Source of the DNA: a virus
IMG/VR virus record: IMGVR_UViG_3300036828_000667
Location: 32,001-96,000 of that record
Length of the DNA: 64,000 nucleotides
Direction: 5' to 3' (one strand)
This document shows, one piece after another, positions 1 to 64,000 of the stretch. The stretch's first letter is position 1; the number at the start of each line of letters is the position of its first letter. The position numbers were made by a program, and so were the translations under genes. The notes under the pieces are model-generated. The model worked only from the letters and a program-made list of their open reading frames with translations. It ran no database searches and was not told the origin of the DNA.

Positions 1-212
1 CTCCCACCGACCGGGCTTAGGATGAATAGTCAAAGGGACATGAGTTCGCCAGCAAATGACGATATGAGTATTATTCGTAGTGAAACATTTAGGACACTTG
101 AAAAGAATGCCATCACTATCGACTACCAACGTACTTGAAATACAACGCCAAGCCTCCTCGGATTCCAACTTTATAAATTCCGGCTCTAAATCAGTTAGTT
201 TCACAGCTTAAC

Positions 213-1670
213 CTAGTGATACCGCCAACTAGCGCCGTCACACAAAACAGATGATATCGTCGATCCAGTCGTACCTACCGCTGCATTATATGTAGGTGAT
301 GCAACTCCATTAGAAATCTTGACAGCTTGTCCAATAAGAGCCGCCGAAGGTGTTGGCAAAGATGCTATCGTATATAGATACTCTGGATAATTTCCATATA
401 TTAAATGATTTGTACCACTATTAACGATATTATTACCAAGGTTCGAAAACGTATTACCAGTGATCAAGACCTTAGTTGAACCCGACTGTAGAAATATACC
501 TGTCCCCGCTGGCGTAGAATCTGAATTATAGAATACATTTCCTGATATCACACTTGACCATGTAACTGCTTCCTGCACAGCTACTCCATTATTGGTACTG
601 CCATTATGAAGTATAACGAAAACATTGTTGATGATTGAGAACCCCCCTATTCCTACCTCCAGAGCAATTCCAACTGAATTGGCAGGGTCCATATAAAACG
701 TACTTCCGTTAATAGTTACTTGCGACATAGATGATTCTAAACGAACACCACCTCCATTACTACCACCAGCATTAAATTGACAGCCGACAACAGCTAGCTC
801 GGCTTGGTTTACTAACCCGGGTGGCGCACGAATACCGTAAGTAACGCCTGTAAAATTACAGGAAGTAAACGCAAGTCCTTGGGTATAATTTCCGTATACT
901 ACTCCAGTACCTAGTAAGTTAAAGGTTGATCCAATAAAGTTATGAGCAACTGGAAACGTTGATGAAGTACCTTGTACGATAACACCCGTGCCGAGAGTCT
1001 GCCATAAACTAGGCGGCCCTGGTCCGTGGAAAATATCCCCTATCCAATTGATATTATTCAATCCATTAATGATTACACCTGTAGTCCAATAGTTAGGACC
1101 AATCGAGTAGCCACCATTACCACGTACAGCAATTCCAGATATCTCACTTACCGGACCATAGCCAGGAGTCGAAGTAGCCTGTCCCTGATTCACCTGGATA
1201 GCGTATCCTCCAGATGCTCCAGCAGTACCAGTGGTAATCGAGAAATCCTTGAAGTGAATACTATTCTGTTGGCTTTGCAGATTGATATTAAATCCAATCC
1301 CAACAGTTGGGAATGTCAACTCAGTTGCTTCGGCTCCATCACCAACAATCACCAAGCTATCTGTAGATGAAGTAGTAGACCAAGTATTCGGTGTTGTTGA
1401 GAACAGATACTTTCCAGCTGGAAAGTAGATACACTTACCTGTAGTAGAAGCAGGAAATCCAGCTATGGCAGCATTATATGCTGGAGTATTGTCCGTTAAG
1501 TTATCTCCTTTACCTCCATAAGCAGTAATATCTACACGTTTTTGATCAAGCAAGATAGCCGAAGAGTTCACTATATCATGCAGAATACCTCTAACAGCAA
1601 CAGCGGTGTTAGCTTGACCAGAAGGAAGATTAGTGTCAATCTCAGAATTAAGCGCTGATTGTGACTTCAC
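213..1670 (-). CDS. Tailspike / pectate-lyase-like parallel beta-helix protein (putative depolymerase)
   Basis: N-terminal 'VDITAYGGKGDNLTDNTPAYNAAI...IYFPAGKY' Pectate_lyase_3-type motif; repeated 'I.GN.F' beta-helix rungs; C-terminal 'VLCDGASW' tail-fibre-like motif. Confidence 0.75.
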   Translation of the reverse strand: MKSQSALNSEIDTNLPSGQANTAVAVRGILHDIVNSSAILLDQKRVDITAYGGKGDNLTDNTPAYNAAIAGFPASTTGKCIYFPAGKYLFSTTPNTWSTTSSTDSLVIVGDGAEATELTFPTVGIGFNINLQSQQNSIHFKDFSITTGTAGASGGYAIQVNQGQATSTPGYGPVSEISGIAVRGNGGYSIGPNYWTTGVIINGLNNINWIGDIFHGPGPPSLWQTLGTGVIVQGTSSTFPVAHNFIGSTFNLLGTGVVYGNYTQGLAFTSCNFTGVTYGIRAPPGLVNQAELAVVGCQFNAGGSNGGGVRLESSMSQVTINGSTFYMDPANSVGIALEVGIGGFSIINNVFVILHNGSTNNGVAVQEAVTWSSVISGNVFYNSDSTPAGTGIFLQSGSTKVLITGNTFSNLGNNIVNSGTNHLIYGNYPEYLYTIASLPTPSAALIGQAVKISNGVASPTYNAAVGTTGSTISSVLCDGASWRYH

Positions 1671-1714
1671 TGCATAAGCTCATTAGACCTGTACCTGTGA
1701 CTTCGATAGGAGTT

Positions 1715-2278
1715 TCAAGGTGCGGCTTCATATACGCCAGAAGCCACAAATTCATATGGAGGAATAATATTAAACATAAGACCAATAGCAGACGGACTCG
1801 TCAAACCAGGAACAATCGCTATCGCAGTAGCATTAGCTCTAGCTATTCCAAACAACGCATTCCATTGAGAGTCGTCAGCACTGCCTGTAGCATGATAAAC
1901 TGCACTCGTAGAAAACATGAAGTTAGTCTTAACAGGCAAATCTACATACGCGTTGCTAACCCAGTTAGCACTTCGAGGTCCACTAACCTGGACTACAAAT
2001 TCAAAGCATATTGTAGTACCTAGCTTTCTATATCTGCCAATAGCCGTATAGATTATACCAGTAGCTAATGTACCTGTACCAGCAGAATTCCTATATCCAA
2101 ACATCGTAGGAGTATACGATTGCCAAGGAGCAAAGTTACCATCAATTGTAAGATCACCGTGTATGTGTACATTCTTTCGAACTAGTAAGTTTCGATTTAC
2201 ATTGAGATCCAGGAAAGGATGTGTCTGCTCGCTAGCCCCTGGTTGGGTCCATGAGGGTCGCCAACCCTTAGTTGACAT
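1715..2278 (-). CDS. Putative tail fibre/virion protein
   Basis: 'WQSYTPT...GRYRKLGTTICFEF...DLPV' pattern typical of phage tail-fibre C-terminal domains; adjacent to tailspike. Confidence 0.5.
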   Translation of the reverse strand: MSTKGWRPSWTQPGASEQTHPFLDLNVNRNLLVRKNVHIHGDLTIDGNFAPWQSYTPTMFGYRNSAGTGTLATGIIYTAIGRYRKLGTTICFEFVVQVSGPRSANWVSNAYVDLPVKTNFMFSTSAVYHATGSADDSQWNALFGIARANATAIAIVPGLTSPSAIGLMFNIIPPYEFVASGVYEAAP

Positions 2279-2435
2279 AACCGCTCACCACACCTAACCC
2301 CAAGGGGAGGCTCTGGACGGGCTTTCCCGTGGCCCTGTGGGGGGTAGCTGGGGAGCCGGAAATCTGCACTGGCGGGCTTCTAAGCAGAGCCTGGACCCAC
2401 TTGCCATCCAATAGATCCATGGGGTAAGAACAATA

Positions 2436-2515
2436 TGCATACCGCCCCTCTCCAGGCCGCTGCACGGCATACCGAACCGCCCCTGCCCTGACCAAAGCAC
2501 ACCGCACCATACTTT
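2436..2515 (+). ncRNA. Pentamer-code unit (NCC/NGC-NN)n, stand-alone
   Basis: TGCAT ACCGC CCCTC TCCAG GCCGC TGCAC GGCAT ACCGA ACCGC CCCTG CCCTG ACCAA AGCAC ACCGC ACCAT ACTTT; upstream TTGCCA(2401)-N18-TAAGAA(2425). Confidence 0.75.
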
Positions 2516-2537
2516 CTCCCTTTTTCATCACCCAACT

Positions 2538-2906
2538 TTATTCCTTTTTATTGAGACAAGCCTTGTCATCAGGGTATCGGCCACAGAAAGCTTTTGCTTG
2601 TTCCATGATCCAATCACGTCCCTGGTCTTGTGACATATCTTTCCAGCTTTTAGTAACTGTCACGGTCTTAGTTCTGTATTGAATAGTAGGTTTAGGAGTA
2701 GGCTTAGGTTCACGGTATTCACGCTCACGATGATGAACTATCGGTCTGGTAGTATGGTGTCTTGGTTCAGATGTTGGCTGTCGTTCCCGATACTCAGGTT
2801 GCTGAAACGACTGCCAGCAGCCCCACATCCACTGTGGACAGTTCTGGGCGTGAACTGGGCTGACCCCAAACAGGATGAAGACAATAGCTCCGATGACTAC
2901 TTTCAT
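2538..2906 (-). CDS. Hypothetical secreted protein
   Basis: N-terminal signal peptide (MKVVIGAIVFILFGVSPVHA). Confidence 0.55.
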   Translation of the reverse strand: MKVVIGAIVFILFGVSPVHAQNCPQWMWGCWQSFQQPEYRERQPTSEPRHHTTRPIVHHREREYREPKPTPKPTIQYRTKTVTVTKSWKDMSQDQGRDWIMEQAKAFCGRYPDDKACLNKKE

Positions 2907-3014
2907 TTACTCACCAATCTGTCTTCAACCAAAGAAAAAGTAGATAAGCAAAAGAGCCAACACCACAAAAAACAATATAGGAAAAAAAATCGGATTATAG
3001 TTCATCTTATAATC

Positions 3015-3308
3015 CTAGCTCCCTATGATCTTCCACGCGGTTCCGTTATAATAAACTAAAACATGGTTTGACCCACCACCAACCACAACAGTCGAAACAG
3101 TAGTAACTGTCGCATCGGTCACAGGCATGACCATGCCCTCACTTGGTCCTACAGGTAAACCTGACACTAACCCAGCTACAGGAAAATCACATGTATTCAT
3201 ATTATGAAGAGTAGCTTTAAGCCCAGTAACATTAGTACTGGCGTAAATGTTTGGCGTAACGTTAGCTTCGATTTGTCCATCGATATCAGACTTTAGAAAA
3301 GCAGCCAT
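3015..3308 (-). CDS. Small tail-fibre-related protein
   Basis: C-terminal 'VLVYYNGTAWKIIG'; N-terminus resembles N-terminus of the 213-1670 tailspike. Confidence 0.55.
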   Translation of the reverse strand: MAAFLKSDIDGQIEANVTPNIYASTNVTGLKATLHNMNTCDFPVAGLVSGLPVGPSEGMVMPVTDATVTTVSTVVVGGGSNHVLVYYNGTAWKIIGS

Positions 3309-3509
3309 CTAGGTCTCCTTTTGTTGAGTCACGATCTTGGTGATTTCTCTAACAATCGAATGGTATGGACTACCATCATATTCTTCATTGAACTGATTAC
3401 TCAGTCCAACTGCCTCTTCTTTCGAATACGGTCCCTGACAGTTCATCACAGGTTTACTATCAGTATCATGATCAATAATGAGAATAACAAAAGCTGTTTC
3501 CAGTTTCAT
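3309..3509 (-). CDS. Hypothetical protein
   Basis: Tightly packed ORF in a minus-strand operon. Confidence 0.45.
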   Translation of the reverse strand: MKLETAFVILIIDHDTDSKPVMNCQGPYSKEEAVGLSNQFNEEYDGSPYHSIVREITKIVTQQKET

Positions 3510-3512
3510 GAT

Positions 3513-3953
3513 TTAGAAGTCCGCCCCCTGACACTCAATATCTATTTCTTTACCAGTACTTACAGCAGCAATCATACATCTGACCTGGAGAAGATCAGTT
3601 GGATTGAGAAACACAAAAGCCTGGCCAGTTTCGTCTAGTGGCAATGCTGATATGGAATTGAGTAGACTTACCGAAGGTACTGTGCCAATATATCCAGCAT
3701 TGGCTGGGACAGTCACAGTCCCAAGAGGTGTGAAGCCTACTGAGGAGGAGCCTTGATCTGTGATCCCAATCTGAATATCGTGTGCAGACGTATCGTTGTT
3801 GGACGCAATCACAGCATATACTTTGGTAGGGGCTGTACTTCCATTGGTAATTCCACCTAGAGCAACAGTAACTAGATTAAGAGCACTGGTGGGAAGTATC
3901 TTCCCTTTCTGACTCCAAGGAGTCTGTAACGCTGTTGGGACCATATTAACCAT
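3513..3953 (-). CDS. Putative virion structural protein
   Basis: Beta-rich, small-residue composition; GGAG RBS; context among tail genes. Confidence 0.5.
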   Translation of the reverse strand: MVNMVPTALQTPWSQKGKILPTSALNLVTVALGGITNGSTAPTKVYAVIASNNDTSAHDIQIGITDQGSSSVGFTPLGTVTVPANAGYIGTVPSVSLLNSISALPLDETGQAFVFLNPTDLLQVRCMIAAVSTGKEIDIECQGADF

Positions 3954-3997
3954 TAAAGTATCTCCATCTGTTTCAATTTACAGTTGGACTTTTTCAA

Positions 3998-4285
3998 TCA
4001 TGCGAGCCAAATCTCACTCCTATTGTCTAAGGTAATAAGCCCGCTATTAGAGATTGCTTCAATACGATGATATCCAAAAGAATACTTATCGTTTATTGGA
4101 TAACTGGGACAATCAATCTGATTAGAAGTAATCGTAATCCAGTCTCCGGCGTTGAAACCAGACGGAAGAACTGGTACCTTGTCTAGAACTATCTTCTTTA
4201 CAGGCATCAGGGAGCTTGCCCTGACAATAGCAGGAGCTACGAAGAGAGATCCCAATCCAATAAGAAGAGAACGACGAGCAATCAT
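3998..4285 (-). CDS. Small protein with twin-arginine (Tat)-like signal
   Basis: MIARRSLLIGLGSLFVAPAIVRASSLMPV. Confidence 0.55.
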   Translation of the reverse strand: MIARRSLLIGLGSLFVAPAIVRASSLMPVKKIVLDKVPVLPSGFNAGDWITITSNQIDCPSYPINDKYSFGYHRIEAISNSGLITLDNRSEIWLA

Positions 4286-4327
4286 GGCCTTTCCTTACAA
4301 CATTAGAAGAACCTTACCGGCATAACG

Positions 4328-4900
4328 TCATGCGCCTAAGACTTTACGCATTCGTTTTTTAAACTCAGGTTGTTTCAATCTAGCCTGATAATGCGTTATT
4401 GCATTTGGATTTTCAAAAGTATGAACACGATGAAGATTTTCAGGGTCATAAATAATATGAGAGAAGGAGCCTACATCCTCTTCCTGATTTTTATAACGTA
4501 CCGAAGATATCCCTTTATTCTTAAGCAACCTTCCAACAATAGAGTCATGATCATGAGGATGATTTTTAAGACTAGCCTGAAGATTCTCATGTTCATTCTT
4601 GGTAATCGTACCCATAGAGTGTAATTTTTTGACAATATGAGGAGCAGGAGATTCATCTCCCCAGGTGTCTTCAACGTCAATAGACTTACCTGACGGTTTA
4701 TATTTGTAAGCACGAATCTCAGTATCATGCCTACTCCCAACACCTTGGATTATATTTTTTGCTGCATCAATCGATCCAAAATGTGATCCAGGATTGGGAG
4801 CACCAAACTTCTTATATGTCCCGTGATAAAGGAGGGTGTCCCAAGAAGATTCGGCTAGTCTAGCATCTACTAAACTACGAATGATGTCTATCGTTCCCAT
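4328..4900 (-). CDS. ADP-ribosyltransferase-like protein
   Basis: 'LYHGT', 'HFGSIDAA' and 'GISSVRYKNQEE...SHIIYDPEN' motifs resemble phage ART (ART-PolyVal-like) domains. Confidence 0.5.
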   Translation of the reverse strand: MGTIDIIRSLVDARLAESSWDTLLYHGTYKKFGAPNPGSHFGSIDAAKNIIQGVGSRHDTEIRAYKYKPSGKSIDVEDTWGDESPAPHIVKKLHSMGTITKNEHENLQASLKNHPHDHDSIVGRLLKNKGISSVRYKNQEEDVGSFSHIIYDPENLHRVHTFENPNAITHYQARLKQPEFKKRMRKVLGA

Positions 4901-6055
4901 TTACCGCTCCTGTCAACTTAGGACCGATGGAGATCTTGGTAACTCTATGTTATGTTACCTTCCCCAGTTTCTTACTGTAATACAGAACGATATGACAGCC
5001 AATGCAATGGCTAGACAGATTTTGTATACAGTCCAATCCAGATTGGTGTCGCGGACTACATCCAACATACTAGAAAAGCAGAATGCGAGAGCGAGGATCA
5101 TACCTATGACTGCTACACGCTCTCTATACAGAATGACACTATCCTGCCTTGTCATATACGAGTCTGACTGTTCCATGGCCAATCAACCTATGATAATTGA
5201 TCAAACCCTCTCTTACTAACTCTAACTTATCGAAGGATAGTATCTGTTCGGCAATCACCAGTTTCTTCCCAAAGTCAACGTATATAACATCCGAGGTAGA
5301 TACGAATGGTTTTTGATCACACACTTTCGTCGTCCAGAAATTTGAGCTTTGGTAATGTTGGTTTCTTCTTATTCCTTCTCCCAGATGAGAGCCCTTCATT
5401 CGCACGAAGAATTTTAAGAACATAAAGATCTTTTTTTGATATGAATCCATAGTCAGGGTAGATCCCATGTCTTTCTCGAAATGCATTAATCCTATTCATT
5501 CCGTCCTGAGATACATACTTATTGCGATGACGCCTGTGAATACTAAGCGTTGACTCTGTTGGCTTTAAAAAAGGAACTGAGCACTTCCTAGGACCAATCT
5601 GGTCCAGACCAGCTTTAAGGTTCTTAGACATGGGGATCACACACTTTCATTGAAATCCTTCTGCGGTCCTCTCTGTCTTTTCGGCTGACCATATTGCCGT
5701 ATAGCAATATCACTAACTGTAGCTATATTGGTGTTGTGTATCCTAGCAATATTCCTAAGAAGTTCCTTGTTAGAATACCTTTTGACTATATCGTGTTTTT
5801 CACTATCAGTGAATTTACGCACTCGTCTGAACTTCTTGACGTAAGGCATGCTAGCTCTCGTCTGGTAGTTTAAGCTTGTCCCTTCTGGCCATCACTTTGA
5901 TTGTTTTAGCGATAAGAGGTACATCCTCAGGCGAACAGTTCAGTTTCTCTAATGCTCTTCTGAAATAATGATCGAAGTGACTGTGGTGAATACCAGTTAG
6001 CCTACATATTCTCGCTTTGTAAGCTTTGTTGAGATTAAGGGACATTGTTACAGCC

Positions 6056-6571
6056 TTATTGAGACCGGTAGCCCAGCTGATCAAGTCTACTCGATATGTT
6101 ACTGTAGACAAGATTGTCGATACCCGTAATATAGTCCAGCGTTTTGTTATGACAGTTGAAAGCGAACACACGCCATGTAACCTTATTAGTTAAGGCTAAT
6201 AGATCGGTCCCGAAGACCTCGACAAAGGATAGGAACAGACTAGCGTTATCAGACTTAGCACTATAGTATTGGCTTAAGACAAACTCATCAAACTCCTCCG
6301 AAAAAGCGGAGAACACCTTCAGAGCAAAACTAGAAATATCAGGAGTGTTATCAGGAACACGGATATCGACTGGGATATCTAGCTTATAGATAAGAGGTGC
6401 AGCCTTATCAAGACCATCTATCTCAGCTTCTTTGAGAGAGATACCACGAGAAACTGGGGAAAGGAATAACCTGCAATCAGCCTTGTCAAGGATCAAAGAG
6501 AGTTCATCGATCTCGGTGTAATCTGTAATTACAGTACCATCAGAAAACTGTACGACTTTATTACAACTCAT
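6056..6571 (-). CDS. Hypothetical protein
   Basis: 171-aa ORF overlapping neighbours in an operon. Confidence 0.5.
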   Translation of the reverse strand: MSCNKVVQFSDGTVITDYTEIDELSLILDKADCRLFLSPVSRGISLKEAEIDGLDKAAPLIYKLDIPVDIRVPDNTPDISSFALKVFSAFSEEFDEFVLSQYYSAKSDNASLFLSFVEVFGTDLLALTNKVTWRVFAFNCHNKTLDYITGIDNLVYSNISSRLDQLGYRSQ

Positions 6572-7077
6572 TCCGATCTAGTCTCAGTACAAGCATAAGG
6601 TCCAGCTATACGATTAGCTGCCTCAACATAAGCTTGATGCGCTTCGTCTGGCGTATTAAATGTACCAAGACAAATGTATTTATTATCACGCTTGATTCTA
6701 GCCTGCCATCTATTACCGTTAGCCACTACACCTTTCAGTCCACTGGTAGTATTCTTACGCACACTGTTATAACGATTTTGCGAAGTAGTTGCTGGACGTA
6801 GGTTTGTCCAAATATTATTTGCCTTATTCCTATCTTTGTGATCAATTTCATCTTCTGGCCATTCTCCTTTCATCCACAACCAGATGATACGATGTACCTT
6901 ATAATCCTGTCCTTGATATCTAACTACCACATATCCGAACTTATGAATACGACCTGCCTTAGATCCTATAGGAGTGTTCTTCCTAGGCCTTATTGTCCAG
7001 ATCAGATCACCGGTCAATGGATTGTAATGAAAAATCTCTCTGACAGTATCTGCTGTCAGATCATTTACATATTCCAT
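6568..7077 (-). CDS. HNH homing endonuclease with AP2 domain
   Basis: 'VHRIIW...IDHKDRNKANN..NLR' HNH motif plus 'SGLKGV...WQARI...LGTFNTPDEAHQAY' AP2 motif. Confidence 0.9.
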   Translation of the reverse strand: MEYVNDLTADTVREIFHYNPLTGDLIWTIRPRKNTPIGSKAGRIHKFGYVVVRYQGQDYKVHRIIWLWMKGEWPEDEIDHKDRNKANNIWTNLRPATTSQNRYNSVRKNTTSGLKGVVANGNRWQARIKRDNKYICLGTFNTPDEAHQAYVEAANRIAGPYACTETRSE

Positions 7078-7098
7078 ATTCTGTTTTTCCTCTGATGG

Positions 7099-7269
7099 TC
7101 AATCACGGATGAAACGCTGGATGACAAGTTGATTATTTGACAAGGATGCTTTATACCTACCGTCATCGCCAATCTTTTCACAGATTTGACGAGCCTCAGA
7201 ATCAGTAACACTGTCCTCCTTGATCCCAAGTTGAACTTTAGTCACGTGATCCGCTGACACTAGCACCAT
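7099..7269 (-). CDS. 56-aa hypothetical protein, paralog of the C-terminus of 7402-7920
   Basis: Read manually: MVLVSADHVTKVQLGIKEDSVTDSEARQICEKIGDDGRYKASLSNNQLVIQRFIRD. Confidence 0.55.
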   Translation of the reverse strand: MVLVSADHVTKVQLGIKEDSVTDSEARQICEKIGDDGRYKASLSNNQLVIQRFIRD

Positions 7270-7314
7270 GACCTAACATCCCTCTTGACTTTCAGACTGA
7301 CCTATGCTCACATC

Positions 7315-7386
7315 ACCACTTCACCCCGAACCGACCCGAACCATGCCACCCCGATCTGCACCCGTCCGCTCCATACCACACTTTTT
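7315..7386 (+). ncRNA. Pentamer-code unit, stand-alone
   Basis: ACCAC TTCAC CCCGA ACCGA CCCGA ACCAT GCCAC CCCGA TCTGC ACCCG TCCGC TCCAT ACCAC ACTTTTT; upstream TTGACT at 7285 (weak -10). Confidence 0.75.
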
Positions 7387-7401
7387 ATATCACACATATA
7401 T

Positions 7402-7920
7402 TCATTCGGCGGACCACTGGATGATAAGCTTGTCGTTAGATAGACCAGCCTTGAAACTGCGATTATTGGCGATTTGTTCGACTATCTGTCTGGCACGAAC
7501 AATGGTCACTTCTTTTTCCATGATTCCTAAAGCTTCACGAATAGACTTACCTACCCGCACCTTAATCATACCACTACTCCTTGTCGTGCCATCCGAATTC
7601 AACCTACGTCTCCACTCAAGATTACTAGGACGGTTATCAAACCTAATATCATTCAGATGTTTAGCCATATACCCAGGTTTTTTAACCTGTCCAGTGAACG
7701 CAGATAATATAAACCAATGAGAAAGGTAACGACGATAGTGTTTTATAACTACCAAATAACCATCAGGGGTAAGAGTTTGTATTCTAAGTTCTGTCTTCTC
7801 TACGACTCTATGGCCAACGATACCACCCGGTAACACTCTAATACGACCATGATCAGAAGCTTGGTGATAAGGCCAATCTGGAATGTCTTTCCAGATCTCA
7901 CCCTTGTGTCCCCGAATCAT
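7402..7920 (-). CDS. NUMOD4/HNH endonuclease (degenerate) fused to a small phage domain
   Basis: 'EIWKDIPDWPYHQASDHGRIR' NUMOD4; 'KHLNDIRFDNRPSNLEW' HNH. Confidence 0.7.
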   Translation of the reverse strand: MIRGHKGEIWKDIPDWPYHQASDHGRIRVLPGGIVGHRVVEKTELRIQTLTPDGYLVVIKHYRRYLSHWFILSAFTGQVKKPGYMAKHLNDIRFDNRPSNLEWRRRLNSDGTTRSSGMIKVRVGKSIREALGIMEKEVTIVRARQIVEQIANNRSFKAGLSNDKLIIQWSAE

Positions 7921-8137
7921 CTTTCATACTCATGGGGGGGGGTTCCGTATCACACCATTCGGAGTGAGCATGTAATAGATCACTCTCGGCTCGTGTGAAG
8001 AATATCGTCCCACCAAGGTCACGACCTAACAATTTCTCTGCTTCGTCCCGTGGAATGTAACCTATCGGCTTTTTGTCGTCATCGGTCGCAAAGACAGAGT
8101 TCTTCCAACTCTTTTCAATAACTAGCCATTCTCTCAT
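7898..8137 (-). CDS. Hypothetical protein
   Basis: ORF with GGGG-type RBS, operon packing. Confidence 0.45.
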   Translation of the reverse strand: MREWLVIEKSWKNSVFATDDDKKPIGYIPRDEAEKLLGRDLGGTIFFTRAESDLLHAHSEWCDTEPPPMSMKDDSGTQG

Positions 8138-8180
8138 CGGTCACCCCTTGACTTCCAAACCAACCCATGCTTACGTGACC

Positions 8181-8229
8181 GTCTATCCCATCCGAACCAG
8201 TCCAATCCTATCCTATGCACACCGCACAG
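8181..8229 (+). ncRNA. Pentamer-code unit, stand-alone
   Basis: GTCTA TCCCA TCCGA ACCAG TCCAA TCCTA TCCTA TGCAC ACCGC ACAG; TTGACT(8148)-N18-TACGTG(8172); hairpin follows. Confidence 0.75.
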
Positions 8230-8264
8230 AATGACCTAAGAGAAATCTTAGGTCATTCGCTTTT
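8229..8264 (+). terminator. Hairpin with GAAA tetraloop after pentamer unit
   Basis: GAATGACCTAAGA-GAAA-TCTTAGGTCATTC (perfect 13-bp stem) followed by GCTTTT. Confidence 0.75.
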
Positions 8265-8476
8265 CAATCAGTGTCATAACCATCTGCGCTATAGTAGTTA
8301 TTTTCGTGGTACGGACACTCTTCTCTCATGAGAGCTAAGCAACGGCGAATAGATGCACTGCTTGTCCCATAGGACTCAACCACGTGGTCGCACCTTGAAC
8401 AAGTAACCTTGACACTGGGAACTTCCCCGTGATCACCTTCCAATTCGATTTCATCTATGGTACATTTTACCTTCAT
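8264..8476 (-). CDS. Hypothetical Cys-containing protein
   Basis: CSRC and RRCL..MREECP motifs. Confidence 0.5.
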   Translation of the reverse strand: MKVKCTIDEIELEGDHGEVPSVKVTCSRCDHVVESYGTSSASIRRCLALMREECPYHENNYYSADGYDTD

Positions 8477-8728
8477 GGCGCATCGTCAGGCCAGTATTTG
8501 AACTGGTTCCTAGATTGCCAATTATATATAGGTTGCCAGATCCCAATCTTCGCTAGTAGCTTCAAATACAATGGAGCGGCAGCATGACAAGCAACTAGCA
8601 TCTGATCGTAATGATCGTTGTGAGCCTTGATCCGGTCAAGAAAGGGAGTCTCTCCCTTCGTATGTTCACCGATTGATCCCATATCCCCCTCCACTTGACT
8701 CACAAAGATTATTTGGCTACTATCCAAA

Positions 8729-8781
8729 CGCGAGCCAAACCGGTCCACTCCACGCCCCTCCTTCGCTTACCGATCCACACA
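8729..8781 (+). ncRNA. Pentamer-code unit, stand-alone
   Basis: CGCGA GCCAA ACCGG TCCAC TCCAC GCCCC TCCTT CGCTT ACCGA TCCAC ACA; promoter TTGACT(8695)-N17-TACTAT(8718). Confidence 0.75.
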
Positions 8782-8811
8782 GAATGGCCTGAGAGAAATC
8801 TTGGGCCATTC
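8782..8811 (+). terminator. Hairpin with GAAA tetraloop, homolog of the 8229 hairpin
   Basis: GAATGGCCTGAGA-GAAA-TCTTGGGCCATTC; 13 bp including two G.U pairs on the + strand. Confidence 0.7.
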
Positions 8812-8920
8812 GCTATTCCATTGCCTTCACGGTAAAGATTTCGTCAACCTGACCACCACACGTGCAAGGCCAGTATCTCATAATTTAGCATTTGCGTTCA
8901 CCACAAACCTTCGTCATTGT

Positions 8921-9196
8921 CTAATTCACGTTTCTGTCCACCACAATCGGGACGTTATCCAGGTCACGAGTAAGTCTAATCGTATCGTAAAAATCTCGTT
9001 CCTCGTCATCCGTAAGTGTATTACCAAACTCTCCATGTGCCAAACCAAGCTCGAATGAGTCAAGTAGTTCTGTCTTACCAAACTTCTCTACTATGTGTGC
9101 AACAACACGGTCTTTCATAGCATCGCTACCTGAGGAAAGTCGGATGAACTTTTCCCAGGTTTCGAAAGATACCATATGGCCGTACAGGTGCATCAC
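8921..9196 (-). CDS. Hypothetical protein
   Basis: 91-aa ORF in a minus-strand cluster. Confidence 0.4.
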   Translation of the reverse strand: MMHLYGHMVSFETWEKFIRLSSGSDAMKDRVVAHIVEKFGKTELLDSFELGLAHGEFGNTLTDDEERDFYDTIRLTRDLDNVPIVVDRNVN

Positions 9197-9271
9197 TCAC
9201 TGTAGCACACAGCACAACCATGTCCAGAGACTTGACACCTAGCTATGGAATGCTTGAACTACGCACCGTCG

Positions 9272-10384
9272 TCATGGCGTCGAATAGGTCCAGGTGTTGA
9301 TCAGCAACGGCGAAATCCCAGAGATGCCGGTCGCCGCTACAATACCGACCCAAGCCATGGAACCGCCAACGGCCGTTGGAATATCGATACCGGTCCAGGT
9401 ATGCGTGTAACAAGTCTCTCCGGGACAGACACCGTCGGCCGTTACATCATACATGCTGAGCGTCAGCTTGCTACCATCGTAAACGGTCGTCGCCGAGTAG
9501 ACATGCCCAGTCGTGGTGTTTTGCTTATTGCTTGGCGAATTAAGGGCCACTGGACTTGTAGAAAGCTTGTCGACACCGACATAATGATAGTTGGTGCCAC
9601 CCTCACCAGGAATACACGGCGACTGTCCCGGTGCGACATTGCCGGGCGGTTGGGTGTCGGTGCGATAAATCTGCACCGACGAATAAACGAAATCCCAGGA
9701 ACTTGCGACCAGTGGGCTGTAACTATCAAGCTCAAGAGCAAATACACGATCCGGCGGCTCCGGCTGGCTCCAGCCCTGGAAAAATCCAGCCTCGCAACCT
9801 GCACCACCCGAAAAGTGCTTGCCGTTGAAACCCGCAGGATTGTTGGTCGAATTTTGCACGACGAACGCCACATTCTGGCCGTTCGGCACAAAAGTAAACG
9901 TAGATTTGAAGGCTCTCGCGTCTACCTGCGTTTGATAGATCAGACTGGCCCCAATATGCGATAGATTGGCAGGGATCAAATTAACCTGATTGCCCGACAA
10001 TCCCATGCCGTTGGAACCGCTTGCCCAGAATTTCTGCTCGCCACCGGCACTGGGAAATTGCACCCCGCACGAGCCGGACGAAGAGAAGCCAGCCGAGCAG
10101 TCGAATGCAACGACACCCGTGGGTGGCTCGATTGGTTCGATCGGCGGCCGTTCCGGTCGGACACACGGTACTGCTGCAACGTCTACCATGCACAACTGGA
10201 GCTTCTTACCGCCGACTGCAGCATCGGAAGGACACGGCACGGCCGTACCGCCGGTAATGCAAATATTGATGGTCTGGGCATGTGCTGGCCACAACCAAAG
10301 CATTCCGCATATCGCTAACAAGACAACAAAGATGAAAAAGCTCAAAAGACGTTTTTCTTTCTGCAGATTCATGGCAATCCCCAT
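9272..10384 (-). CDS. L-type (legume/ConA-like) lectin-domain exported protein
   Basis: N-terminal TM/signal; 'FKSTFTF...AFVVQN', 'VFALELDSY', 'YDGSKLTL', 'DIPTAVGGSMAWVG..AATG' L-lectin motifs; visibly GC-richer than its flanks. Confidence 0.7.
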   Translation of the reverse strand: MGIAMNLQKEKRLLSFFIFVVLLAICGMLWLWPAHAQTINICITGGTAVPCPSDAAVGGKKLQLCMVDVAAVPCVRPERPPIEPIEPPTGVVAFDCSAGFSSSGSCGVQFPSAGGEQKFWASGSNGMGLSGNQVNLIPANLSHIGASLIYQTQVDARAFKSTFTFVPNGQNVAFVVQNSTNNPAGFNGKHFSGGAGCEAGFFQGWSQPEPPDRVFALELDSYSPLVASSWDFVYSSVQIYRTDTQPPGNVAPGQSPCIPGEGGTNYHYVGVDKLSTSPVALNSPSNKQNTTTGHVYSATTVYDGSKLTLSMYDVTADGVCPGETCYTHTWTGIDIPTAVGGSMAWVGIVAATGISGISPLLINTWTYSTP

Positions 10385-10396
10385 TCGATTCCTTCA

Positions 10397-10430
10397 ACCA
10401 GTGCACAGCGCAGCATACCGCACTTTTTAT
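10397..10430 (+). ncRNA. Partial pentamer-code unit (3' end only)
   Basis: ACCAG TGCAC AGCGC AGCAT ACCGC ACTTT TTAT; same downstream 'CTTTTTATATCAC' as the 7315 unit. Confidence 0.55.
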
Positions 10431-10461
10431 ATCACCTAGAGAACACTACTATCATTCAGAA

Positions 10462-10659
10462 CTATCCAACAACCCACGCCGTACCATTGAAAAACACAGG
10501 CACAACCACGGCACCTCCACCAGTAAGAACCGCACCAAATGCTGGTGTTGTGGCATCCGTCACGAAGGCTCGATCACCGGGTTGGAGATTGGTAGTCGGT
10601 ATAGCCTGCAACGCCGCAACCGTATACCGCTTTTCACCGCCAAGGATGTTGGTCGCCAT
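10462..10659 (-). CDS. Small tail-fibre C-terminal-like module
   Basis: 'YTVAAL...RAFVTDATTP.FGA..TGGGAVVVPVFFNGTAWVVG', similar to the C-termini of 213-1670 and 3015-3308. Confidence 0.6.
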   Translation of the reverse strand: MATNILGGEKRYTVAALQAIPTTNLQPGDRAFVTDATTPAFGAVLTGGGAVVVPVFFNGTAWVVG

Positions 10660-10711
10660 GGAGAACTCCTTTCATTTGACCTTTGAAGACTACTGTTTAA
10701 CTCTTTTTCTT

Positions 10712-11245
10712 TTATTCAAACCTAGCAAAGGAACCAGCTATACGATCAGCAGCTTCAGCATATGCCTTAGCCGCATCCTCAGGCTTATCGAAACAACCCA
10801 AGTGAATTGTTTTACCTGCGTGTCCAATACAAGCTCTCCATTTATCCTTATGACGCCAGACACCCTTAAAACCACTTGTGTTATTCTTCTGCTTTGAACG
10901 ATTATACTTATTCTGTATATCGGTTGCTGAACGGAGATTGTCCCATATATTATTAGCCCTATTTAAATCCTTATGATCAATCTCATCTTCTGGCCAGCTT
11001 CCTGTCATCCAAAGCCATATAATACGATGCACACGATAACTCTGTCCACAAATCTCAACTTGTATATACCCATCGCTGCAAAGACCACCTGCCTTGTCTC
11101 CAGCCATAGCATTACTTGATCGTCCAACTTTCCATGTAAGACAACCAGTCATTGGATCATAGTCAAATAATTGTCTGACTAACTCAAATGTCATACTTTC
11201 TTCAGGCATCTCCACGTCGTTAATAATACAGGAAAGCTCAGTCAT
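10712..11245 (-). CDS. HNH-AP2 homing endonuclease
   Basis: 'VHRIIW...IDHKDLNRANN..NLR' plus AP2 'SGFKGV...LGCFDKPEDAAKAY'; start taken at the internal Met 11245 (uncertain). Confidence 0.88.
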   Translation of the reverse strand: MTELSCIINDVEMPEESMTFELVRQLFDYDPMTGCLTWKVGRSSNAMAGDKAGGLCSDGYIQVEICGQSYRVHRIIWLWMTGSWPEDEIDHKDLNRANNIWDNLRSATDIQNKYNRSKQKNNTSGFKGVWRHKDKWRACIGHAGKTIHLGCFDKPEDAAKAYAEAADRIAGSFARFE

Positions 11246-13203
11246 GGTTCCAAACTTCCTAGTTTTACTATATAGTCTTATAACCCATGTTTTTAGATAG
11301 GTAAGCGTAGCTGACCTGTCATCAAAGCTGACCTGGACCCCGGCAGACCCCATCTGGCACCCTCCCGGAGCCCTCAGACTGGACAAAGACTATAAAATAA
11401 AGTTACTTTACAACAGACAGCAAGATAGAAATCTCAACCAGAGTTTCTGATTGAGATCCCTCACATCAACTTTCTCACAGTCTCTGCAAGTTTCTCTCGT
11501 GGTACCGAAGCCAACTGCCGGAATATATCATCGACAGGAACCTTCTTCGCCATGGCAATCTCGTTGGAAATTTCGCTGATATGGGCCAAATATTCATAAT
11601 GCGACATCGTAGTAGTCTCCCTTAGTGTAAGGCCATGCATGGTCGATAGGAAACCCAGGAAGGTCTCCCTTGTTGCCAACTTCATGGTCCGTACGAGGTA
11701 GCTCACCCACGGTCTCCATTCACGACCTTTTACAAAAAAGGTCTTTGCAGTGGTCAATCGATCAATCGAGCCACTGGCTATTCTCTTTGCTGTCCCACGT
11801 CGTTCTTTTCTTTGTCTGTCTGTCACTCTACTTATCGATTGGCAAGACGCCAAACCTGAGTCTTGTAGGCAAACCGGTCAACACTCATGACCCTTCAAAG
11901 GCGTGAACCTTCTCTTTAGGTCCCACCTTCAGGTCCTCCCTAGGTCCGGCCTAGATCCCTCCTTACAACACATTGCACATCTCCGACAACCATGAAAACA
12001 ACAAAAAGTTTCAATTTTCCTCGACAGCCTCTCGGATGGCAAACTGTAGAGCTTCGATCGTAGGAATGATCTCCATTAGCTCCTCCAGGTTTGTATCAAC
12101 CAAGTCTTCATGCTGTCCGTCTTCAATCAATCTATAAGAAGTAGTCAAGGTACGTCTGAAAGAAGCGAACCTCTTGCATGTCTCAATATGGTTTTCAGCC
12201 AGTTCTATAGTTAGTTGTTTCATGTAGTAGGTTTTCCTGTTGTGCTAGTTTAACTGAGATAAGGGCGGTAGGTCCCCTCGATCCCTCCCCAGCCCAGCCC
12301 CTCCCGGCATTGTCAAGCCTGTACTGTGTATAACATGTGAAATTTGGCATTTGCAAGGCTTTGGGAACCATGCTACGGTATGTACCTGAAAATCGAGGTC
12401 AGACTTCCTCTGAGAAGCCTGAGTTATTACTATTGCCAAAGACCATAAGTCAAAACTACTACCAATTAACTATAGGAGATTTGCCGGTACAATTGTCCCA
12501 CCAAATCCGAATACAACTCAGAGGTGTAATTGCTTGTAATTGCTATCCTAGCCTGGGAGAGCGGTAGGGAGCCCTGTGGTTAATCCGACTCGCACCCCTA
12601 CCCTTGTCAGGCTGGTCACTGAAATCATCACCAGCGGCCTTCCCTGGAGCTTGACGGAGGGATCGAAATGAAACCGATGTGGTGTAGCTACTGCGGCTCT
12701 AAGAACCATACCTATCGGCTATGCCCATTATAGCATGTCCAAAGACCCATATCAGTACTGCTAACCGTGATCCAGACCATTATGTGAAGGATAAATCCTA
12801 ATGAACCATATGAGAAACTTTAGCACCGTTATCGATAATGGAAAAGTCCTATACATCTGGGGTAGTTCCAGGATAGTAGGATGGCTTCTGACCAACATCA
12901 TCGTAGCAATAATAGCATGGTTTGGAGTAGCTTGGATTACATAAGACAGCTGCGAAGGGGGAGGGGGTTATGGCTTATCAGTCCATCGAAAAGTGCATTC
13001 TAGACTGTTCTGATTTAGTCAAAAGAGGCATCACGATCCACCAGAAGTGGACGTGTCACGAGCCCTAATACAATTCACTACTCAGGACGATGTGAAAAGT
13101 GTAAGAAAGCGAGTCGTATCAAGGAATGCGGCTATATAACAAGTCGAACTCTGGTAGCTGATATATCCTTGGAAAAGATCAGAATTAAAGTTATCAAATA
13201 AAG

Positions 13204-13467
13204 ATGGACCGGGGAATGAAGATGGCGATGGCGAATAAAGAAGATGATGAAGAAATCAGATATGTCATCGAGCCACACAATGTCAGACCTAAACAGAAAG
13301 TCGTTACGGTCTATTGTGGTAACGAACTGATATGTTCGTTCTATATGCACTCATATGAGAATAGACAGTTCTGTGTATTTATGTCAAAGTATCTAGGCGA
13401 GGTTTACACTGATCTAAAGAATCCAATGGCACCAGGGCTTATCATTGAACTTTCCCAAAAGAAATGA
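13204..13467 (+). CDS. Hypothetical protein
   Basis: ORF in plus-strand cluster. Confidence 0.45.
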   Translation: MDRGMKMAMANKEDDEEIRYVIEPHNVRPKQKVVTVYCGNELICSFYMHSYENRQFCVFMSKYLGEVYTDLKNPMAPGLIIELSQKK

Positions 13468-13493
13468 CACTCAGATTCGAAAGGTCAATAGAT

Positions 13494-13633
13494 AAAGTAT
13501 GGTGTGGTATGCTGCGGTGTGGTTCGAGGGGCCGCGGGCTGGTTTGGTTAGGGTTGCAGAACACAGTATGAACTAAAGTATGGTGCGGTATGCTGAGGAT
13601 TGCGATGGTCTGCGCTGGGTCGCTGTGCTAGGC
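13494..13633 (-). ncRNA. Two tandem pentamer-code units (13494-13557, 13575-13633)
   Basis: + strand AAAGTATGGTGTGGT... and AAAGTATGGTGCGGT... (reverse complement ends ACCRC ACCAT ACTTT); minus-strand promoter TTGACT(13668-63)-N17-TATGGC(13645-40). Confidence 0.75.
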
Positions 13634-14367
13634 AGACAAGCCATACCAAACGGTGGATTCGGAGTCAAGGGAGAATGACGATGATAATAGAGCTTCCTGT
13701 CACGATCGTTTGGGACTGGGAAGGCAACCGTTCCCTCGGTAAACATCGCAGGCTACGTCGGACATTCACAGTACGCATGAGCACCCAGGATGATGCTGGA
13801 CCACTAACTTATTGCACCGAATACCCACCTAGAGAGAATTCAAGATGGCAAGTCGACCATGGTGTACTATCGACATTGCTAAGCAATGAAGCTAATAGTG
13901 AAATATGCATGCGTGCGGTAGATGATCCAGAAGGCTATGAACCACAGTATCTAAAGGAGTAGTCAATGGGAACACGTAAGTCACCTAGTCGATTTGATGT
14001 GGATCTGTCAAAGTTGGACGAGGACGAACCTTTTTTTATACTCAGGGGCAATGACGAGTTGGCCGCAGAACTCGTTAGGGATGAATCACGATAAAGTTCT
14101 CGCGGCCTATCAATGTGCCGAAGACATGAGGAGGTGGAACAAGAGAAAGACACCAGACTAAACCTATTAATTTTTGGAGGGGAGAATGATTACTAGGAAA
14201 GAAGTGATTAAAAGACTACAGGATCAATTACAGTGGAGGTCCCACACCGGGAGATTGATGGGGCAAGTAATGGTACCAAGAGAGCATGCTGAGTTTATAA
14301 TAGAAAACTTGATCCATCTGACAGAGCTACATCCCAACGAGAAAACATTCTAAAATGGAGAGAACCA

Positions 14368-14877
14368 ATGCAAGCTACCTTCCACCAGTTCATCGATAAA
14401 ATCAGAGTCGAAACACTCCGAACGTTCAACGAAAATGGAAGTATACACCCAACATGGTTTTTACAAGAAGAGGATGGCCAGATCCTACTTGTGGCCACAC
14501 CATATACAGATGATCTGACAAAAGACATGGTAGACTTCGCCATTAGAGAAGCCATCAGAATTAAGCATATCCAACGCTACGCGTATATTTCAGAAGTTTG
14601 GATGGCATTTCAAAAAGATTTGACTTCACTAGAAGACTACAAGGGACTAAGACCAAGCCAAAGACCTGATCGGAAAGAAGCATTGATGTTTATAGCAGAA
14701 GACATTTCAGGAGACTATATAATGTCGTACTCTGATATCTACAGAGACTCCAAAACTGACCTTGCTATGATTGCTGAGATCAAGATAGACGGAAAAGAGG
14801 TAGACCCAGATACTCTTAAAGGACGTTTTGTAAAAATGTTCAAAGGAAGGAAGAAGCCCTCAGGCTCGCCACACTAG
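14368..14877 (+). CDS. Conserved phage hypothetical protein
   Basis: 'YAYISEVWM...RPSQRPDRKEALMF.AE' motif; GGAG RBS. Confidence 0.6.
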   Translation: MQATFHQFIDKIRVETLRTFNENGSIHPTWFLQEEDGQILLVATPYTDDLTKDMVDFAIREAIRIKHIQRYAYISEVWMAFQKDLTSLEDYKGLRPSQRPDRKEALMFIAEDISGDYIMSYSDIYRDSKTDLAMIAEIKIDGKEVDPDTLKGRFVKMFKGRKKPSGSPH

Positions 14878-15183
14878 CTAGATCAGCGCTAGAAGGTTAC
14901 TGCCGAGAGCTATAGTGAAAAGGCTTCACCTAATCTTCGTCCTCACAGGTTTCAGGAGTACATAGGTAGCACTCTGTCCGTCGGTGGTGAATAAACCAGC
15001 ACCTTCCGCAGTACCACTTACCGTCGTCCCCCTTCATGGGTTGAGGCTTCTCGCAGTCCCGCGGACAGTGGTAGTGATCAGCTTTCATACTCACCGCTCC
15101 GCAGAGTTCGTCTTTGACCATAATTTAGGACAGCTTTCTCCGAAGAGGACCATCCTTCCTTACCCCATATCTCCATTAAGTAC

Positions 15184-15391
15184 AAAAGTATGGTGCGGTG
15201 TGCAGCGGTTAGGCATGGGATGGGCGGGCTGGCGACGGCGAGGCACGGGTTGCATTGGTGTGGGTTGGTAGGATAGAGGACAAAGGACCAGAAGATTAGA
15301 TATCCTCTGATCCTTTGAACAGATGTGCGGTTTGGTATGCTGTGGGCCGGCACGGCTGGGGGTGGCGCGGGAAGGCTTGGCATGGCTTGCA
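15184..15391 (-). ncRNA. Two tandem pentamer-code units (15321-15391, 15184-15273) separated by a hairpin (15281-15317)
   Basis: NN-GGN/GCN periodicity on + strand; promoter TTGACT(15426-21)-N17-TAGTCT(15403-15398) on minus strand; 16-bp stem with two G.U pairs on minus strand. Confidence 0.78.
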
Positions 15392-15433
15392 CCAAAAAGA
15401 CTACTACCAAACTTACCGCTAGTCAACCACTAT

Positions 15434-15847
15434 TTACCTGATACGCTGCACTAAGCAACCTTCCGATTTTGCCTGCCACGTCCCACACCACTGGCCAGCT
15501 TCAACAGGTCGCAAGATCCACTTTCGTGAATATTCCCAGATCGGAACGACCTTTTTTTCCATGACCTTCTGGCCGTTCTCGTCTAAGACGAGTTTGTTCT
15601 TTTCACCCCGCTTAGACCGTGAGATTTCCTGTGTCCCGACTTGCGTGGCAAATTTCATTTTGACCGCGGACACAGCTGAACCCAAAGTTTTCATGGGATC
15701 GGGCATCTTCTCGGTCTTAGCTGCGAAGAAGCTCTGTCCGACGCCCAATTTATCAAGAGGATATTTGGCGACCCCATTACGGTTACCACGTTTCGACTTC
15801 GGCATTTCCACCGCGTCGATGATTTCAAACGTCACTTGCTCTTCCAT
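15434..15847 (-). CDS. Small basic putative DNA-binding protein
   Basis: 'KYPLDKLGVGQSFF' motif common in small phage proteins; Lys-rich. Confidence 0.5.
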   Translation of the reverse strand: MEEQVTFEIIDAVEMPKSKRGNRNGVAKYPLDKLGVGQSFFAAKTEKMPDPMKTLGSAVSAVKMKFATQVGTQEISRSKRGEKNKLVLDENGQKVMEKKVVPIWEYSRKWILRPVEAGQWCGTWQAKSEGCLVQRIR

Positions 15848-16227
15848 TCTGTTCTCCGTCTTTTGTGAGACGGCTCTTGACCGTCCTCTGTCACCATTTT
15901 ATCTCGTCACGATCCCATTGGGACCGATTACACTCTACAAAAATAGGGTGCTCCATAGCCCTTGTCAATAGCCTAGACACTACAGGCCATTGGCTACAAA
16001 GTGCCTTGGCAGGCGTGATCTAGGCCTACTCATATCTTAAAAGCCACTAGACCAGAACATTTTAATTCCACTGGGGAGAGCCGCATTGGCCTTTTTTCCG
16101 ATGGCCCAGGCCAAGGCTCCCATGCTGCACTGCACAAAACGATTTCGAATCAACCTGCCGTCTTGACCCCCGGACCACACGGTCTACACTACCCCAAGTC
16201 GTTCCCTCTCGCAGATCGGTTGAAAAA

Positions 16228-16479
16228 ATGACGAACAACCGGAATGACTTCGTTGACCGTGTCATGCGCATGACTTGTGGTGAAATAGAGGACTATGCCA
16301 GCCAACATAACATGACTCTAGAAAGTTTCTTGGATATGGTTTGCGACTGTATAGTAGACATGATGGACCAAGAGGTTTCAGAGCTAGCTGATAAATACGG
16401 TATTGACTCCACTAAAATGGCAGATAGCATCAAAAATATCATAGAAAAGTACCTAGCTCATAGCAGCACTAAACACTAG
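16228..16479 (+). CDS. Hypothetical protein
   Basis: 83-aa ORF. Confidence 0.4.
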   Translation: MTNNRNDFVDRVMRMTCGEIEDYASQHNMTLESFLDMVCDCIVDMMDQEVSELADKYGIDSTKMADSIKNIIEKYLAHSSTKH

Positions 16480-16622
16480 TCCACCTCGACCGGTTTCACA
16501 TTTCTTAACAATGTCGAGTTCCATACACAAAACAGTTGATTGTAACAAGGGGCAAGTCTAAGATCAGAAAACTGCCTGTACAGTATAAAATCTGAATCAC
16601 CTAAATAAAGAGGGCCACAAAG

Positions 16623-17387
16623 ATGTCGGACCTTGCCCCAAAGCCAGCCGTTTATCCTCAACGAGAACCCATGGAAGACGAAATATCGGGGATTGGACTT
16701 ATCCTCGATGAAGCGATTACTTTCAAGAAGGTCCAGGATGACTTGGTAAGACTTCTGTCATCAGAATGCCCAGACGCAGGCATCTGTGCTATTCTGGACA
16801 TTTCCCAGGAACTTCTCGACAAGTTCAAGGTCAAGGTCAAAAGGAAGATCCGAAAGGTCAACGTCGACTTGGGGCTCTCCGTTAGCTCCGAGAGCAACGA
16901 AAGATCATTCTGGGAATTCGTAAAAGAGACAACTGGGGATATAGACTTACTGGGATGGCCCAGCTACTATAGTTGTATGGGCTGTGTAAGGAAAGAAGCG
17001 AACTCGATAGTCCACTCAGTAGACAAATCATTCCATCGGACCAGGGAAAGCCATGCTGGTGGAAGAGGCATCTTTTTCCAACACCCAGACCTGATCACTC
17101 TGTTAAGACTGAACTTCAGAAGAAAATACCATAGCGATATAGTCAAGTATGTAATAGACAATCAACTGAACGTATTCAAGATAACATGTAAGGAAGTTGA
17201 TAGAACCACCTTATTACCACCAGATCGGGTAAAAGGTGAACCTGTATTGATCAGAAGGATTAGGTTTATTCAGGTACAGGTTTTAGAAAACCTTTTCAGT
17301 GTTATAGTCGAAGCTCGTATGCATGCCAACCAAGTCGAACGGGATAGGCTATTGGAGATCACACCTGAAAACGTGTTTATCCTATAG
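16623..17387 (+). CDS. Hypothetical protein
   Basis: 254-aa ORF. Confidence 0.55.
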   Translation: MSDLAPKPAVYPQREPMEDEISGIGLILDEAITFKKVQDDLVRLLSSECPDAGICAILDISQELLDKFKVKVKRKIRKVNVDLGLSVSSESNERSFWEFVKETTGDIDLLGWPSYYSCMGCVRKEANSIVHSVDKSFHRTRESHAGGRGIFFQHPDLITLLRLNFRRKYHSDIVKYVIDNQLNVFKITCKEVDRTTLLPPDRVKGEPVLIRRIRFIQVQVLENLFSVIVEARMHANQVERDRLLEITPENVFIL

Positions 17388-17433
17388 TTTATGCCGACTG
17401 ATATCCCTAAAGGATTGATGTCGGTTCGGAAGG

Positions 17434-17805
17434 TTGGACTTGCGCCTAGGATGGAGAATACCCAGGAGGATTGGCAAGATCCTTGGTTACCTGGAAGGGT
17501 TCAAATCCCTACATCCCTTGCCCTTAAGAAAGTTCAACCTTCCACCAAAAATAGGGGAAAGACCTTTGAAGAAAGAAAAGAAGGAGAAGGAGAACAAGGC
17601 ATATACTATAGCCGACGAACTATCCAATTGGCTAACTAAAAACAAAGTAGATATAGGTGATGCTATCGATGCCATGGCTAGGTTAATAGGATTGGCTGTA
17701 GGTGTCAGCGTAGACTATGAGGAAATAGAAACCATACTACAGAATATCTACAAGGAAAGTCTCAAAGCGGCGTACTTTTCGTATAAAAAGAATCAAGCTA
17801 ACTAG
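17434..17805 (+). CDS. Hypothetical protein
   Basis: 123-aa ORF followed by a hairpin. Confidence 0.45.
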   Translation: MDLRLGWRIPRRIGKILGYLEGFKSLHPLPLRKFNLPPKIGERPLKKEKKEKENKAYTIADELSNWLTKNKVDIGDAIDAMARLIGLAVGVSVDYEEIETILQNIYKESLKAAYFSYKKNQAN

Positions 17806-17848
17806 ACCAGTATAACAATGGGAGGCTACAATGAAAAAAAGTGTAAGT

Positions 17849-17877
17849 GGGGCTGGTGACTTACCACCAGCCCCTTT
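17849..17877. terminator. Intrinsic terminator-like hairpin (possibly bidirectional)
   Basis: GGGGCTGGTG-ACTTAC-CACCAGCCCC-TTT. Confidence 0.6.
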
Positions 17878-17907
17878 GGACTACGCTGTCTCTTATTCTC
17901 AGGGACT

Positions 17908-17974
17908 AAATTGTGCGGTTTGGCCTGCAGCGGAGCGGATAGGCTAGGTTCGGATAGGCAAGGAAAGGCGTGGT
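17908..17974 (-). ncRNA. Pentamer-code unit, stand-alone
   Basis: + strand TTGTGCGGTTTGGCCTGCAGCGGAGCGGATAGGCTAGGTTCGGATAGGCAAGGAAAGGCGTGGT; promoter TTGACA(18016-11)-N17-TAAGGG on minus strand. Confidence 0.75.
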
Positions 17975-18027
17975 ATGAACAATCACTCCCTTAGCCTAGC
18001 TCACAAAAGCTGTCAAGGTTCTTTTCG

Positions 18028-18552
18028 ATGTACTTACCACCTTGGGTGAAGGTCGACATGATTGCACTGAAAAATAGAAAACGGTTATCACAGTTGGTCA
18101 GGATGCTAAGTTCTGGCCATCAAGGTGAAGCAATGGCAGCCAGAGACGCTGTTCAAAAAATCTGTTCTTTTAACGATCTAGCAGATTTGATCGAGAGTGG
18201 TAGTGATTTTAAAAAAGCAGAATTGCAGTTCGTGTACGACTCAGGACATGAGGATGGATTCAAAAAAGGTTTTGAAAAAGGGCTTCAAGAAGGAAAACTC
18301 GGTAGTAATAGCTCACGTCCTCCTCCCAGTTCTCATAAGAAGGGCGACATTTTCTTCGACATTGGCGATAAACCTGACATAATTAAAGAAAAGATACAAT
18401 TTTGTCAAAAGCATAAAGATAGACTCAGAAAAGATAGGGAAAAAGAATTCATCGCCAATATAGTTAATTGGACCACGGTTTTAAATAGACCTCTAACTCC
18501 AGGTCAAGAGAACTGGCTAAACGATATATACGCCAGACTAGGGGGTAAATAA
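18028..18552 (+). CDS. Hypothetical phage protein
   Basis: 'LVRMLSS.HQGEA.AA' N-terminus and 'EKEFI......LTPGQENWLNDIY' C-terminus. Confidence 0.55.
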   Translation: MYLPPWVKVDMIALKNRKRLSQLVRMLSSGHQGEAMAARDAVQKICSFNDLADLIESGSDFKKAELQFVYDSGHEDGFKKGFEKGLQEGKLGSNSSRPPPSSHKKGDIFFDIGDKPDIIKEKIQFCQKHKDRLRKDREKEFIANIVNWTTVLNRPLTPGQENWLNDIYARLGGK

Positions 18553-18735
18553 TATGAAAACAATTACTACAAATGACGCACTTGATCTCACTCGTAAAAG
18601 AGCCTACGAGCTAATAGAAGAACACACACTTTCAATACCTTACAGTGAGCTTATACCCACAGAACAACTAGTAAGTCGTGTACTCATGGAACTAGTAGCT
18701 AAGTACTTAAAACAGGAACTGGGGAGGACTCCTAA

Positions 18736-19068
18736 ATGAAGCTAGAGAAAGTCATATCAGAAGCCGTCGAGAACATCCTTACCAATAACTTCGAAATTAT
18801 TGATAAGCAAATAGTCAGACTTGTAGAGAACGAAGTGATGAAGGCCCTAGAACAACTTCTTAAGGATAGGATAAGAACTAAGGTAATAGAGATCATCGAA
18901 GAACATAGCCAAAGGATCATTGAGAGGTCCCAAGAAATACTTCTAGTATACGAAGGTGGGGATTCTGATCTCAAAGAGGTAAATAACGTAGCCGAAAAAC
19001 ATCTAGACCAAGTTGAGGCTGATATGAGAAATAAAGTACAAAGAAAAAAGGGAACTACAGAGGAGTGA
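18736..19068 (+). CDS. Hypothetical coiled-coil protein
   Basis: GGAGG RBS; helical composition. Confidence 0.5.
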   Translation: MKLEKVISEAVENILTNNFEIIDKQIVRLVENEVMKALEQLLKDRIRTKVIEIIEEHSQRIIERSQEILLVYEGGDSDLKEVNNVAEKHLDQVEADMRNKVQRKKGTTEE

Positions 19069-19397
19069 CCCATGCCTATGGGACCTGACGACCATCTGGT
19101 TGAAACAATCAAGAACGTCCTCTGGAAAGATGAAGAATTACTGGATAGGGCTATTCATAAGATAATAGAAAAGAGAATACATTTCATACTAGAACAGCAC
19201 ATAAACAATGGTTTGTCATCTAGACATATTTCAGAAGTTCTAGATGAATACATAACTTACCATATCAAAAGAATTCTCAGTTCGACTTTGGAACTGGAGG
19301 GAAAGGAGTAGTGGTTCACGATTTGGTCTTTTTGCCATTATTTAAACAGTAGGGAGGTCTAGATGTTGGCCGGCCCCTTTGGTAGAGTAGAGGCGAT

Positions 19398-19871
19398 ATG
19401 ACTATTTACACTATCTACCATGTTCCTAATATAAAAGTAGGAGCAACCGATAATTTAAAAACTAGAATGGCTAGATACAAGTCTAGATACAAGGAGGTTG
19501 AGATAGAAATACTCTTGAAAATGAGATTCGAACAAGTACCAGAATATGCAAGATGGTATATAGTAGGAACTTATGAATGGATATTTGCTGATATGTATGG
19601 ATACCCTAGAGGTTTTCATTACTATATCAGCAGATATAGTAATAGAGTAAAACAAAGTCCATATAGCACTTTAGAACAAATTAAGTCTAATTACGGGAAA
19701 CAACATGCAAATGATTACTTTAATCAAATTACTGTAACAAACGAAACACTATGGAAATTCCTATCGTTGCTTTTAAATCAACAAAGTTACATAGAGAGAC
19801 TTGTCAAAGAGATATTCCCAAATTCTTCTCCTCAATCCTTTCCTCTGGCACTCTTTCTCTTCACCAGCTAG
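19398..19871 (+). CDS. Possible GIY-YIG-like nuclease
   Basis: 'YTIYH...KVGAT.NLKTRM' resembles the GIY-YIG N-terminus. Confidence 0.35.
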   Translation: MTIYTIYHVPNIKVGATDNLKTRMARYKSRYKEVEIEILLKMRFEQVPEYARWYIVGTYEWIFADMYGYPRGFHYYISRYSNRVKQSPYSTLEQIKSNYGKQHANDYFNQITVTNETLWKFLSLLLNQQSYIERLVKEIFPNSSPQSFPLALFLFTS

Positions 19872-20376
19872 TTAAATCACCAGTTAGTTAAGTCAGTAAA
19901 AGACGAGGGGAGTATGAGGGGAGTTTTTCAATAGTTTGTCAATTCTACTTAGGTATAGGTTTATATCACACTATGTTACAAACTGTAAGAATGGGATATA
20001 CTTTAGACACGACAAAAAGCCCCATTAGACTATGTCTAGGGGTTTATGGTCATTTGGGGGTTGTTTTTAGGATGTAAGGAGGTGCTGTTGTGGATAGCCT
20101 CTTGGTTTTATCAGGCGCCTGATAAAATTCCCTGGATTACCTGCGGTGCACCACCGTAACCCAGTATGGTTAGGAGAATAGCTTCCCCCTGGAATACAGG
20201 GGCCTGCTCGTCTATTAAAGATCCACGGGCCAGACCGTCAGTCGCTGGATTTTTCTCACCGTGGTAGCAGCCATGGCAGTCGCCGTTAGGTCGGCCCCAT
20301 GGCACCGCTGTAACTCGCGGGTAAACGCATCTTCCATATTAGAAAACGAACTGCTAGTCAACATCACTTGGAGATA

Positions 20377-20438
20377 AAATTGTGCGGTATGGGATGCATG
20401 GGGCAGGTCCGGCAGGGTAAGCGTCGGGGTGGGGTGGA
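20377..20438 (-). ncRNA. Pentamer-code unit, stand-alone
   Basis: + strand ATTGTGCGGTATGGGATGCATGGGGCAGGTCCGGCAGGGTAAGCGTCGGGGTGGGGTGGA; promoter TTGACA(20474-69)-N17-TAATGA on minus strand. Confidence 0.75.
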
Positions 20439-20711
20439 CAAAGCTTCATTACTATCATTGCAATCCATTGTCAAGAAGTCTAAAATCAAGCCTCCCGTCC
20501 TCCCCTGGCTGGAGCATAGGATGAAAAAAGGCCCATATCGCAGAAGAACCCTTGTCAGAAAATACAGGTTTCATCCCTATGAGAATTTTGAGTCAGGTAA
20601 GGGATGGAACCTTCCCCATAACAGAAAAAGGGTAAAGAAACATCATGGTCCAGCACTAAATAAACTAGGTCAATTAAGACGTTTTTGGATTACTGTTACA
20701 AGAACATACAG

Positions 20712-21077
20712 ATGAAAGACCTTACCTATCTCGACAAATACAGAATGCCTATCCCTGAGGTCTGCCTTGTAGGAAGTGGTACAGTCGACCTAAAGTTCAA
20801 CGGAGCCTTTGCATTTGCCATAAAAGGTGTTAGTGTTGTGGTAATAGCAGGACGCGGTAAGGGATGGGATCACGTATCAGTCTCTTGTGAAAACAGAACT
20901 CCAACTTGGGAAGAAATGGAAACGGTCAAGAGGATGTTCTTCAAAGACGATGAAGTAGCCATGCAATTGCATGTAGCTGTTGAGGATCACATCAATATGC
21001 ACCCTTATTGTCTTCATTTATGGCGCAGTTACAATAAGCTTAGGCCAATTCCACTTCCACCAAAAGGATTCGTGTAA
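20712..21077 (+). CDS. Conserved phage hypothetical protein
   Basis: 'GWDHVSVS...RTPTWEEM..VK..FF.DDE..MQLH......N.HPYCLHLW' family motif. Confidence 0.7.
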   Translation: MKDLTYLDKYRMPIPEVCLVGSGTVDLKFNGAFAFAIKGVSVVVIAGRGKGWDHVSVSCENRTPTWEEMETVKRMFFKDDEVAMQLHVAVEDHINMHPYCLHLWRSYNKLRPIPLPPKGFV

Positions 21078-21343
21078 TGAAACGAGCAGATTTCGTTAGA
21101 GCCTACGCAAATCGTTCTGGACTATCAGATAAGTGGGCAAACATAGGGTTGATAGATAGACATGATGGCTGGGTATTTGTAGCTCTGCCTTGTGTATGTG
21201 GTGAAGATGGTTGTCAGGGATGGGCCATGCTCTCAGCTGAGCAAGTCTTACACCACTTACAATTCAATGCTCCTGATGGGCTACGTGAAGCCTATATGAA
21301 ATCTGTTGAAGACGAGGAAGCAAAGACATAGGCATGAATTGAT

Positions 21344-21613
21344 ATGAAGTATAGGCATTACAAACTACCGCAAAGAGGATATAGACACGACTGGAATGAA
21401 GCCAGAAGAATTCACGTATTTCTTCTAAGATGTGAAGGATTGTCATATGGAGAAATTGCATTACGTCTTGGTGTAACCAGACAAGCAGCTAGAGAAATGT
21501 ATCGTAGAGCAGCCCATATGTTAATGTGGGCATGGCGACATATACTACAACCTCATACAATGATAGACCCAGAGTGTAGACTAGAGGCAGAGGAACATGA
21601 GAGCGACGAATAA
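21344..21613 (+). CDS. Sigma-70 region-4-like HTH protein
   Basis: 'GLSYGEIALRLGVTRQAAREMYRRA'. Confidence 0.6.
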   Translation: MKYRHYKLPQRGYRHDWNEARRIHVFLLRCEGLSYGEIALRLGVTRQAAREMYRRAAHMLMWAWRHILQPHTMIDPECRLEAEEHESDE

Positions 21614-22206
21614 CCGTGACTTCCACCCAGTACCGATTTTAGGTGGAGATCACTGTCCGAAGTGTGGTAACATCATGCAAAGGTACACTCATAACCCAAA
21701 GTGGAAGCCTCTCCCTGGCCGTGGCTTCTACAAACACTGGGATCGGTGCATAGACTGTCGGCGATATTACAATCCAGCTGATGCCTATGTTAAAGGAAGT
21801 AAAGATGAGTGATGATTGTAAAAAGCGTCAACTTGCAATGCTCATGATTGATGAAATAGAAAAATCATTGGCACGTGGCACTAAACATTACAACAAGAGT
21901 GGGAAGTTGCTAAAGACACCTAAGGCTGTCTTAGAATGCTTACTTAAAGACGGAAGTGTTGAACTCAAGTATAGGAAAGAGAAGGATGAATAGTGTAGTC
22001 AAATTACTGATAGAAATAGCTGGGGAGGTTGGAAGTGCTGTTGTGTTTGTAGCTGGTCTAAGAGCCTTAGCACTTTCTGTAGTTACAGAAGTAACCTCAA
22101 CTTCCCCAGAGGAACGTGGTAAGATAAATAATCTGATAATCAAAGCAATGGTGTTTATCGCAATTGCTTTTTCATTTCTCATACATACAAGACTATAGGA
22201 GTCGAA

Positions 22207-22587
22207 ATGAAGCTAGTTGGATGTGTGGTTCTCTTATCGGTAGTCTTCTCCCCAGTTGCCTATTCTGAATTTGTCCCTGGTAATGTGTTTATTGAAAGCT
22301 GTAACAACCCTAGTCCTGAACGTCAGGCAGCTTGTATAGGTTTTACGGCAGGGGTTACCGATAGCTATCTCAGGTCTGGTCAATTTTGCTTACCACCAAA
22401 TGTTACTCCAAAAGAGATTTCAGATTTCACGAAGTACTACATCAACAAAACTGTTTCAATCCGCAATCAATCAGCCCTCATGATGGTGCTGTATGCATTG
22501 AAATCACGGTGGCCGTGTGTTAATAGTGGACCACGGATGGTCTTCCAACTACCTCCCCAGTTCCAGTTTCAATTCCGTGGGTTCTAA
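22207..22587 (+). CDS. Rap1a/Tai-family immunity-like exported protein
   Basis: Signal peptide; 'GN.F...C...CIGFTAGV.D...FCLP..VT...I......L...WPC' cysteine pattern. Confidence 0.7.
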   Translation: MKLVGCVVLLSVVFSPVAYSEFVPGNVFIESCNNPSPERQAACIGFTAGVTDSYLRSGQFCLPPNVTPKEISDFTKYYINKTVSIRNQSALMMVLYALKSRWPCVNSGPRMVFQLPPQFQFQFRGF

Positions 22588-23212
22588 AGGAACAGTACGA
22601 TGATGACAAAAATCTACCTGATCGACCCGGGGGCATCAGACGGTTATCCTGGTCTTGTAAAAGAAATTGTCAGAGAGAACATCGAAGCGTTCGATATTGT
22701 CGAGTACACGAATTTATATGGAAAACATGGGTATTACGTGTTTGACGGCATGGTAAAAGATGATATCGTTTACAGACGGGTGATTCGCGTCGCTAGAATT
22801 GCAGAAAAGAAGGAACAAAAGAATGGCCAAGGCGGTCAGACGACCTCCGAAGGGACACCATGATGGCAGTGGAATAAAACTTGCTGTCAAATTTACACCG
22901 AAGCTTTTTAAAAGAATAAACGAACGGGCAACCAAACATAACAAAAACTTTTCAGAAATCGTGAATGAGACTTGTGAATGTGGTCTATTATGCTTGGAAG
23001 AATCGGAGCGGGACGAGCCTAATTATAAGACAGTGGTGAGCCAACATGAAGATCGGGCCTAGGTTCTAAAGCTTCCTGGACAGCCTAGGTCTGACGGTGG
23101 AGGAGTACAGGACTATACCTTAGTGCCCCCAGTACTCCTCCACTACACTATAAGGAATCCCATAGCAAATGACGAAGGGGGTTCCTAAACTGTAACACTA
23201 GGAGTAACTAAC

Positions 23213-23803
23213 ATGATGAAGCAAACCTCGTTGGCAAGGCATATAACCGTAGAGATTCCTAGTGAGAACTCAGCTGATGTTGACTTTCTTCATGAGCTAG
23301 AAGAAGCTCATGACCACGACAATTTGAAAGACGTAGGTGCTGGTGTCGAGAAAGCATTCAAGGACAGAGTTGAAAAAGAGTTCTCAGGACAAGACATTAC
23401 ACCAAAGACACGGGCGTCCATCACAGACTTCTGTATATATTTAATGTCGATTGCAAAATTTTACGGTTATGATCTTTTACTAGGTGGGTTTATTACTACT
23501 GTTCACGAAGACATGTTTTCTGTACGAACTCAACCTACCAAAGGGATTACGGCTCTCATAGAGTCAACGTTCACGTATTTTGACGATGAGGGAAACTATA
23601 AACTCACTGCCAATGGTTTCATGAGAAGGGATTGGGCAACTGCCCCAGACGATCCAGTCAGCCGACGTAATCAGATCCTGAGAGATAACAACGATATTTT
23701 TCCCGGATTGCAATACAGTAATGCCAACACCAATAAGCTCCATATTCATATAGAAATAACAGGACAGTTCCCGCTATTAATCCTCCCAGTTACCTACCAA
23801 TAA
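23213..23803 (+). CDS. Hypothetical protein (C-terminus paralogous to 23838-24098)
   Basis: Shared 'F.YF...G......G.MR.DWAT......RR.QI..DN' motif. Confidence 0.55.
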   Translation: MMKQTSLARHITVEIPSENSADVDFLHELEEAHDHDNLKDVGAGVEKAFKDRVEKEFSGQDITPKTRASITDFCIYLMSIAKFYGYDLLLGGFITTVHEDMFSVRTQPTKGITALIESTFTYFDDEGNYKLTANGFMRRDWATAPDDPVSRRNQILRDNNDIFPGLQYSNANTNKLHIHIEITGQFPLLILPVTYQ

Positions 23804-23837
23804 ATTATAGGGGCTGGGAAGATGGGGGGATTATTGT

Positions 23838-24098
23838 ATGTCCAATGTAATCAACTTACCTATAATGGTAAGAGCGAGATTCTCTTATTTTAATACCAAA
23901 GGTATATTTCAATTATCAGCAGACGGTCATATGAGGCAAGATTGGGCTACTCACTCCAATCTGCCACGGCCTAGACGTACCCAAATCATCCAAGACAATA
24001 AAGGAATGCCAGGAATGCCTGGAAGGGCTTCCGCGTATTTCATACATATTGTCACACAGGATAAGAAACGAACTCTCGTACTTCCGGAGACACCTTGA
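23838..24098 (+). CDS. Hypothetical protein, paralog of the upstream gene
   Basis: Same DWAT motif. Confidence 0.55.
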   Translation: MSNVINLPIMVRARFSYFNTKGIFQLSADGHMRQDWATHSNLPRPRRTQIIQDNKGMPGMPGRASAYFIHIVTQDKKRTLVLPETP

Positions 24099-24158
24099 AC
24101 AGGGAGGAAAATCAGAACTCAACATGAACAACAAGCAGAAAACCGTAATCACCTATAG

Positions 24159-24437
24159 ATGAAATACTCTAAGGATCGGAGACAAACCATGGATCACGCT
24201 GAACTTCTTGCTAACCTCAATACAGCACTAGACAACTTCGTGAACAGTAGTGATGGAACTAAGCAAGAACTGAAAGATGATCTCGAAGACTTTCGAGACG
24301 ATATAGACGGACGTATCATGGCCCTGGAAGAAGAAATCGAGGAGGAGCAAGGCGAAGATACAGATGAAGATGAAGGAGATGACGGTGAGGAAGCGCCGAT
24401 TGTAGAAACGGGAGAAATGGGAGAAGAGCCGAAGTAA
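24159..24437 (+). CDS. Highly acidic small protein
   Basis: D/E-rich C-terminal half; GGAG RBS before the internal Met. Confidence 0.5.
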   Translation: MKYSKDRRQTMDHAELLANLNTALDNFVNSSDGTKQELKDDLEDFRDDIDGRIMALEEEIEEEQGEDTDEDEGDDGEEAPIVETGEMGEEPK

Positions 24438-24445
24438 TAGAGATT

Positions 24446-24483
24446 AAGTCATCCTCTGTTTTTGAAATGACAGAGGATGACTT
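24446..24483. terminator. Perfect 14-bp hairpin at the 3' end of a minus-strand pentamer unit
   Basis: AAGTCATCCTCTGT-N10-ACAGAGGATGACTT. Confidence 0.65.
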
Positions 24484-24545
24484 GTGCGGTTTGGTTAGGA
24501 ATGCAGTGGCTCGGCAGGGTTCGCTTCGGTTTGGTATGGTTCGAA
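24482..24545 (-). ncRNA. Pentamer-code unit, stand-alone
   Basis: + strand TTGTGCGGTTTGGTTAGGAATGCAGTGGCTCGGCAGGGTTCGCTTCGGTTTGGTATGGTTCG; promoter TTGACA(24581-76)-N17-TACGTC on minus strand. Confidence 0.78.
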
Positions 24546-24565
24546 CATGCGGGACGTAGCAGAAC

Positions 24566-25183
24566 TTGACCGTCTTGTCAAATGGGTGCAAAATGTCCAA
24601 GAAGTTCTCAATATCAGTGGACCATAATGCATTAAGGCAATTTCCGTTTCTGGATCGACTCCAGAAACAACAATTCCCCATTTCAACCCTCAATGAAGTT
24701 ATGTACGTTCTTGAAAATAGACCTGAAGGATTCAAAATCGAGTTGGTTTATAGTGTATTGAAAGTGTCGTTAATTAACGTCAATAGAGACACCAATGACG
24801 ACTACTTGGGATTGCCGAAGATTGAAGGTCAGTTGAAAGACCTGTGTGATGTGATCAGAGAGACCACGTCATATGGAACACGTGGGGGAGTCGACCCAAG
24901 GACACAAATATATTATAGTAGGAAGTCGTCTATTCTACAGGGTAGTAACCTTAGTGATGATGCTCTGATAGCTCCTAATTATGTTTCTAATAGAGGTTTG
25001 AGAAAACGCCATCCTCTTGATCTTGTGTCCACAGAAGAGGTCGTTAAAAGAAGGGAACTTGCTAACCGACACTGGCAAGAACAGAAAAAAGAGCAACGAA
25101 GAAAACAACAGTCCAGTATCAACTCAAAAATCCGGAATGCTCAGGACTTTTTGACAAGAAGCAATTTTGACAAGAAGCAATAA
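24566..25183 (+). CDS. Hypothetical protein
   Basis: 205-aa ORF (start probably the internal Met). Confidence 0.5.
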   Translation: MTVLSNGCKMSKKFSISVDHNALRQFPFLDRLQKQQFPISTLNEVMYVLENRPEGFKIELVYSVLKVSLINVNRDTNDDYLGLPKIEGQLKDLCDVIRETTSYGTRGGVDPRTQIYYSRKSSILQGSNLSDDALIAPNYVSNRGLRKRHPLDLVSTEEVVKRRELANRHWQEQKKEQRRKQQSSINSKIRNAQDFLTRSNFDKKQ

Positions 25184-25195
25184 TAATGTTAACCT
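25167..25195 (+). promoter_or_regulatory. Sigma70-type promoter of a pentamer unit
   Basis: TTGACA(25167)-N17-TAACCT(25190); the -35 lies in a 16-bp tandem duplication TTTTGACAAGAAGCAA x2 (25149-25180). Confidence 0.7.
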
Positions 25196-25200
25196 TCTTC

Positions 25201-25265
25201 GGCGAACCGGTCCAATCCGAACCGACCCTATCCCTACCGGACCCTTGCACAGCATACCGCACATC
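25201..25265 (+). ncRNA. Pentamer-code unit, stand-alone
   Basis: GGCGA ACCGG TCCAA TCCGA ACCGA CCCTA TCCCT ACCGG ACCCT TGCAC AGCAT ACCGC ACATC. Confidence 0.8.
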
Positions 25266-25266
25266 T

Positions 25267-25308
25267 ACCCCTCAGGCTGTATTACACAGCCTGAGGGGTT
25301 ATTATTAT
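25267..25308 (+). terminator. Hairpin after pentamer unit
   Basis: ACCCCTCAGGCTGT-ATTAC-ACAGCCTGAGGGGT followed by TATTATTATT. Confidence 0.7.
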
Positions 25309-25321
25309 TAGGAGGTTAGAG

Positions 25322-25918
25322 ATGGTGACCAAAGAAATGGTAGATGAGTTCTGTAAGCATCTGATTGATGAAGGAAAGATCGTAGAAGCTGGGTGGCTAG
25401 GCTTTAAAATCATGGTGCTTGAACCTGTTGATCTCTCGGAGAATCAAGTCGAAGATATGAAAATGGCATTCTTTGGTGGTGCTTATCATCTGTTCACGTC
25501 GATGACAAGGATGTTAGACCCTGGCAAAGAGCCGTCAGACAATGACATAAAGCGTATAGATCAAATCAATACAGAGCTTGAAGCATTCGTAGGAGTGTTT
25601 GAAGAAGAGCTAAGGAAACGTCAACAGAAACCACCTATATCAGAAGATCCAGCACCAACTCTAGGTGATGCGCCTATCGAACAAGAGTATCGTAGTAAAA
25701 TGCAAGCTGTTGCCATGACCTTAGATAAATTCTTCAATGGCGAGCTTGAAGGAAACGACAGACACACCGGATTTGTCCTACTAGTATTCCCCTTTGAAGA
25801 AAGGGAAGGACGGTGTAACTTCATTTCAAATGGTGCTGATCGAGAGGATGTAGTCACACTTTTCAAAGAAATGATCCAAAAATTTTCTGGCCAACCAGAT
25901 ATAGTTGGACATGCTTAA
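25322..25918 (+). CDS. Two-domain hypothetical phage protein
   Basis: AGGAGG RBS; C-terminal half paralogous to 33986-34246. Confidence 0.6.
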   Translation: MVTKEMVDEFCKHLIDEGKIVEAGWLGFKIMVLEPVDLSENQVEDMKMAFFGGAYHLFTSMTRMLDPGKEPSDNDIKRIDQINTELEAFVGVFEEELRKRQQKPPISEDPAPTLGDAPIEQEYRSKMQAVAMTLDKFFNGELEGNDRHTGFVLLVFPFEEREGRCNFISNGADREDVVTLFKEMIQKFSGQPDIVGHA

Positions 25919-25929
25919 GGAGGTTAACA

Positions 25930-26568
25930 ATGACCAAAAAGGGACCGCCTAACGTTTTTTGTCTACTATGCAATGAAGGATTTGGAAACAATGTTCATCT
26001 AGGTCGTCACGTACTGCAAATGCATGGAATTAACTTTGCCGATTATGATTGGTACAAAGTACAGAATAACATCGAACCACCTTGCTGTGCCAATTGTCAA
26101 GGTCCAGCAAAGATACACTCAGGTCGATATATAAAATTTTGCAGCACTGAGTGTAGTAGCGCCGGCCATATGATTTCTGACGAAGCTAGAGAAAGAGTTG
26201 CGAAGAGTGCGAAGCTAGTAGGTCTAGCAAATCGTACACATGGCGAAAGTAGTAAAGATAATCTGACACCTGAATATAGAGCGTATCACAGTATGCTCTC
26301 ACGATGCTTGAACTCAGCTGACGCACGCTATCCTAATTATGGCGGGAGAGGCATCAAAATCTGTGACCGTTGGCTTGGTGAAAATGGCTTCCGCCATTTT
26401 CTTGAAGATATGGGACGTAGACCGTCTAGCGACTTATCTCTTGATCGCTATCCCAACAATAATGGAAATTATGAGCCAAACAACTGCCGTTGGGCAACAC
26501 GTAGCCAGCAACAGCGTAATAAGAGTCGTGTAAAATCACTAGACAATCCTCCCGATATACTACCATGA
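25930..26568 (+). CDS. HNH-like endonuclease with N-terminal Zn finger
   Basis: C2H2 'CLLC...H...H'; 'YGGRGIKICDRW...F..DMG.RP...SLDR...NGNYEPNNCRWAT'. Confidence 0.8.
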   Translation: MTKKGPPNVFCLLCNEGFGNNVHLGRHVLQMHGINFADYDWYKVQNNIEPPCCANCQGPAKIHSGRYIKFCSTECSSAGHMISDEARERVAKSAKLVGLANRTHGESSKDNLTPEYRAYHSMLSRCLNSADARYPNYGGRGIKICDRWLGENGFRHFLEDMGRRPSSDLSLDRYPNNNGNYEPNNCRWATRSQQQRNKSRVKSLDNPPDILP

Positions 26569-27140
26569 AATCAAAAACAATAAAACTTATCAGGAACCGT
26601 AACGTCCCCTTACCTGGGGACGTATATATTAAGAGGCTTGCTGTGTATCGTGTCGTCATGTACGATGAGACTAACGATACTACACTATTCGCTACCACTA
26701 ACGATATCATTACTATCTATGGTCAAATACCACGGTTGGAGATAAGAAAAAACGACTTTTACCCTTGTCCCTACCAGCTACTAGGTCCTGCCATTCAGGT
26801 ATTCGAACTAGATGAAAAATACAGTGAAAAGAGTCTAGTAAACCTACAAGACTATCGCTTACAGCATGTCAAAACATATGAGAGGATCGGCCTACCTGAA
26901 TTGTTTGAAGACATTGAAGACGCAAGGACTAGAGTTTACACAGTGCCAGACGAGCAAGGAGAACAATTTCCTGGACTGAAAGGAAAGTCGTTCCAGGTAT
27001 TGGTACCTTTCATGTGCATCTCAAAAGGGACATATAAAGAACGTTATCAGACACTTGACTTGCCAGCTGATAAGGGGTATTTCAAAGCAATGAGATATAC
27101 GGCATGGCCAATCTTCTACGTCCCCAGTAGATTTGAATAA
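26565..27140 (+). CDS. Hypothetical protein
   Basis: 191-aa ORF with 4-bp overlap. Confidence 0.5.
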   Translation: MKSKTIKLIRNRNVPLPGDVYIKRLAVYRVVMYDETNDTTLFATTNDIITIYGQIPRLEIRKNDFYPCPYQLLGPAIQVFELDEKYSEKSLVNLQDYRLQHVKTYERIGLPELFEDIEDARTRVYTVPDEQGEQFPGLKGKSFQVLVPFMCISKGTYKERYQTLDLPADKGYFKAMRYTAWPIFYVPSRFE

Positions 27141-27418
27141 TCACTTGCGTCGTACCATCAGAGATGATAGGGAGCCAATCATGACATTCCTGGTGACGTG
27201 ATATGAGGTAATTATATGAGACGGTCAGATGATTTGCTGATACTTTTAATTCGAGAACACCATATACAACTATCACCAAGAACTGTGAAATCACTACTAA
27301 CTAGCATAGGTCTCTTGTCCAACAACAAATATCTAAGTGCAACTCAGGTGAAAAAGTTCAGAAAACCACGGATAAGTTCTAGTTCTAAAAAAGTAGCAGT
27401 AAAAAGAGGGAAAGTAAC

Positions 27419-27661
27419 ATGACGAAGCATGTAATGAATATTCTAGATCAAACTGGCCACACTACTATCGGATGGGATGCAGGCAACGAACAGGAAATAG
27501 CTATTGCTAAAGAAGCTTTCGATAGTGCTATAAAGAAAGGATACCATGCGTTTCACGTTATTGAAGAAAAGGGTGGAGAGACTAGACGTGGAGAACGTAT
27601 GACAAGATTTGATTCTGACGCAGAACGGATGATCCTGATGCCGCAATTACAAGGAGGTTGA
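27419..27661 (+). CDS. Small protein ending in Gly-Gly
   Basis: ...ERMILMPQLQGG-stop. Confidence 0.6.
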   Translation: MTKHVMNILDQTGHTTIGWDAGNEQEIAIAKEAFDSAIKKGYHAFHVIEEKGGETRRGERMTRFDSDAERMILMPQLQGG

Positions 27662-27662
27662 T

Positions 27663-28346
27663 ATGATATTTGCCGCCTATCAACGATCTATAGGCATCTC
27701 CACACCTCTCCCACAGTCTGTAATTTTTACAATGGCCGACTCTATGACAAATACCTGTAGCTCAACCTATCCAACCTATCCAGTCTGGCATAATAACATA
27801 ATAGTTTTTAACGACAGTACTCGTACATATAGTGTATATAACCCCACCACCTGTACCAACAACACGGTTGCAAGCACCTGTTTTCCTATTATACTCCAAT
27901 GGCCAGATTGGCATGATCACATTTCTATGCCAAACATTATCCAAGAAAGGATGGAGGCAGAGAACGCTAGGCTAGAACTCCAAAGACAAGCTATTGCGGA
28001 AGCTAATAGAATTGAAATGGAGAGAGCTAAGGAAAGAAGACTTAGCTCTGAGAAGGCCAAGCAGTTACTTCTAGAACACCTAACGTCTGAACAACGTGAA
28101 ACAGTTGAGAAGAATGGATGGTTTGTTATCGAAGGTGGTCGATCGAAGAAACGTTACCGGATAAGATCCAGTGGTGTTACTGGTAATGTTGAGGAGATGG
28201 ATGGAGAAAGAGTCATAGCCAAATATTGTTGTCACATATCACATAGTTATCCACGCTCGGACCATCATCTCACCCAAAAGCTCATGCTAGAATGGGATGA
28301 AGAAACCTTCTTACGACTAGCTAATAAAACTGCGATAGGCTCATAG
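27663..28346 (+). CDS. Hypothetical protein
   Basis: 'AKQLLLEHLT.EQR......GWF.IEG..S.KRYRI...C.H......D..L.QKL.L..DE..FL..AN'. Confidence 0.6.
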   Translation: MIFAAYQRSIGISTPLPQSVIFTMADSMTNTCSSTYPTYPVWHNNIIVFNDSTRTYSVYNPTTCTNNTVASTCFPIILQWPDWHDHISMPNIIQERMEAENARLELQRQAIAEANRIEMERAKERRLSSEKAKQLLLEHLTSEQRETVEKNGWFVIEGGRSKKRYRIRSSGVTGNVEEMDGERVIAKYCCHISHSYPRSDHHLTQKLMLEWDEETFLRLANKTAIGS

Positions 28347-28902
28347 TCTCTCAAATGACAACCAGCAACCTGTACGGTTATGCTCGGCCTTGGTGGAGAC
28401 AAGCAAGCGTAGCCTTTGATCTTTGACCAGTTCAAGAAACTCCTCGCAGTGTGGTAGTCGCAAAAACTCATTGGTTGCTTCAGTAAGATCGTCTAGGGGA
28501 ACGAATGAATCCTGCCAGTGCGCACCAATGAGCAATGTGATCTGGACTGTCAGTTCGTCTTTTTGGGTAGTCATGTGCTCTCGCCTGTAATAAGGTGTGT
28601 AAAAAGGAATGTAACAATGAAAAAACGAATTATCAAGAAGGCCATGCGAAAAAATATGGTGTGGTGCACCCATGAAGTCTATGCCCCAAACATATTACCG
28701 TGTTCAGATCTTAACTGCCCCTTCAAGGAAGACAAAGCCCGCTTAGCCAAGCCAAAAGAACTCAAGCAATGCAGGTCATTTCAAATAACCAAGCCTACTG
28801 ACGAGTTCGAAAACTCGGTTAGCGTCCTCATAGCAAAGAGAAAAGCAGTACCTGAGATAATACCAGATAAAACCATTAGACGAAAGATAGCAGTCGCCTG
28901 AG

Positions 28903-29328
28903 ATGGTGAAGATACGTAATGTCGACCTGAGTGATCTAGTCGACCAATTCAAGGACTTCACAAAAGTCCTTGGACCCGAGGAGGTCAAAATCCTCTCTGA
29001 TGCTGATCTCCTCCTACATGTTACCATACCTCATGACGAACCTGGGAAGCTAGCCTACTTAAGCAAGAGCGCTCAAATCCAATCTAAGCTCAATAACCTT
29101 CTTTCACGACTATCCTATATTTTTAATATGACCACTATCGATAGAGATAGTTATTGGGGAAACTTGATAGAATCACAAGAAGTCGAAGGCCGAGAAAAAC
29201 GATACATAGCCTTAACACGTGATCCTAAATTCAGAGATTTAGAAGAGACCAAGTCAGCCTTGGAAGTCATACGGGATCACACTAGTAGTTTACTTTGGAT
29301 ACTCAAAACCATAGCCGGGAGGCTGTAA
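28903..29328 (+). CDS. Helical hypothetical protein
   Basis: 141-aa ORF, coiled-coil-like. Confidence 0.5.
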   Translation: MVKIRNVDLSDLVDQFKDFTKVLGPEEVKILSDADLLLHVTIPHDEPGKLAYLSKSAQIQSKLNNLLSRLSYIFNMTTIDRDSYWGNLIESQEVEGREKRYIALTRDPKFRDLEETKSALEVIRDHTSSLLWILKTIAGRL

Positions 29329-29329
29329 A

Positions 29330-29611
29330 TTGGCAAAAGCAACAACGCGAGAACGTCAACCATTGACTAAGCGTGCGTTGCGTATTTATATAATAGTCAA
29401 ACAGTACGGTCCCCCAGTAGGACTTCCTATGTCCGTAGTGGACATACAGAAATATATTCCAGAAATAACCGTTGATTGTATCAGTCCACGTATGCCAGAG
29501 CTTCGTGAAAAAAGATGGCTTCTGCGTATTGGAAAAGCACCGCGTCCAAATCGAACTGGACGTTCGCAAAGCCAGTGGGTTTATAGAGTAATTAACGAGG
29601 ATGAACTTTGA
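29330..29611 (+). CDS. Winged-HTH-like protein
   Basis: 'ISPRMPEL...WL.R.G..R.N.TGRSQ..W'. Confidence 0.45.
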   Translation: MAKATTRERQPLTKRALRIYIIVKQYGPPVGLPMSVVDIQKYIPEITVDCISPRMPELREKRWLLRIGKAPRPNRTGRSQSQWVYRVINEDEL

Positions 29612-29648
29612 GTGGCAACAGATGGACGTGTAGCTCAGCGGTAGCATC

Positions 29649-30176
29649 ATGGCAAAACACAATGAAGAAAATGATCTATGGTTCCTTAGCAAAATCGCAG
29701 ATGGAACCATTTCTGTATCCGAAGACGGAGAGGTCTTCAACAACAAGACAGGTAGATATATAGGCGCTCAACAAGGAGCAGGTTACCTTAAGATTTCTAT
29801 GGCAAAGAGAGTTGATGGAAAACTTGTTATTGTCCATATGCAAATCCATAGGTTAGTATGGCTACATTTCAAAGGACCTATTCCTCAGGGACTAGAAGTC
29901 AATCACAAAGATTTAAACAAATCGAACCCACGATTGTCAAATCTAGATTTACAAACACCCAAAGGGAATGCTGAACATGCCACCTTAAATGGTGTTGACC
30001 GACGCTCAAAAACAGGAGGCCATAAAAACGCTAATGCCAAATTTACACGTGAACAAGTCGAGATGCTACGGAGACAATTCAAATCGAAAGAAACCACAGT
30101 TAAAGAAATAATGATAAACTATAGTGTTTCTAAGCCAGTTGTGTATTGGATGCTGGAAGGAAGGACCTATAAATAG
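29649..30176 (+). CDS. HNH endonuclease
   Basis: 'IHRLVW.HF.GPIP.GLEVNHKDLNKSN..LSNL...T..GN..HA'. Confidence 0.85.
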   Translation: MAKHNEENDLWFLSKIADGTISVSEDGEVFNNKTGRYIGAQQGAGYLKISMAKRVDGKLVIVHMQIHRLVWLHFKGPIPQGLEVNHKDLNKSNPRLSNLDLQTPKGNAEHATLNGVDRRSKTGGHKNANAKFTREQVEMLRRQFKSKETTVKEIMINYSVSKPVVYWMLEGRTYK

Positions 30177-30201
30177 CTACTAACCTGTAGGATTTATAAC
30201 A

Positions 30202-30531
30202 ATGGTAGAATTTGGAGCGTTCATTCGCAAAGAACGAGAGGCCAGAGATATTAGCTTACGAAAGATGGCCAAGAAGATTGGTGTAAGTGCAACCTATCTA
30301 TCACAAGTGGAACTTGATAGGTTCCCACCACCAACTGAGGATAGGGTAAAGGCTATTGCCAAGATCATTGACTGTAATCCTGACTACCTACTGGCCAAAG
30401 CTGGACGGATCTCGACCGACATTTCCGACATCATTAAACGTCGTCCGATCGAGCTTTCGATGCTTATTCGAGCCGCCAAGTACTTGAGTAACGATGACAT
30501 TGCCCAATTGATTAATGCGGCGTCAGCGTAG
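30202..30531 (+). CDS. XRE-family HTH transcriptional regulator
   Basis: 'FGAFIRKERE...SLRKMAKKIGVSATYLSQVE..R..PP'. Confidence 0.85.
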   Translation: MVEFGAFIRKEREARDISLRKMAKKIGVSATYLSQVELDRFPPPTEDRVKAIAKIIDCNPDYLLAKAGRISTDISDIIKRRPIELSMLIRAAKYLSNDDIAQLINAASA

Positions 30532-30811
30532 GAGCCTCACTGGTAAGTCTTTTAGGCCTGGAGGCCCTACCACCTGGCCTGTCCATAATTCGCGTCAGTG
30601 GGCTTCCAACAAAGAGGAGAGGGTAATGCGTTGCGATCGGTGTCAGGGAACAGGCTGGGATCGGGCAGGAGTACACCCTGTACTTGGGCCGCTCTTCGAT
30701 TGCAACCATCCGTGTACTGAATGCGGCGGGTCAGGCATCGCCCACTGTTGCGACGGCATCTGCGAACAGCCTTCAATTGACAAGTCTATAGATGACAAGC
30801 TAACATCTTGA

Positions 30812-30884
30812 CGCCTACCGTACCACTCCGACGCCAACCACACCGAGCCGGTCCATACCTTTCCAAACCAAACCACACTTTTTT
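30812..30884 (+). ncRNA. Pentamer-code unit, stand-alone
   Basis: CGCCT ACCGT ACCAC TCCGA CGCCA ACCAC ACCGA GCCGG TCCAT ACCTT TCCAA ACCAA ACCAC ACTTT TTT; TTGACA(30777)-N18-TAACAT(30801). Confidence 0.8.
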
Positions 30885-31409
30885 ATTACTACTAGATATT
30901 CAGGAAAGGCGAACATGAGAGGTTAGGTTAAACTAACTTCGTTCTTCCTTTAGCTCAGCTACAAACTTCTTAATCAGAGTTGTTAAGGTTGGAGTGTGCT
31001 TAGCTGGAAAGTTACCAGCAAGTACCTTGGCAATAGCATACCGAATTACCTTAAACTCTTCCTCAGTTAGCTCCAACGTTATCACTAGGCACCTCGCCTT
31101 TCTTTATCACGCTAACCTTACTATCATCGATCTTCAGAGTAAACCTCTTATTATCCACAACTTCTCGCCATCTATTTTCCTCAATATAAGCACAGGCTTT
31201 AAGGTAGTCCGTCAAACAAAAAACATGAGTATGTATCTGTGACCAACACGGATGCTCACGGCATAAGTGTTCAATCTTGGCGGCTAACTCCCTGAGTGGT
31301 GATTGCATACCCAACCTCCCTTTTGTGTGACCATAAAGTTACACTTAAATTGAATCTGATTCTGGGAATTGACCTGCCAAGGCTGATAGGCGAAAACTCA
31401 TATTGCAAG

Positions 31410-31479
31410 GTCGAACCGCTGCCTTGCTTGCCAAACCGGGCCAAGCCGGCGCGGACCAAACCTCCGCACACCGCACAAT
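31410..31479 (+). ncRNA. Pentamer-code unit in the leader of the Cas7-like gene
   Basis: GTCGA ACCGC TGCCT TGCTT GCCAA ACCGG GCCAA GCCGG CGCGG ACCAA ACCTC CGCAC ACCGC ACAAT; followed by a 13-bp hairpin at 31477-31514. Confidence 0.8.
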
Positions 31480-31533
31480 GGGAGTAGTCAAATGGCTTGC
31501 AGACTACTCCCATTAACACAGGAGTAAAACAAC

Positions 31534-32175
31534 ATGCTAATTTCAGTCACGATCTCCGGAATCCGACCTTTAATCCTCGACGCGTTTTCCGAGGAAGCGT
31601 TGCTTAAGGGGAAGGGAGGAAAGAGTACAGCCCAGCCCAAGGAACTGAGTCCCTTGGATCAAGCCAAGCGTAGGTTATACTATAATGGAGATGGTACCGA
31701 CGTTCCTATATTCCCAGCAGACAACCTACTCAGCTGTATCATCGCTGCCGGGCGGTTTATCAAGGTCGGGAAAAGGCAACTAACTACTCGCGACAGTACG
31801 ACAGTAACTTCATTCCTACAGATATCAGAACTATATCTTCCCATTAGGTCGATAGATGGATGGCGAGTCGACTCCAGGAGCATCGTCAACCCGTCTACAA
31901 AAGGTCGTCACATATGCTACCGTCCCATCTTTGACGACTGGGAGTTAGATTTCACGCTCGACATCGATACGAATGAAGCGAGCGACAGCTTGGTTAGACA
32001 GTTGATTGATAGAGCAGGTAGGTTTATCGGGATCGGGGTCATGCGGCCCGAAAGGAAGCGGCAGTATGGGCAATACGTGGTGCGCTGCTGGGATTGCCGT
32101 TCAGAACATGAAGAGCTTGACAACATACCAAAACTTGCTAAGAAAACTAAGACTAGATCGAAAGAACTAGTCTAA
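31534..32175 (+). CDS. Cas7/RAMP-like putative RNA-guided effector protein
   Basis: Beta1 'ISVTISGIRPLIL'; 'PIFPADNLLSCIIAAG' (RAMP P.IP...LK motif); 'RPIFDDWELDFTL'; C-terminal Gly-rich loop 'GIGVMRPERKRQYGQY'; GGAG RBS; flanked by pentamer units. Confidence 0.7.
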   Translation: MLISVTISGIRPLILDAFSEEALLKGKGGKSTAQPKELSPLDQAKRRLYYNGDGTDVPIFPADNLLSCIIAAGRFIKVGKRQLTTRDSTTVTSFLQISELYLPIRSIDGWRVDSRSIVNPSTKGRHICYRPIFDDWELDFTLDIDTNEASDSLVRQLIDRAGRFIGIGVMRPERKRQYGQYVVRCWDCRSEHEELDNIPKLAKKTKTRSKELV

Positions 32176-32186
32176 CACTGGTTCAT

Positions 32187-33422
32187 CGCGGACCGTACCG
32201 GAGCGTGCCATGCCCGTCCCCGCCGAGCCCGACCAAACCAGACCCAACCTACGCGGACCCAGCCTATCCTTAGCGTAGCACACCGCACAGTTAAGGCCAA
32301 AACCAGAAGGAAGGAGATACGGAAATGAAACCACGCATCTCCTTCCTTCAAACCCAAGTTTCGAACAATCCATGCCACTGCAAACCGCGCCAGCCCTATG
32401 CCTACCACTGTGAACCGCTCCACACCATTCTTTTATCAATTATCAAGTCAACACTCCGAACCAGACCCCGCCTTACCCAACAGCACCCCACCAAACCGGA
32501 CCGACCCACTCCAATGTGCACCTCAGCAGACCGAAGCACACCATACTTTATCAATTGCCTTCCCGACCCGAGCTATGCCCAACCGACCCGACCCACTCCG
32601 GGCCGCACCCCTCCCTCCCATCCCGCAGCACACCATACTTTATTTCATTACGACTCTCCGGCCCTACGCCAACCACACCAGCCCGGAGCGTGCCATACCG
32701 CACCATACTTTTATCATTTCAATGCGCACCGTCCCTCACCGTGCCATCTCTCACCCGACCATACCATCCCTCCCCACCTCGGCCCGGACCCCGCCGATGC
32801 AAACCACACCATACTTTATCAATTTTCAGAACCATCCCGACCGTACCAGTGCGCGCCATTCCAATGCAGCCCTCGCCTCCGCATGTCAGGCCGCCCCGAC
32901 CCATGCCGCACCAAACCACACTTTCTTTATCAACTAAGGAGAACCAGCATGACCACACATCGTCCCACATTCGAAGACTGGCAGCTAGACTTCACTTTGG
33001 ATTATAATGAAACTGAAATAGATGAAGGTACTATACGTAAGCTAATCGAAGTAGTAGCTGGAACGCACATAGGACTTGGCTCTATGCGCCCAGAACGACA
33101 TGGACCCTATGGACAGTTTAAGATCAAGGAATGGACTCCACATTCTTAGTCTTATCCATCTCTGCTTACCGTAGCCCTCATCACCGCACCCGTGAGCACC
33201 GACCCATGCCTGAGCCTACCTCAGCATACCCAACCGCAGCAACCCGGTGCGAACCAAACCACACTATTTTTTATACAATTTCAACTTACCGTCCCGGCCC
33301 GAGCCAGTCCATCGTGCGCCGACCCGTCGCTCCCCATACCGCACTATACTTTATTCATTACCAACCATGCCATACCATGCCATTCCGGAACGCTGCCCTC
33401 CGGTCCACACCACACTTTCTTT
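32187..33422 (+). repeat. Array of 10 pentamer-code units (candidate guide-RNA array)
   Basis: Units at about 32187-32289, 32369-32434, 32455-32549, 32557-32641, 32657-32712, 32723-32817, 32830-32928, 33163-33272, 33283-33352 and 33364-33422; each (NCC/NGC-NN)n, most ending in an ACCAT-ACTTT-like tail plus an AT-rich linker. Confidence 0.88.
32949..33149 (+). CDS. 66-aa mini-paralog of the C-terminal third of the Cas7-like protein
   Basis: AAGGAG RBS; MTTHRPTFEDWQLDFTLDYNETEIDEGTIRKLIEVVAGTHIGLGSMRPERHGPYGQFKIKEW aligns with RPIFDDWELDFTLDIDTNEASDSLVRQLIDRAGRFIGIGVMRPERKRQYGQYVVRCW. Confidence 0.75.
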   Translation: MTTHRPTFEDWQLDFTLDYNETEIDEGTIRKLIEVVAGTHIGLGSMRPERHGPYGQFKIKEWTPHS

Positions 33423-33436
33423 AGGAGTTTAACCAG

Positions 33437-33682
33437 ATGGCAAAGGTAACTGGTATTGACGGTAAAAGCTTTATCAAAGGTCAACGTTTTGGTAAGCTAG
33501 TTGCGGTACGTCCACTAGGCTGGAGTAGTGACCGCAGCTGGTGTTGGCTATGTAAGTGTGATTGCGGCAATGAGACTATCTTAAGTGCTAACAGACTTCG
33601 AAGTGGTGAAGTTCAAGCTTGTGGATACGCTGTAACTATAAAATCAGACACAAATGAGGAACACTGTAACGGACAGATATAA
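33437..33682 (+). CDS. Truncated HNH-associated N-terminal domain
   Basis: 'GQRFGKLVAV...WLCKCDCGNE.......LRSG..QACG' with no nuclease domain. Confidence 0.55.
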   Translation: MAKVTGIDGKSFIKGQRFGKLVAVRPLGWSSDRSWCWLCKCDCGNETILSANRLRSGEVQACGYAVTIKSDTNEEHCNGQI

Positions 33683-33996
33683 TGACAAAGCCTACCATTA
33701 CTGTCAAACAGAATCCCAATGAAGGTGACGTAGCTGACTTCGTAGTTTGTCACCGTGTTTCTGTGCTACCTATCCCGTACGTGTCAGCTGAGATCCAACA
33801 TTGCTCCAGATGTAACGAAAGGATATGGGTTGCAAACACCTCTCCATCTAAGCCTCCTAAACTATGCTGGGAATGTTCAATTCCTCTAATTGCCAAAGAC
33901 GACGATACAAGAATAATGATTACCGAACGGCAACGGGCAGAGGTTCAGAAGTATATGCAACTAGTCCAGAAACTCCAGGAGAAAAATGAAAAGTGA
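33682..33996 (+). CDS. Hypothetical Zn-finger protein
   Basis: CSRC...CWEC. Confidence 0.5.
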   Translation: MTKPTITVKQNPNEGDVADFVVCHRVSVLPIPYVSAEIQHCSRCNERIWVANTSPSKPPKLCWECSIPLIAKDDDTRIMITERQRAEVQKYMQLVQKLQEKNEK

Positions 33997-34246
33997 ACGT
34001 CATAAGATGCTCGAAATAGCCATGAGGTATCTCGACAGACTATTCAACGGTAATGATAAAACAATAGAAAAAAGCACTGGAATTGTATTACTTACGTTCT
34101 CCTTTACTGACGAAGATGGTAATCATTGCGGTGATGACAATGGGACTATCATCACCAATGGCATAGAAAGGGAACACATTGTAGGCATTATGGAAGCAAT
34201 GCTAGAAAGACTGAAGGCAGACGATATACTTTTCAGACGACATTAA
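33986..34246 (+). CDS. Hypothetical protein
   Basis: Paralog of the C-terminal half of 25322-25918. Confidence 0.55.
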   Translation: MKSERHKMLEIAMRYLDRLFNGNDKTIEKSTGIVLLTFSFTDEDGNHCGDDNGTIITNGIEREHIVGIMEAMLERLKADDILFRRH

Positions 34247-34252
34247 AGACCT

Positions 34253-34771
34253 TTAAGTAGCATCATAGGCAAACTCACCAGCCAAACGTTTGGAAGCTTC
34301 CTCATACGCCTGAACCGCCTCTTCTACTGTGTTAAAGGTACCGATCTGAACGTCTTTATACATATGTTTTATTCTAGCCTCCCATTTTCCTGTGCTTTTC
34401 TTGTACCTTACTCCCTTAAAACCACTTGTATTATTTTTGAACATAGGACGATTGTAGCAATTCTGCTGTGTCGTCGCTGGACGAAGATTAGTCCATATAT
34501 TGTTACCTGGATTTAGATCCTTATGATCTATCTCATAATTAGGCCATTCTCCTGTCACATATAACCATATAATACGATGTACTTGATACATTCTGCCATT
34601 AACTTTTACCTGTATACGTCCTCCTTTCTTAATAGAACCCGCCGTACTTCCAATAACAATCCTCCAGTTTAACGCCTCCTTCCATGTAAGTATACCAGTT
34701 TCAGGATCATAGTTAAAAATCTGCCTAACAAACTCAGCTGTTAGACTATTGTTATAGATACGAGTCCCCAT
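34253..34771 (-). CDS. HNH-AP2 homing endonuclease
   Basis: 'VHRIIW...IDHKDLNPGNN..NLR' plus AP2 motif. Confidence 0.9.
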   Translation of the reverse strand: MGTRIYNNSLTAEFVRQIFNYDPETGILTWKEALNWRIVIGSTAGSIKKGGRIQVKVNGRMYQVHRIIWLYVTGEWPNYEIDHKDLNPGNNIWTNLRPATTQQNCYNRPMFKNNTSGFKGVRYKKSTGKWEARIKHMYKDVQIGTFNTVEEAVQAYEEASKRLAGEFAYDAT

Positions 34772-34773
34772 TT

Positions 34774-34977
34774 TTACGCTCCTGTAGTGGCAGCCTTTAC
34801 TGCCCAATGAACAGCCTCTTCATAAGCGGTTTGTGCTAAGGACGCTAACCTAGCATCTTTCGATTTCAGAGTTTCACATAGGTCGATCAACTCAGCAGAC
34901 TTTTGCTTGATCTCATCAACTATAGTATCTGCACTTGGATTAAATGCAGTCCGAACTCGTTGTTCACCGATTGTCAT
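34774..34977 (-). CDS. Acb2/Tad1-like helical-hairpin protein (putative anti-defence nucleotide sponge)
   Basis: 'RLASLAQTAYEEAVHWAVKAAT' C-terminal helix pattern; AGGAG RBS. Confidence 0.5.
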   Translation of the reverse strand: MTIGEQRVRTAFNPSADTIVDEIKQKSAELIDLCETLKSKDARLASLAQTAYEEAVHWAVKAATTGA

Positions 34978-35024
34978 AGTACTCTCCTCTTGACAAGTTC
35001 ACCTTGTTACACCTACGATGATTA

Positions 35025-35083
35025 CTCGAACCGACCCCGTCCAGGCCACTCCTCCGCCCACCGACGCAAACCGCACAATTTTA
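35025..35083 (+). ncRNA. Pentamer-code unit, stand-alone
   Basis: CTCGA ACCGA CCCCG TCCAG GCCAC TCCTC CGCCC ACCGA CGCAA ACCGC ACAAT TTT; TTGACA(34990)-N18-TACGAT(35014). Confidence 0.8.
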
Positions 35084-35372
35084 TATCCTACCATTTTCCA
35101 CTACTTAGTTGGCTAGCAATAAGTCAAGCGTATAATTCTAAGACCCTACAAGACATACAAATGGGAACGTCCTAAAACCCGCAACAGAAAGTCCCGATCA
35201 TGCTAAGCATGGGCGACAAGGTAATAAAGGACACTGGCGACTATACTTTTTCGGGTGTCGTCATCGCAGTATTCCTAAAACGCAATGGTACTGCTGTAAG
35301 GTATGTAGTAGAGAACGAAGAAGGTATCTGCCACATATTCAACGACCGCCAAATTAGAAAGGTTTAATTTAT

Positions 35373-35615
35373 GTGAAGAAGTGTGACTATGCACATCAAG
35401 AAAGGTACAGAAGAGTGACAAAGGCAGAACTGACTTGTAGCGTATGCGGCAAACGTTATGAAACTCTAGGAGACTATGGGGACGACGTTGACTGCCAAAT
35501 GATCTGTTTTCGCTGCTTCGAACAAGCTGATGCCATCTCTGCTCAGCAGAATCGCTGGCCTGATGGTCGAGACTTTCGTTACTTACGAGATATGAAAAAG
35601 CATCATCAAAAGTAG
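35373..35615 (+). CDS. Hypothetical Zn-ribbon protein
   Basis: CSVC...CFRC. Confidence 0.45.
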   Translation: MKKCDYAHQERYRRVTKAELTCSVCGKRYETLGDYGDDVDCQMICFRCFEQADAISAQQNRWPDGRDFRYLRDMKKHHQK

Positions 35616-35650
35616 ACCACACAATTACCATAATCAGATTATACAAACTA

Positions 35651-35750
35651 ACCATACCGAGCCGAGCCGTTGCCGCACCATACTTTATCAATTTGATTCC
35701 CACCACACCTCCCCGGACCTATCCAGCCCCCTGCAAACCGCACCATACTT
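35651..35750 (+). ncRNA. Two short tandem pentamer-code units (35651-35686, 35697-35750)
   Basis: Both end CCGC ACCAT ACTT; same TATCAATT linker as in the main array. Confidence 0.7.
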
Positions 35751-35766
35751 ACTTGTAATATAAATA

Positions 35767-36075
35767 TCAGTGAGTGTAGCTAGACTGACCATGCCCATCA
35801 GCATCCAATTCTTCACTAATTTCGTTGATCTCAATAGACAGCATTTTACCAAACTCACTAAAAGCTTCCGGCCTATCCTCAGTCGAGGTAGCTCCAACAA
35901 TTGCTCTAGCAACTACTTCACAAAGCACAGAACTAAGTTCCTCATAGTCAATTTGATCTCCTGGACTACCGTCCGGGTTTCCATTACGGCGATAAAAATC
36001 CGTAATGACTTCATTGAAAAAACAGCTAAGACATTCGCGTTCCCTACCGTCATCCGCTTTGATCTTATGTGCCAT
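35767..36075 (-). CDS. Hypothetical protein
   Basis: AGGAGG RBS. Confidence 0.55.
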   Translation of the reverse strand: MAHKIKADDGRERECLSCFFNEVITDFYRRNGNPDGSPGDQIDYEELSSVLCEVVARAIVGATSTEDRPEAFSEFGKMLSIEINEISEELDADGHGQSSYTH

Positions 36076-36159
36076 ATTTAAACCTCCTACCTTTCACAGA
36101 ACCGCTATACTTTATCCATAATCCACACTTAGTGATTTAGAAGTCAGCCAAGAGTTCTC

Positions 36160-36295
36160 TGCGTACCGACTCTTTCCGGACCGGACTGTACCACACTATA
36201 CCATACCTCACCTACCCATACCTCGCCTAACCACGCCTTTGCGACCCGGAGCGTGCCTCGCCTACCCAATGCGACCCTGACCACAGCACACAATT
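36160..36295 (+). ncRNA. Long pentamer-code unit (about 27 pentamers)
   Basis: TGCGT ACCGA CTCTT TCCGG ACCGG ACTGT ACCAC ACTAT ACCAT ACCTC ... ACCAC AGCAC ACAAT. Confidence 0.75.
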
Positions 36296-36312
36296 ATAGG
36301 ACTAAAAGACAT

Positions 36313-36351
36313 GAGGTGGTGACTTGTATGGTTTGGGCAAGTCACCACTTC
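36313..36351. terminator. Hairpin between the convergent unit and the terminase gene
   Basis: GAGGTGGTGACTTG...CAAGTCACCACTTC. Confidence 0.6.
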
Positions 36352-36352
36352 C

Positions 36353-38278
36353 CTACGCAATTCTTTGAAACCTATCACCAAGAGACTGCAACGTATCCCT
36401 TATAGAGCCGTAAGCTTCATATACGTTGCTGGGCGTGTCGTAAAGCGACTGTACCGCATTATAAGTCGCAGCGCATAGGCTGTCCGCCATGTCGCAATGA
36501 CTACCTTCTAATTGCGCCTTCACGACCTTATTATTTTCGAACCAGATGGATTCCAGTTCCTTCTTCAAGTCACGCATCATTCCAGTTTTGAGGCAATCAG
36601 TCGCGACAATGTTACTAAGAACATCATATGGTGTACGTGTCTTTTCCACGCTCAACACCTCCACAGTCTCAGCATACCCTATCGATGTAAGCTTCTGTAT
36701 CAATTGTTCACTCTGATATTGGTCAGCTGTGAAAGTCTTGAACCCTAGACCATAGTAATCTCTCAAGTCTATAATGAACTCCTTGACTGCTTCCAAATTG
36801 ATACGGTTTGGACTTGTGATCCTTAGAACCAAATCAGCGACGTATATCACCTTGCCTGTCCGGCTAAGCTCCTTGTGGACTACGGATAGCCCAGCTGAAC
36901 TCACAGCAGCACCGTCCCAAGCTCCGTATCTAGTAGCCGCTGGATATCTTTTCCATCTGTATCCTTCAGGCGTAGCTATAAACAAGTCTCTCGGTAGCTG
37001 CTCTCGTAGCGGGGCTGGGATAGGCTGATTGGCATTACCAAGAGGTGCCGAAACATAAAGAATCGGGCAGAGGTTTGGATCTTCGACTTTGCTGAGGTCA
37101 TCGAAAGGCACCTCCTGACCCATGCTCGCTTGACCAGCTAGATTCATCAGGGATTGCTCTGTCCTTCTTTCAAAGTCACGTTGATATCGCTTAGGGACTT
37201 TCACTAGTGTACAAGACGGTGGAAGATCAAACTTGTCATTCTCAGCTAGTACACTTTCTCTAGGTTCAAGTACCCTTGATGGGTGTCTTTGAGTACCACG
37301 CATACACCAGAAGTGACCATCATGTTTAAGCGCATCAGGATACTTGGTATCCCATATGGAGTACTGACTGACTTTACCAGCTGGATCATTTCGAAGCTGG
37401 GCGATGTGAGTAGCCATAACCCCCTTCTCATGAGCAATAGAAGACAATAGAGTCATTAGCGTATAGCGGACTCCCAAGAACCTGGACCTTATGCGTTCAA
37501 AGATGTTGTCATATAGTGTAAATGCCTTGTCTACGAGACCCTTGCTACCAATTCGAAATTCTGCCTCGTCGAGCATACCTCCAAACACATCTTCACCCAG
37601 AACATGTCGATCCTGTGATCCAGCGTAAATCTTTACGTTATTAGGAAACTCAAATCCTTCTCCATTGAATACCCATGGTGTAAGTTTCTCTAATTCAGGA
37701 TCGTTCTCAAATTCAAGGAAGTCCCTTAAATGATTCACCTTCCTGTAGTCCTTACAGGCTGAGAGCAATATCCCAACACGTTCAATCAGAGTGCTCTGGG
37801 CCTTCTCCTTAGTAACAGTAAACAGCTGTAGGATCATCGGCTTTGATGGGCCGGTACCCATACTCAGCTGAGGATTCCTGAAAGAGTTTATCCTGTAAAC
37901 ATTATACAATTGTGCTATTAAACCAGCAGTGCTCTTACCAGTGCCAATAGCACCAGTTACTCCCCATCTACAGATAATAGATTTAGGAGCAAATATCTCA
38001 ATCAAATCCTTCTTCCAGTTAGGAAACAAGATTAGTGCATCATCCCCTATATAATCAGGAGTTAGAAACTCTTCTATAGTAGGTATTGGTCTCTTGAAAC
38101 ACATAGTAGTCAAGTCAGGGACTTCTTTAAAATGACCTAGCATTGTCAACGCTAGGCCAAGACGTTTCTTCTCAGGTGGAATCTCCCTAAGTCGAGGGTT
38201 TCTGGCGTCCATATCCAACATAAACTGAGCAAACTCGCTAGACTCAGCAATTCTGTCAAGCTCCACAGGATCTATCAT
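36353..38278 (-). CDS. terL: Terminase large subunit
   Basis: Walker A 'TGAIGTGKS', Walker B 'GMLDEAEF', 'TADQYQS' and C-terminal nuclease 'CDMADSLCAA'. Confidence 0.85.
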   Translation of the reverse strand: MIDPVELDRIAESSEFAQFMLDMDARNPRLREIPPEKKRLGLALTMLGHFKEVPDLTTMCFKRPIPTIEEFLTPDYIGDDALILFPNWKKDLIEIFAPKSIICRWGVTGAIGTGKSTAGLIAQLYNVYRINSFRNPQLSMGTGPSKPMILQLFTVTKEKAQSTLIERVGILLSACKDYRKVNHLRDFLEFENDPELEKLTPWVFNGEGFEFPNNVKIYAGSQDRHVLGEDVFGGMLDEAEFRIGSKGLVDKAFTLYDNIFERIRSRFLGVRYTLMTLLSSIAHEKGVMATHIAQLRNDPAGKVSQYSIWDTKYPDALKHDGHFWCMRGTQRHPSRVLEPRESVLAENDKFDLPPSCTLVKVPKRYQRDFERRTEQSLMNLAGQASMGQEVPFDDLSKVEDPNLCPILYVSAPLGNANQPIPAPLREQLPRDLFIATPEGYRWKRYPAATRYGAWDGAAVSSAGLSVVHKELSRTGKVIYVADLVLRITSPNRINLEAVKEFIIDLRDYYGLGFKTFTADQYQSEQLIQKLTSIGYAETVEVLSVEKTRTPYDVLSNIVATDCLKTGMMRDLKKELESIWFENNKVVKAQLEGSHCDMADSLCAATYNAVQSLYDTPSNVYEAYGSIRDTLQSLGDRFQRIA

Positions 38279-38784
38279 TTATCAGACTCATCTTCGTTTG
38301 GCTTCAAATCAATAGTTTTCCTCTCCTTAAAATAAGCTGCAATATGCTCTAGAGACTCCAAGAGTTCACCTGCATCCTTCACAGGATTTCCTCCAGGACT
38401 AATACCACCTTGTCCCATTATGCTACCCAAGTTCTGTTGCACAGTGAATAGTGGTCCGCTCTTCGCCCCAGATCCACCTGCAATCAATTCCAAGTCTCTA
38501 GCACCCGCCCCAGAAAGGTTTTCAACCAATCTCATCAACATATTATCAGACATGTTCTCTAGTCTACCTATCAGAATGTCCAAAGCTTTGAGTCTGGTAT
38601 CCTCTGCCTTGACCGCTGAATGATACCTCGTCATAAGAAACTGATCTCTAATAGCTTTGATGAAAACACCCCTATCTCTACTCTTATCATATAGCTCTAG
38701 CTCTCGCTTTAGGTCTAATGCGACCTCTAAAGGATGCCTAGATACCGCTCTAAAAGGTCTCTTAGCTTTCCTGGTTTGTGTCAT
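38275..38784 (-). CDS. Hypothetical protein, possible terminase small subunit
   Basis: Helical 169-aa ORF overlapping the terL start. Confidence 0.4.
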   Translation of the reverse strand: MTQTRKAKRPFRAVSRHPLEVALDLKRELELYDKSRDRGVFIKAIRDQFLMTRYHSAVKAEDTRLKALDILIGRLENMSDNMLMRLVENLSGAGARDLELIAGGSGAKSGPLFTVQQNLGSIMGQGGISPGGNPVKDAGELLESLEHIAAYFKERKTIDLKPNEDESDK

Positions 38785-39188
38785 CGGACTTCTTCTTGTT
38801 TCTCTCGTGCGTTCTCATGCTGCTTAAGGCTTAGAACAAAATCACGTTCCCCTGGAGACAACTTAGATAGCCAATTCTCCATCCTAATCTTAAGCGATCG
38901 GATGTAGTTGCCGTCCACGTTGTATTTCAACGCTACCCAATCCCAACTCTTTCCTTCAACAGCGACGTGGTAACAAACCAAGGCTACCATAAGGTCCTTG
39001 TTGAATTCCTCAGCAGTTGGAATACGTATCGTTTCTCCACCAAAAGCCTTGATGAAATTAAATATCTGTTTAGGAGATAGAAGGTATAGTATCTCTGGGA
39101 CAAGACTGGTCTGACTGGCGCACAGTATCGATAGCGCCATGTAAACTAAGCTCGATCCAGGATCAATTTGATCATAGTCTCTAGCCAT
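38781..39188 (-). CDS. Mor-like transcription regulator
   Basis: 'FIKAFGGETIRIPT' followed by an HTH-like segment. Confidence 0.5.
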   Translation of the reverse strand: MARDYDQIDPGSSLVYMALSILCASQTSLVPEILYLLSPKQIFNFIKAFGGETIRIPTAEEFNKDLMVALVCYHVAVEGKSWDWVALKYNVDGNYIRSLKIRMENWLSKLSPGERDFVLSLKQHENAREKQEEVR

Positions 39189-39841
39189 TACAGGTACTCA
39201 GCCACATCAGCTGTATAGAACTTCTCGCTCTCCACCAGCGACAACATTATTCGTAGTGCTACACGATCTCGAAAGCCCAAGCTGTTAAACAAGGCACTTC
39301 TGTCTTCCAAGAACAGTGACACGATCATTGGCCATAATAGGTAATTGGCCTTATACTTAAACCTAGGAGAAGCACTTATCTTAGAATATATCTTACCAAC
39401 AAAAAATGCGTATCTATCATTCCTCTTCAAAGTATCGTAGGGCGTCGTAAATTCCACAAATAAGGCATCTTCATCGTATTCATCCAGAGACACAACATTC
39501 TTACGAAACTCGTAAAAATCTGATATTACTTTACCCACCCTACTTTTAAGTACAAATCTATAATAAGGATAGAAATTATCATAACCATAGATAAAGTGTG
39601 CAGGCTGTCTTTGAATACTTAGCAACACATCTTCGGCTATTTGATTCACAGCCTCATATAATAGATAATCATCTACATTGCTGTACTCTTTGTAAACTGT
39701 CCTCATACCAATATCAATCAATATATGAAATATCTCACTCAAGTCCTTTTGCTGATTATTATCAGCATAACTAACTATTCTCTCATAAATCATCTTTCCC
39801 AAGTCATAATATCCAACTGTGGTCAAGCGTCCTGTGGTCAA
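39188..39841 (-). CDS. Hypothetical protein (possibly sigma-factor-like)
   Basis: 217-aa helical ORF in a terminase-linked operon. Confidence 0.45.
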   Translation of the reverse strand: MTTGRLTTVGYYDLGKMIYERIVSYADNNQQKDLSEIFHILIDIGMRTVYKEYSNVDDYLLYEAVNQIAEDVLLSIQRQPAHFIYGYDNFYPYYRFVLKSRVGKVISDFYEFRKNVVSLDEYDEDALFVEFTTPYDTLKRNDRYAFFVGKIYSKISASPRFKYKANYLLWPMIVSLFLEDRSALFNSLGFRDRVALRIMLSLVESEKFYTADVAEYL

Positions 39842-40104
39842 GCGTCAGTCTCCCGGAGGAGCTTGTCAACAAGATGCTTTCTATCCAACATTTTCTTAAT
39901 CTGAGTATTCGGACTCTCTATGATAAGGTGACCCTCGCCATTCATCTTTATCTTTCCGATAAGAGTTTGAGATTCCCCCTTGATGCCGAGGTCACGTAGC
40001 ACCATAGCCAATTGGATATCAACAATCCGCGTTGTAATAGATACGGACGTAGAACTAATCCTAGCAAGCTCCGCTACGTATTGACCTTCCTCATCCGAGT
40101 TGAT
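39838..40104 (-). CDS. 88-aa hypothetical protein with probable ATC start
   Basis: AGGAGG-5nt-ATC; open for 88 codons; stop overlaps the next start (TTGA). Confidence 0.5.
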   Translation of the reverse strand: MNSDEEGQYVAELARISSTSVSITTRIVDIQLAMVLRDLGIKGESQTLIGKIKMNGEGHLIIESPNTQIKKMLDRKHLVDKLLRETDA

Positions 40105-40389
40105 AGTAACCTCCTCATGCTATTTTCACATCATTCTTTTGGCCCTATACCCACACCAACTGTCTGATCTCCAAGTTTTTGCATTACCCGCCAATGAAAC
40201 TCGTTGACAATTTCCGCATCGGTGAAATCAGATAAACCAGGAACTGGATGCGAAGTATTATTGGGGATACATTCATTACAACAATAAGGACCAAGATTGT
40301 TACTATATATAACATGGCAGTATTTTTGACCATTAGCGTCTTGGCGTTCAAGTGACCGACCACAGCTGATACAGTAACTATTCATATTA

Positions 40390-41064
40390 TCATCTTTCTT
40401 TTTTGTACAACCCATCCAAAAGAGCTTCCCGCTCTTCCTGTGTCATACGATAATTCTCACGCAAATGCCAAGCCTTGGCATAACGACTGAGTACACTACG
40501 TTTCATACTAGGGGATGAATACTTTGCCAAAATCTCAGTAACAGGGTCAACGTCCTCAACTTGATAATCTTCTAGCGGTGCTTCGCTTGTCATAACACGT
40601 GGTTTTTTAACAGAAACTCCTTTTTCCAGGACTTCCGTAAGGATTTTAACAAATGGATCATCTTCATTATCACATTCATACCAGCGTAACAACTCGATCG
40701 GTGTAGATGGAGGACAGACGACCCAACCACAGGCGTGACGGTTCCTCGAATCAAGATGGGGACGACCACTCAATCCAAGGGCAGTCCAAACGTGTTGTGG
40801 AATGTCACGACCCCTTGCACGACAAGGCGTAACAGAAAGACCTTCTTTATTACAACGCTTCTCGTCAATACAACAAAAACGCTGCATTTTATTTCTAGTA
40901 TTCCCCCCTGTAGCTTTAGGAATATGACGACACCACCCAAATGCCATGTCTTCTGAGACATAGGTAGATCCACCATTTTCCATCAGCTTACGAATATGTA
41001 GCGATAAAGACGCAGTAATCTTCTTGTCAGTTATACTCGCCATATCTTCTTCTGTAATAGCCAT
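40390..41064 (-). CDS. Hypothetical protein
   Basis: 224-aa ORF in operon. Confidence 0.55.
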   Translation of the reverse strand: MAITEEDMASITDKKITASLSLHIRKLMENGGSTYVSEDMAFGWCRHIPKATGGNTRNKMQRFCCIDEKRCNKEGLSVTPCRARGRDIPQHVWTALGLSGRPHLDSRNRHACGWVVCPPSTPIELLRWYECDNEDDPFVKILTEVLEKGVSVKKPRVMTSEAPLEDYQVEDVDPVTEILAKYSSPSMKRSVLSRYAKAWHLRENYRMTQEEREALLDGLYKKER

Positions 41065-41606
41065 TAGGCTTCTGTCTTCTTATCCTTCCAATTTTTACCA
41101 ATACGAATACTACGAATCGTATGTGATGAAACACCAAATTCTTCACCTAACCTCGTATCAAATCCATGATACCATTTTCTAGACCTGATATCATCGACCT
41201 GAGACTGGGTAAGTATGGCTTGACTATGACGCTCACCACGACCATCAGTTCGGTGCCTAGTTTTATCTTCATAGTTTTCTTTTGGAGTGCCCCATTTAAT
41301 ATTTTCAGGCCAACGATTATCAGAACGATTTCCATTAAGATGTCGACATTCCTGCCCGGAAGGCCGTGGCCCAACAAACGCGTTAAGAACCAGACGATGA
41401 ACTTTCACTACTGTTTCCCTTTTTCTAACCGTCATATATCCTTTTCGATCAGTTGTTTGTTTTAAAAGTTCTATTTGTAAAGCAATTCTCCTTCCCTTTC
41501 GTTTAGCTCCGGGCAAGGCTCTAACACGACCACGATTTGATATTTGATGAAAAGGCCAATTCTCTACATCCACATCTTTCCAGACTTCACCATCATCACT
41601 GTTCAT
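41064..41606 (-). CDS. NUMOD4-HNH endonuclease
   Basis: 'EVWKDV...HQISNRGRVR'; 'VHRLVLNAFVGPRP...CRHLNGNRSDNR..N.KWGT..EN'. Confidence 0.9.
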   Translation of the reverse strand: MNSDDGEVWKDVDVENWPFHQISNRGRVRALPGAKRKGRRIALQIELLKQTTDRKGYMTVRKRETVVKVHRLVLNAFVGPRPSGQECRHLNGNRSDNRWPENIKWGTPKENYEDKTRHRTDGRGERHSQAILTQSQVDDIRSRKWYHGFDTRLGEEFGVSSHTIRSIRIGKNWKDKKTEA

Positions 41607-41611
41607 TTGTT

Positions 41612-42958
41612 TTACCCTCCTAGTTTATCTGCTGCTTTATCACGAAAACTAATTCCCTCTAGCCTAAAATCACCTACCTCCTTATGAGCGTTGTGATGCT
41701 GTTTCAATATAACTTCATACTCATTAGGAGATATCTCAGATATCCTTGAATGAGAATCGTCAAATCTTACTTTGGTAGTTACAGCAGACTCTCCCCTTCT
41801 TACCAAAGGAAGATGCATCGTCCCTATACTTTTCAACTTCTCATTACGACCACCTGTAATCATAATGTCTACTACGTGTTGTTTTCTGCTAGACTCTGCT
41901 GCAGAATCAAATTCCAGAACTTCCTTATCCCAGAAACCAATTTTAGGCTGGCACCCAATCATTACTACTGGACCTTCCTGTTGGCCAAATCCTTTAAATG
42001 TAGAATACATAACACCTCCACTCTCATACATCCCAGCGTCTTGTGGAGGCCTAACGTTTGAGTCATAGTCTATTACCAACATGTCGAATGGAAATTTCTT
42101 TCTATAGTTTCTGGCATAGGAAACGATCTCATTACAGTCCAAGGCAAAAGCTGGGAAGGCAGCCACCCGCCAGTTCTCCAGCCATGACTCACACCTCTTT
42201 TTGTAATGCTCAGGAGCATTGACCACATTGGAAATAAGATCCCCAGTCACACAACTCATAAATTTACAGAGACCATCGAACTCAGTGAAGTCCCCAAAGA
42301 ACATATGGACTACTTTAAACCCCTGATCAGCAGCAGCTGCTGCTTCTTGAACCATGTAAGTCGACTTACCCCCCTTTGGTTTCATTACAACCATGACCAA
42401 ATCACCATTCTTATAACCCTTATATAACAATGACGAATTAATCAACCCTAGTGAACTCTTTATAACCCTCCCTCCAGCCGGAAGATCCTTCGCTTTAAGA
42501 TGCTCTATTATTCCTTCCTGTAAAGGATTTACAAACGGATCGGTTAGTATGGTGAATGACGACGCTTTAGAAAAGTACCCTTCTGCTGATCCAAGATCAC
42601 CCTTGACGTATAGGTCGACACCTCTCAGAAATATTCTGTTCTTGATGAAATTTCCTATAAGACGAGTTACATGCTCAACGTCCTCGCTCTTGATAACCTT
42701 GTGACTATTAAATAGGTCCTCGACAATTTCCCAGTCATGACTATACATGTCTTTATAAGTATGCTTCATATGTAATTGGAGAACACTGAGATCGATATTA
42801 TTGTCTCTAAAGGGATTACTAATCAGAGCCGAAACTAGCTGAGAATGGATAGTCCTTTGAAACATCCACGGTTCTAAAAATGAATGGCATAATTGTCTAA
42901 TTTGGAGGTCAAACAACATCTTGAGGACCATAGGTTCTATTTCAGTATCGTTAGCCAT
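41612..42958 (-). CDS. DnaB-like replicative helicase
   Basis: Walker A 'KPKGGKST', Walker B 'MLVIDYD', 'AAESSRKQHVVD'. Confidence 0.85.
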   Translation of the reverse strand: MANDTEIEPMVLKMLFDLQIRQLCHSFLEPWMFQRTIHSQLVSALISNPFRDNNIDLSVLQLHMKHTYKDMYSHDWEIVEDLFNSHKVIKSEDVEHVTRLIGNFIKNRIFLRGVDLYVKGDLGSAEGYFSKASSFTILTDPFVNPLQEGIIEHLKAKDLPAGGRVIKSSLGLINSSLLYKGYKNGDLVMVVMKPKGGKSTYMVQEAAAAADQGFKVVHMFFGDFTEFDGLCKFMSCVTGDLISNVVNAPEHYKKRCESWLENWRVAAFPAFALDCNEIVSYARNYRKKFPFDMLVIDYDSNVRPPQDAGMYESGGVMYSTFKGFGQQEGPVVMIGCQPKIGFWDKEVLEFDSAAESSRKQHVVDIMITGGRNEKLKSIGTMHLPLVRRGESAVTTKVRFDDSHSRISEISPNEYEVILKQHHNAHKEVGDFRLEGISFRDKAADKLGG

Positions 42959-43451
42959 TTGACCCCCTGAGCTTATAGAACTTTATGTATACCGCGATGT
43001 AATGCGGAGGACTTTGTATCTCTCTCGGTAGGATACATTTGCTTTGAGAGTTAAACACTCCAAAAGCATCGTCGATATCTAGTCCTGGAAATATACCATC
43101 TTCAATAACCTTCCATAAGTTCGTTAGGTCAAGCAATCTTAGCTTAGTCCCATCGCCAATGATCCAATCATGTTTGCTAGAACAAAAGGCAGTATGACAA
43201 GCGTAGCAATATGTATCTTTAGGAGCTTTTATTTTGAGATCTTCTATCTGATCTTTAATATGGCTTTGAAGAAGAGTAACTCTCTCGTCCTTCCGAATCC
43301 AAACTCTACCATTCATACTTTGGGCTTTGTACATATTATTAGAACTAAAATAATAAGGGATGGATATACAAAAACAGTATGTAGAAATTTGCTTTAGGTC
43401 AGTTGCATTAAGAATGCAGTTTTGCGGAACAGATCCTCCTTCTATAGCCAT
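42951..43451 (-). CDS. RusA-like Holliday junction resolvase
   Basis: 'SSNNMY' and 'DLTNLWKVIEDGIF...IDD' catalytic pattern. Confidence 0.65.
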   Translation of the reverse strand: MAIEGGSVPQNCILNATDLKQISTYCFCISIPYYFSSNNMYKAQSMNGRVWIRKDERVTLLQSHIKDQIEDLKIKAPKDTYCYACHTAFCSSKHDWIIGDGTKLRLLDLTNLWKVIEDGIFPGLDIDDAFGVFNSQSKCILPREIQSPPHYIAVYIKFYKLRGSNG

Positions 43452-43678
43452 GTCTCGACGATAACAGGATCATCATCAGGAGACCTGGGTATCATATTAA
43501 GTCCAGAAGGAAGCAACCTATGTAGTTCTTCTATAGTATCAGCTACAAACATCTCATTAGTAGGAGTTAACTTACCATCACCAACTAGCCATAACCTAGC
43601 GACAAACTGGTCAGGTTGATCCTTAGGATGATCATAGATCGTCCAAATTCGAAGTAAGTCTTCGTCATTCTTTGCCAT
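43442..43678 (-). CDS. Conserved small phage protein
   Basis: 'WTIYDHPKD.PD.FVAR.W...PRSPDDDPVIVETWL'. Confidence 0.6.
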   Translation of the reverse strand: MAKNDEDLLRIWTIYDHPKDQPDQFVARLWLVGDGKLTPTNEMFVADTIEELHRLLPSGLNMIPRSPDDDPVIVETWL

Positions 43679-44033
43679 GGTCTGGACCTAGCAAGCTTAT
43701 GATATCTTCTTCCGTAGGAGCTACGTTTACTATCGGGACAGATTTAATAGGTCTTTTCGGATCAGGCAATAGACTACTTTGAACTCTAGCATTCACGGCT
43801 TCCTGAATAGTTATACCACCAGAAAACGCCGGATACATGATGGCTATCAGGTTCAAATCATCAGCAGTTTCTACAAACAGATTGCTATTACATAAGCTCT
43901 CCGGATGATGACCCAGCCCAGAGACCATAAGCGTATCCGCGTAGATATAATATCGTTCTAGAATCCTTGCCATAACAGCTGCTTGACTAGAAGAAATCTT
44001 CATATATTAGTCTCTCCGTACGACAGCTCTGTT

Positions 44034-47000
44034 TCATGTATAAGGCTCTCTTTGTACGTTACTGAAGTCAAGTCTCATTTTTCCAGTCACCAACTTACGT
44101 GACTGGCCAAGCGATAAGGCAAAGGCTCCACGAGCTATGAATAGCTCTCCCATTGATCGCACACTCTCTACCTCTTCGTCAACAGTAATATAAGTCTTGA
44201 CACCGTATGCGGATAGCCTACTATCCAAGGCTTCTACTGCGGTCTGCTTACTTTCATGAAACTCAGAAGATATAATAGGTCCATCAACTACAGCGTTCTT
44301 TAACTCTACCATCTGGTCTCCAGACACACCAATCTCATACTCTGCTTTAATCGGTATGTTGAATTCTTCAACTACTTTGTCTATAACGTATCTGGGGAGA
44401 GCAGAGATGATTTTTGGCAAGTCAGCGATCTGTACGTCCAAATCAGCCGCGTCATGAGTAAAGCAATCAATCCTTGCAGACATGTCTTGGTCTAGAGTAT
44501 ACTCACTCATATAGTAGATACCTAGCCCAGCAAGAACAGAAGAAGCATTTTGGATCGGGTAATTCTGGGCATTCCTAAAAGACTCTGATATAAACATGCG
44601 AAGCTTCTTATCTACCTCTCTATTAGAACTAAGTTTGACCTTTCTGGAGAACACGTTTTCCAACAGCTGATCTTTACTCCACTGGCTTAGAGATAGAGCT
44701 TCATGCGGTAGTCCTACGTCGTAAATAGGGTCTCCTAAGGGAGTCAAGATGTAGCCGTTTTCTAGTAAGAAGCTGTGCTGTGCTTTTATCCATATCTCTA
44801 TGTTAGGAAACGTGCTGAAAAGCTGGGTGAATATATACTTAGCCAATTGGATATTACCATTTAAAAATTTAATTGCAAAACTTGGTGGACTATCTCCATA
44901 TAGAACAGCAAACACAGCGCTCTTGGCATAACGACGCTCTTGCTTTGTAATCTGCTTTTCTGGTTTACCCCAAATCTTGCTGGCAATGAACAGATGAATG
45001 TCTGCACCTTCACGGAACTTCTGAAGCAAGGCTTCGTCCTTGGCTATAGTCGCCAGAACACGGATTTCACTCTGACTCAAGTCCCAATGGAGTCTAACAC
45101 CGTCAATAAATCTAGATACCATAAGGTCAATAAGTTCTCCTGCGGGCACGGTATGGTCCCCACTGCGGAACCTTTTTGTTACCGCAGTACACACTCCGAA
45201 GGAAGTCTCTTTGATCCAAATTTTGTCTGTTGGCGTCTTCTCTGTCCAACCTGGATGTCTCAGAGCCCGAACGTTTCTCTTATCTACTAGCGTTGCATTA
45301 CCTCTCCCAACGTCTCCCCAAATGTAAGTCGAATAAACCTTCATTACCTTCTTGTATAATCGGAACAGAAATACGATACGAAACTCATCTACCCAAGTTG
45401 ATTTGTCGTCTACATTAACACCACCAATATGCCAAAAAGCATTGTAAATATCCTCAATAACTTCTGAGGCCATACCCGGCAATGTCCACCCGTAAAATTC
45501 GATAAACACTTTTATTTCTGGAGGAGTAATCTTTATGTTATTATCATCTTTCCAAAGTTCAGATGAATTTGCAGGATGGTTTTGAACCTTGTTTCCAATA
45601 CACTCAGATGCCTCTACTAGAGTATCAACCACCTTGAACCGTTCTGCTGAGTCAGATTCCGCTAGCACTTGTTCAAGTGTAGGACCTAGTACAGGGTATT
45701 CCTTAAAACATTCATCCTTGCTATTCTGATACTCCTTGAATACAGTAAAAAGCATCATAAGGAATTTCAGTCTAGGCGTTACGATAAGCTTTGAAAACCT
45801 ATCCCTCGTATCCTTGTGATTGGACCTTGGATTGAAAAACTTCGTCAGATTGTCTAGCTCAGTAGTTGTCTGGATTTCAAGAACGTCCTGAGTATTATCA
45901 ATTACGGGGACAAAGGTCTGATCGGTACTAAGAGACGACGGCAATATCTTTTGAAATCTAGGGATCATTAGTATCGATCTAAGGGAGTCTATCGCTGTAT
46001 CAAGATATACCTTATCAAGCTTTGTAGCTAACTCGTCATTCCAGGCAATTCCAGAGGCCTCCAACTCGAACCCGAGCTTGCCTAGATTATTATAGATTTC
46101 AGATACCCGGACTAGACCAAGTTTCTGGACTTCCTCTCCCAGATGGTCTTTCAACCGATCCGTAAATTCTATATCCCTAATAGCATACGGAGCTATGATC
46201 TCAACAGGTACATCAGTGAACTTGTCCTCAAAATCCTTGTCAGTAGACCGCTGTATGATCAGAGTGAAAAACCGTTTGCAAAATTCAGTATATCTTTCTC
46301 TATTGTAATACTTCTTAGCTAATCTATTGATTTGGACGAAGTCAGTTCGAAGGTTTACGATCCTATCAGTAGGCTTTTTAACTGCATCAAACCATGCAAT
46401 CAGAGTATCAATAGAGTTACATTTACTGTCTTGAATAAAAATAACCTCTTCCCTAATCCTGCCCTTGTAGGTTGGCTTTACGTACTTGATGATCTTCTGG
46501 AGAAGGCTGTTCCACTCATCGACTTCAGCATCCCATGTCTGTATACCTAGTCGAGTGCTAGCGATCTCTTTCAAACCGCCGCTACGACCTAGACACCTGT
46601 TCATCATCATTACATCAAGAACGTCTCTAATATATACTCCGAAATAACTTAGGCTAGCGGCACATTCATATTGGAGATTGAATACTATCAGTTTCTTTGA
46701 TAGAAGCCATACTCCAATCTTGGCTTTCAGTTTATCAGGAATGACGAATTCTCCAGGTGTTCGCCAAAAATTATAGAGCATAACGTAAACACAGGTCTTA
46801 GTCGTCCTGCCCTTAAGAGCAAGGCCACCGACAAAGTAATTATAGTGATACGTATTGAGGCCTGATGCTTCATAGTCCAATACCACTTCAGTATCGTTTT
46901 TGAAAATTTCTTCAACTCTAGACCATTCTAGTACGTCAATCACCTCATACTTAAGTATATTGGATACAGTTTCTTTCTTAAAGCCACTCCAAGCTCTTTT

Positions 47001-47567
47001 AAGGTCGCCAATCAACGTCTCGAAGGACTCAGAAGTCCCTCGGGTCAGAATGCCCCAACCACTGACTCTCAGCACGAAGCTTGGATGGTAGGTGACAAAG
47101 ACTGGAATGTCAAGATAGCTATAGGTGTGGACTCTAGCCGCCCCTACAGACGTGTCTATATCAAAAGCCGACATAGCAGATTTTCCAGTCAATAAAATCA
47201 CTTTAGGCCTTGTCTTCTCTATATCCTTCCGTAGAAATACAGAGTACTTTTGAATCTCATGATGCTCTGGTGTCCTATCTTTAATTCTGGACCCTTCTCT
47301 AACTATAGGACGATATGGAATTACGTTGAAGTATCGTATCTTAGTAGGATCAATATCACCAGTCTTTGCAGCTTCAACAATCGCCCGGTCCAGTGTTTGT
47401 CCCGCAGGACCTACGAACGGCGTACCCTGTTCAACTTCTTCTTTACCAGGACCTTCTCCTGCTATATATAAATGTACATCAGTATAACAACCTTTTGGCC
47501 CTACAAACAGTGGATCAAGTCCAGGACCTGGGTTTACTAAGCTGTCAGTCAATTCTAAACTAGACAT
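44034..47567 (-). CDS. Family A DNA polymerase with N-terminal family-4 uracil-DNA glycosylase domain
   Basis: UDG 'GEGPGKEE...PFVGPAG', 'TYHPS'; 3'-5' exo 'LDYEASG','FNLQYE','YAIRD'; polymerase motifs 'DLSQSEIRVLA','RRYAKSAVFAVLYG','NYPIQ','HD'. Confidence 0.9.
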   Translation of the reverse strand: MSSLELTDSLVNPGPGLDPLFVGPKGCYTDVHLYIAGEGPGKEEVEQGTPFVGPAGQTLDRAIVEAAKTGDIDPTKIRYFNVIPYRPIVREGSRIKDRTPEHHEIQKYSVFLRKDIEKTRPKVILLTGKSAMSAFDIDTSVGAARVHTYSYLDIPVFVTYHPSFVLRVSGWGILTRGTSESFETLIGDLKRAWSGFKKETVSNILKYEVIDVLEWSRVEEIFKNDTEVVLDYEASGLNTYHYNYFVGGLALKGRTTKTCVYVMLYNFWRTPGEFVIPDKLKAKIGVWLLSKKLIVFNLQYECAASLSYFGVYIRDVLDVMMMNRCLGRSGGLKEIASTRLGIQTWDAEVDEWNSLLQKIIKYVKPTYKGRIREEVIFIQDSKCNSIDTLIAWFDAVKKPTDRIVNLRTDFVQINRLAKKYYNRERYTEFCKRFFTLIIQRSTDKDFEDKFTDVPVEIIAPYAIRDIEFTDRLKDHLGEEVQKLGLVRVSEIYNNLGKLGFELEASGIAWNDELATKLDKVYLDTAIDSLRSILMIPRFQKILPSSLSTDQTFVPVIDNTQDVLEIQTTTELDNLTKFFNPRSNHKDTRDRFSKLIVTPRLKFLMMLFTVFKEYQNSKDECFKEYPVLGPTLEQVLAESDSAERFKVVDTLVEASECIGNKVQNHPANSSELWKDDNNIKITPPEIKVFIEFYGWTLPGMASEVIEDIYNAFWHIGGVNVDDKSTWVDEFRIVFLFRLYKKVMKVYSTYIWGDVGRGNATLVDKRNVRALRHPGWTEKTPTDKIWIKETSFGVCTAVTKRFRSGDHTVPAGELIDLMVSRFIDGVRLHWDLSQSEIRVLATIAKDEALLQKFREGADIHLFIASKIWGKPEKQITKQERRYAKSAVFAVLYGDSPPSFAIKFLNGNIQLAKYIFTQLFSTFPNIEIWIKAQHSFLLENGYILTPLGDPIYDVGLPHEALSLSQWSKDQLLENVFSRKVKLSSNREVDKKLRMFISESFRNAQNYPIQNASSVLAGLGIYYMSEYTLDQDMSARIDCFTHDAADLDVQIADLPKIISALPRYVIDKVVEEFNIPIKAEYEIGVSGDQMVELKNAVVDGPIISSEFHESKQTAVEALDSRLSAYGVKTYITVDEEVESVRSMGELFIARGAFALSLGQSRKLVTGKMRLDFSNVQREPYT

Positions 47568-48402
47568 GGATAGAATAACCCTTATCTATCTTGTTAGAGT
47601 GCTTTCTATTAATAATCATACTATTGATCCAAATTTTATATTCCTCTAGAGTACTTCGATTATAAATCCTAATATGTCCTCTTCTCAAATGCCGTCTTGG
47701 TGAATTGTGTGATCCTCCTAAAGAAACTCTATTCAAAGAATGCTCAGTTGGAACACTTAAGGTAAGAATTTTATACTCATATACAAGACATTTTCCTTCT
47801 AAAAGTCTTCTCTTATTTAACTTTTCTGGAGGAAGTATTGTTTCAAGATAAACATTTGAACAAGAAAGAGCTTCTATAAGCTCTAAGACTGCACGTACCC
47901 CACTCTCATGTATCTCACGCATAACTTTCTGATCACATCTTTTATATATTTCTTCAAATAGGACTTTTGTTCCAAAGGGAAATCCTCGCTCTGTCATCTT
48001 AGAATCCAAGTCTAAAGTAGATTGAAAACAATTGGGCCACCAGTATGAATTTCCAGTTCTTGGATCTTTTGTCCAACCAGTTTTCGAATCTTTAAGTTTA
48101 TGAAATGATGTTATTACAATAAGATCTTTCGTGGCATTTTCATTAGCAAGAATAATTGAACCTGAAAATTCTATCGAGATAGTTGGAAACGGAAGTCGTA
48201 TCTTATTTGGAATTCCTCTAAACTCGTCATCGAATAATACTCCATTATCAGGAATCGCAAATTTAATCGTGTTAGAATCCTCGACGACTTCCCATATCTT
48301 TATTATCCTACTTACAAGCTCTTGTGAGTAAGGATTATGATTTCTACCCTTTATTGACTTAAAATACTCTGCTGCATTCGTTATCAAATGTCTAGGTTCC
48401 AT
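47560..48402 (-). CDS. Conserved phage hypothetical protein
   Basis: C-terminal 'SPRRHLRRGHIR......IWI' motif. Confidence 0.6.
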   Translation of the reverse strand: MEPRHLITNAAEYFKSIKGRNHNPYSQELVSRIIKIWEVVEDSNTIKFAIPDNGVLFDDEFRGIPNKIRLPFPTISIEFSGSIILANENATKDLIVITSFHKLKDSKTGWTKDPRTGNSYWWPNCFQSTLDLDSKMTERGFPFGTKVLFEEIYKRCDQKVMREIHESGVRAVLELIEALSCSNVYLETILPPEKLNKRRLLEGKCLVYEYKILTLSVPTEHSLNRVSLGGSHNSPRRHLRRGHIRIYNRSTLEEYKIWINSMIINRKHSNKIDKGYSIHV

Positions 48403-48473
48403 AAGGTTTTCCCCTATATATCACGCAAACCATGTCAATGGCTTTCCATAAGACTACTCCCCAAAGACATGAA

Positions 48474-48499
48474 AGGGCGGTAGTTTTACCTACCGCCCT
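48474..48499 (-). terminator. Intrinsic terminator
   Basis: AGGGCGGTAG-TTTTAC-CTACCGCCCT with TTT following on the minus strand. Confidence 0.55.
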
Positions 48500-48525
48500 A
48501 ACACCAGCCCTTACCTCTAACCTAC

Positions 48526-49143
48526 TTACTTAGTAGACGGCACTGGGTGGGGTATGGTCGGAACGCCTACTACTACCCAACCTGTACTCGGGCTCCAGCC
48601 CACCTTCCATTCGACCAACGGCTCCCGACCACCGTCGCCAACCGGCGGAATGTAGATCGGTGGAGTCGCGTACCCTGGCCATGGCGCATCTCCACCCCAA
48701 GTACCAAGCGGTGGCACAGGGGGTAACACAATCGGGTGTGTTGGAACTCCAGGTTCAATCGCATCCGGCGGGATCACGATCGGATGGGCTGGATGCGGTG
48801 GAGGCAGGACGATGGGATGTGTCGGAACTCCAGGCCCAATTGCTTCCGGAGGGATCACAATCGGGTGTGCAGGATAGACCGGGATGTAGATGGGATGGGT
48901 CGGCACTCCCGGTGCAATTGCATCAGGTGGGATCACAATAGGGTGTTCAGGATGTGGTTGAGGACCGGGGAGACCGATATCAACATAGTTTGGAGGTCGA
49001 CCACCCCAAGTACCTAAAGGTGGAACAGGACCTCCTGGCGCAATCGGGTGCGAAGGAAACGGACCGCCTGGCATAGGACCTCCACCAACTCCTACGTCGG
49101 TATAGTGCATATACCCTACGAAAGTAACAGGAATTGCAGCCAT
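48526..49143 (-). CDS. Proline-rich repeat protein
   Basis: Repeats of P(T/A/E)HPI(V/Y)(I/L)PP and PPLGTWGG; AGGAG RBS before Met 49143. Confidence 0.65.
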   Translation of the reverse strand: MAAIPVTFVGYMHYTDVGVGGGPMPGGPFPSHPIAPGGPVPPLGTWGGRPPNYVDIGLPGPQPHPEHPIVIPPDAIAPGVPTHPIYIPVYPAHPIVIPPEAIGPGVPTHPIVLPPPHPAHPIVIPPDAIEPGVPTHPIVLPPVPPLGTWGGDAPWPGYATPPIYIPPVGDGGREPLVEWKVGWSPSTGWVVVGVPTIPHPVPSTK

Positions 49144-49208
49144 ATCTTTACTCCTCTGTTTTACCAAAACACGGTCTTTAAACTATCCTATCGGACCGCA
49201 CGATAGTA

Positions 49209-50771
49209 CTAAACTCCAACCGTGACCAGTGACCGTTGAACCAAAGTTTGAACAACACGTAATAGATCATCAGCTTCAGACTTAATTTCCACCTCATATC
49301 TAACTATTGGTCCCCAGTGATTACAGCGATTACGTAGACCGGTCGCGGACATGAAGACCGTAAAAGCTGGACAGAATTTCGACAACCACTGGTATTGAGT
49401 ACCTTGATCGCCTTTGCCATAATTTTGTAGATCAGCTGACGATGGGTTTAAACCCTCCGTAAAGATAGGCTGGAAACCCTGCGGTTTATCCCAGAAATAA
49501 TCGAATAACCTCTCAATGTCAACATCAGAACTCGACAAATTCCAGGAACTCTGCATGAGCCCGGCTTCTGCCGTTTCCGGACTGGTATTTGTAGCTGACT
49601 GGTCACGGCCACACCAATGGTTACCACTGGTTTCTCGCATACCAAGACCAATCATCAACGTAAATAGATGACGTAAAGTATCAACCCCATCGTTACTATT
49701 ATCCATACCAAGCGAATAAAACTTGTCTCCATAATAAGTCATAACGTCGTCGTCATTACTACCATTCTCAGCTTCAGCCATAGTCATAGCTGCACTATTG
49801 CCGTCATTCAGAGCTACGACTGCCCAAGCGAACGACAATGCCATACCAGCAATATATCCCGGAGGAGCAACACCACGGTCATCCCAGCTGTATTCAACAA
49901 TCTCTGATCTATCGACAATGTTTAAAATCTGTGCCTGTAAATCAGGTCCAATTGGAGTAACAGTTCCTGCCATTTTCTGTTCTAGTTCGATTAGCTTGGT
50001 CCAGGTGTTTTTTCCCACTACACCATCAACACCAAGATCCACTGCGGCTTGGAAGCCCTTCACAGCTGCGTCGGTCCGGCCTCCAAAATCCCCATCAACA
50101 GGAATGCCTAGGTCCCTCTGGACGCGTTCAACGGAACGACCACTATCGCCTTGGCTCAGTACAACATCAGGCACTGTAGGGCCTTCTGGCGGCCTCCCCG
50201 GGGCTATTGGGGGTCGGTCTGTCGGAGGCTCAACCGGCTTGGGCGGTTGCTCGACCTCCTGACCACTGATCGCCCCGGCAATAGCTGTACATATCTGAGA
50301 GAAGTATTGCCTATATAGTTCAGCATCCTTACTACTATCTACAAAACAGGTTTCTATTAGTATAGAAGGTTTACTAGTATTGTTCAGGAAGAATAGATCA
50401 GTTCGTTTCTTTGGACCACGGTCAATGAAATGACCAGCAGAAGCAATAGCAGCTGATACTTCATCAGCCAAGGTTTGCTGAGTTATATACAGACACTCAA
50501 CACCCATTGGATTTGACGTATGGTTATAGGCATTAAAATGGACAGAAACATCCAAATCCCTACTTTGGCTATTATGATAGTTTACTATTCTATTTAGGTT
50601 CTCGTTTTGTGAAGTACTCACATCGTCATGGAAAGTCTTTATACCAACACCGATATTCCGAAGCACAGTAGCTACTTGCTCGACTACTTTTCGAGCTTCA
50701 TTCACTTCATCAAGGATATCTGACGCTCCCCTGATATGTTTCCCATGTCCTGAAGACAGAACGATATCCAT
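49209..50771 (-). CDS. Endolysin: N-acetylmuramoyl-L-alanine amidase (Amidase_3) + peptidoglycan-binding + C-terminal domain
   Basis: 'SSGHG','SVHFNA','ILIETCFVDS' Zn-amidase motifs; 'DGDFG..TDAAVK.FQ...L.VDGVVG..TW' PG_binding_1. Confidence 0.88.
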   Translation of the reverse strand: MDIVLSSGHGKHIRGASDILDEVNEARKVVEQVATVLRNIGVGIKTFHDDVSTSQNENLNRIVNYHNSQSRDLDVSVHFNAYNHTSNPMGVECLYITQQTLADEVSAAIASAGHFIDRGPKKRTDLFFLNNTSKPSILIETCFVDSSKDAELYRQYFSQICTAIAGAISGQEVEQPPKPVEPPTDRPPIAPGRPPEGPTVPDVVLSQGDSGRSVERVQRDLGIPVDGDFGGRTDAAVKGFQAAVDLGVDGVVGKNTWTKLIELEQKMAGTVTPIGPDLQAQILNIVDRSEIVEYSWDDRGVAPPGYIAGMALSFAWAVVALNDGNSAAMTMAEAENGSNDDDVMTYYGDKFYSLGMDNSNDGVDTLRHLFTLMIGLGMRETSGNHWCGRDQSATNTSPETAEAGLMQSSWNLSSSDVDIERLFDYFWDKPQGFQPIFTEGLNPSSADLQNYGKGDQGTQYQWLSKFCPAFTVFMSATGLRNRCNHWGPIVRYEVEIKSEADDLLRVVQTLVQRSLVTVGV

Positions 50772-51069
50772 CGCTCGCTCCTATTCGAAGCAGGCCAAGC
50801 TCTGAATACTGTTACAGCTTTTAGTATTTAGTCTTAACTATTCCGTTATCATCACAGAATTTAGCTCCCTTGGGAGTAAGCAAATAAATATCGGCACCTA
50901 CAGTGTTGGACAACATAGCAGTATCTAACCACACAATATACCCAGCGTCTTTAAGCCCATTCATAGCACTTTGAATACTAGATGGTCTATTATATTTAGA
51001 ATAGAAGATTTTGTTTTTCGTATTCCTGAGAGACAGTATCTTTCTCCACTCAGGCTTCATGCTACTAAT

Positions 51070-52110
51070 TTATGCTACTAATTTTCTGATATATTCTTTA
51101 ACATCGTTCCTAATGTTGCTTTCTATTATGTTACTGACAAATGTTTTAGCAACTCTCATATCCATCTTATGTAACTGTTCTTCTAGCAAATCTTGGTTGA
51201 TATCGAAAATAAAAGCTGTAGCTATCTCAGATCGGATGTCTTCAACAATTGAAAACTTATTATCTATAGGATATCTCAAATCCATTAGCTTAAAGTTTCT
51301 AAGAAGTATATCATGCCCATTTTTCAAAGCTTCATATCCTGAGGTTCTGGCTCCAGTAGGTCTCTCGAGCTTTGTCAGAGAATCGTATAAAGTATAATGT
51401 TTGTTATGCTGCAAGTCAATTAACTGGGAGGCGTATTTCTCAGCTGTCTCCCATCCACAAAACCCGGGAATGTTGTCAGATGTATCACCAGCAATAGCCC
51501 TGATCGTAAGCCAGTGGGCTCTCCAACAATCCTTATTTAGATTATTATCTCTGATAAGACTTTCGACAGTATACATTGTATCAGTCCTACTATCATATAA
51601 GTCAATATTTTTCGTAACCAGCTGAACTAAATCCATATCTGAAGAATAGATGGTAACCCTTTCATTCGGGAGCTTACTACATATATAAGCTATGATATCA
51701 TCAGCTTCACAATTTGGGACTTGAATCGACAGACATCCCGACAAAGGAAGAATTTGAGAATGCAACATTCTTGTTGTCATAACAAGCTTAGCTATATAAT
51801 CATCTCTAGCCTCATCTCCCTCTTTAGCTAACAGATTATCTGCTGATTTAAGACTGTCAGACACATTTCCAATTGGTATCTTATGAGGCTTATATTCTTT
51901 ATATAATTCACGTCTAAATATAGGAATACCTAAATCCCAGCCACCTATAACTTGATCTTTAAGCTGATGCTTTAGTACGATCTTTGATAATGAACTTAAA
52001 GCGCCATGAACGCCACCCGTAAATCTTCCTTTACTGTCTTTTAATTCAGACTGAGGCGTATGTAAAGAAGCGTGAATAATAGAATGCATATCAGCCACGA
52101 TAAGTCCCAC
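51070..52110 (-). CDS. 5'-3' exonuclease (FEN/T4 RNase H-like)
   Basis: 'FRRELYKEYK','EADDIIA','SSDMDLVQL','GDTSDNIPG'. Confidence 0.9.
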   Translation of the reverse strand: MGLIVADMHSIIHASLHTPQSELKDSKGRFTGGVHGALSSLSKIVLKHQLKDQVIGGWDLGIPIFRRELYKEYKPHKIPIGNVSDSLKSADNLLAKEGDEARDDYIAKLVMTTRMLHSQILPLSGCLSIQVPNCEADDIIAYICSKLPNERVTIYSSDMDLVQLVTKNIDLYDSRTDTMYTVESLIRDNNLNKDCWRAHWLTIRAIAGDTSDNIPGFCGWETAEKYASQLIDLQHNKHYTLYDSLTKLERPTGARTSGYEALKNGHDILLRNFKLMDLRYPIDNKFSIVEDIRSEIATAFIFDINQDLLEEQLHKMDMRVAKTFVSNIIESNIRNDVKEYIRKLVA

Positions 52111-52382
52111 TATCTGATACCCACGTCATACATTTTTTCAATTTTGTAAGGATTTTTTCTGCTTATAACCATACTATTGACCCATATTTTATACTCGCTA
52201 GGAGTTCCTCTGTTATATATTCTAACATGCCCACCATCATCAAAAATAGCCCCGTCAAGAGGTAACTGGAACTTTACTGTAGATACATCAACTACCATAC
52301 TCCAGATACGCCTAAAAGACTCTACAGGTACTGACTGAAATGATGCTGAAGCTCTCTGTATTAGATTAAGTGCTTGTGTCAT
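52110..52382 (-). CDS. Internally deleted paralog of 47560-48402
   Basis: 'KFQLPLDGAIFDD' joined directly to 'GHVRIYNR...EYKIWVNSM'. Confidence 0.6.
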   Translation of the reverse strand: MTQALNLIQRASASFQSVPVESFRRIWSMVVDVSTVKFQLPLDGAIFDDGGHVRIYNRGTPSEYKIWVNSMVISRKNPYKIEKMYDVGIR

Positions 52383-52387
52383 CTTAT

Positions 52388-52936
52388 TTACGCTGCCACT
52401 CTCTTCTCGAAGTCGGCATCCTTCTCCATCTCCCTCCTAAGATCGTTAATCTCAACAAAGCTATCAGCTGCTCTTCTCAGAGCATCTGAAACCATTTTTT
52501 GATTCAGCAAGGTCGAACATATTGTAACAACCTTGCCAGCGTCGTCGAGATGTTTAACCAGTGGAACAAACTGGCTATTTCCTGTAAATAGGATGAAATG
52601 GTCAACTGCTGGAATCAGCTTCATCGCCTGAATAGTAAAGTCAACCTGTATCCCTCGGTTACGCTCGTCAGTATCTGTAACTTTGCAGATGAACCCATTG
52701 TAGTCCAACCAATCAATCAACCTGATAATCGAGTTTTCCTCTTGGTCCTTATCAAGAGATACAAAATAGTAGATTTTCTTCAAGATAAGCATTCTCCTAA
52801 AATAATCGAGCATCTTCTTGTAATCAGGACTCCAATTAAGAGACTTAAATCCGTAATGCGAATTGATCCCATCAATCAAAACAGCTGCTGAAAGATCTTC
52901 GAATCCACCAAATGGCCTATTTTGTTCCATAGACAT
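52388..52936 (-). CDS. NYN-domain (LabA/DUF88, PIN-like) protein
   Basis: 'IDGIN','LIDWLDYNGF','VD','LFTGNSQFVPLV','SDALRRAADSFVEI'. Confidence 0.8.
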   Translation of the reverse strand: MSMEQNRPFGGFEDLSAAVLIDGINSHYGFKSLNWSPDYKKMLDYFRRMLILKKIYYFVSLDKDQEENSIIRLIDWLDYNGFICKVTDTDERNRGIQVDFTIQAMKLIPAVDHFILFTGNSQFVPLVKHLDDAGKVVTICSTLLNQKMVSDALRRAADSFVEINDLRREMEKDADFEKRVAA

Positions 52937-52954
52937 TTTTTACTCTCCAATTTT

Positions 52955-54397
52955 TTACAACGCGTTCTCATCAAGCATAATCGGTGCCTCAGTAAGCTCG
53001 ATATCACCCTCGACAACATCATCAGGGTCAAGCTCATGAGGATTATCTTCTGTATCCAAAGCTGCCTCTTCTACATCCTCTGGTTTCTCCTTTCCAGCCT
53101 CCTTCGGTTGGTCATCTGGGATGATAGGTCTAGAAACGTTTCTCTCATAAATTTTGTCTCGCTCCTCCAAGTCCTTCTTAGAAAGACTACCAAGCGTCAA
53201 ACCAAGTTTCTCATACACTATATTCAGTGTGTAGTAGTTCTTTCTGAAATGTCTAGCTATGGCATCGAGAAACAATTCACGTAGCTTAGGATTTTTTGAA
53301 ATGTAGTTATCCCCAGTAACCGCTTCCTTCTCCCACCTATAAGACTTATCCTTATTATTAAGAAGTCGCCACCAACCACCGCTGGAGTATAAGATACCTA
53401 GGTCAGCGGCAACCATCGCAGCTTCATCATCAGGGACGATCTTGCCTCCCATCTGATCGTTGATGTAGATTGGAATATTGTCCAGAGTCGGCCCGAATTT
53501 TGACTTCCTGACACTGACCTTACTAGAAGATCCAATATACATCTTCAAGCTTTCATCATAAACCTTCTTGTTCTTACTAAACCAGAAATAGTAGTGGTTC
53601 GCATGTTTAAGCGCGTTCCCACCTGAAGAGACTTCAGTCACGTTATAGGACCCTAGACCAGTAGTCCTTATTTGATTCAATAGGAATATGGTAACAGGCT
53701 TATTGAATAAGGAACTCATTACTATTGCAAGATTTATTTCGTTAATTCTAGCTCGTAGTCCCAGGCCTCCTGCGTCGCGTGGGTCATTTCCCTTCATCGC
53801 CTCTTCAACTTCTTTGGCAGGTTTAGAAGTCGCTATAGTGTCCCATATGACAAGAACTGGCGTAGGTCTACTAGGCTTTAGCAACCCCCTAAAAGCAAGA
53901 AGCGTAGCTAGGCTTTTCTGTGCTAGTAAGACTACCTCCTTAGAACTTACGGTATCATCAAGCAAGCTCAGATCAGGCTCTAGCTCAACTGTCTTCATCA
54001 ACTTGATAGCGTCTTTCAGATTCCAGTCTTTTACAAAGTCCTCCACTGTAATCTTAGCTAGAGCTTGCCTATCTTGATCACCCAGGATACGATATATCTC
54101 ACCGTAGCCACTTTCAAGTGTTCGAGCATTCTTGATAATGGTACGAGTCATGTCAAGTTTGAAGGTGTACTCTAGTCGGATCAAGTCTACTGATAGTTCC
54201 GGGTCCAAGATAACGACAACACCATCTTTGTTATCTTCCAAAAAGTTTGCAGCAGTATCGTAGGCATATGCTGACTTTCCACTACCGGGTGGACCTGCTA
54301 ATTCTGTTATAGTAGATTGATCAATCCCACCGGCTCCTATGATGTTAATAGTATCTACCGGAGTTCTTATAGTATTGTGTGACCAAATATGCTTCAT
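52955..54397 (-). CDS. RecA/UvsX-like recombinase
   Basis: 'GGGI...ITELAGPPGSGKS', 'LDPE', 'IWDTIA', 'LNQIR', 'SGGNALKH'; acidic tail. Confidence 0.88.
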   Translation of the reverse strand: MKHIWSHNTIRTPVDTINIIGAGGIDQSTITELAGPPGSGKSAYAYDTAANFLEDNKDGVVVILDPELSVDLIRLEYTFKLDMTRTIIKNARTLESGYGEIYRILGDQDRQALAKITVEDFVKDWNLKDAIKLMKTVELEPDLSLLDDTVSSKEVVLLAQKSLATLLAFRGLLKPSRPTPVLVIWDTIATSKPAKEVEEAMKGNDPRDAGGLGLRARINEINLAIVMSSLFNKPVTIFLLNQIRTTGLGSYNVTEVSSGGNALKHANHYYFWFSKNKKVYDESLKMYIGSSSKVSVRKSKFGPTLDNIPIYINDQMGGKIVPDDEAAMVAADLGILYSSGGWWRLLNNKDKSYRWEKEAVTGDNYISKNPKLRELFLDAIARHFRKNYYTLNIVYEKLGLTLGSLSKKDLEERDKIYERNVSRPIIPDDQPKEAGKEKPEDVEEAALDTEDNPHELDPDDVVEGDIELTEAPIMLDENAL

Positions 54398-54948
54398 TTA
54401 TCACCTCTCCATATATGACCACGACGGATAGCAGAAATTGTTGAAAAGTGAACTCCAAATTCTTCAGCCAATTTATTGTTGATCCCACGAGGCCCTTGAC
54501 GTGATCTTATCTCACCCACCTGAGCCTGTGTAAGTTTTGACCAAGAATGTTGTTCTCCTCTAATAGCTGTCCCATGACTAATTTTATCTTCATATTGCTC
54601 CCCATAAGTTCCCCATTCAAGATTCTCTGGCCAACGATTATCAGACTTATTACCGTTAAGATGACGACACTCGTCTTTTCCTAAAGGACATGGACCAACA
54701 AACGCATTTAATACCAGTTGATGAATATAAAATTTGCGTGTACGCCCATTTTCTTCCATAAAGACACAAAGATACCCAGTAGACGGATCAGGCTTTGGAT
54801 TTTTTATTCCTTTCCTAAATCCACGGCCGATCTGTCCAGGTAACACTCTAATCCTTCCCATGTTTGATACTTGATGGAAAGGCCACTCAGGTTGATGATA
54901 AGGTATAAGTTCAATATCTTTCCAAACCTCACCTTCCAAGTCTTCCAT
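54394..54948 (-). CDS. NUMOD4-HNH endonuclease
   Basis: 'EVWKDI...HQVSNMGRIR'; 'CRHLNGNKSDNR..NLEWGT'. Confidence 0.9.
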   Translation of the reverse strand: MEDLEGEVWKDIELIPYHQPEWPFHQVSNMGRIRVLPGQIGRGFRKGIKNPKPDPSTGYLCVFMEENGRTRKFYIHQLVLNAFVGPCPLGKDECRHLNGNKSDNRWPENLEWGTYGEQYEDKISHGTAIRGEQHSWSKLTQAQVGEIRSRQGPRGINNKLAEEFGVHFSTISAIRRGHIWRGDK

Positions 54949-54984
54949 AATAGTGACCTCCCATACTTTTATCTTATGGTCTTA

Positions 54985-56079
54985 TCAAGCAGCCTTCTTC
55001 GCTTTTTCTGTGGCTATAGTGCACAATTCTTCATAGTCACATGCAAGACAGAAAGGATTTGCTTTAGTAGGTTTATTTGCGAACCTTACGTTGGGGTACA
55101 CTTCAGACATTTTGGCGTTAATCTTACACTGATTGGCTAGTCTGCATTCGATTTCATCTGGATTAGCGGCTGTTGTCATCACAGCGGTTGACGATGATGC
55201 CTGAACCGATGCAGACTGCTGAGGCACAGCTGTAACAGAGGCTGAAGAGGCATTGGATGTTGTAGGAGCCTCAGCTGCTTTATCGCTGAACTTATGCGCT
55301 TCTGAAGACTTATCTTTAGCTTTTCCTCCAGAAGCACGAAAATTCGTGATCTCTTCATAGACAGCATTCTTCAGCTTGAAAAAATCTTCGTCAGAAATTT
55401 TGTCATCTTCATTGATATAGATACTATCCAGTCCGGTGTATGGAATCACCTCACCATCTTCGTTTTTAAACTCTAAGTCTGGTAAATCTAATGCCGTCAT
55501 TCCTGCTATGCCACAACTCACGTTAGCCTTGCCACTTCCTCTAGCAATGGAAATTTTGATCCCAGGAGCCGCATTGTTAGGATCAAGCATTTTTCGCTTA
55601 TCGTCCAGGTGCAATCCCGCGATAAAATCCTGGATAGCAAACATCTGACGACGGTCAAGAATTGCACCGTAATAATGCTTAGCCTTCGTAAATTCCTCGT
55701 CAGAAGATTCATAGAAATACGCCATCATATACCCATGTTCACGAGACTTGTATTGCCAAACTGGCTTTCCCCAAATCTTCTCCAACCCAGCGTCTGCAGC
55801 TTCAGTAAGTAAGTTGTCTACTCTATCATCTTTCCAAAACCGGAGCTTCTTACCTTCCACAGGAATTCGGCTATGTATCCAAGCACGTCTGATCAAACGT
55901 ACAAAACCCTTGGAATCACGATCTGGGAGAATGCGAAAAACGTAGGTGCCGTCTCCTAGAAAACAGACAGGAACTCCAGCTTGAAACCCGCCACGTTCTT
56001 TATATTCTTTACGGTACGCTTCTGCATCTTCATTTATTTTATTGATATCTTCATTTCCTAAGTTGAAGTTAAACTTCAT
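54985..56079 (-). CDS. Putative single-stranded DNA-binding protein (gp32-like)
   Basis: 'GTYVFRILP' motif; position between RecA and primase genes. Confidence 0.5.
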   Translation of the reverse strand: MKFNFNLGNEDINKINEDAEAYRKEYKERGGFQAGVPVCFLGDGTYVFRILPDRDSKGFVRLIRRAWIHSRIPVEGKKLRFWKDDRVDNLLTEAADAGLEKIWGKPVWQYKSREHGYMMAYFYESSDEEFTKAKHYYGAILDRRQMFAIQDFIAGLHLDDKRKMLDPNNAAPGIKISIARGSGKANVSCGIAGMTALDLPDLEFKNEDGEVIPYTGLDSIYINEDDKISDEDFFKLKNAVYEEITNFRASGGKAKDKSSEAHKFSDKAAEAPTTSNASSASVTAVPQQSASVQASSSTAVMTTAANPDEIECRLANQCKINAKMSEVYPNVRFANKPTKANPFCLACDYEELCTIATEKAKKAA

Positions 56080-56110
56080 GATTGTTCTCTCCTCTTTCAG
56101 ACTGTTAAGG

Positions 56111-56518
56111 TCAAAAGGGTTGGTTTCCTTGTGCTGTAGTTGGTGCTCTAGTTACGACCTTCACTCCAGAGTTAGCCTGCATCTCTCCATAGAGGTGTAC
56201 CGACTCAACAATAAGCTCCAGGATAGTGTCTGGGAGAAATGACTCATTACTCTTATCTCCTGATGTCGCCTTAGCCCTAAGAGTTAGGTACCTCACCAGC
56301 TTGGCAATACATTCTCCGGCAATATGACTCTCACCACCAGGGACATCGGCCTTATCATACCCTGTAACTGCGAATACAAGATCAATGATCTCAGATGTAG
56401 AATCACGTGGCTTAGATTGAGCAAGCTCTAAAGTTTGTTTAATAACATCAACTTCAATAGCAGTCTTTGCCGTACTCATAGATTGAATAAACCCTTTCAC
56501 GGACTTATCTTCAGGCAT
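56111..56518 (-). CDS. Hypothetical protein
   Basis: Operon packing. Confidence 0.5.
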   Translation of the reverse strand: MPEDKSVKGFIQSMSTAKTAIEVDVIKQTLELAQSKPRDSTSEIIDLVFAVTGYDKADVPGGESHIAGECIAKLVRYLTLRAKATSGDKSNESFLPDTILELIVESVHLYGEMQANSGVKVVTRAPTTAQGNQPF

Positions 56519-56524
56519 GGACTT

Positions 56525-57472
56525 TCACTTTCGCCTAACGCCATAAGCGTTACGCCTTAGAATGTTAGTCATCAGAGGTTGAAACTGGTAAATCTCTTTC
56601 TCGAATATCTCTTTAAATCTCTTCCTAGAAACTGAGTTTGGATCTTGTTTCCAAGGAAGCCTTAGTAGAAATACGTCTTGACGATCAAGAGACTTGTAAA
56701 CCGATCTAGCTATCTTGATACCATTTTCAAATGCGCCACCGTCAGGGGCTATGTATATCTTATCAATATGTTTAAATGAAACCATCTCTTTTAACTGGGA
56801 GAGTTGAAATGGGCTTATTGTCTTGCCTAAGAGAACTAAGGGGCAAATACTTCCATCCAAGTGTTGGTAAGCTGACAATCCAGAAATTGTACCTTCAACG
56901 AGTATAACCTGATCAGTGTTAACATAATTAAGCCATAAAAGAGGTTTTACTTGGTCATGAATATTGGTATGACGTATAGTACTATTAACGTTTCTGATAG
57001 ATAGAAAGTCAGTAACTCTTGATAATCCGTCTGTCCAAATCTTGTTACAAAATATAACTCCTAACCTAGGAGTTCTCGTAGCCAGTATATTGAACCTATC
57101 AAGGACCTCAGGGAATATCCTTCGGTCATTGACCATATAGTCTAGGCATTCTTGGTTATCTCTAATAGGAGAAGTCCAGTCGCCTAGCGAGAGTCTTTGG
57201 TAGGGGTAACGCTGTTCGTCCGGTACGGTTTCAAGCTGTTGGCGTATTAGTTCTGGCGTACGCAGAGCATCAGATATAATCACAGTTTCGCATCGAAAAC
57301 AATGCCCAATTTGCTTCACTGTGTTGTAATAAAAATGCCCGGTGGTATCAGCAGTTTTAGTGAGTTCTACACAGTACGGGCAAATCCACACTTCTTCATA
57401 ACCAGACTTTCTGACAAGGGTCCTTAAATCAAGGAATTCTCCAAAATGTAAAATCCCACTCTTTTTAAGCAA
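56525..57472 (-). CDS. DNA primase (Zn finger + TOPRIM)
   Basis: 'CPYC...H.Y......HCFRC'; 'ILVEG', 'APDG', 'DPN'. Confidence 0.8.
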   Translation of the reverse strand: MLKKSGILHFGEFLDLRTLVRKSGYEEVWICPYCVELTKTADTTGHFYYNTVKQIGHCFRCETVIISDALRTPELIRQQLETVPDEQRYPYQRLSLGDWTSPIRDNQECLDYMVNDRRIFPEVLDRFNILATRTPRLGVIFCNKIWTDGLSRVTDFLSIRNVNSTIRHTNIHDQVKPLLWLNYVNTDQVILVEGTISGLSAYQHLDGSICPLVLLGKTISPFQLSQLKEMVSFKHIDKIYIAPDGGAFENGIKIARSVYKSLDRQDVFLLRLPWKQDPNSVSRKRFKEIFEKEIYQFQPLMTNILRRNAYGVRRK

Positions 57473-57778
57473 TCATTCTTCCTCCTTACCATTACGACTA
57501 TGTCTTATGAGATTTAGAAAAGAGGTAGTCGGTCTGAATATAACAGTTGGCTGGACAGTCTCTTCCATACATCTTTGATTTATATCATAATATCGTTTCT
57601 TCTGCATGATACCCCGCATCTGACCAAACCCACGAATATACACAGTTTCATCGCAAATCTTATCCTGGAGAATTCCAAGAAAAGAATTGACTACAGTTTT
57701 CACGCTGTCCTTAGTGAACCCAGTCTCCAGCACGATAGCATTTATGATATCATGCTTGGCATCCTTTTTCGCGCCCAT
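57473..57778 (-). CDS. HU/IHF-like DNA-binding protein
   Basis: 'K.DII.AI...TG.TK..V..VV..F......V.IRGFG......P...FRP'. Confidence 0.8.
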   Translation of the reverse strand: MGAKKDAKHDIINAIVLETGFTKDSVKTVVNSFLGILQDKICDETVYIRGFGQMRGIMQKKRYYDINQRCMEETVQPTVIFRPTTSFLNLIRHSRNGKEEE

Positions 57779-57798
57779 TGTACGCTATGCCACCTCTC

Positions 57799-58173
57799 TC
57801 ACGTCCTATTCTTACTATCAGAAAATGATGCAGCTGTCACCAATCCTGCTCTTGCAGCCAGATAGTTCTTAACGAACGTCTCGTCCGGAGAACACATGAA
57901 GGCTATAGCTGACAAGGGCACTTGGATTTCTTTATGAACTATAGGATTAGCATCATGAAAGACTATAAAGTTAAACCTTTTTACATCCTTTTGATCACGA
58001 CTCACAAGGATAGGGTCCTTCACAATAGCAATAGCATCTATTATTTGAACAATCTCTCCAATAAACTCAATATTTCTTCCATTTATTGAAATAAACTTTA
58101 CACCTGTTATGGGATGTACTGGTGGTACTATATCAGCTGGTCCACTAGTCAAAAAGTCTTTGGTATTATTCAT
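57799..58173 (-). CDS. Hypothetical protein
   Basis: Operon packing. Confidence 0.5.
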   Translation of the reverse strand: MNNTKDFLTSGPADIVPPVHPITGVKFISINGRNIEFIGEIVQIIDAIAIVKDPILVSRDQKDVKRFNFIVFHDANPIVHKEIQVPLSAIAFMCSPDETFVKNYLAARAGLVTAASFSDSKNRT

Positions 58174-58841
58174 TTGAGAACTCCACGGTATGAATCAAGA
58201 TGCTTCCATTTTTTGCCACTCTTAATATGACTAATCAAAGATCGTGCAACACCATAATCACGCGCGATCTCATGCTGAGTGCGCTGGTCATTGATAATCG
58301 CAATAGCTTGAACCTCAGTTAGCTTTGCATTACCATGGGTTTCACCCTTACTACGATCTTCAATCTTGTTCTGGCGATCAAGATACTCCCAGCTTTTACC
58401 GCTCTTAATCAAGCTGATAGTTACCGGATTAACATTGTAGTCAAACGCAATCTCTCTATAAACACGATTGTCGTTAATGATCGCAATAACCTGAGCTTCA
58501 GTCAACTTCGCTTTACCGTGGTTCTCACCCTTACTCTGACGACCTTTAGTGTTTCTATCATCCATGTTAATTTGATGATCACCTTCGAACAAATGATCTG
58601 GGTTGACACAATGCGGGACATCACAGCTATGCAAAATCTGTTGATCATCAGTAAGTGGACCTCGAAAAAGTTTCCAGGACAGTCGATGAGCACTATGTTT
58701 CCCACCTAAGATCGCCCAATTAACCCACCCATAACCACCCACCAGTGTCCCAGTCCATAGCCAACATCCACGATTTGGTTCTAATACATAGTGAGCTTCA
58801 AAGCACTCTAATAAATTTTCGTCTGTTATTTCTCTACTCAT
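58170..58841 (-). CDS. HNH endonuclease with duplicated C-terminal HTH
   Basis: 'GCWLWTG...YG...AHRLSW...LHSCD.P.CVNPDHL..G'; two 'KGE.HG.AKLTE.Q' repeats. Confidence 0.9.
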   Translation of the reverse strand: MSREITDENLLECFEAHYVLEPNRGCWLWTGTLVGGYGWVNWAILGGKHSAHRLSWKLFRGPLTDDQQILHSCDVPHCVNPDHLFEGDHQINMDDRNTKGRQSKGENHGKAKLTEAQVIAIINDNRVYREIAFDYNVNPVTISLIKSGKSWEYLDRQNKIEDRSKGETHGNAKLTEVQAIAIINDQRTQHEIARDYGVARSLISHIKSGKKWKHLDSYRGVLK

Positions 58842-59079
58842 TTTGCTACTCCTCCGGAATAATTGATACCTTCACCTTATGACCCTCAATTAAATCTGGC
58901 TTATCTCTGCCTAAATATATGGACTCTCTGCTGCCCTGAAGAGTAATGTACCAACCTATTGAAACTTTATCACATTCGTGAGTTTTTTGACCATCACGAA
59001 CTTCTAATCTCCAGTTTATATTTTCAAAATGTTCATTTACACTAGTAATCTTCGTCTTGAAAGAGTACATTGTAGTCAT

Positions 59080-59494
59080 CTAGATCACCGCCATCTTGTT
59101 CCAAGGTCGGAACTTCAGCAACTGTTCTGGATCAAGCTTCGTCCAGTCGCCATCAAAGAGAATAGCCCTATCATCAATCGTAAGAAATGCTGCTGGTTTT
59201 TCGTGAGCAAATGCAATAGGCGAAGCGTCTTCGTTTGCTAAAACGTGGTCACGGCCGAACTCCTCCGTCGCATGACGAGTGAACCACTCCCGCATCGCCC
59301 GGAGGCCTGAAGGCTCTTTGCTCCGGCTGCTGTAGATCACCACCTGGAACGTCTTAGTCGCCTCGTAGAGCCACTGTAAGGCCCCTGGCACCGGTCCGTC
59401 AACGATCGTCCAGGCGTTCACCCACGGGCTGGTGTATAGGTGGATAACACCGTCAAAAATCCACGCAAAGGATCGGTTTCGATCTTATAGTCAT
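59080..59494 (-). pseudogene. HAD-superfamily phosphatase-like gene, frameshifted in its DxD motif (pseudogene, programmed +1 shift or sequence error)
   Basis: AGGAGG RBS, MTIRSKPILCVDF then TGA; the +1 frame continues DGVIHLYTSPWVNAW...IYSSR...KP.A..TIDDRA. Confidence 0.7.
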
Positions 59495-59679
59495 TGCGTA
59501 CCTCCTTTCATTTGTTGTTTTGGTTAAACCACTCCAGGTCACGCCTTAGAGTGGCTTGAGAGTGTTTACTGCCATTAAACTTGACAAAAACATAGTCCTT
59601 GTTAACAGAGGTAATAACACCTTTTTCAGCCATACCATCAAAAGACTTGTAAATCACTATACGACCAACATCGGATGAT

Positions 59680-62469
59680 TTAGCCTTGATCATACCAGTC
59701 CCCTACCCAGTTCTTGGTATACACCGAACTATCCGATCCTTCTAAAGTTACATTTATCTCATGATTAAATTTACTGATCAACGACTCATCATGCGTGACC
59801 ACAATCTTTTTTGGAACGTTAGCTTTGTTAATTAGCTCGAAGCAATACTCAGAGTAGCTAGGATCAAGGAACGATAGTACTTCATCAAAAATCACTACAC
59901 CAAGAACACCATGATCCATACCATACATTTGTGTGAATAGATTATTTAAACTTACCATCATAATAATATCGACAACTCTAGCTTGACCTGTCGAAAGCTG
60001 ATCATAATCTGCCTTCTCCCGCCCCATGAACATAGCTGACACACTCAGGTCATCCTCGATTATAACTCTAAAACTTTCCCCGTCAGTTAGCAGGTCAACT
60101 TGATTTTGTAATAATCTCTGTCCCTGTTTTGCTAGCTCCGAAATCAGAAGTCCGTTACGTTTGAGCAGAGTCTTCTGAGTCCAGTTCATAGCTTCTTGTA
60201 AATTGCTTTTAGTCTCCAGACTCAATTCAGTAGTTTGAATTTCTGTATTAAACTCAGAGATACTACTGGCTTCCGCTTGGATCAAAGCTTCATAGTTAGT
60301 ACGCGCTTCCTTAACTTCAGCTAGACCAGAATTGATCAACGCCAAGCGATCCTCTAAAATAAGAATCCTTTCTAACTTGGTTTTTAGACTAGCTATATCT
60401 TCATTGTTGGACAAGTACTCTATATCTTTTTCGGTAAGCCTGATCGTCAATGTCCTTTCCAATCCAGTATTAGGTAACTGTGCTTTAAGAGATTCAATCT
60501 CTACAGTTAATTTATCTACTACATCTTCATTAAGCAGTTGCTGGTGACAAGTAGGACACTTGCCATCAAGAGACATTCGTAAACTAGCTTTCTTCGTTTC
60601 TATCTCTCTTGATATACGACTGACCATATTACGTACATCTTTGATACCAGCTTCTAGAGCAAACTTCTCACTTGCAAGAACATTAGACCTGTAATTGCAT
60701 CTATCAAGGCTTTCTCTAATACCCTTACTAGGTACAGTCAATTTTAGTTGAGCTTCAATTTCATTCCTCTCACGTTCCAGACTCGTAGTGTCAACAGTGC
60801 TCTGGGCATCTCGTTTGGTGAGGTATTCACTTAATTTGTTCTTGCTAATGTCTCTGATATCTTTTAGAGTCTTGATCTTCGATTCAATTTGAACGATAGT
60901 AGAACTATTGTCTTTTATCAAGTCTCCTAGCTTATCTCTAGCAGTGTCAACAGCACTCATACCAACAATAGTAGAGAGAAGAGTGTAACGATCAGACTTC
61001 GTGATAGATCCAAACAAGCTTGGACTCTTAGCTGGGAAATAGGAGAGTAGTTTAATCTCCCATTCCGAGATACCAAGGAGTTCGTATATAGTCTCTTGAG
61101 TAATAGAAGTCTTACTACCTGTATAAGGTAGCCATTTGTCGATGAATGTAAAGATTTGCAGCTGAGGACCGGAGTCCGTCCTGCCCCGGCCGATCCGATA
61201 CATGACCCCCTCAACCTCTATCACGACAGCGACGAAGGTACCCGTGTCGCCATACCAATTTCTCACTTCATTGGCGGCAACTCCCTTTGTCGTAGAACCA
61301 GTTAGGCACCAAAAAATCGCTTCAACAACAGAACTCTTGCCCGATCCGTTCTTCCCAGTCAGAACCAAGCTATCAGGGAATTCTTTCAAGTTCAAGGCGA
61401 AATCTTCTATTGACAAGAAGTTATGAGCCTCTAGGCTATGGAGCTTAGACCTTGGGACCTTCCTGTCTGAACTGGGGAGGGATTCCATGAGCTTGTAAAA
61501 GATGTTTGAAACAAGCTCTTGATTGTCTATTTTAGACCGTTTGATAATTGATAGTCCAAGTTCAGTAATTGAACTTGTATCTTTCTTGAATTCAAGGGCC
61601 TTTCCTTTAGACTGTCCAACACTCTTGGGTGCTCTATACCTATAGTGGACCAGCCTAGAAGATATTCGTTCTGGATCATCAGTAAACATAAATTTATGAT
61701 AGTGGTTTGGATGAATGTCTTGAATTGAAGTGAACTCACACTCTGGTGTATCAGAATATTTGAAGACCTTACATTGCCAAAAACCTGTTGCAGGACTGTC
61801 TCTGTAGTCGAACTGAATTGGAGAGCCTGGGATTAGTATGGTCCTTCCCCACTGGCCGGTGAAAACCTGCCCGTTATGAATATCACCAATAATAGAGAGC
61901 TTGAATTTTGAGAATAAGTCCTCTTGGCTAAACCCAGAACGAAACTGATGCCCTTCAGCATTCGTACAACCTTGGACCATCCCATGACCAATAAAGACAT
62001 CACCCTGTAGATCAGATGGGATCTTGTGTTCAGAATTCCACGGGACTCCACATATCCTAAAGTCTTCACAGTTGACGATCGTAAAACTAGTAGCGTCATG
62101 CATATACACTACATTTTGCTTGAGTCCAAATCTACGTAACACACTGTGAAAATGAGCCAAGTTCTCAGTTTTTGTGTCGATATCGTGTTGTCCATGGGTA
62201 ACGAGCAAAGGTCGGTCATGAGATAGTGTTTCAATTACAGATTCTAGTATATCTAATACCATAGGCTTCATGACAGCGTTATCTACAATGTCTCCTGCAA
62301 TAACTGAAAAGTCAGCATCGATACTATTAGCAAATGCACGAAAGTCTTTGGCTAGAGCTTCAAATTGCAGCAAACGGCTAGGTCTACCTGTGTCGTCTAT
62401 CTCAGAGAACTGAGTATGGTTTGAGATATGCCAGTCCGAACTCGCAGCTATTATTATATGGTCTTTCAT
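59680..62469 (-). CDS. SbcD(Mre11)-SbcC(Rad50) fusion nuclease/ATPase
   Basis: Phosphoesterase 'SDWH','AGD','GQHD','GH','GDIH'; Walker A 'GKNGSGKS'; Zn hook 'CPTC'; signature 'LSTGQ'; 'IFDE'; 'VTH'; GGAGG RBS before Met 62469. Confidence 0.88.
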   Translation of the reverse strand: MKDHIIIAASSDWHISNHTQFSEIDDTGRPSRLLQFEALAKDFRAFANSIDADFSVIAGDIVDNAVMKPMVLDILESVIETLSHDRPLLVTHGQHDIDTKTENLAHFHSVLRRFGLKQNVVYMHDATSFTIVNCEDFRICGVPWNSEHKIPSDLQGDVFIGHGMVQGCTNAEGHQFRSGFSQEDLFSKFKLSIIGDIHNGQVFTGQWGRTILIPGSPIQFDYRDSPATGFWQCKVFKYSDTPECEFTSIQDIHPNHYHKFMFTDDPERISSRLVHYRYRAPKSVGQSKGKALEFKKDTSSITELGLSIIKRSKIDNQELVSNIFYKLMESLPSSDRKVPRSKLHSLEAHNFLSIEDFALNLKEFPDSLVLTGKNGSGKSSVVEAIFWCLTGSTTKGVAANEVRNWYGDTGTFVAVVIEVEGVMYRIGRGRTDSGPQLQIFTFIDKWLPYTGSKTSITQETIYELLGISEWEIKLLSYFPAKSPSLFGSITKSDRYTLLSTIVGMSAVDTARDKLGDLIKDNSSTIVQIESKIKTLKDIRDISKNKLSEYLTKRDAQSTVDTTSLERERNEIEAQLKLTVPSKGIRESLDRCNYRSNVLASEKFALEAGIKDVRNMVSRISREIETKKASLRMSLDGKCPTCHQQLLNEDVVDKLTVEIESLKAQLPNTGLERTLTIRLTEKDIEYLSNNEDIASLKTKLERILILEDRLALINSGLAEVKEARTNYEALIQAEASSISEFNTEIQTTELSLETKSNLQEAMNWTQKTLLKRNGLLISELAKQGQRLLQNQVDLLTDGESFRVIIEDDLSVSAMFMGREKADYDQLSTGQARVVDIIMMVSLNNLFTQMYGMDHGVLGVVIFDEVLSFLDPSYSEYCFELINKANVPKKIVVTHDESLISKFNHEINVTLEGSDSSVYTKNWVGDWYDQG

Positions 62470-62806
62470 CTTACCTCCAGAGGGATAAGCTATGCCAAGG
62501 AAGTTCGCAATCTGGGAGCTAAGCCTAGTGGACAACACCAAGCCGAACGAACCGCAAAACGACGATATTTGCCAATGTCGTTATTGCGGCCGTCTGCATA
62601 AGCCGCTCGGCTCTCCGCCCTGGAGAACAGAGGACGCGGAAAAGCTCGCTGGCTTTATTGCTGACCAGCTGACTTACCAAGGAAACGAGATCGACAACTT
62701 GGGAGACTGCGAAAGTGTTGTGTTTGTCAGTACCGTACCAACGATCAATCTGAATCTACTAGCAGAGAATATAATAAAGTGGATACACCAAGAGAAACCC
62801 TAGTGG

Positions 62807-63061
62807 TCAATCACGTTTTTTCTTAACATTAGCTATGGCTTTTTGAGCTATGAGAATGTCCTTATGTCCAGCCACCTCTATAACTTCTTTGTCGGTCAAT
62901 GGCCTTAGCTTCAATTTCGAGTCATACGCCGCTAAATTTCCACACCAAGCACAAACACTAACGTCACCTTCAGATGGGAGATCATCAGGACTTTCTACAC
63001 CAGTAGCCGCATCTAAAGATATTCCGCAAGAAAGACATTTAGATTCAGGTAGCTTTCTCAC
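62807..63061 (-). CDS. Zn-ribbon hypothetical protein
   Basis: CLSC...CAWC; AGGAGG RBS. Confidence 0.55.
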   Translation of the reverse strand: MRKLPESKCLSCGISLDAATGVESPDDLPSEGDVSVCAWCGNLAAYDSKLKLRPLTDKEVIEVAGHKDILIAQKAIANVKKKRD

Positions 63062-63613
63062 TACCTCCTCCTATTTATAAAGCTCGTCCCGGCCATTCTG
63101 GATATGCTCAGCACGTCCTTCTTTAGGATCAACGACAATGTATGCCCACAATGACTTGATCTCAGGCATGGTACCATGTGGTTGATTAAAAAATCCAGTA
63201 TCAGCTGTCATAGTCTTTTCCACCATCTATTTGTAACAGATTTATCCACACCATCTAAACTCCAATGCGTTGTCTCTGCCCTAAATCTAATTACATAACT
63301 ATCACGTGAATATAAACGTAAACGATCCACCTTCACAATTTTCTCATGTCTAGCCGCTGAAATTCTCACGCCAGCAATAATAACTTCCCGACCTGGGCAC
63401 AGTTCACAATAAGCAACCATAACTAATTCCTTACCATCTATTATTACTTCAAGCGGAAATAGTCCTGAAGTAACTACGGCATCGTCATCGTCAAGTAATT
63501 CAACTAACAAATTGGCGGCCATGCCGCAACCCACCTCTAATTGTAAGAAGTGTATTGAGTTATGGTTCTCATTGCGTCTTCTCCTCACTCGGGATATCTT
63601 TAACTCTAACCCA

Positions 63614-64000
63614 TCACACGCTCTTCCGTCTCTTGCCACAACGGATGCGCTGAATTGTTGAATCCCGTACTCCATATTCTATTGCTAAGTGGGTATTGAC
63701 CCCATGATATTGAGGTCTGGCTCTAATGTCAACAATGTCGGCTTCCGTGAGCTTAGACATACCATTACGTTCTCCGTGATTGCTTGTCCCGTGACTAACA
63801 CGATCTCCCTGATTTTCCTTGTCTGTTCCCCATTTAATATTTTCAGGCCAGCGGTTATCAGAAGGATTTCCATTAAGATGACGACATTCAAGTCCAGGAG
63901 GACATGGACCAGAAAATGCTTCCAAGACAAGACGATGAACATAAAACATTTGGTCACCACGACTAACCATCATATAGTCGTCTTTTGATACCAGCGTCTT
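63614..64000 (-). CDS. HNH endonuclease (5' end probably outside the window)
   Basis: 'VHRLVLEAF.GPCP...CRHLNGNPSDNR..N.KWGT'. Confidence 0.85.
   Translation of the reverse strand, partial: KTLVSKDDYMMVSRGDQMFYVHRLVLEAFSGPCPPGLECRHLNGNPSDNRWPENIKWGTDKENQGDRVSHGTSNHGERNGMSKLTEADIVDIRARPQYHGVNTHLAIEYGVRDSTIQRIRCGKRRKSV

What the first reader, a model, noticed from the sequence alone, without database searches (positions are those of the whole stretch)
32187..33422. The array is a constant-triplet / variable-dinucleotide code rather than a simple repeat
Unit 32455-32549 parses in register as TCC-GA ACC-AG ACC-CC GCC-TT ACC-CA ACA-GC ACC-CC ACC-AA ACC-GG ACC-GA CCC-AC TCC-AA TGT-GC ACC-TC AGC-AG ACC-GA AGC-AC ACC-AT ACT-TT. 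Position 3 is almost always C and position 2 is C or G, while positions 4-5 vary freely and differ between units. Register holds over about 10-22 pentamers with almost no indels, whereas a slipping microsatellite would homogenise and drift in phase. This implies selection on phase and information stored in the NN positions (inference).
Basis: partly seen in the sequence, partly recalled or inferred. Interest (0 to 1): 0.9.

Follow-up and report, generated by a model that had tools for sequence, protein, structure and literature searches.

The report
Phage VIPR guide-RNA array, C-anchored variant
The five-base rhythm is real: it is the guide-RNA array of a VIPR system (a CRISPR-like phage system for RNA-guided DNA silencing, first described in 2026), so the "code" is already known, but this soil phage appears to write it with CC instead of GG and places many guides beside a silently recoded copy of the gene they spell.

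Summary
Window 32187-33422 holds 10 tandem units of N-(C/G)-C-N-N pentamers in strict register. The 113.8-kb record has 29 such units; shuffles give 0-1.

The interpretation, that information sits in the NN positions, is supported, but it rediscovers a published code. The gene just upstream (31534-32175) is a Vipr protein (profile hit to PDB 36pp "SUSP1 Vipr", E 1.8e-14; Cas7/Csm3 fold). VIPR guides alternate a fixed triplet with NN, and NN reads codon positions 1-2 while the wobble base is skipped (bioRxiv 10.64898/2026.04.26.720920). Here only that 1-base-skip rule gives hits above shuffles. All six hits lie 60-1500 nt from their unit, inside a neighbouring gene.

Three points differ from the published type.
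- The fixed pair is CC on the vipr strand, with promoters, 3' handle and hairpins on that strand. The two G-contacting G-loop residues of SUSP1 Vipr (D177, W178) are V and M in a monophyletic CC clade.
- The base before CC tracks the codon's purine/pyrimidine class (44/49).
- About ten guides sit next to a near-cognate but synonymously diverged resident gene.

This scan has already recorded VIPR in several hundred genomes, including C-anchored arrays and a guide linked to its "antidote". Verdict: known kind, new variant, moderate interest.

The parts
31534..32175 (+). vipr gene (213 aa, P0001), a lone RAMP/Cas7-like protein
   Evidence: Profile A1 hits PDB 36pp_D 'SUSP1 Vipr protein', E 1.8e-14. 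AF2 model pLDDT 83; top Foldseek hits are Csm3/Cas7. 95 homologues found, none with a Pfam domain. G-loop reads GIGVMRP where SUSP1 has GVGDWRP.
31426..31475 (+). Stand-alone guide unit upstream of vipr; triplets spell LLKGKGGKSTA (Vipr residues about 23-33); 13-bp hairpin follows (about 31477-31513)
   Evidence: NN 18/22; hairpin z -4.6.
31600..31632 (+). Near-cognate resident site of unit 31426, inside vipr
   Evidence: 11/11 amino acids identical. Two Leu codons and one Ser codon are switched to the other codon family.
32026..32082 (+). Near-cognate resident site of array unit 1, in the G-loop region of vipr
   Evidence: 17/19 amino acids identical, score 95 against a shuffle maximum of 38. 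NN 32/36 but the base before CC matches in only 1/17.
32188..32277 (+). Array unit 1 (handle GCACACCGCACA runs to about 32297; 13-bp hairpin at about 32306-32350)
32370..32429 (+). Array unit 2
   Evidence: no in-genome match.
32451..32535 (+).
   Evidence: no in-genome match; exact NNx scan of IMG/VR found nothing.
32553..32642 (+). Array unit 4
32658..32712 (+). Array unit 5
32724..32813 (+). Array unit 6
   Evidence: exact NNx scan of IMG/VR found nothing.
32836..32930 (+). Array unit 7; ends just before the ribosome site and ATG of the vipr fragment
   Evidence: exact NNx scan found nothing.
32949..33149 (+). Truncated second vipr (66 codons, equals the C-terminal third; G-loop GLGSMRP)
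   Evidence: 49% identity to Vipr residues 129-186, E 2e-20.
33184..33238 (+). Array unit 8
33284..33343 (+). Array unit 9
33365..33414 (+). Array unit 10; ends at the ribosome site of ORF 33437-33682 (HNH-endonuclease-like N-terminal piece)
2442..2516 (+). Dispersed unit
7311..7385 (+). Dispersed unit with TTGACT upstream, opposed to flanking minus-strand genes
8177..8231 (+). Dispersed unit with TTGACT upstream and a hairpin plus T-run; spells YHESNYYT of ORF 8264-8476(-) at 8285-8311
   Evidence: (NN 16/18).
8725..8784 (+). Dispersed unit with TTGACT-17-TACTAT upstream and a hairpin; spells KGTTPFLD against the resident KGETPFLD at 8635-8658(-)
12269..12322 (+). Short dispersed unit
13513..13552 (-). 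Dispersed unit (second of a pair)
15184..15273 (-). Dispersed unit
15321..15395 (-). Dispersed unit with TTGACT upstream and a 16-bp hairpin; spells KMKFATQVGT of ORF 15434-15847(-) at 15632-15661
   Evidence: (NN 21/26).
17909..17983 (-). Dispersed unit with TTGACA upstream; weak match FLYE*YAA at 17766-17789(-)
20378..20442 (-). Dispersed unit with TTGACA upstream
24480..24544 (-). Dispersed unit with TTGACA upstream and a 14-bp hairpin
25197..25261 (+). Dispersed unit with TTGACA upstream and a terminator; spells NEDYLGL against the resident NDDYLGL at 24794-24814(+)
30813..30887 (+). Dispersed unit behind TTGACA-18-TAACAT
35026..35075 (+). Dispersed unit behind TTGACA-18-TACGAT
35693..35752 (+). 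Dispersed unit (preceded by a short further unit ending about 35692)
36176..36285 (+). Dispersed unit read antisense: its reverse complement spells VQSLYDTPSNVY at the C-terminus of gene 36353-38278(-) (site about 36390-36458)
   Evidence: (score 72).

Best explanation
The stretch is the main guide-RNA (vrRNA) array of a VIPR system (Viral Interference Programmable Repeat) in an uncultured soil phage.

Mechanism, taken from the published SUSP1 work and not tested here: the product of gene 31534-32175, a Vipr protein, polymerises along each guide with one protomer per pentamer. It buries the fixed bases and presents the variable ones. These pair with double-stranded DNA so that the fixed part of each pentamer corresponds to a single skipped target base, the codon wobble position. 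Binding silences transcription.

Shown here: the Vipr homology and fold; the pentamer statistics; and that only the 1-base-skip reading finds real genes, wobble-aligned and in either orientation.

Inferred here, with my own odds:
(a) In this clade the RNA is the C-rich strand, N-C-C-N-N with a 3' handle CACACCGCAC(C)ATACTTT, a mirror of the published G-G-Y-N-N (about 0.7).
(b) The base 5' of CC is also informative, so guides are close to codon-for-codon copies of coding sequence (about 0.6).
(c) The guides are aimed at rival relatives' alleles of the phage's own genes, vipr included. Each guide is kept beside a synonymously diverged, and therefore spared, resident allele, like a linked weapon and antidote (about 0.5).
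For: Identity as VIPR:
- Profile A1 hits PDB 36pp 'SUSP1 Vipr protein', E 1.8e-14.
- The AF2 model (pLDDT 83) matches Csm3/Cas7 backbones.
- In 128 fetched homologue loci, pentamer tracts lie beside the gene wherever my strict filter detects any.

Code:
- PFM and register.
- Only skip = 1 beats shuffles: 6 units, all within 60-1500 nt.
- Peptide-level hits for about 10-12 units lie 70-400 nt away, against about 0.25 units (or about 1.5 of the 174 unit-by-frame searches) expected to have a best hit that close by chance.
- Codon-position identity is p1 70/85, p2 83/85, p3 20/85.

C strand:
- TTGAC[AT] lies 26-46 nt upstream on the C strand in 12/29 units, where about 1.2 are expected.
- A conserved 3' handle is followed by 13-16-bp hairpins, z -3.8 to -8, some with T-runs.
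- In at least 8 related loci a C-strand unit ends 10-25 nt before vipr's ribosome site.
- SUSP1 itself has 1 + 3 GGTNN tracts co-directional with vipr and no CC tracts.
- G-loop D-[FYW] goes with GG co-directional tracts and [VS]-M with CC, with no exception. These are the residues that contact G1 and G2 in the cryo-EM structure.
- The CC clade is monophyletic, SH-aLRT 97, nested among GG types.

Third base:
- In split codon boxes 44/49 share the R/Y class, p 8e-9. Only 14/44 are identical, p 0.02. Fourfold boxes look random, 7/36.
- 27/28 units have a stop-free reading against a null of 22.8, p 0.008.

Self-sparing:
- 10/14 conserved Leu/Ser/Arg codons sit in the other codon family, p 0.04.
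- Guide 32188 against resident vipr gives NN 32/36 but 1/17 at the third base.
Against: - No RNA data exist for this phage, so the transcribed strand, the ends of the guides and their binding to Vipr are all inferred.
- The G-loop/strand correlation rests on one evolutionary switch, so it counts as a single event.
- The -10 hexamers are weak, and TTGAC is absent upstream of units in the relatives (0/46).
- The discovery paper lists 'NNNGG' repeats among alternative types. This clade may already have been catalogued there, read on the G strand.
- No foreign allele that fits any guide better than the resident gene was found.
- Several resident sites reach the published 80% NN threshold for a target. 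By the published rule this phage would be targeting itself.
- The third-base signals are modest in size and are not reproduced in relatives.
Confidence: 0.8

Rival explanations
1. Classical polarity. The guides are G-rich RNAs (NNNGG/GGN-NN type) transcribed antisense to vipr, and the C-rich strand is only the complement. The system would then be an ordinary member of one of the published alternative repeat types.
For: On the G strand the semi-variable base directly follows GG, as in GGY, and is a pyrimidine in 59% of pentamers. The paper mentions NNNGG repeats. Hairpins are symmetric, so they would form on either strand.
Against: The promoter hexamers, 3' handle and T-runs are on the C strand. 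Units abut the ribosome site of vipr, or of the next gene, on the C strand in this phage and in at least 8 relatives. The Asp and aromatic residues that hold the two guanines are replaced throughout this clade. In SUSP1 and in L081 the tract strand is co-directional with vipr and ends in a terminator on that strand.
Confidence: 0.2
2. Autoregulation. The guides silence the phage's own neighbouring early genes, vipr included, as a timing switch. The resident near-cognate sites would be the true targets.
For: The best available match of about 10 guides is the resident gene next door, at 79-89% of NN positions, which is at or near the 80% threshold used in print. No better foreign allele was found.
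Against: Selection for self-recognition should keep NN matched. Instead 10 of 14 conserved Leu/Ser/Arg codons are in the other codon family, and third-base identity within split boxes is below the 50% expected. The published surveys report self-match scores lower than non-self ones, and guides aimed at relatives' vipr at the same two gene regions, the early codons and the 3' end.
Confidence: 0.2
3. No guide function. The stretch is a slipping pentanucleotide microsatellite, a proline-rich ORF (32325-33149 is open), or a C-rich RNA that soaks up a ring-shaped or Rho-like RNA-binding protein.
For: Long open frames exist because C-rich DNA lacks stop codons. I first considered TRAP-like and Rho-binding RNAs, because the spacing fits 3 + 2 binding.
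Against: The units share rhythm but not sequence, and TRF finds no array. The variable bases spell neighbouring genes in codon phase. A Vipr gene is adjacent, here and in 100+ related loci.
Confidence: 0.02

Closest known systems
Type II VIPR of Escherichia phage SUSP1 (Vipr + vap1 + four vrRNAs; bioRxiv 10.64898/2026.04.26.720920, .720927 and 10.64898/2026.10.15.759431; PDB 36pp)
   Same: A lone minimal RAMP protein, flanked upstream and downstream by units of 9-20+ pentamers with a fixed part and variable NN, followed by an invariant 3' end. NN reads codon positions 1-2 with the wobble base skipped. Sites occur on either strand. Some guides are aimed at vipr itself, at its early codons and near its 3' end.
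   Different: The fixed pair is CC, not GG, on the strand co-directional with vipr (SUSP1 checked directly). The G-loop reads V-M where SUSP1 has D177-W178. The third fixed-triplet base is any base and is codon-informative, not a pyrimidine. The 3' end is a short in-register handle, plus a hairpin in solo units, with no pseudoknot tested. There are 29 guides spread over 52 kb rather than 4 at one locus. Several guides have at least 80% NN matches in their own genome. No vap gene was recognised.
Solo (orphan) vrRNAs of VIPR-null SUSP1-like phages and F5 satellites (bioRxiv 10.64898/2026.10.15.759431)
   Same: Stand-alone guide genes scattered outside the vipr locus. Some target relatives' vipr. 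Self-match scores are lower than non-self ones.
   Different: Here the solo guides coexist with an intact vipr, and most lie within 70-400 nt of the resident homologue of what they spell.
Class 1 CRISPR backbones (Cas7/Csm3 filaments on crRNA)
   Same: The same fold, with one protomer per fixed step of the guide and periodic base flipping.
   Different: There are no CRISPR repeats, no other cas genes and no known spacer acquisition. The step is 5 nt of guide to 3 nt of target, not 6 to 6.
Free-standing homing endonucleases of T4-like phages with immune resident target sites (from general knowledge, not tested here)
   Same: A weapon gene sits beside a target gene whose resident copy is protected by silent differences, so that weapon and immunity are inherited together.
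   Different: Here the weapon would be a guide RNA for a DNA binder, and no cleavage is known. This is an analogy only.

Membership tests
VIPR system | Vipr protein: a minimal RAMP (RRM core, G-loop, thumb) homologous to characterised Vipr | tested here: met
   hmmsearch of profile A1 against PDB gives 36pp_D 'SUSP1 Vipr protein', E 1.8e-14, over 167 of 193 profile positions. Foldseek top hits are Csm3/Cas7, prob 1.00. The thumb Arg (YRP) and the G-loop Arg-Pro are conserved.
VIPR system | Tandem pentanucleotide repeats, fixed part plus hypervariable NN, at least 4-9 per unit, in the intergenic DNA flanking vipr | tested here: met
   29 units of 8-23 pentamers. One lies directly upstream and ten directly downstream of vipr.
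VIPR system | Fixed motif is GGY on the transcribed strand | tested here: inconclusive
   On the vipr strand the motif is N-C-C. Read on the other strand it is G-G-N with only 59% pyrimidine. Promoter, handle, terminator and G-loop evidence favours C-rich RNA, but there are no RNA data. The paper allows 'a related consensus' and lists NNNGG, YNNNG and NNNNG.
VIPR system | Invariant 3' extension (tail) after the repeat tract | tested here: met
   On the C strand every unit ends in (G)CACACC(G)CAC(C)ATACTTT or a close variant. L070 and other relatives share it. Seven solo units add a hairpin. The pseudoknot of the SUSP1 clade was not looked for.
VIPR system | Targets follow the 1-nt skip rule, with the skipped base on the codon wobble position and sites on either strand | tested here: met
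   (skip 0, 1, 2, 3 with shuffles). Nine or ten units are sense and one antisense, all wobble-aligned.
VIPR system | vrRNAs are expressed, co-purify with Vipr and direct dsDNA binding or silencing | not testable with these tools
   No RNA run is on record for this DNA. This needs bench work.
VIPR system | Accessory vap gene next to vipr (typical, used to define types) | tested here: inconclusive
   Neighbours are an HTH protein (30202-30531), an HNH endonuclease (29649-30176) and an HNH-like 81-aa ORF (33437-33682). None was compared with vap1-6, whose sequences I do not hold.
CRISPR-Cas (class 1) | CRISPR repeat-spacer array and further cas genes (cas1/2, large subunit, Cas5/6) | tested here: not met
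   No direct-repeat array other than the pentamer units. No PADLOC hit for Vipr or for the large neighbouring ORFs. It shares only the Cas7-like fold.
TRAP-type ring protein binding site (triplet + 2-nt spacer RNA) | About 11 (G/U)AG triplets with 2-3 nt spacers, and a TRAP-family protein | tested here: not met
   The fixed bases are CC and the unit length is variable (8-23 pentamers). No TRAP-like gene turned up among the roughly 30 ORFs I scanned. The idea was dropped once Vipr was identified.

The most novel reading that the evidence does not exclude
A derived clade of VIPR systems, so far seen only in metagenomes (mostly soil), has switched the anchor of its guide RNA from GG to CC through changes in the two G-loop residues that hold the guanines. 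It reads, or at least faithfully copies, all three codon bases. In this phage about ten guide genes are each genetically linked to a synonymously recoded, spared allele of the very gene they spell. The guides would then act as RNA-guided poison-antidote cassettes that spread by recombination among related phages.
Probability: 0.3. Interest if true: 0.8.

Novelty: new variant of a known kind. Interest (0 to 1): 0.5.

Why it matters
The kind of system has been in print since April 2026, so the code itself is not a discovery.

What could matter is the variant:
- If Vipr can be retuned from GG to CC anchors by two G-loop residues, the programmable-guide toolbox gains an orthogonal protein/RNA pair. 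The structural rules of anchor recognition also become testable by a simple residue swap.
- If the base before CC is read, this clade would discriminate synonymous alleles. That is the opposite of the published rationale, in which skipping the wobble base stops targets escaping by silent mutation.
- Ten guide and resident-allele pairs in one genome make a compact natural data set on how a phage avoids silencing itself, and on whether guides and their "antidote" alleles travel together.

Tried and rejected
- Rfam (gathering thresholds) and ARAGORN found nothing in the window. Megablast against cultured phages found nothing.
- tblastn of Vipr against 50,697 phage records hit only two Gordonia phages, at 25-27% identity.
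- Early ideas were dropped once Vipr was identified: a TRAP-like or other ring or filament RNA-binding site, a Rho (rut-like) sponge, G-quadruplex or i-motif DNA, primase sites, a tRNA-CCA mimic, and a translated proline-rich ORF.
- RNA evidence: no RNA holder is listed for this DNA, only two soil DNA runs, one of them possibly the source.
Homologue contexts came from the search for related loci instead.
- Search for natural targets:
  - All 29 guides against 1.84 Mb of fetched loci gave nothing above shuffles except vipr alleles for guide 32188.
  - Exact NNx patterns of three array guides found no match in IMG/VR.
  - Guides of 45 units from CC-clade relatives matched neither their own loci at the peptide level (one marginal hit) nor any fetched locus or this phage under the NNx rule.
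- The stop-codon test of the third base was not significant in relatives.
- The generic promoter and terminator scan was barely above its shuffles. Only the unit-anchored TTGAC count was informative.
- PADLOC had no match for Vipr or for the large neighbouring ORFs.
Full report
**1. The observation**

- Over 417 pentamers from 29 units, position 3 is C in 94%. Position 2 is C in 77% and G in 17%. Position 1 is A-rich but variable, and positions 4-5 vary.
- Only four words in all units depart from 5 nt.
- A blind scan for at least 6 of 8 in-phase CC finds 27 tracts in the window and 29 in the whole 113,838-bp virus record (the window is bases 32001-96000 of it). Shuffles give 0-1.
- Tandem Repeats Finder sees no array. 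The units share a rhythm, not a sequence.

**2. Anatomy**

The stretch 32187-33422 holds ten tandem units on the + strand. They split 7 + 3 around a 66-codon fragment of a second copy of the upstream gene. The other units are dispersed over about 52 kb, on either strand, and often opposed to the flanking genes.

Read on the C-rich strand, a typical solo unit has four parts:
- TTGAC[AT] about 30 nt upstream. This occurs in 12 of 29 units, where about 1.2 are expected.
- A body of 8-23 pentamers.
- A conserved end, (G)CACACCGCAC(C)ATACTTT, still in pentamer register.
- In seven cases a 13-16-bp hairpin 2-6 nt later, with z from -3.8 to -8. Some hairpins have a T-run.

Other units run straight into the ribosome site and ATG of the next gene.

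**3. What it is**

The gene just upstream, 31534-32175 (213 aa), has no Pfam or PADLOC match. It has 95 homologues in metagenomes.

- A profile of these homologues hits one solved structure: PDB 36pp, "SUSP1 Vipr protein", E 1.8e-14.
- An AlphaFold model (pLDDT 83) matches Csm3/Cas7 backbone subunits.

Three 2026 preprints describe this system, VIPR (Viral Interference Programmable Repeat).
- Vipr is a minimal RAMP protein of phages.
- Its guides (vrRNAs) are 9-16 YNNGG repeats followed by an invariant 3' tail.
- One protomer binds each repeat, buries GGY and presents NN.
- NN pairs with double-stranded DNA while one target base per repeat is skipped. In natural targets the skipped base is the codon wobble position, on either strand.
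- The outcome is transcriptional silencing of rival phages, satellites and rival vipr genes.

**4. Decoding in this genome**

I tested this claim.

- Translating N4-N5-N1' of each unit and aligning without gaps to the six-frame translation gives scores far above 20 codon-order shuffles for several units. Examples: unit 32188 spells IGVGVMRPERKRQYGQYLV against resident Vipr IGIGVMRPERKRQYGQYVV (95 against a maximum of 38). Unit 31426 spells LLKGKGGKSTA. Unit 15321(-) spells KMKFATQVGT. Two units upstream of the window also score well.
- Unit 36176 does the same in antisense (score 72).
- Weaker hits for 8177, 8725, 17909 and 25197 also fall within 70-400 nt of the unit. About 0.25 units (or about 1.5 of the 174 unit-by-frame searches) would have their best hit that close by chance.
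- With nucleotides alone, the four gap models behave as in the paper. Only the 1-base skip yields hits above all shuffles: six units, every one 60-1500 nt from the unit.
- In both the sense and antisense cases the base 5' of CC lines up with the wobble position.

**5. How it differs from the published type**

(a) Polarity.
- In SUSP1, which I fetched and scanned, one upstream and three downstream GGTNN tracts are co-directional with vipr, and there is no CC tract.
- Here the co-directional strand carries CC.
- Across 128 fetched homologue loci the rule has no exception. A G-loop reading G-D-[F/Y/W]-R-P goes with GG on the gene strand (about 60 loci with detectable tracts). A G-loop reading G-[V/S]-M-R-P goes with CC (17 loci plus this phage).
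- In the cryo-EM work D177 hydrogen-bonds G1, W178 stacks on G2, and D177A abolishes silencing. The alignment puts V169-M170 of this protein at those positions.
- The CC loci form one clade (SH-aLRT 97) nested among GG types. This is therefore one derived switch, and the correlation counts as a single event.
- In at least eight CC-clade relatives a unit ends 10-25 nt before vipr's ribosome site, and some units are followed by C-strand terminators. A GG-type relative, L081, ends its array in a G-strand terminator.
- Together with the promoters and the 3' handle, this favours C-rich guide RNAs, at about 0.7.
- The paper's methods mention "NNNGG" repeats, so this clade may already be catalogued on the other strand.

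(b) The third base.
- Where NN agrees with the resident gene (87 codons), the base before CC is identical in only 23.
- In split codon boxes it nevertheless has the same purine/pyrimidine class in 44 of 49 (p 8e-9).
- Within that class it is the same base in only 14 of 44 (p 0.02).
- Fourfold boxes look random, 7 of 36.
- 27 of 28 units have a stop-free reading against 22.8 under shuffling of that base (p 0.008). This test is not significant in relatives.
- The guides therefore look like coding sequence with saturated synonymous divergence from the resident gene, not NN strings with a free spacer.

(c) Self-linked near-cognates.
- Five or six guides match their resident neighbour at 79-89% of NN positions. 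The published surveys report no self-hit at or above 80%.
- Ten of 14 conserved Leu/Ser/Arg codons lie in the other codon family (p 0.04).
- Guide 32188 matches resident vipr at 32/36 NN but at 1/17 third bases. Foreign alleles give 25-29/36 and 3-8/17.

**6. Mechanism and rivals**

My best reading is as follows.
- Vipr-guide filaments bind matching coding DNA of related co-infecting phages.
- Each guide is kept next to a resident allele that has diverged silently enough to be spared. Recombination then cannot separate weapon from immunity.
- Two guides bracket vipr and spell its early codons and its G-loop, the same two regions reported for vipr-directed guides in Enterobacteriaceae phages.

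This reading is inference. No foreign allele that fits a guide better than the resident was found.

Two rivals remain open, each at about 0.2:
- Autoregulation: the guides silence the phage's own neighbouring genes.
- Classical G-strand polarity: the guides are G-rich RNAs transcribed antisense to vipr.

**7. Novelty**

The class is in print, and this scan has met it in several hundred genomes. Those include arrays judged C-anchored and one solo guide "linked to its own antidote". I did not check those notes.

- A direct comparison with SUSP1.
- The co-variation of G-loop residues with strand across 128 loci, and its single origin.
- The statistics on the third base.
- The number of guide and resident-allele pairs in one genome.

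I rate it a new variant of a known kind, of moderate interest.

**8. Limits**

- The record is about 77% complete, so targets of the silent array guides could lie in the missing part.
- The vap families and the type assignment could not be checked.

Noticed in passing
window 32949-33149 (+): A truncated second vipr: 66 codons, 49% identical to the C-terminal third of the intact gene. It has its own ribosome site and a G-loop of the GLGSMRP kind seen in the distant CC-clade locus L072. It splits the array 7 + 3, which suggests that a second VIPR locus was recombined in and then lost its 5' two-thirds.
   Followed up: partly
window 29649-30176 (+), 7402-7920 (-), 33437-33682 (+): Two HNH endonuclease genes and one HNH-like 81-aa piece lie among the guide units (Pfam HNH_3; PHROG 959 and 374). 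These are possible homing endonucleases in the same early region, and might act with or compete against the guide cassettes.
   Followed up: no
genome bases 16676-16770 and 20547-20616 (15.3 and 11.5 kb upstream of the window start): Two further guide units lie outside the window. Both spell peptides of oppositely oriented genes 170-380 nt away (GIYTFAIKIQYST and GIDEQPVYP).
   Followed up: yes
window 32278-32350 (+): Between array units 1 and 2 a 13-bp hairpin encloses a Shine-Dalgarno-like GGAGA and an ATG. The 274-codon ORF that starts there (32325-33149) is open only because C-rich DNA lacks stop codons.
   Followed up: partly
window 30202-30531 (+): A Cro/CI-type HTH protein gene lies 1 kb upstream of vipr. 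It is a candidate DNA-binding accessory (vap-like) or early regulator, and was not compared with the published vap families.
   Followed up: no
loci L081/L084/L085/L093 (IMG/VR, GC about 63%): GG-type relatives carry very long units (roughly 160-430 nt, about 30-85 pentamers) with the fixed triplet GCC/GGC fully constant, separated by a conserved AT-rich mark (…CAATCAA[T/C]AAA…). These are much longer guides than the 9-16 repeats described for SUSP1.
   Followed up: no
window 44034-47567 (-) and the rest of the record: The phage is distant from anything cultured. Its best DNA polymerase match is Xanthomonas phage phiXF1 at 30% identity. The source is a soil metagenome, and CheckV completeness is 77%.
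   Followed up: partly

Follow-up and report, generated by a model that had tools for sequence, protein, structure and literature searches.

A truncated copy of the effector gene of a VIPR (Viral Interference Programmable Repeat) system lies within the guide array of the same locus and on the same strand as the full-length vipr gene. This gene, which we call mini-vipr, encodes a 66-aa protein that corresponds to half of the RRM core of Vipr together with the G-loop, and it has probably been kept as a coding gene. The window analysed here is a stretch of 64,000 nucleotides (positions 32,001 to 96,000 of the 113.8-kb viral record IMGVR_UViG_3300036828_000667); coordinates refer to the window unless the record is named, and the main features are collected in Table 1. 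A truncated vipr gene embedded in an array is of a kind not described in the VIPR preprints, since text searches of all three (10.64898/2026.04.26.720920, 10.64898/2026.04.26.720927 and 10.64898/2026.10.15.759431, bioRxiv 2026) found no mention of truncated or fragmentary vipr copies.

Table 1. Coordinates of the features of the VIPR locus in the window.
Feature	Position	Strand	Description
Upstream vrRNA unit	31413-31472	+	12 pentamers; GCACA + hairpin tail
vipr	31534-32175	+	Full-length 213-aa RAMP protein (AF2, Foldseek, BLASTP to SUSP1 Vipr)
vrRNA array units 1-7	32185-32917	+	NNN[C/G]C pentamers
Shine-Dalgarno of mini-vipr	32936-32941	+	AAGGAG, 7 nt ahead of ATG
mini-vipr	32949-33149	+	66-aa ORF, ATG to TAG; C-terminal strand-helix-G-loop-strand paralogue of Vipr
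Codons 4-11 of mini-vipr (HRPTFEDW)	32958-32981	+	Missing from the sister allele and P0097 (in-frame deletion)
G-loop of mini-Vipr	33072-33113	+	GLGSMRPERHGPYG; aligned with resident Vipr G-loop GIGVMRPERKRQYG and SUSP1 GVGDWRP
vrRNA array units 8-10	33161-33411	+	Pentamer-periodic

The resident VIPR locus and its guide units

VIPR is a CRISPR-like, RNA-guided DNA silencer of phages, in which Vipr, a minimal RAMP protein, polymerises along the vrRNA with one protomer per 5-nt repeat (10.64898/2026.04.26.720920, 10.64898/2026.04.26.720927). The filament buries the constant bases of the repeats and displays the variable NN dinucleotides, which pair with double-stranded DNA with every third base skipped; codon positions 1-2 are read and the genes of rival phages are silenced (10.64898/2026.04.26.720920, 10.64898/2026.04.26.720927). 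In the type II Vipr of Escherichia phage SUSP1, the G-loop residues D177, W178 and R179 contact constant RNA bases, the aspartate and the aromatic residue contacting two guanines, and R138 is joined to the second constant base by a salt bridge. Helix 1 of the same protein shapes the pyrimidine pocket of the neighbouring protomer, the helical bundle holds the skipped target base, H17 lies on strand 1, and the filament is capped by a 3' pseudoknot of the vrRNA.

The locus in the window is a VIPR system, and thus of a known kind. Its 213-aa effector was modelled with AF2 (pLDDT 83), and the best Foldseek matches of the model were the backbone subunits Csm3/Cas7 of CRISPR complexes of types III and VII (E ~2e-6, probability 1.00), in agreement with the Cas7-like label given to this protein in a preliminary description of the sequence. 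BLASTP aligned its C-terminal region with SUSP1 Vipr (31% identity, E 7e-10), its homologues form ~95 clusters in metagenomes, and a Pfam search returned no domain. The protein is a minimal RAMP-fold Vipr homologue with an RRM core, a G-loop and a thumb. On the flanks of its gene lie non-coding units built of 5-nt repeats in tandem, the repeats combining constant bases with variable NN letters and the units having a tail; targets are specified by the NN letters, with a 1-nt skip at codon wobble positions. About 1 kb before vipr lies a 109-aa ORF (30202-30531) that by eye resembles an XRE-type helix-turn-helix protein, and a solo guide unit separates the two; the ORF could be the DNA-binding vap of the locus.

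Each unit holds 8-26 pentamers of the form NNN[C/G]C in the non-coding DNA flanking vipr. Over 29 units with 397 pentamers, position 5 was C in 97% and position 4 was C in 79% and G in 19%, while positions 1-2 were free. Two classes of tail were observed: GCACA followed by an 11-13-bp hairpin, as in the upstream unit (31473-31520), unit 1 (32285-32350) and the solo units, and a short hairpin-less tail of the ATACTTTATCAATT type in array units 2-10 (for example 32427-32452 and 32543-32554). An Rfam search over 30500-33800 gave no match, and hence no hammerhead-interspersed arrays.

The published variants of the VIPR motif are all G-based (GGY, NNNGG, YNNNG and NNNNG), and the vipr strand of SUSP1, which served as a control, bears YNNGG. 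In contrast, the vipr strand bears NNN[C/G]C in this locus and in three related loci, L005-L007. Repeats of this CC type were seen at 30810-33411 of the window, in solo units across the record (8184-8223, 25199-25258 and, on the minus strand, 15329-15393), and in L005, L006 and L007. A TTGAC/TTGCC box is present on the CC strand 30-48 nt upstream of the tract in 16 of 19 solo units, and GCACA with a hairpin, often then T-rich sequence, follows the solo tracts. Since these promoter-like boxes and terminator-like hairpins lie on the CC strand, this strand is taken to be the RNA. By these sequence signals the transcribed strand carries none of GGY, NNNGG, YNNNG or NNNNG, and the guides of the resident-Vipr clade appear to be CC-type, not GGY. 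Among 46 loci (45 from IMG/VR and the window), the G-loop G-V-M-R-P went with CC arrays in 4 of 4 cases and G-D-[FYW]-R-P with GG arrays in 33 of 39; five of the latter group had no array by a strict count, and the odd one, L050, has a short CC stretch. The association of CC arrays with G-V-M-R-P comes from one clade and counts as one evolutionary event. If true, CC-type guides would mean that the specificity of the constant motif has switched.

Read as codons, the units yield peptides of phage genes well above shuffles (for example 95 versus at most 35), because the 1-nt-skip pairing rule reads codon positions 1-2. At peptide-spelling sites 83-88% of NN letters matched, against a background of 25% +/- 7-11%. 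Translation of the pentamer units as codon plus CC was considered and rejected, as the published 1-nt-skip pairing accounts for the matches at the peptide level. With pentamer letters 1-2 paired and one base skipped, unit 1 (32185-32284) matched the G-loop region of vipr (32026-32085) at 85% of NN letters, the upstream unit matched vipr codons 21-32 (31594-31629) at 83%, and several solo units matched neighbouring genes at 79-88%.

Both guides flanking vipr therefore match the phage's own vipr above the target threshold of the VIPR paper (80% of NN letters), in which no self hits were reported. The mismatches of these two guides fall at Arg/Leu/Ser codon-family switches, and vipr of a sister strain, described below, shows synonymous family switches (L95 CTA>TTG, R171 CGG>AGG, R174 AGG>CGC). 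This combination is suggestive of recoding to escape guides in an arms race, or else of autoregulation. Solo guides were also found within a few hundred bases of a near-matching segment (79-88% of NN letters) in a gene of the same phage, as for 8184-8223 with 8288-8311 on the minus strand and 15329-15393 on the minus strand with 15626-15664; further cases lie at 16673-16757 and 20549-20608 of the record.

A second, truncated Vipr encoded in the array

The mini-gene is placed 3' of vipr, between guide unit 7 (32833-32917) and unit 8 (33161-33260). As proposed in the preliminary description, it is an ORF with its own AAGGAG ribosome binding site, which is a strong Shine-Dalgarno sequence at the spacing used by the same phage; a consensus promoter scan found none adjoining the gene. 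A 274-aa ORF spanning 32325-33149 was not accepted as a gene, for 208 codons at its start are C-rich array read through.

Aligned by BLASTP with residues 129-186 of resident Vipr, mini-Vipr was identical at 29 of 59 positions (49%; 69% positives; E 2e-20), and both motif pairs by which the preliminary description had matched it to the C-terminal third of the Cas7-like protein were recovered. On its own, mini-Vipr also matched phrog_4652 at the C-terminal end of the profile (positions 138-190 of 194, E 1.9e-9). When the 113.8-kb record of the phage was searched, it gave two matches, the full gene and mini-vipr (E 9.6e-16). The homology is beyond chance, since mini-vipr is the sole second match in its own record and the match to phrog_4652 is independent. 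Identity to SUSP1 Vipr was 30% over residues 134-188 of the latter (E 3e-9). A Pfam search of mini-Vipr gave no domain (best match E 0.15), and its sole family match was the Vipr family.

Mini-Vipr is diverged with an open frame and keeps the conserved motifs, as had been claimed: in a 22-sequence family alignment it retains 11 of the 11 invariant columns of the region (R, P, W, F, G, G, R, P, R, G, W). The G-loop and RP motif are represented in the window's protein by R5-P6, G42, G44, R47-P48, R50 and G55, and the hydrophobic core of the parent fold is kept at F8, W11, L13, F15, L17, L32, I33, I41, L43, F57, I59 and W62. By alignment, mini-Vipr has the RP arginine (equivalent to SUSP1 R138), the G-loop (D177-R179), helix 2 and the last strand, and is without strand 1, helix 1, the greater part of the thumb (including the thumb hairpin) and the helical bundle, parts required for forming the pocket of the next protomer and for holding target DNA. 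With homology covering only residues 129-186 of 213, it falls short of the complete RAMP fold of which one protomer sits on each repeat. An AF2 model of the 66-aa chain alone contained only a helix (residues 26-41) and no strands (pLDDT 72), and mini-Vipr is therefore predicted to need a partner to fold like its parent. Nor does it resemble the vap products encoded beside vipr (vap1-6), which are predicted DNA-binding (wHTH/HTH) or nuclease/helicase proteins.

Mini-Vipr thus shares with SUSP1 Vipr the RP arginine and the G-loop stretch, the holders of the constant RNA bases, but is about one third of its length, has S-M-R rather than D-W-R in the G-loop, and is encoded inside a pentamer-repeat guide array beside a full-length vipr. 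With the resident Vipr clade (G-V-M-R-P; P0001-P0090 and L005-L007) it has in common phrog_4652 and the clade-specific methionine of the G-loop, where its S/T-M (against V-M in the clade) is of the CC-clade type, and it shares strand and locus with resident vipr. Unlike resident Vipr, it is truncated (49% identity), lies outside the core clade, and shows a pN/pS of 0.2-0.3 as against 0.014.

Sister allele, selection and origin

An exhaustive profile-free search detected a 56-aa protein, P0097, on a 963-bp soil contig from a third sample. It was 88% identical to mini-Vipr, with the same MTT start and ...KEWTPHS end, and differed by an 8-codon and two 1-codon deletions, all in frame. Two soil metagenome runs contained the window's mini-vipr allele and, at ~0.3x the depth of the latter, a sister allele. 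The sister contig covers a unit tail as far as 32711, continues with 35 unalignable letters, GTAGACTGTAGAGAAAGGAAAACAGTATGACTACC, and then passes straight into 32982, the joint reading ATGACTACC directly ahead of 32982; units 6 and 7 are absent before its mini-gene, which is preceded by a different array unit. Its start region, AAGGAA-N7-ATG ACT ACC followed by CAG CTA GAC, encodes MTT-QLDF..., as in P0097. The allele keeps the start codon, residues 1-3 (their codons differing synonymously), a Shine-Dalgarno sequence, the stop and the frame. The indels of the sister allele measure 24 nt and 3 nt, and P0097 has an additional one of 3 nt, all of them in frame; loss of HRPTFEDW removes three family-invariant residues (R5-P6 and W). 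Because variant vipr contigs were present at the same relative depth as the sister mini-allele, this allele represents a sister strain and not a second copy in one genome. In run X2, one contig joint (32820 to 33249) would drop unit 7, the mini-gene and most of unit 8, and another (33154 to 33280) unit 8 alone; these may be assembly artefacts, as their anchors are just 22 and 29 nt long and lie in repeated tails.

Conservation in relatives and dN/dS had been named in the preliminary description as checks on the gene. The sister strain retains it in frame with its own Shine-Dalgarno sequence, rather than lacking or frameshifting it, and substitutions are biased to synonymous sites. Between 32982 and 33119, 6 synonymous and 4-6 non-synonymous changes occur among the differences listed, giving a pN/pS of 0.20-0.31 (binomial p 0.014-0.04 against neutrality), with small counts drawn from the best-supported differences of short contigs and two or three differences outside that list. 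The replacements are conservative (I/V, G/A, V/A, S/T, E/Q). For vipr, 21 of the 22 differences listed were synonymous (pN/pS 0.014), and mini-vipr evolves faster than vipr by Fisher's test on these small counts (p 0.004-0.024). We favour the interpretation, suggested by P0097, the sister allele, these substitution patterns and the retained hydrophobic core taken together, that mini-vipr is translated and under purifying selection much weaker than that on vipr.

A tree built from 63 C-terminal columns joined the two mini alleles with 99/97 support on a long stem. The pair branched outside the 99/95-supported core clade that holds resident Vipr, among unresolved branches close to the base of the clade that shares this G-loop type, and the closest full-length relatives found anywhere were only ~50% identical. 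This position outside the resident's core clade, together with the low identity to full-length relatives, argues that mini-vipr is not a recent tandem duplicate. The tree points to descent from a distant vipr lineage, or to fast evolution after truncation.

The gene is lineage-specific: tblastn over 58 + 80 related IMG/VR loci with their flanks found no other internal C-terminal vipr fragment, which places mini-vipr in 1 of ~139 loci, and the close relatives L005-L007, whose G-loop is of the same type and whose CC arrays are tail-less, are without it. The DNA of P0097 was not found in viral or metagenome contigs searched with the single protein and the mini alignment. Genome contigs searched with the clade alignment gave no match, so no host or prophage copies are known, and 50,697 GenBank phage records gave none by blastn or tblastn. 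A word-indexed search for relatives of 36-116 aa returned only the query itself.

Several candidates for further short or second Viprs were rejected. P0159, P0167 and P0195, which start with MRHRPR, were treated as truncated gene calls and not as independent mini-Viprs: P0159 falls in the same 90% cluster as a 206-aa protein, most short C-terminal Vipr-like proteins of this kind come from contigs under 1 kb, and the 80 loci fetched with P0167 all held full-length genes but two, which were cut at contig ends. An apparent second vipr fragment in L029 proved to be part of a distinct 286-aa RAMP-like protein. The latter (5500-6360 of L029) has a C-terminal G-loop of RAMP-like type (GIGEWRNEKSGMFG) and is a possible second, larger Vipr-like subunit; a GG-type vipr and array lie 1.4 kb upstream of it. 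Two full-length vipr loci, L027 and L031, were also seen ~37 kb apart on one 52-kb viral contig, IMGVR_UViG_3300021475_000019.

Possible roles of mini-Vipr

Since the sister strain keeps the gene in frame, mini-Vipr is probably functional, as an accessory protein or as an inhibitor. Our best explanation, put forward tentatively, is that mini-vipr is a selectively maintained truncated-Vipr gene whose product may compete with or modulate Vipr-vrRNA filaments; our confidence that mini-Vipr acts on VIPR ribonucleoproteins is likewise a little short of even. The gene lies on the array strand, and would hence be on the array transcript. The G-loop half could bind CC-type vrRNA repeats at their constant part, or else an exposed filament end, and such binding would block or limit polymerisation of Vipr. 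Gripping the constant bases or docked on the filament end, mini-Vipr would be unable to extend the filament or to hold DNA, and a grip without propagation or DNA holding would amount to the design of a classical competitor. The most likely target would be the VIPR complexes of rival phages; alternatively, mini-Vipr may act as a brake on the phage's own. A gene for conflict or an accessory function fits better than a core subunit, because of the fast evolution, the indels and the presence in 1 of ~139 loci. On the individual roles we are more cautious: a modulator or inhibitor of filament assembly, most likely directed against rival CC-type complexes, is possible but doubtful, and a cap or regulator of the own complex is unlikely.

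Mini-vipr might instead be a non-functional remnant, left after recombination between unit tails had merged another VIPR locus (a second or a foreign one) into the array, with the 5' two-thirds of vipr lost and the 3' third undecayed. The start codon and Shine-Dalgarno sequence would then derive from a junction between array end and gene start, and the tail-SD-AACCAG-ATG junction before the mini-gene does resemble the array-end junction before the next gene (33415-33439). However, the start, MTT and Shine-Dalgarno sequence are kept in the sister allele in spite of the unalignable 35 nt upstream and the altered array. The eight codons with invariant R, P and W that the sister allele has lost could be a sign of decay, yet each of the independent indels, two or three in number, has a length divisible by three, no stops have arisen, and the window's allele retains every invariant and core hydrophobic residue. 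The rarity of the gene (1 of ~139 loci), a constraint ~15-fold weaker than that on vipr, a monomer without a predicted sheet, and a deep long branch that could mean relaxed evolution are consistent with a remnant; the non-synonymous changes are nevertheless significantly below neutral expectation (p 0.014-0.04). A mere remnant is disfavoured, and we regard it as rather improbable. Of the earlier suggestion that the ORF is what remains of a second locus merged by recombination, origin from a distant or foreign vipr fits the tree, and the loss of function does not find the same support.

A less probable alternative is that mini-Vipr is an obligatory extra subunit of its own complex, a protein cap at the filament end that replaces the SUSP1-type RNA pseudoknot and is an early analogue of Cas5/Cas6-type RAMPs. 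The array units indeed have short, hairpin-less ATACTTTATCAATT-type tails, as against GCACA and a hairpin on solo units, whereas the SUSP1 cap is a 3' pseudoknot; L005-L007, however, combine the same G-loop type and tail-less CC arrays with no mini-gene. Mini-Vipr retains the G-loop type of its clade (S/T-M versus V-M), but it evolves much faster than its supposed partner Vipr, and the sister allele has dropped the RP..W strand. Very improbable, in our estimate, is a role at the level of DNA, in which the mini-gene would be a decoy or extra site for guides against the G-loop region of vipr, or a gene-conversion donor that recodes the 3' end of vipr. Guides here and in published systems aim near the ends of vipr genes, and a synonymous Leu family switch (CTA>TTG) separates the alleles. 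The phage's own unit 1 matches the mini-gene G-loop at 72% of NN letters, its second-best site in the record and ~6.7 SD above background, but this is under the paper's 80% target threshold and homology alone explains the match. Moreover, a single-copy decoy would be unable to shield the real gene from binding, and the conserved Shine-Dalgarno sequence, start codon, frame and synonymous bias would be left unexplained.

The selectively maintained truncated Vipr that we prefer has a counterpart in CRISPR biology. The Cas11 small subunits of class 1 systems, which are helical-bundle domains, are reportedly translated from the 3' part of cas8 genes by initiation within the gene itself. Like Cas11, mini-Vipr would be translated separately, as the C-terminal part of a larger effector protein, and would join or modulate the ribonucleoprotein of that effector. 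Unlike Cas11, it is encoded by a separate, diverged gene copy and comprises half of an RRM core.

Another comparison is with solo vrRNAs, which act as anti-VIPR agents, and with guides against the vipr of rivals; these known counter-measures to VIPR are RNA-based (10.64898/2026.10.15.759431). In both cases parts of VIPR serve as weapons and as targets in conflict between phages, and two guides in the present locus spell vipr peptides. Solo vrRNAs are RNAs, whereas a fragment of the Vipr protein used as an inhibitor would constitute a new layer. That mini-Vipr is a protein anti-VIPR, derived from a rival-type Vipr and poisoning the complexes of rivals, or else the first specialised non-polymerising RAMP on a Vipr filament, is conceivable, though we would not rate it as likely.

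VIPR has been proposed as the viral ancestor of CRISPR RAMPs (2026 VIPR preprints). Even if it is only a remnant, the mini-gene documents recombination between VIPR loci. If mini-Vipr is a maintained Vipr fragment, it would be the first protein inhibitor or regulator of VIPR built from the effector itself. Alternatively, it would be the first specialised accessory RAMP, with a bearing on how single-protein filaments gave way to multi-subunit CRISPR effectors, and a non-polymerising RAMP on the Vipr filament would represent a step towards heteromeric Cas5/6/7 complexes.
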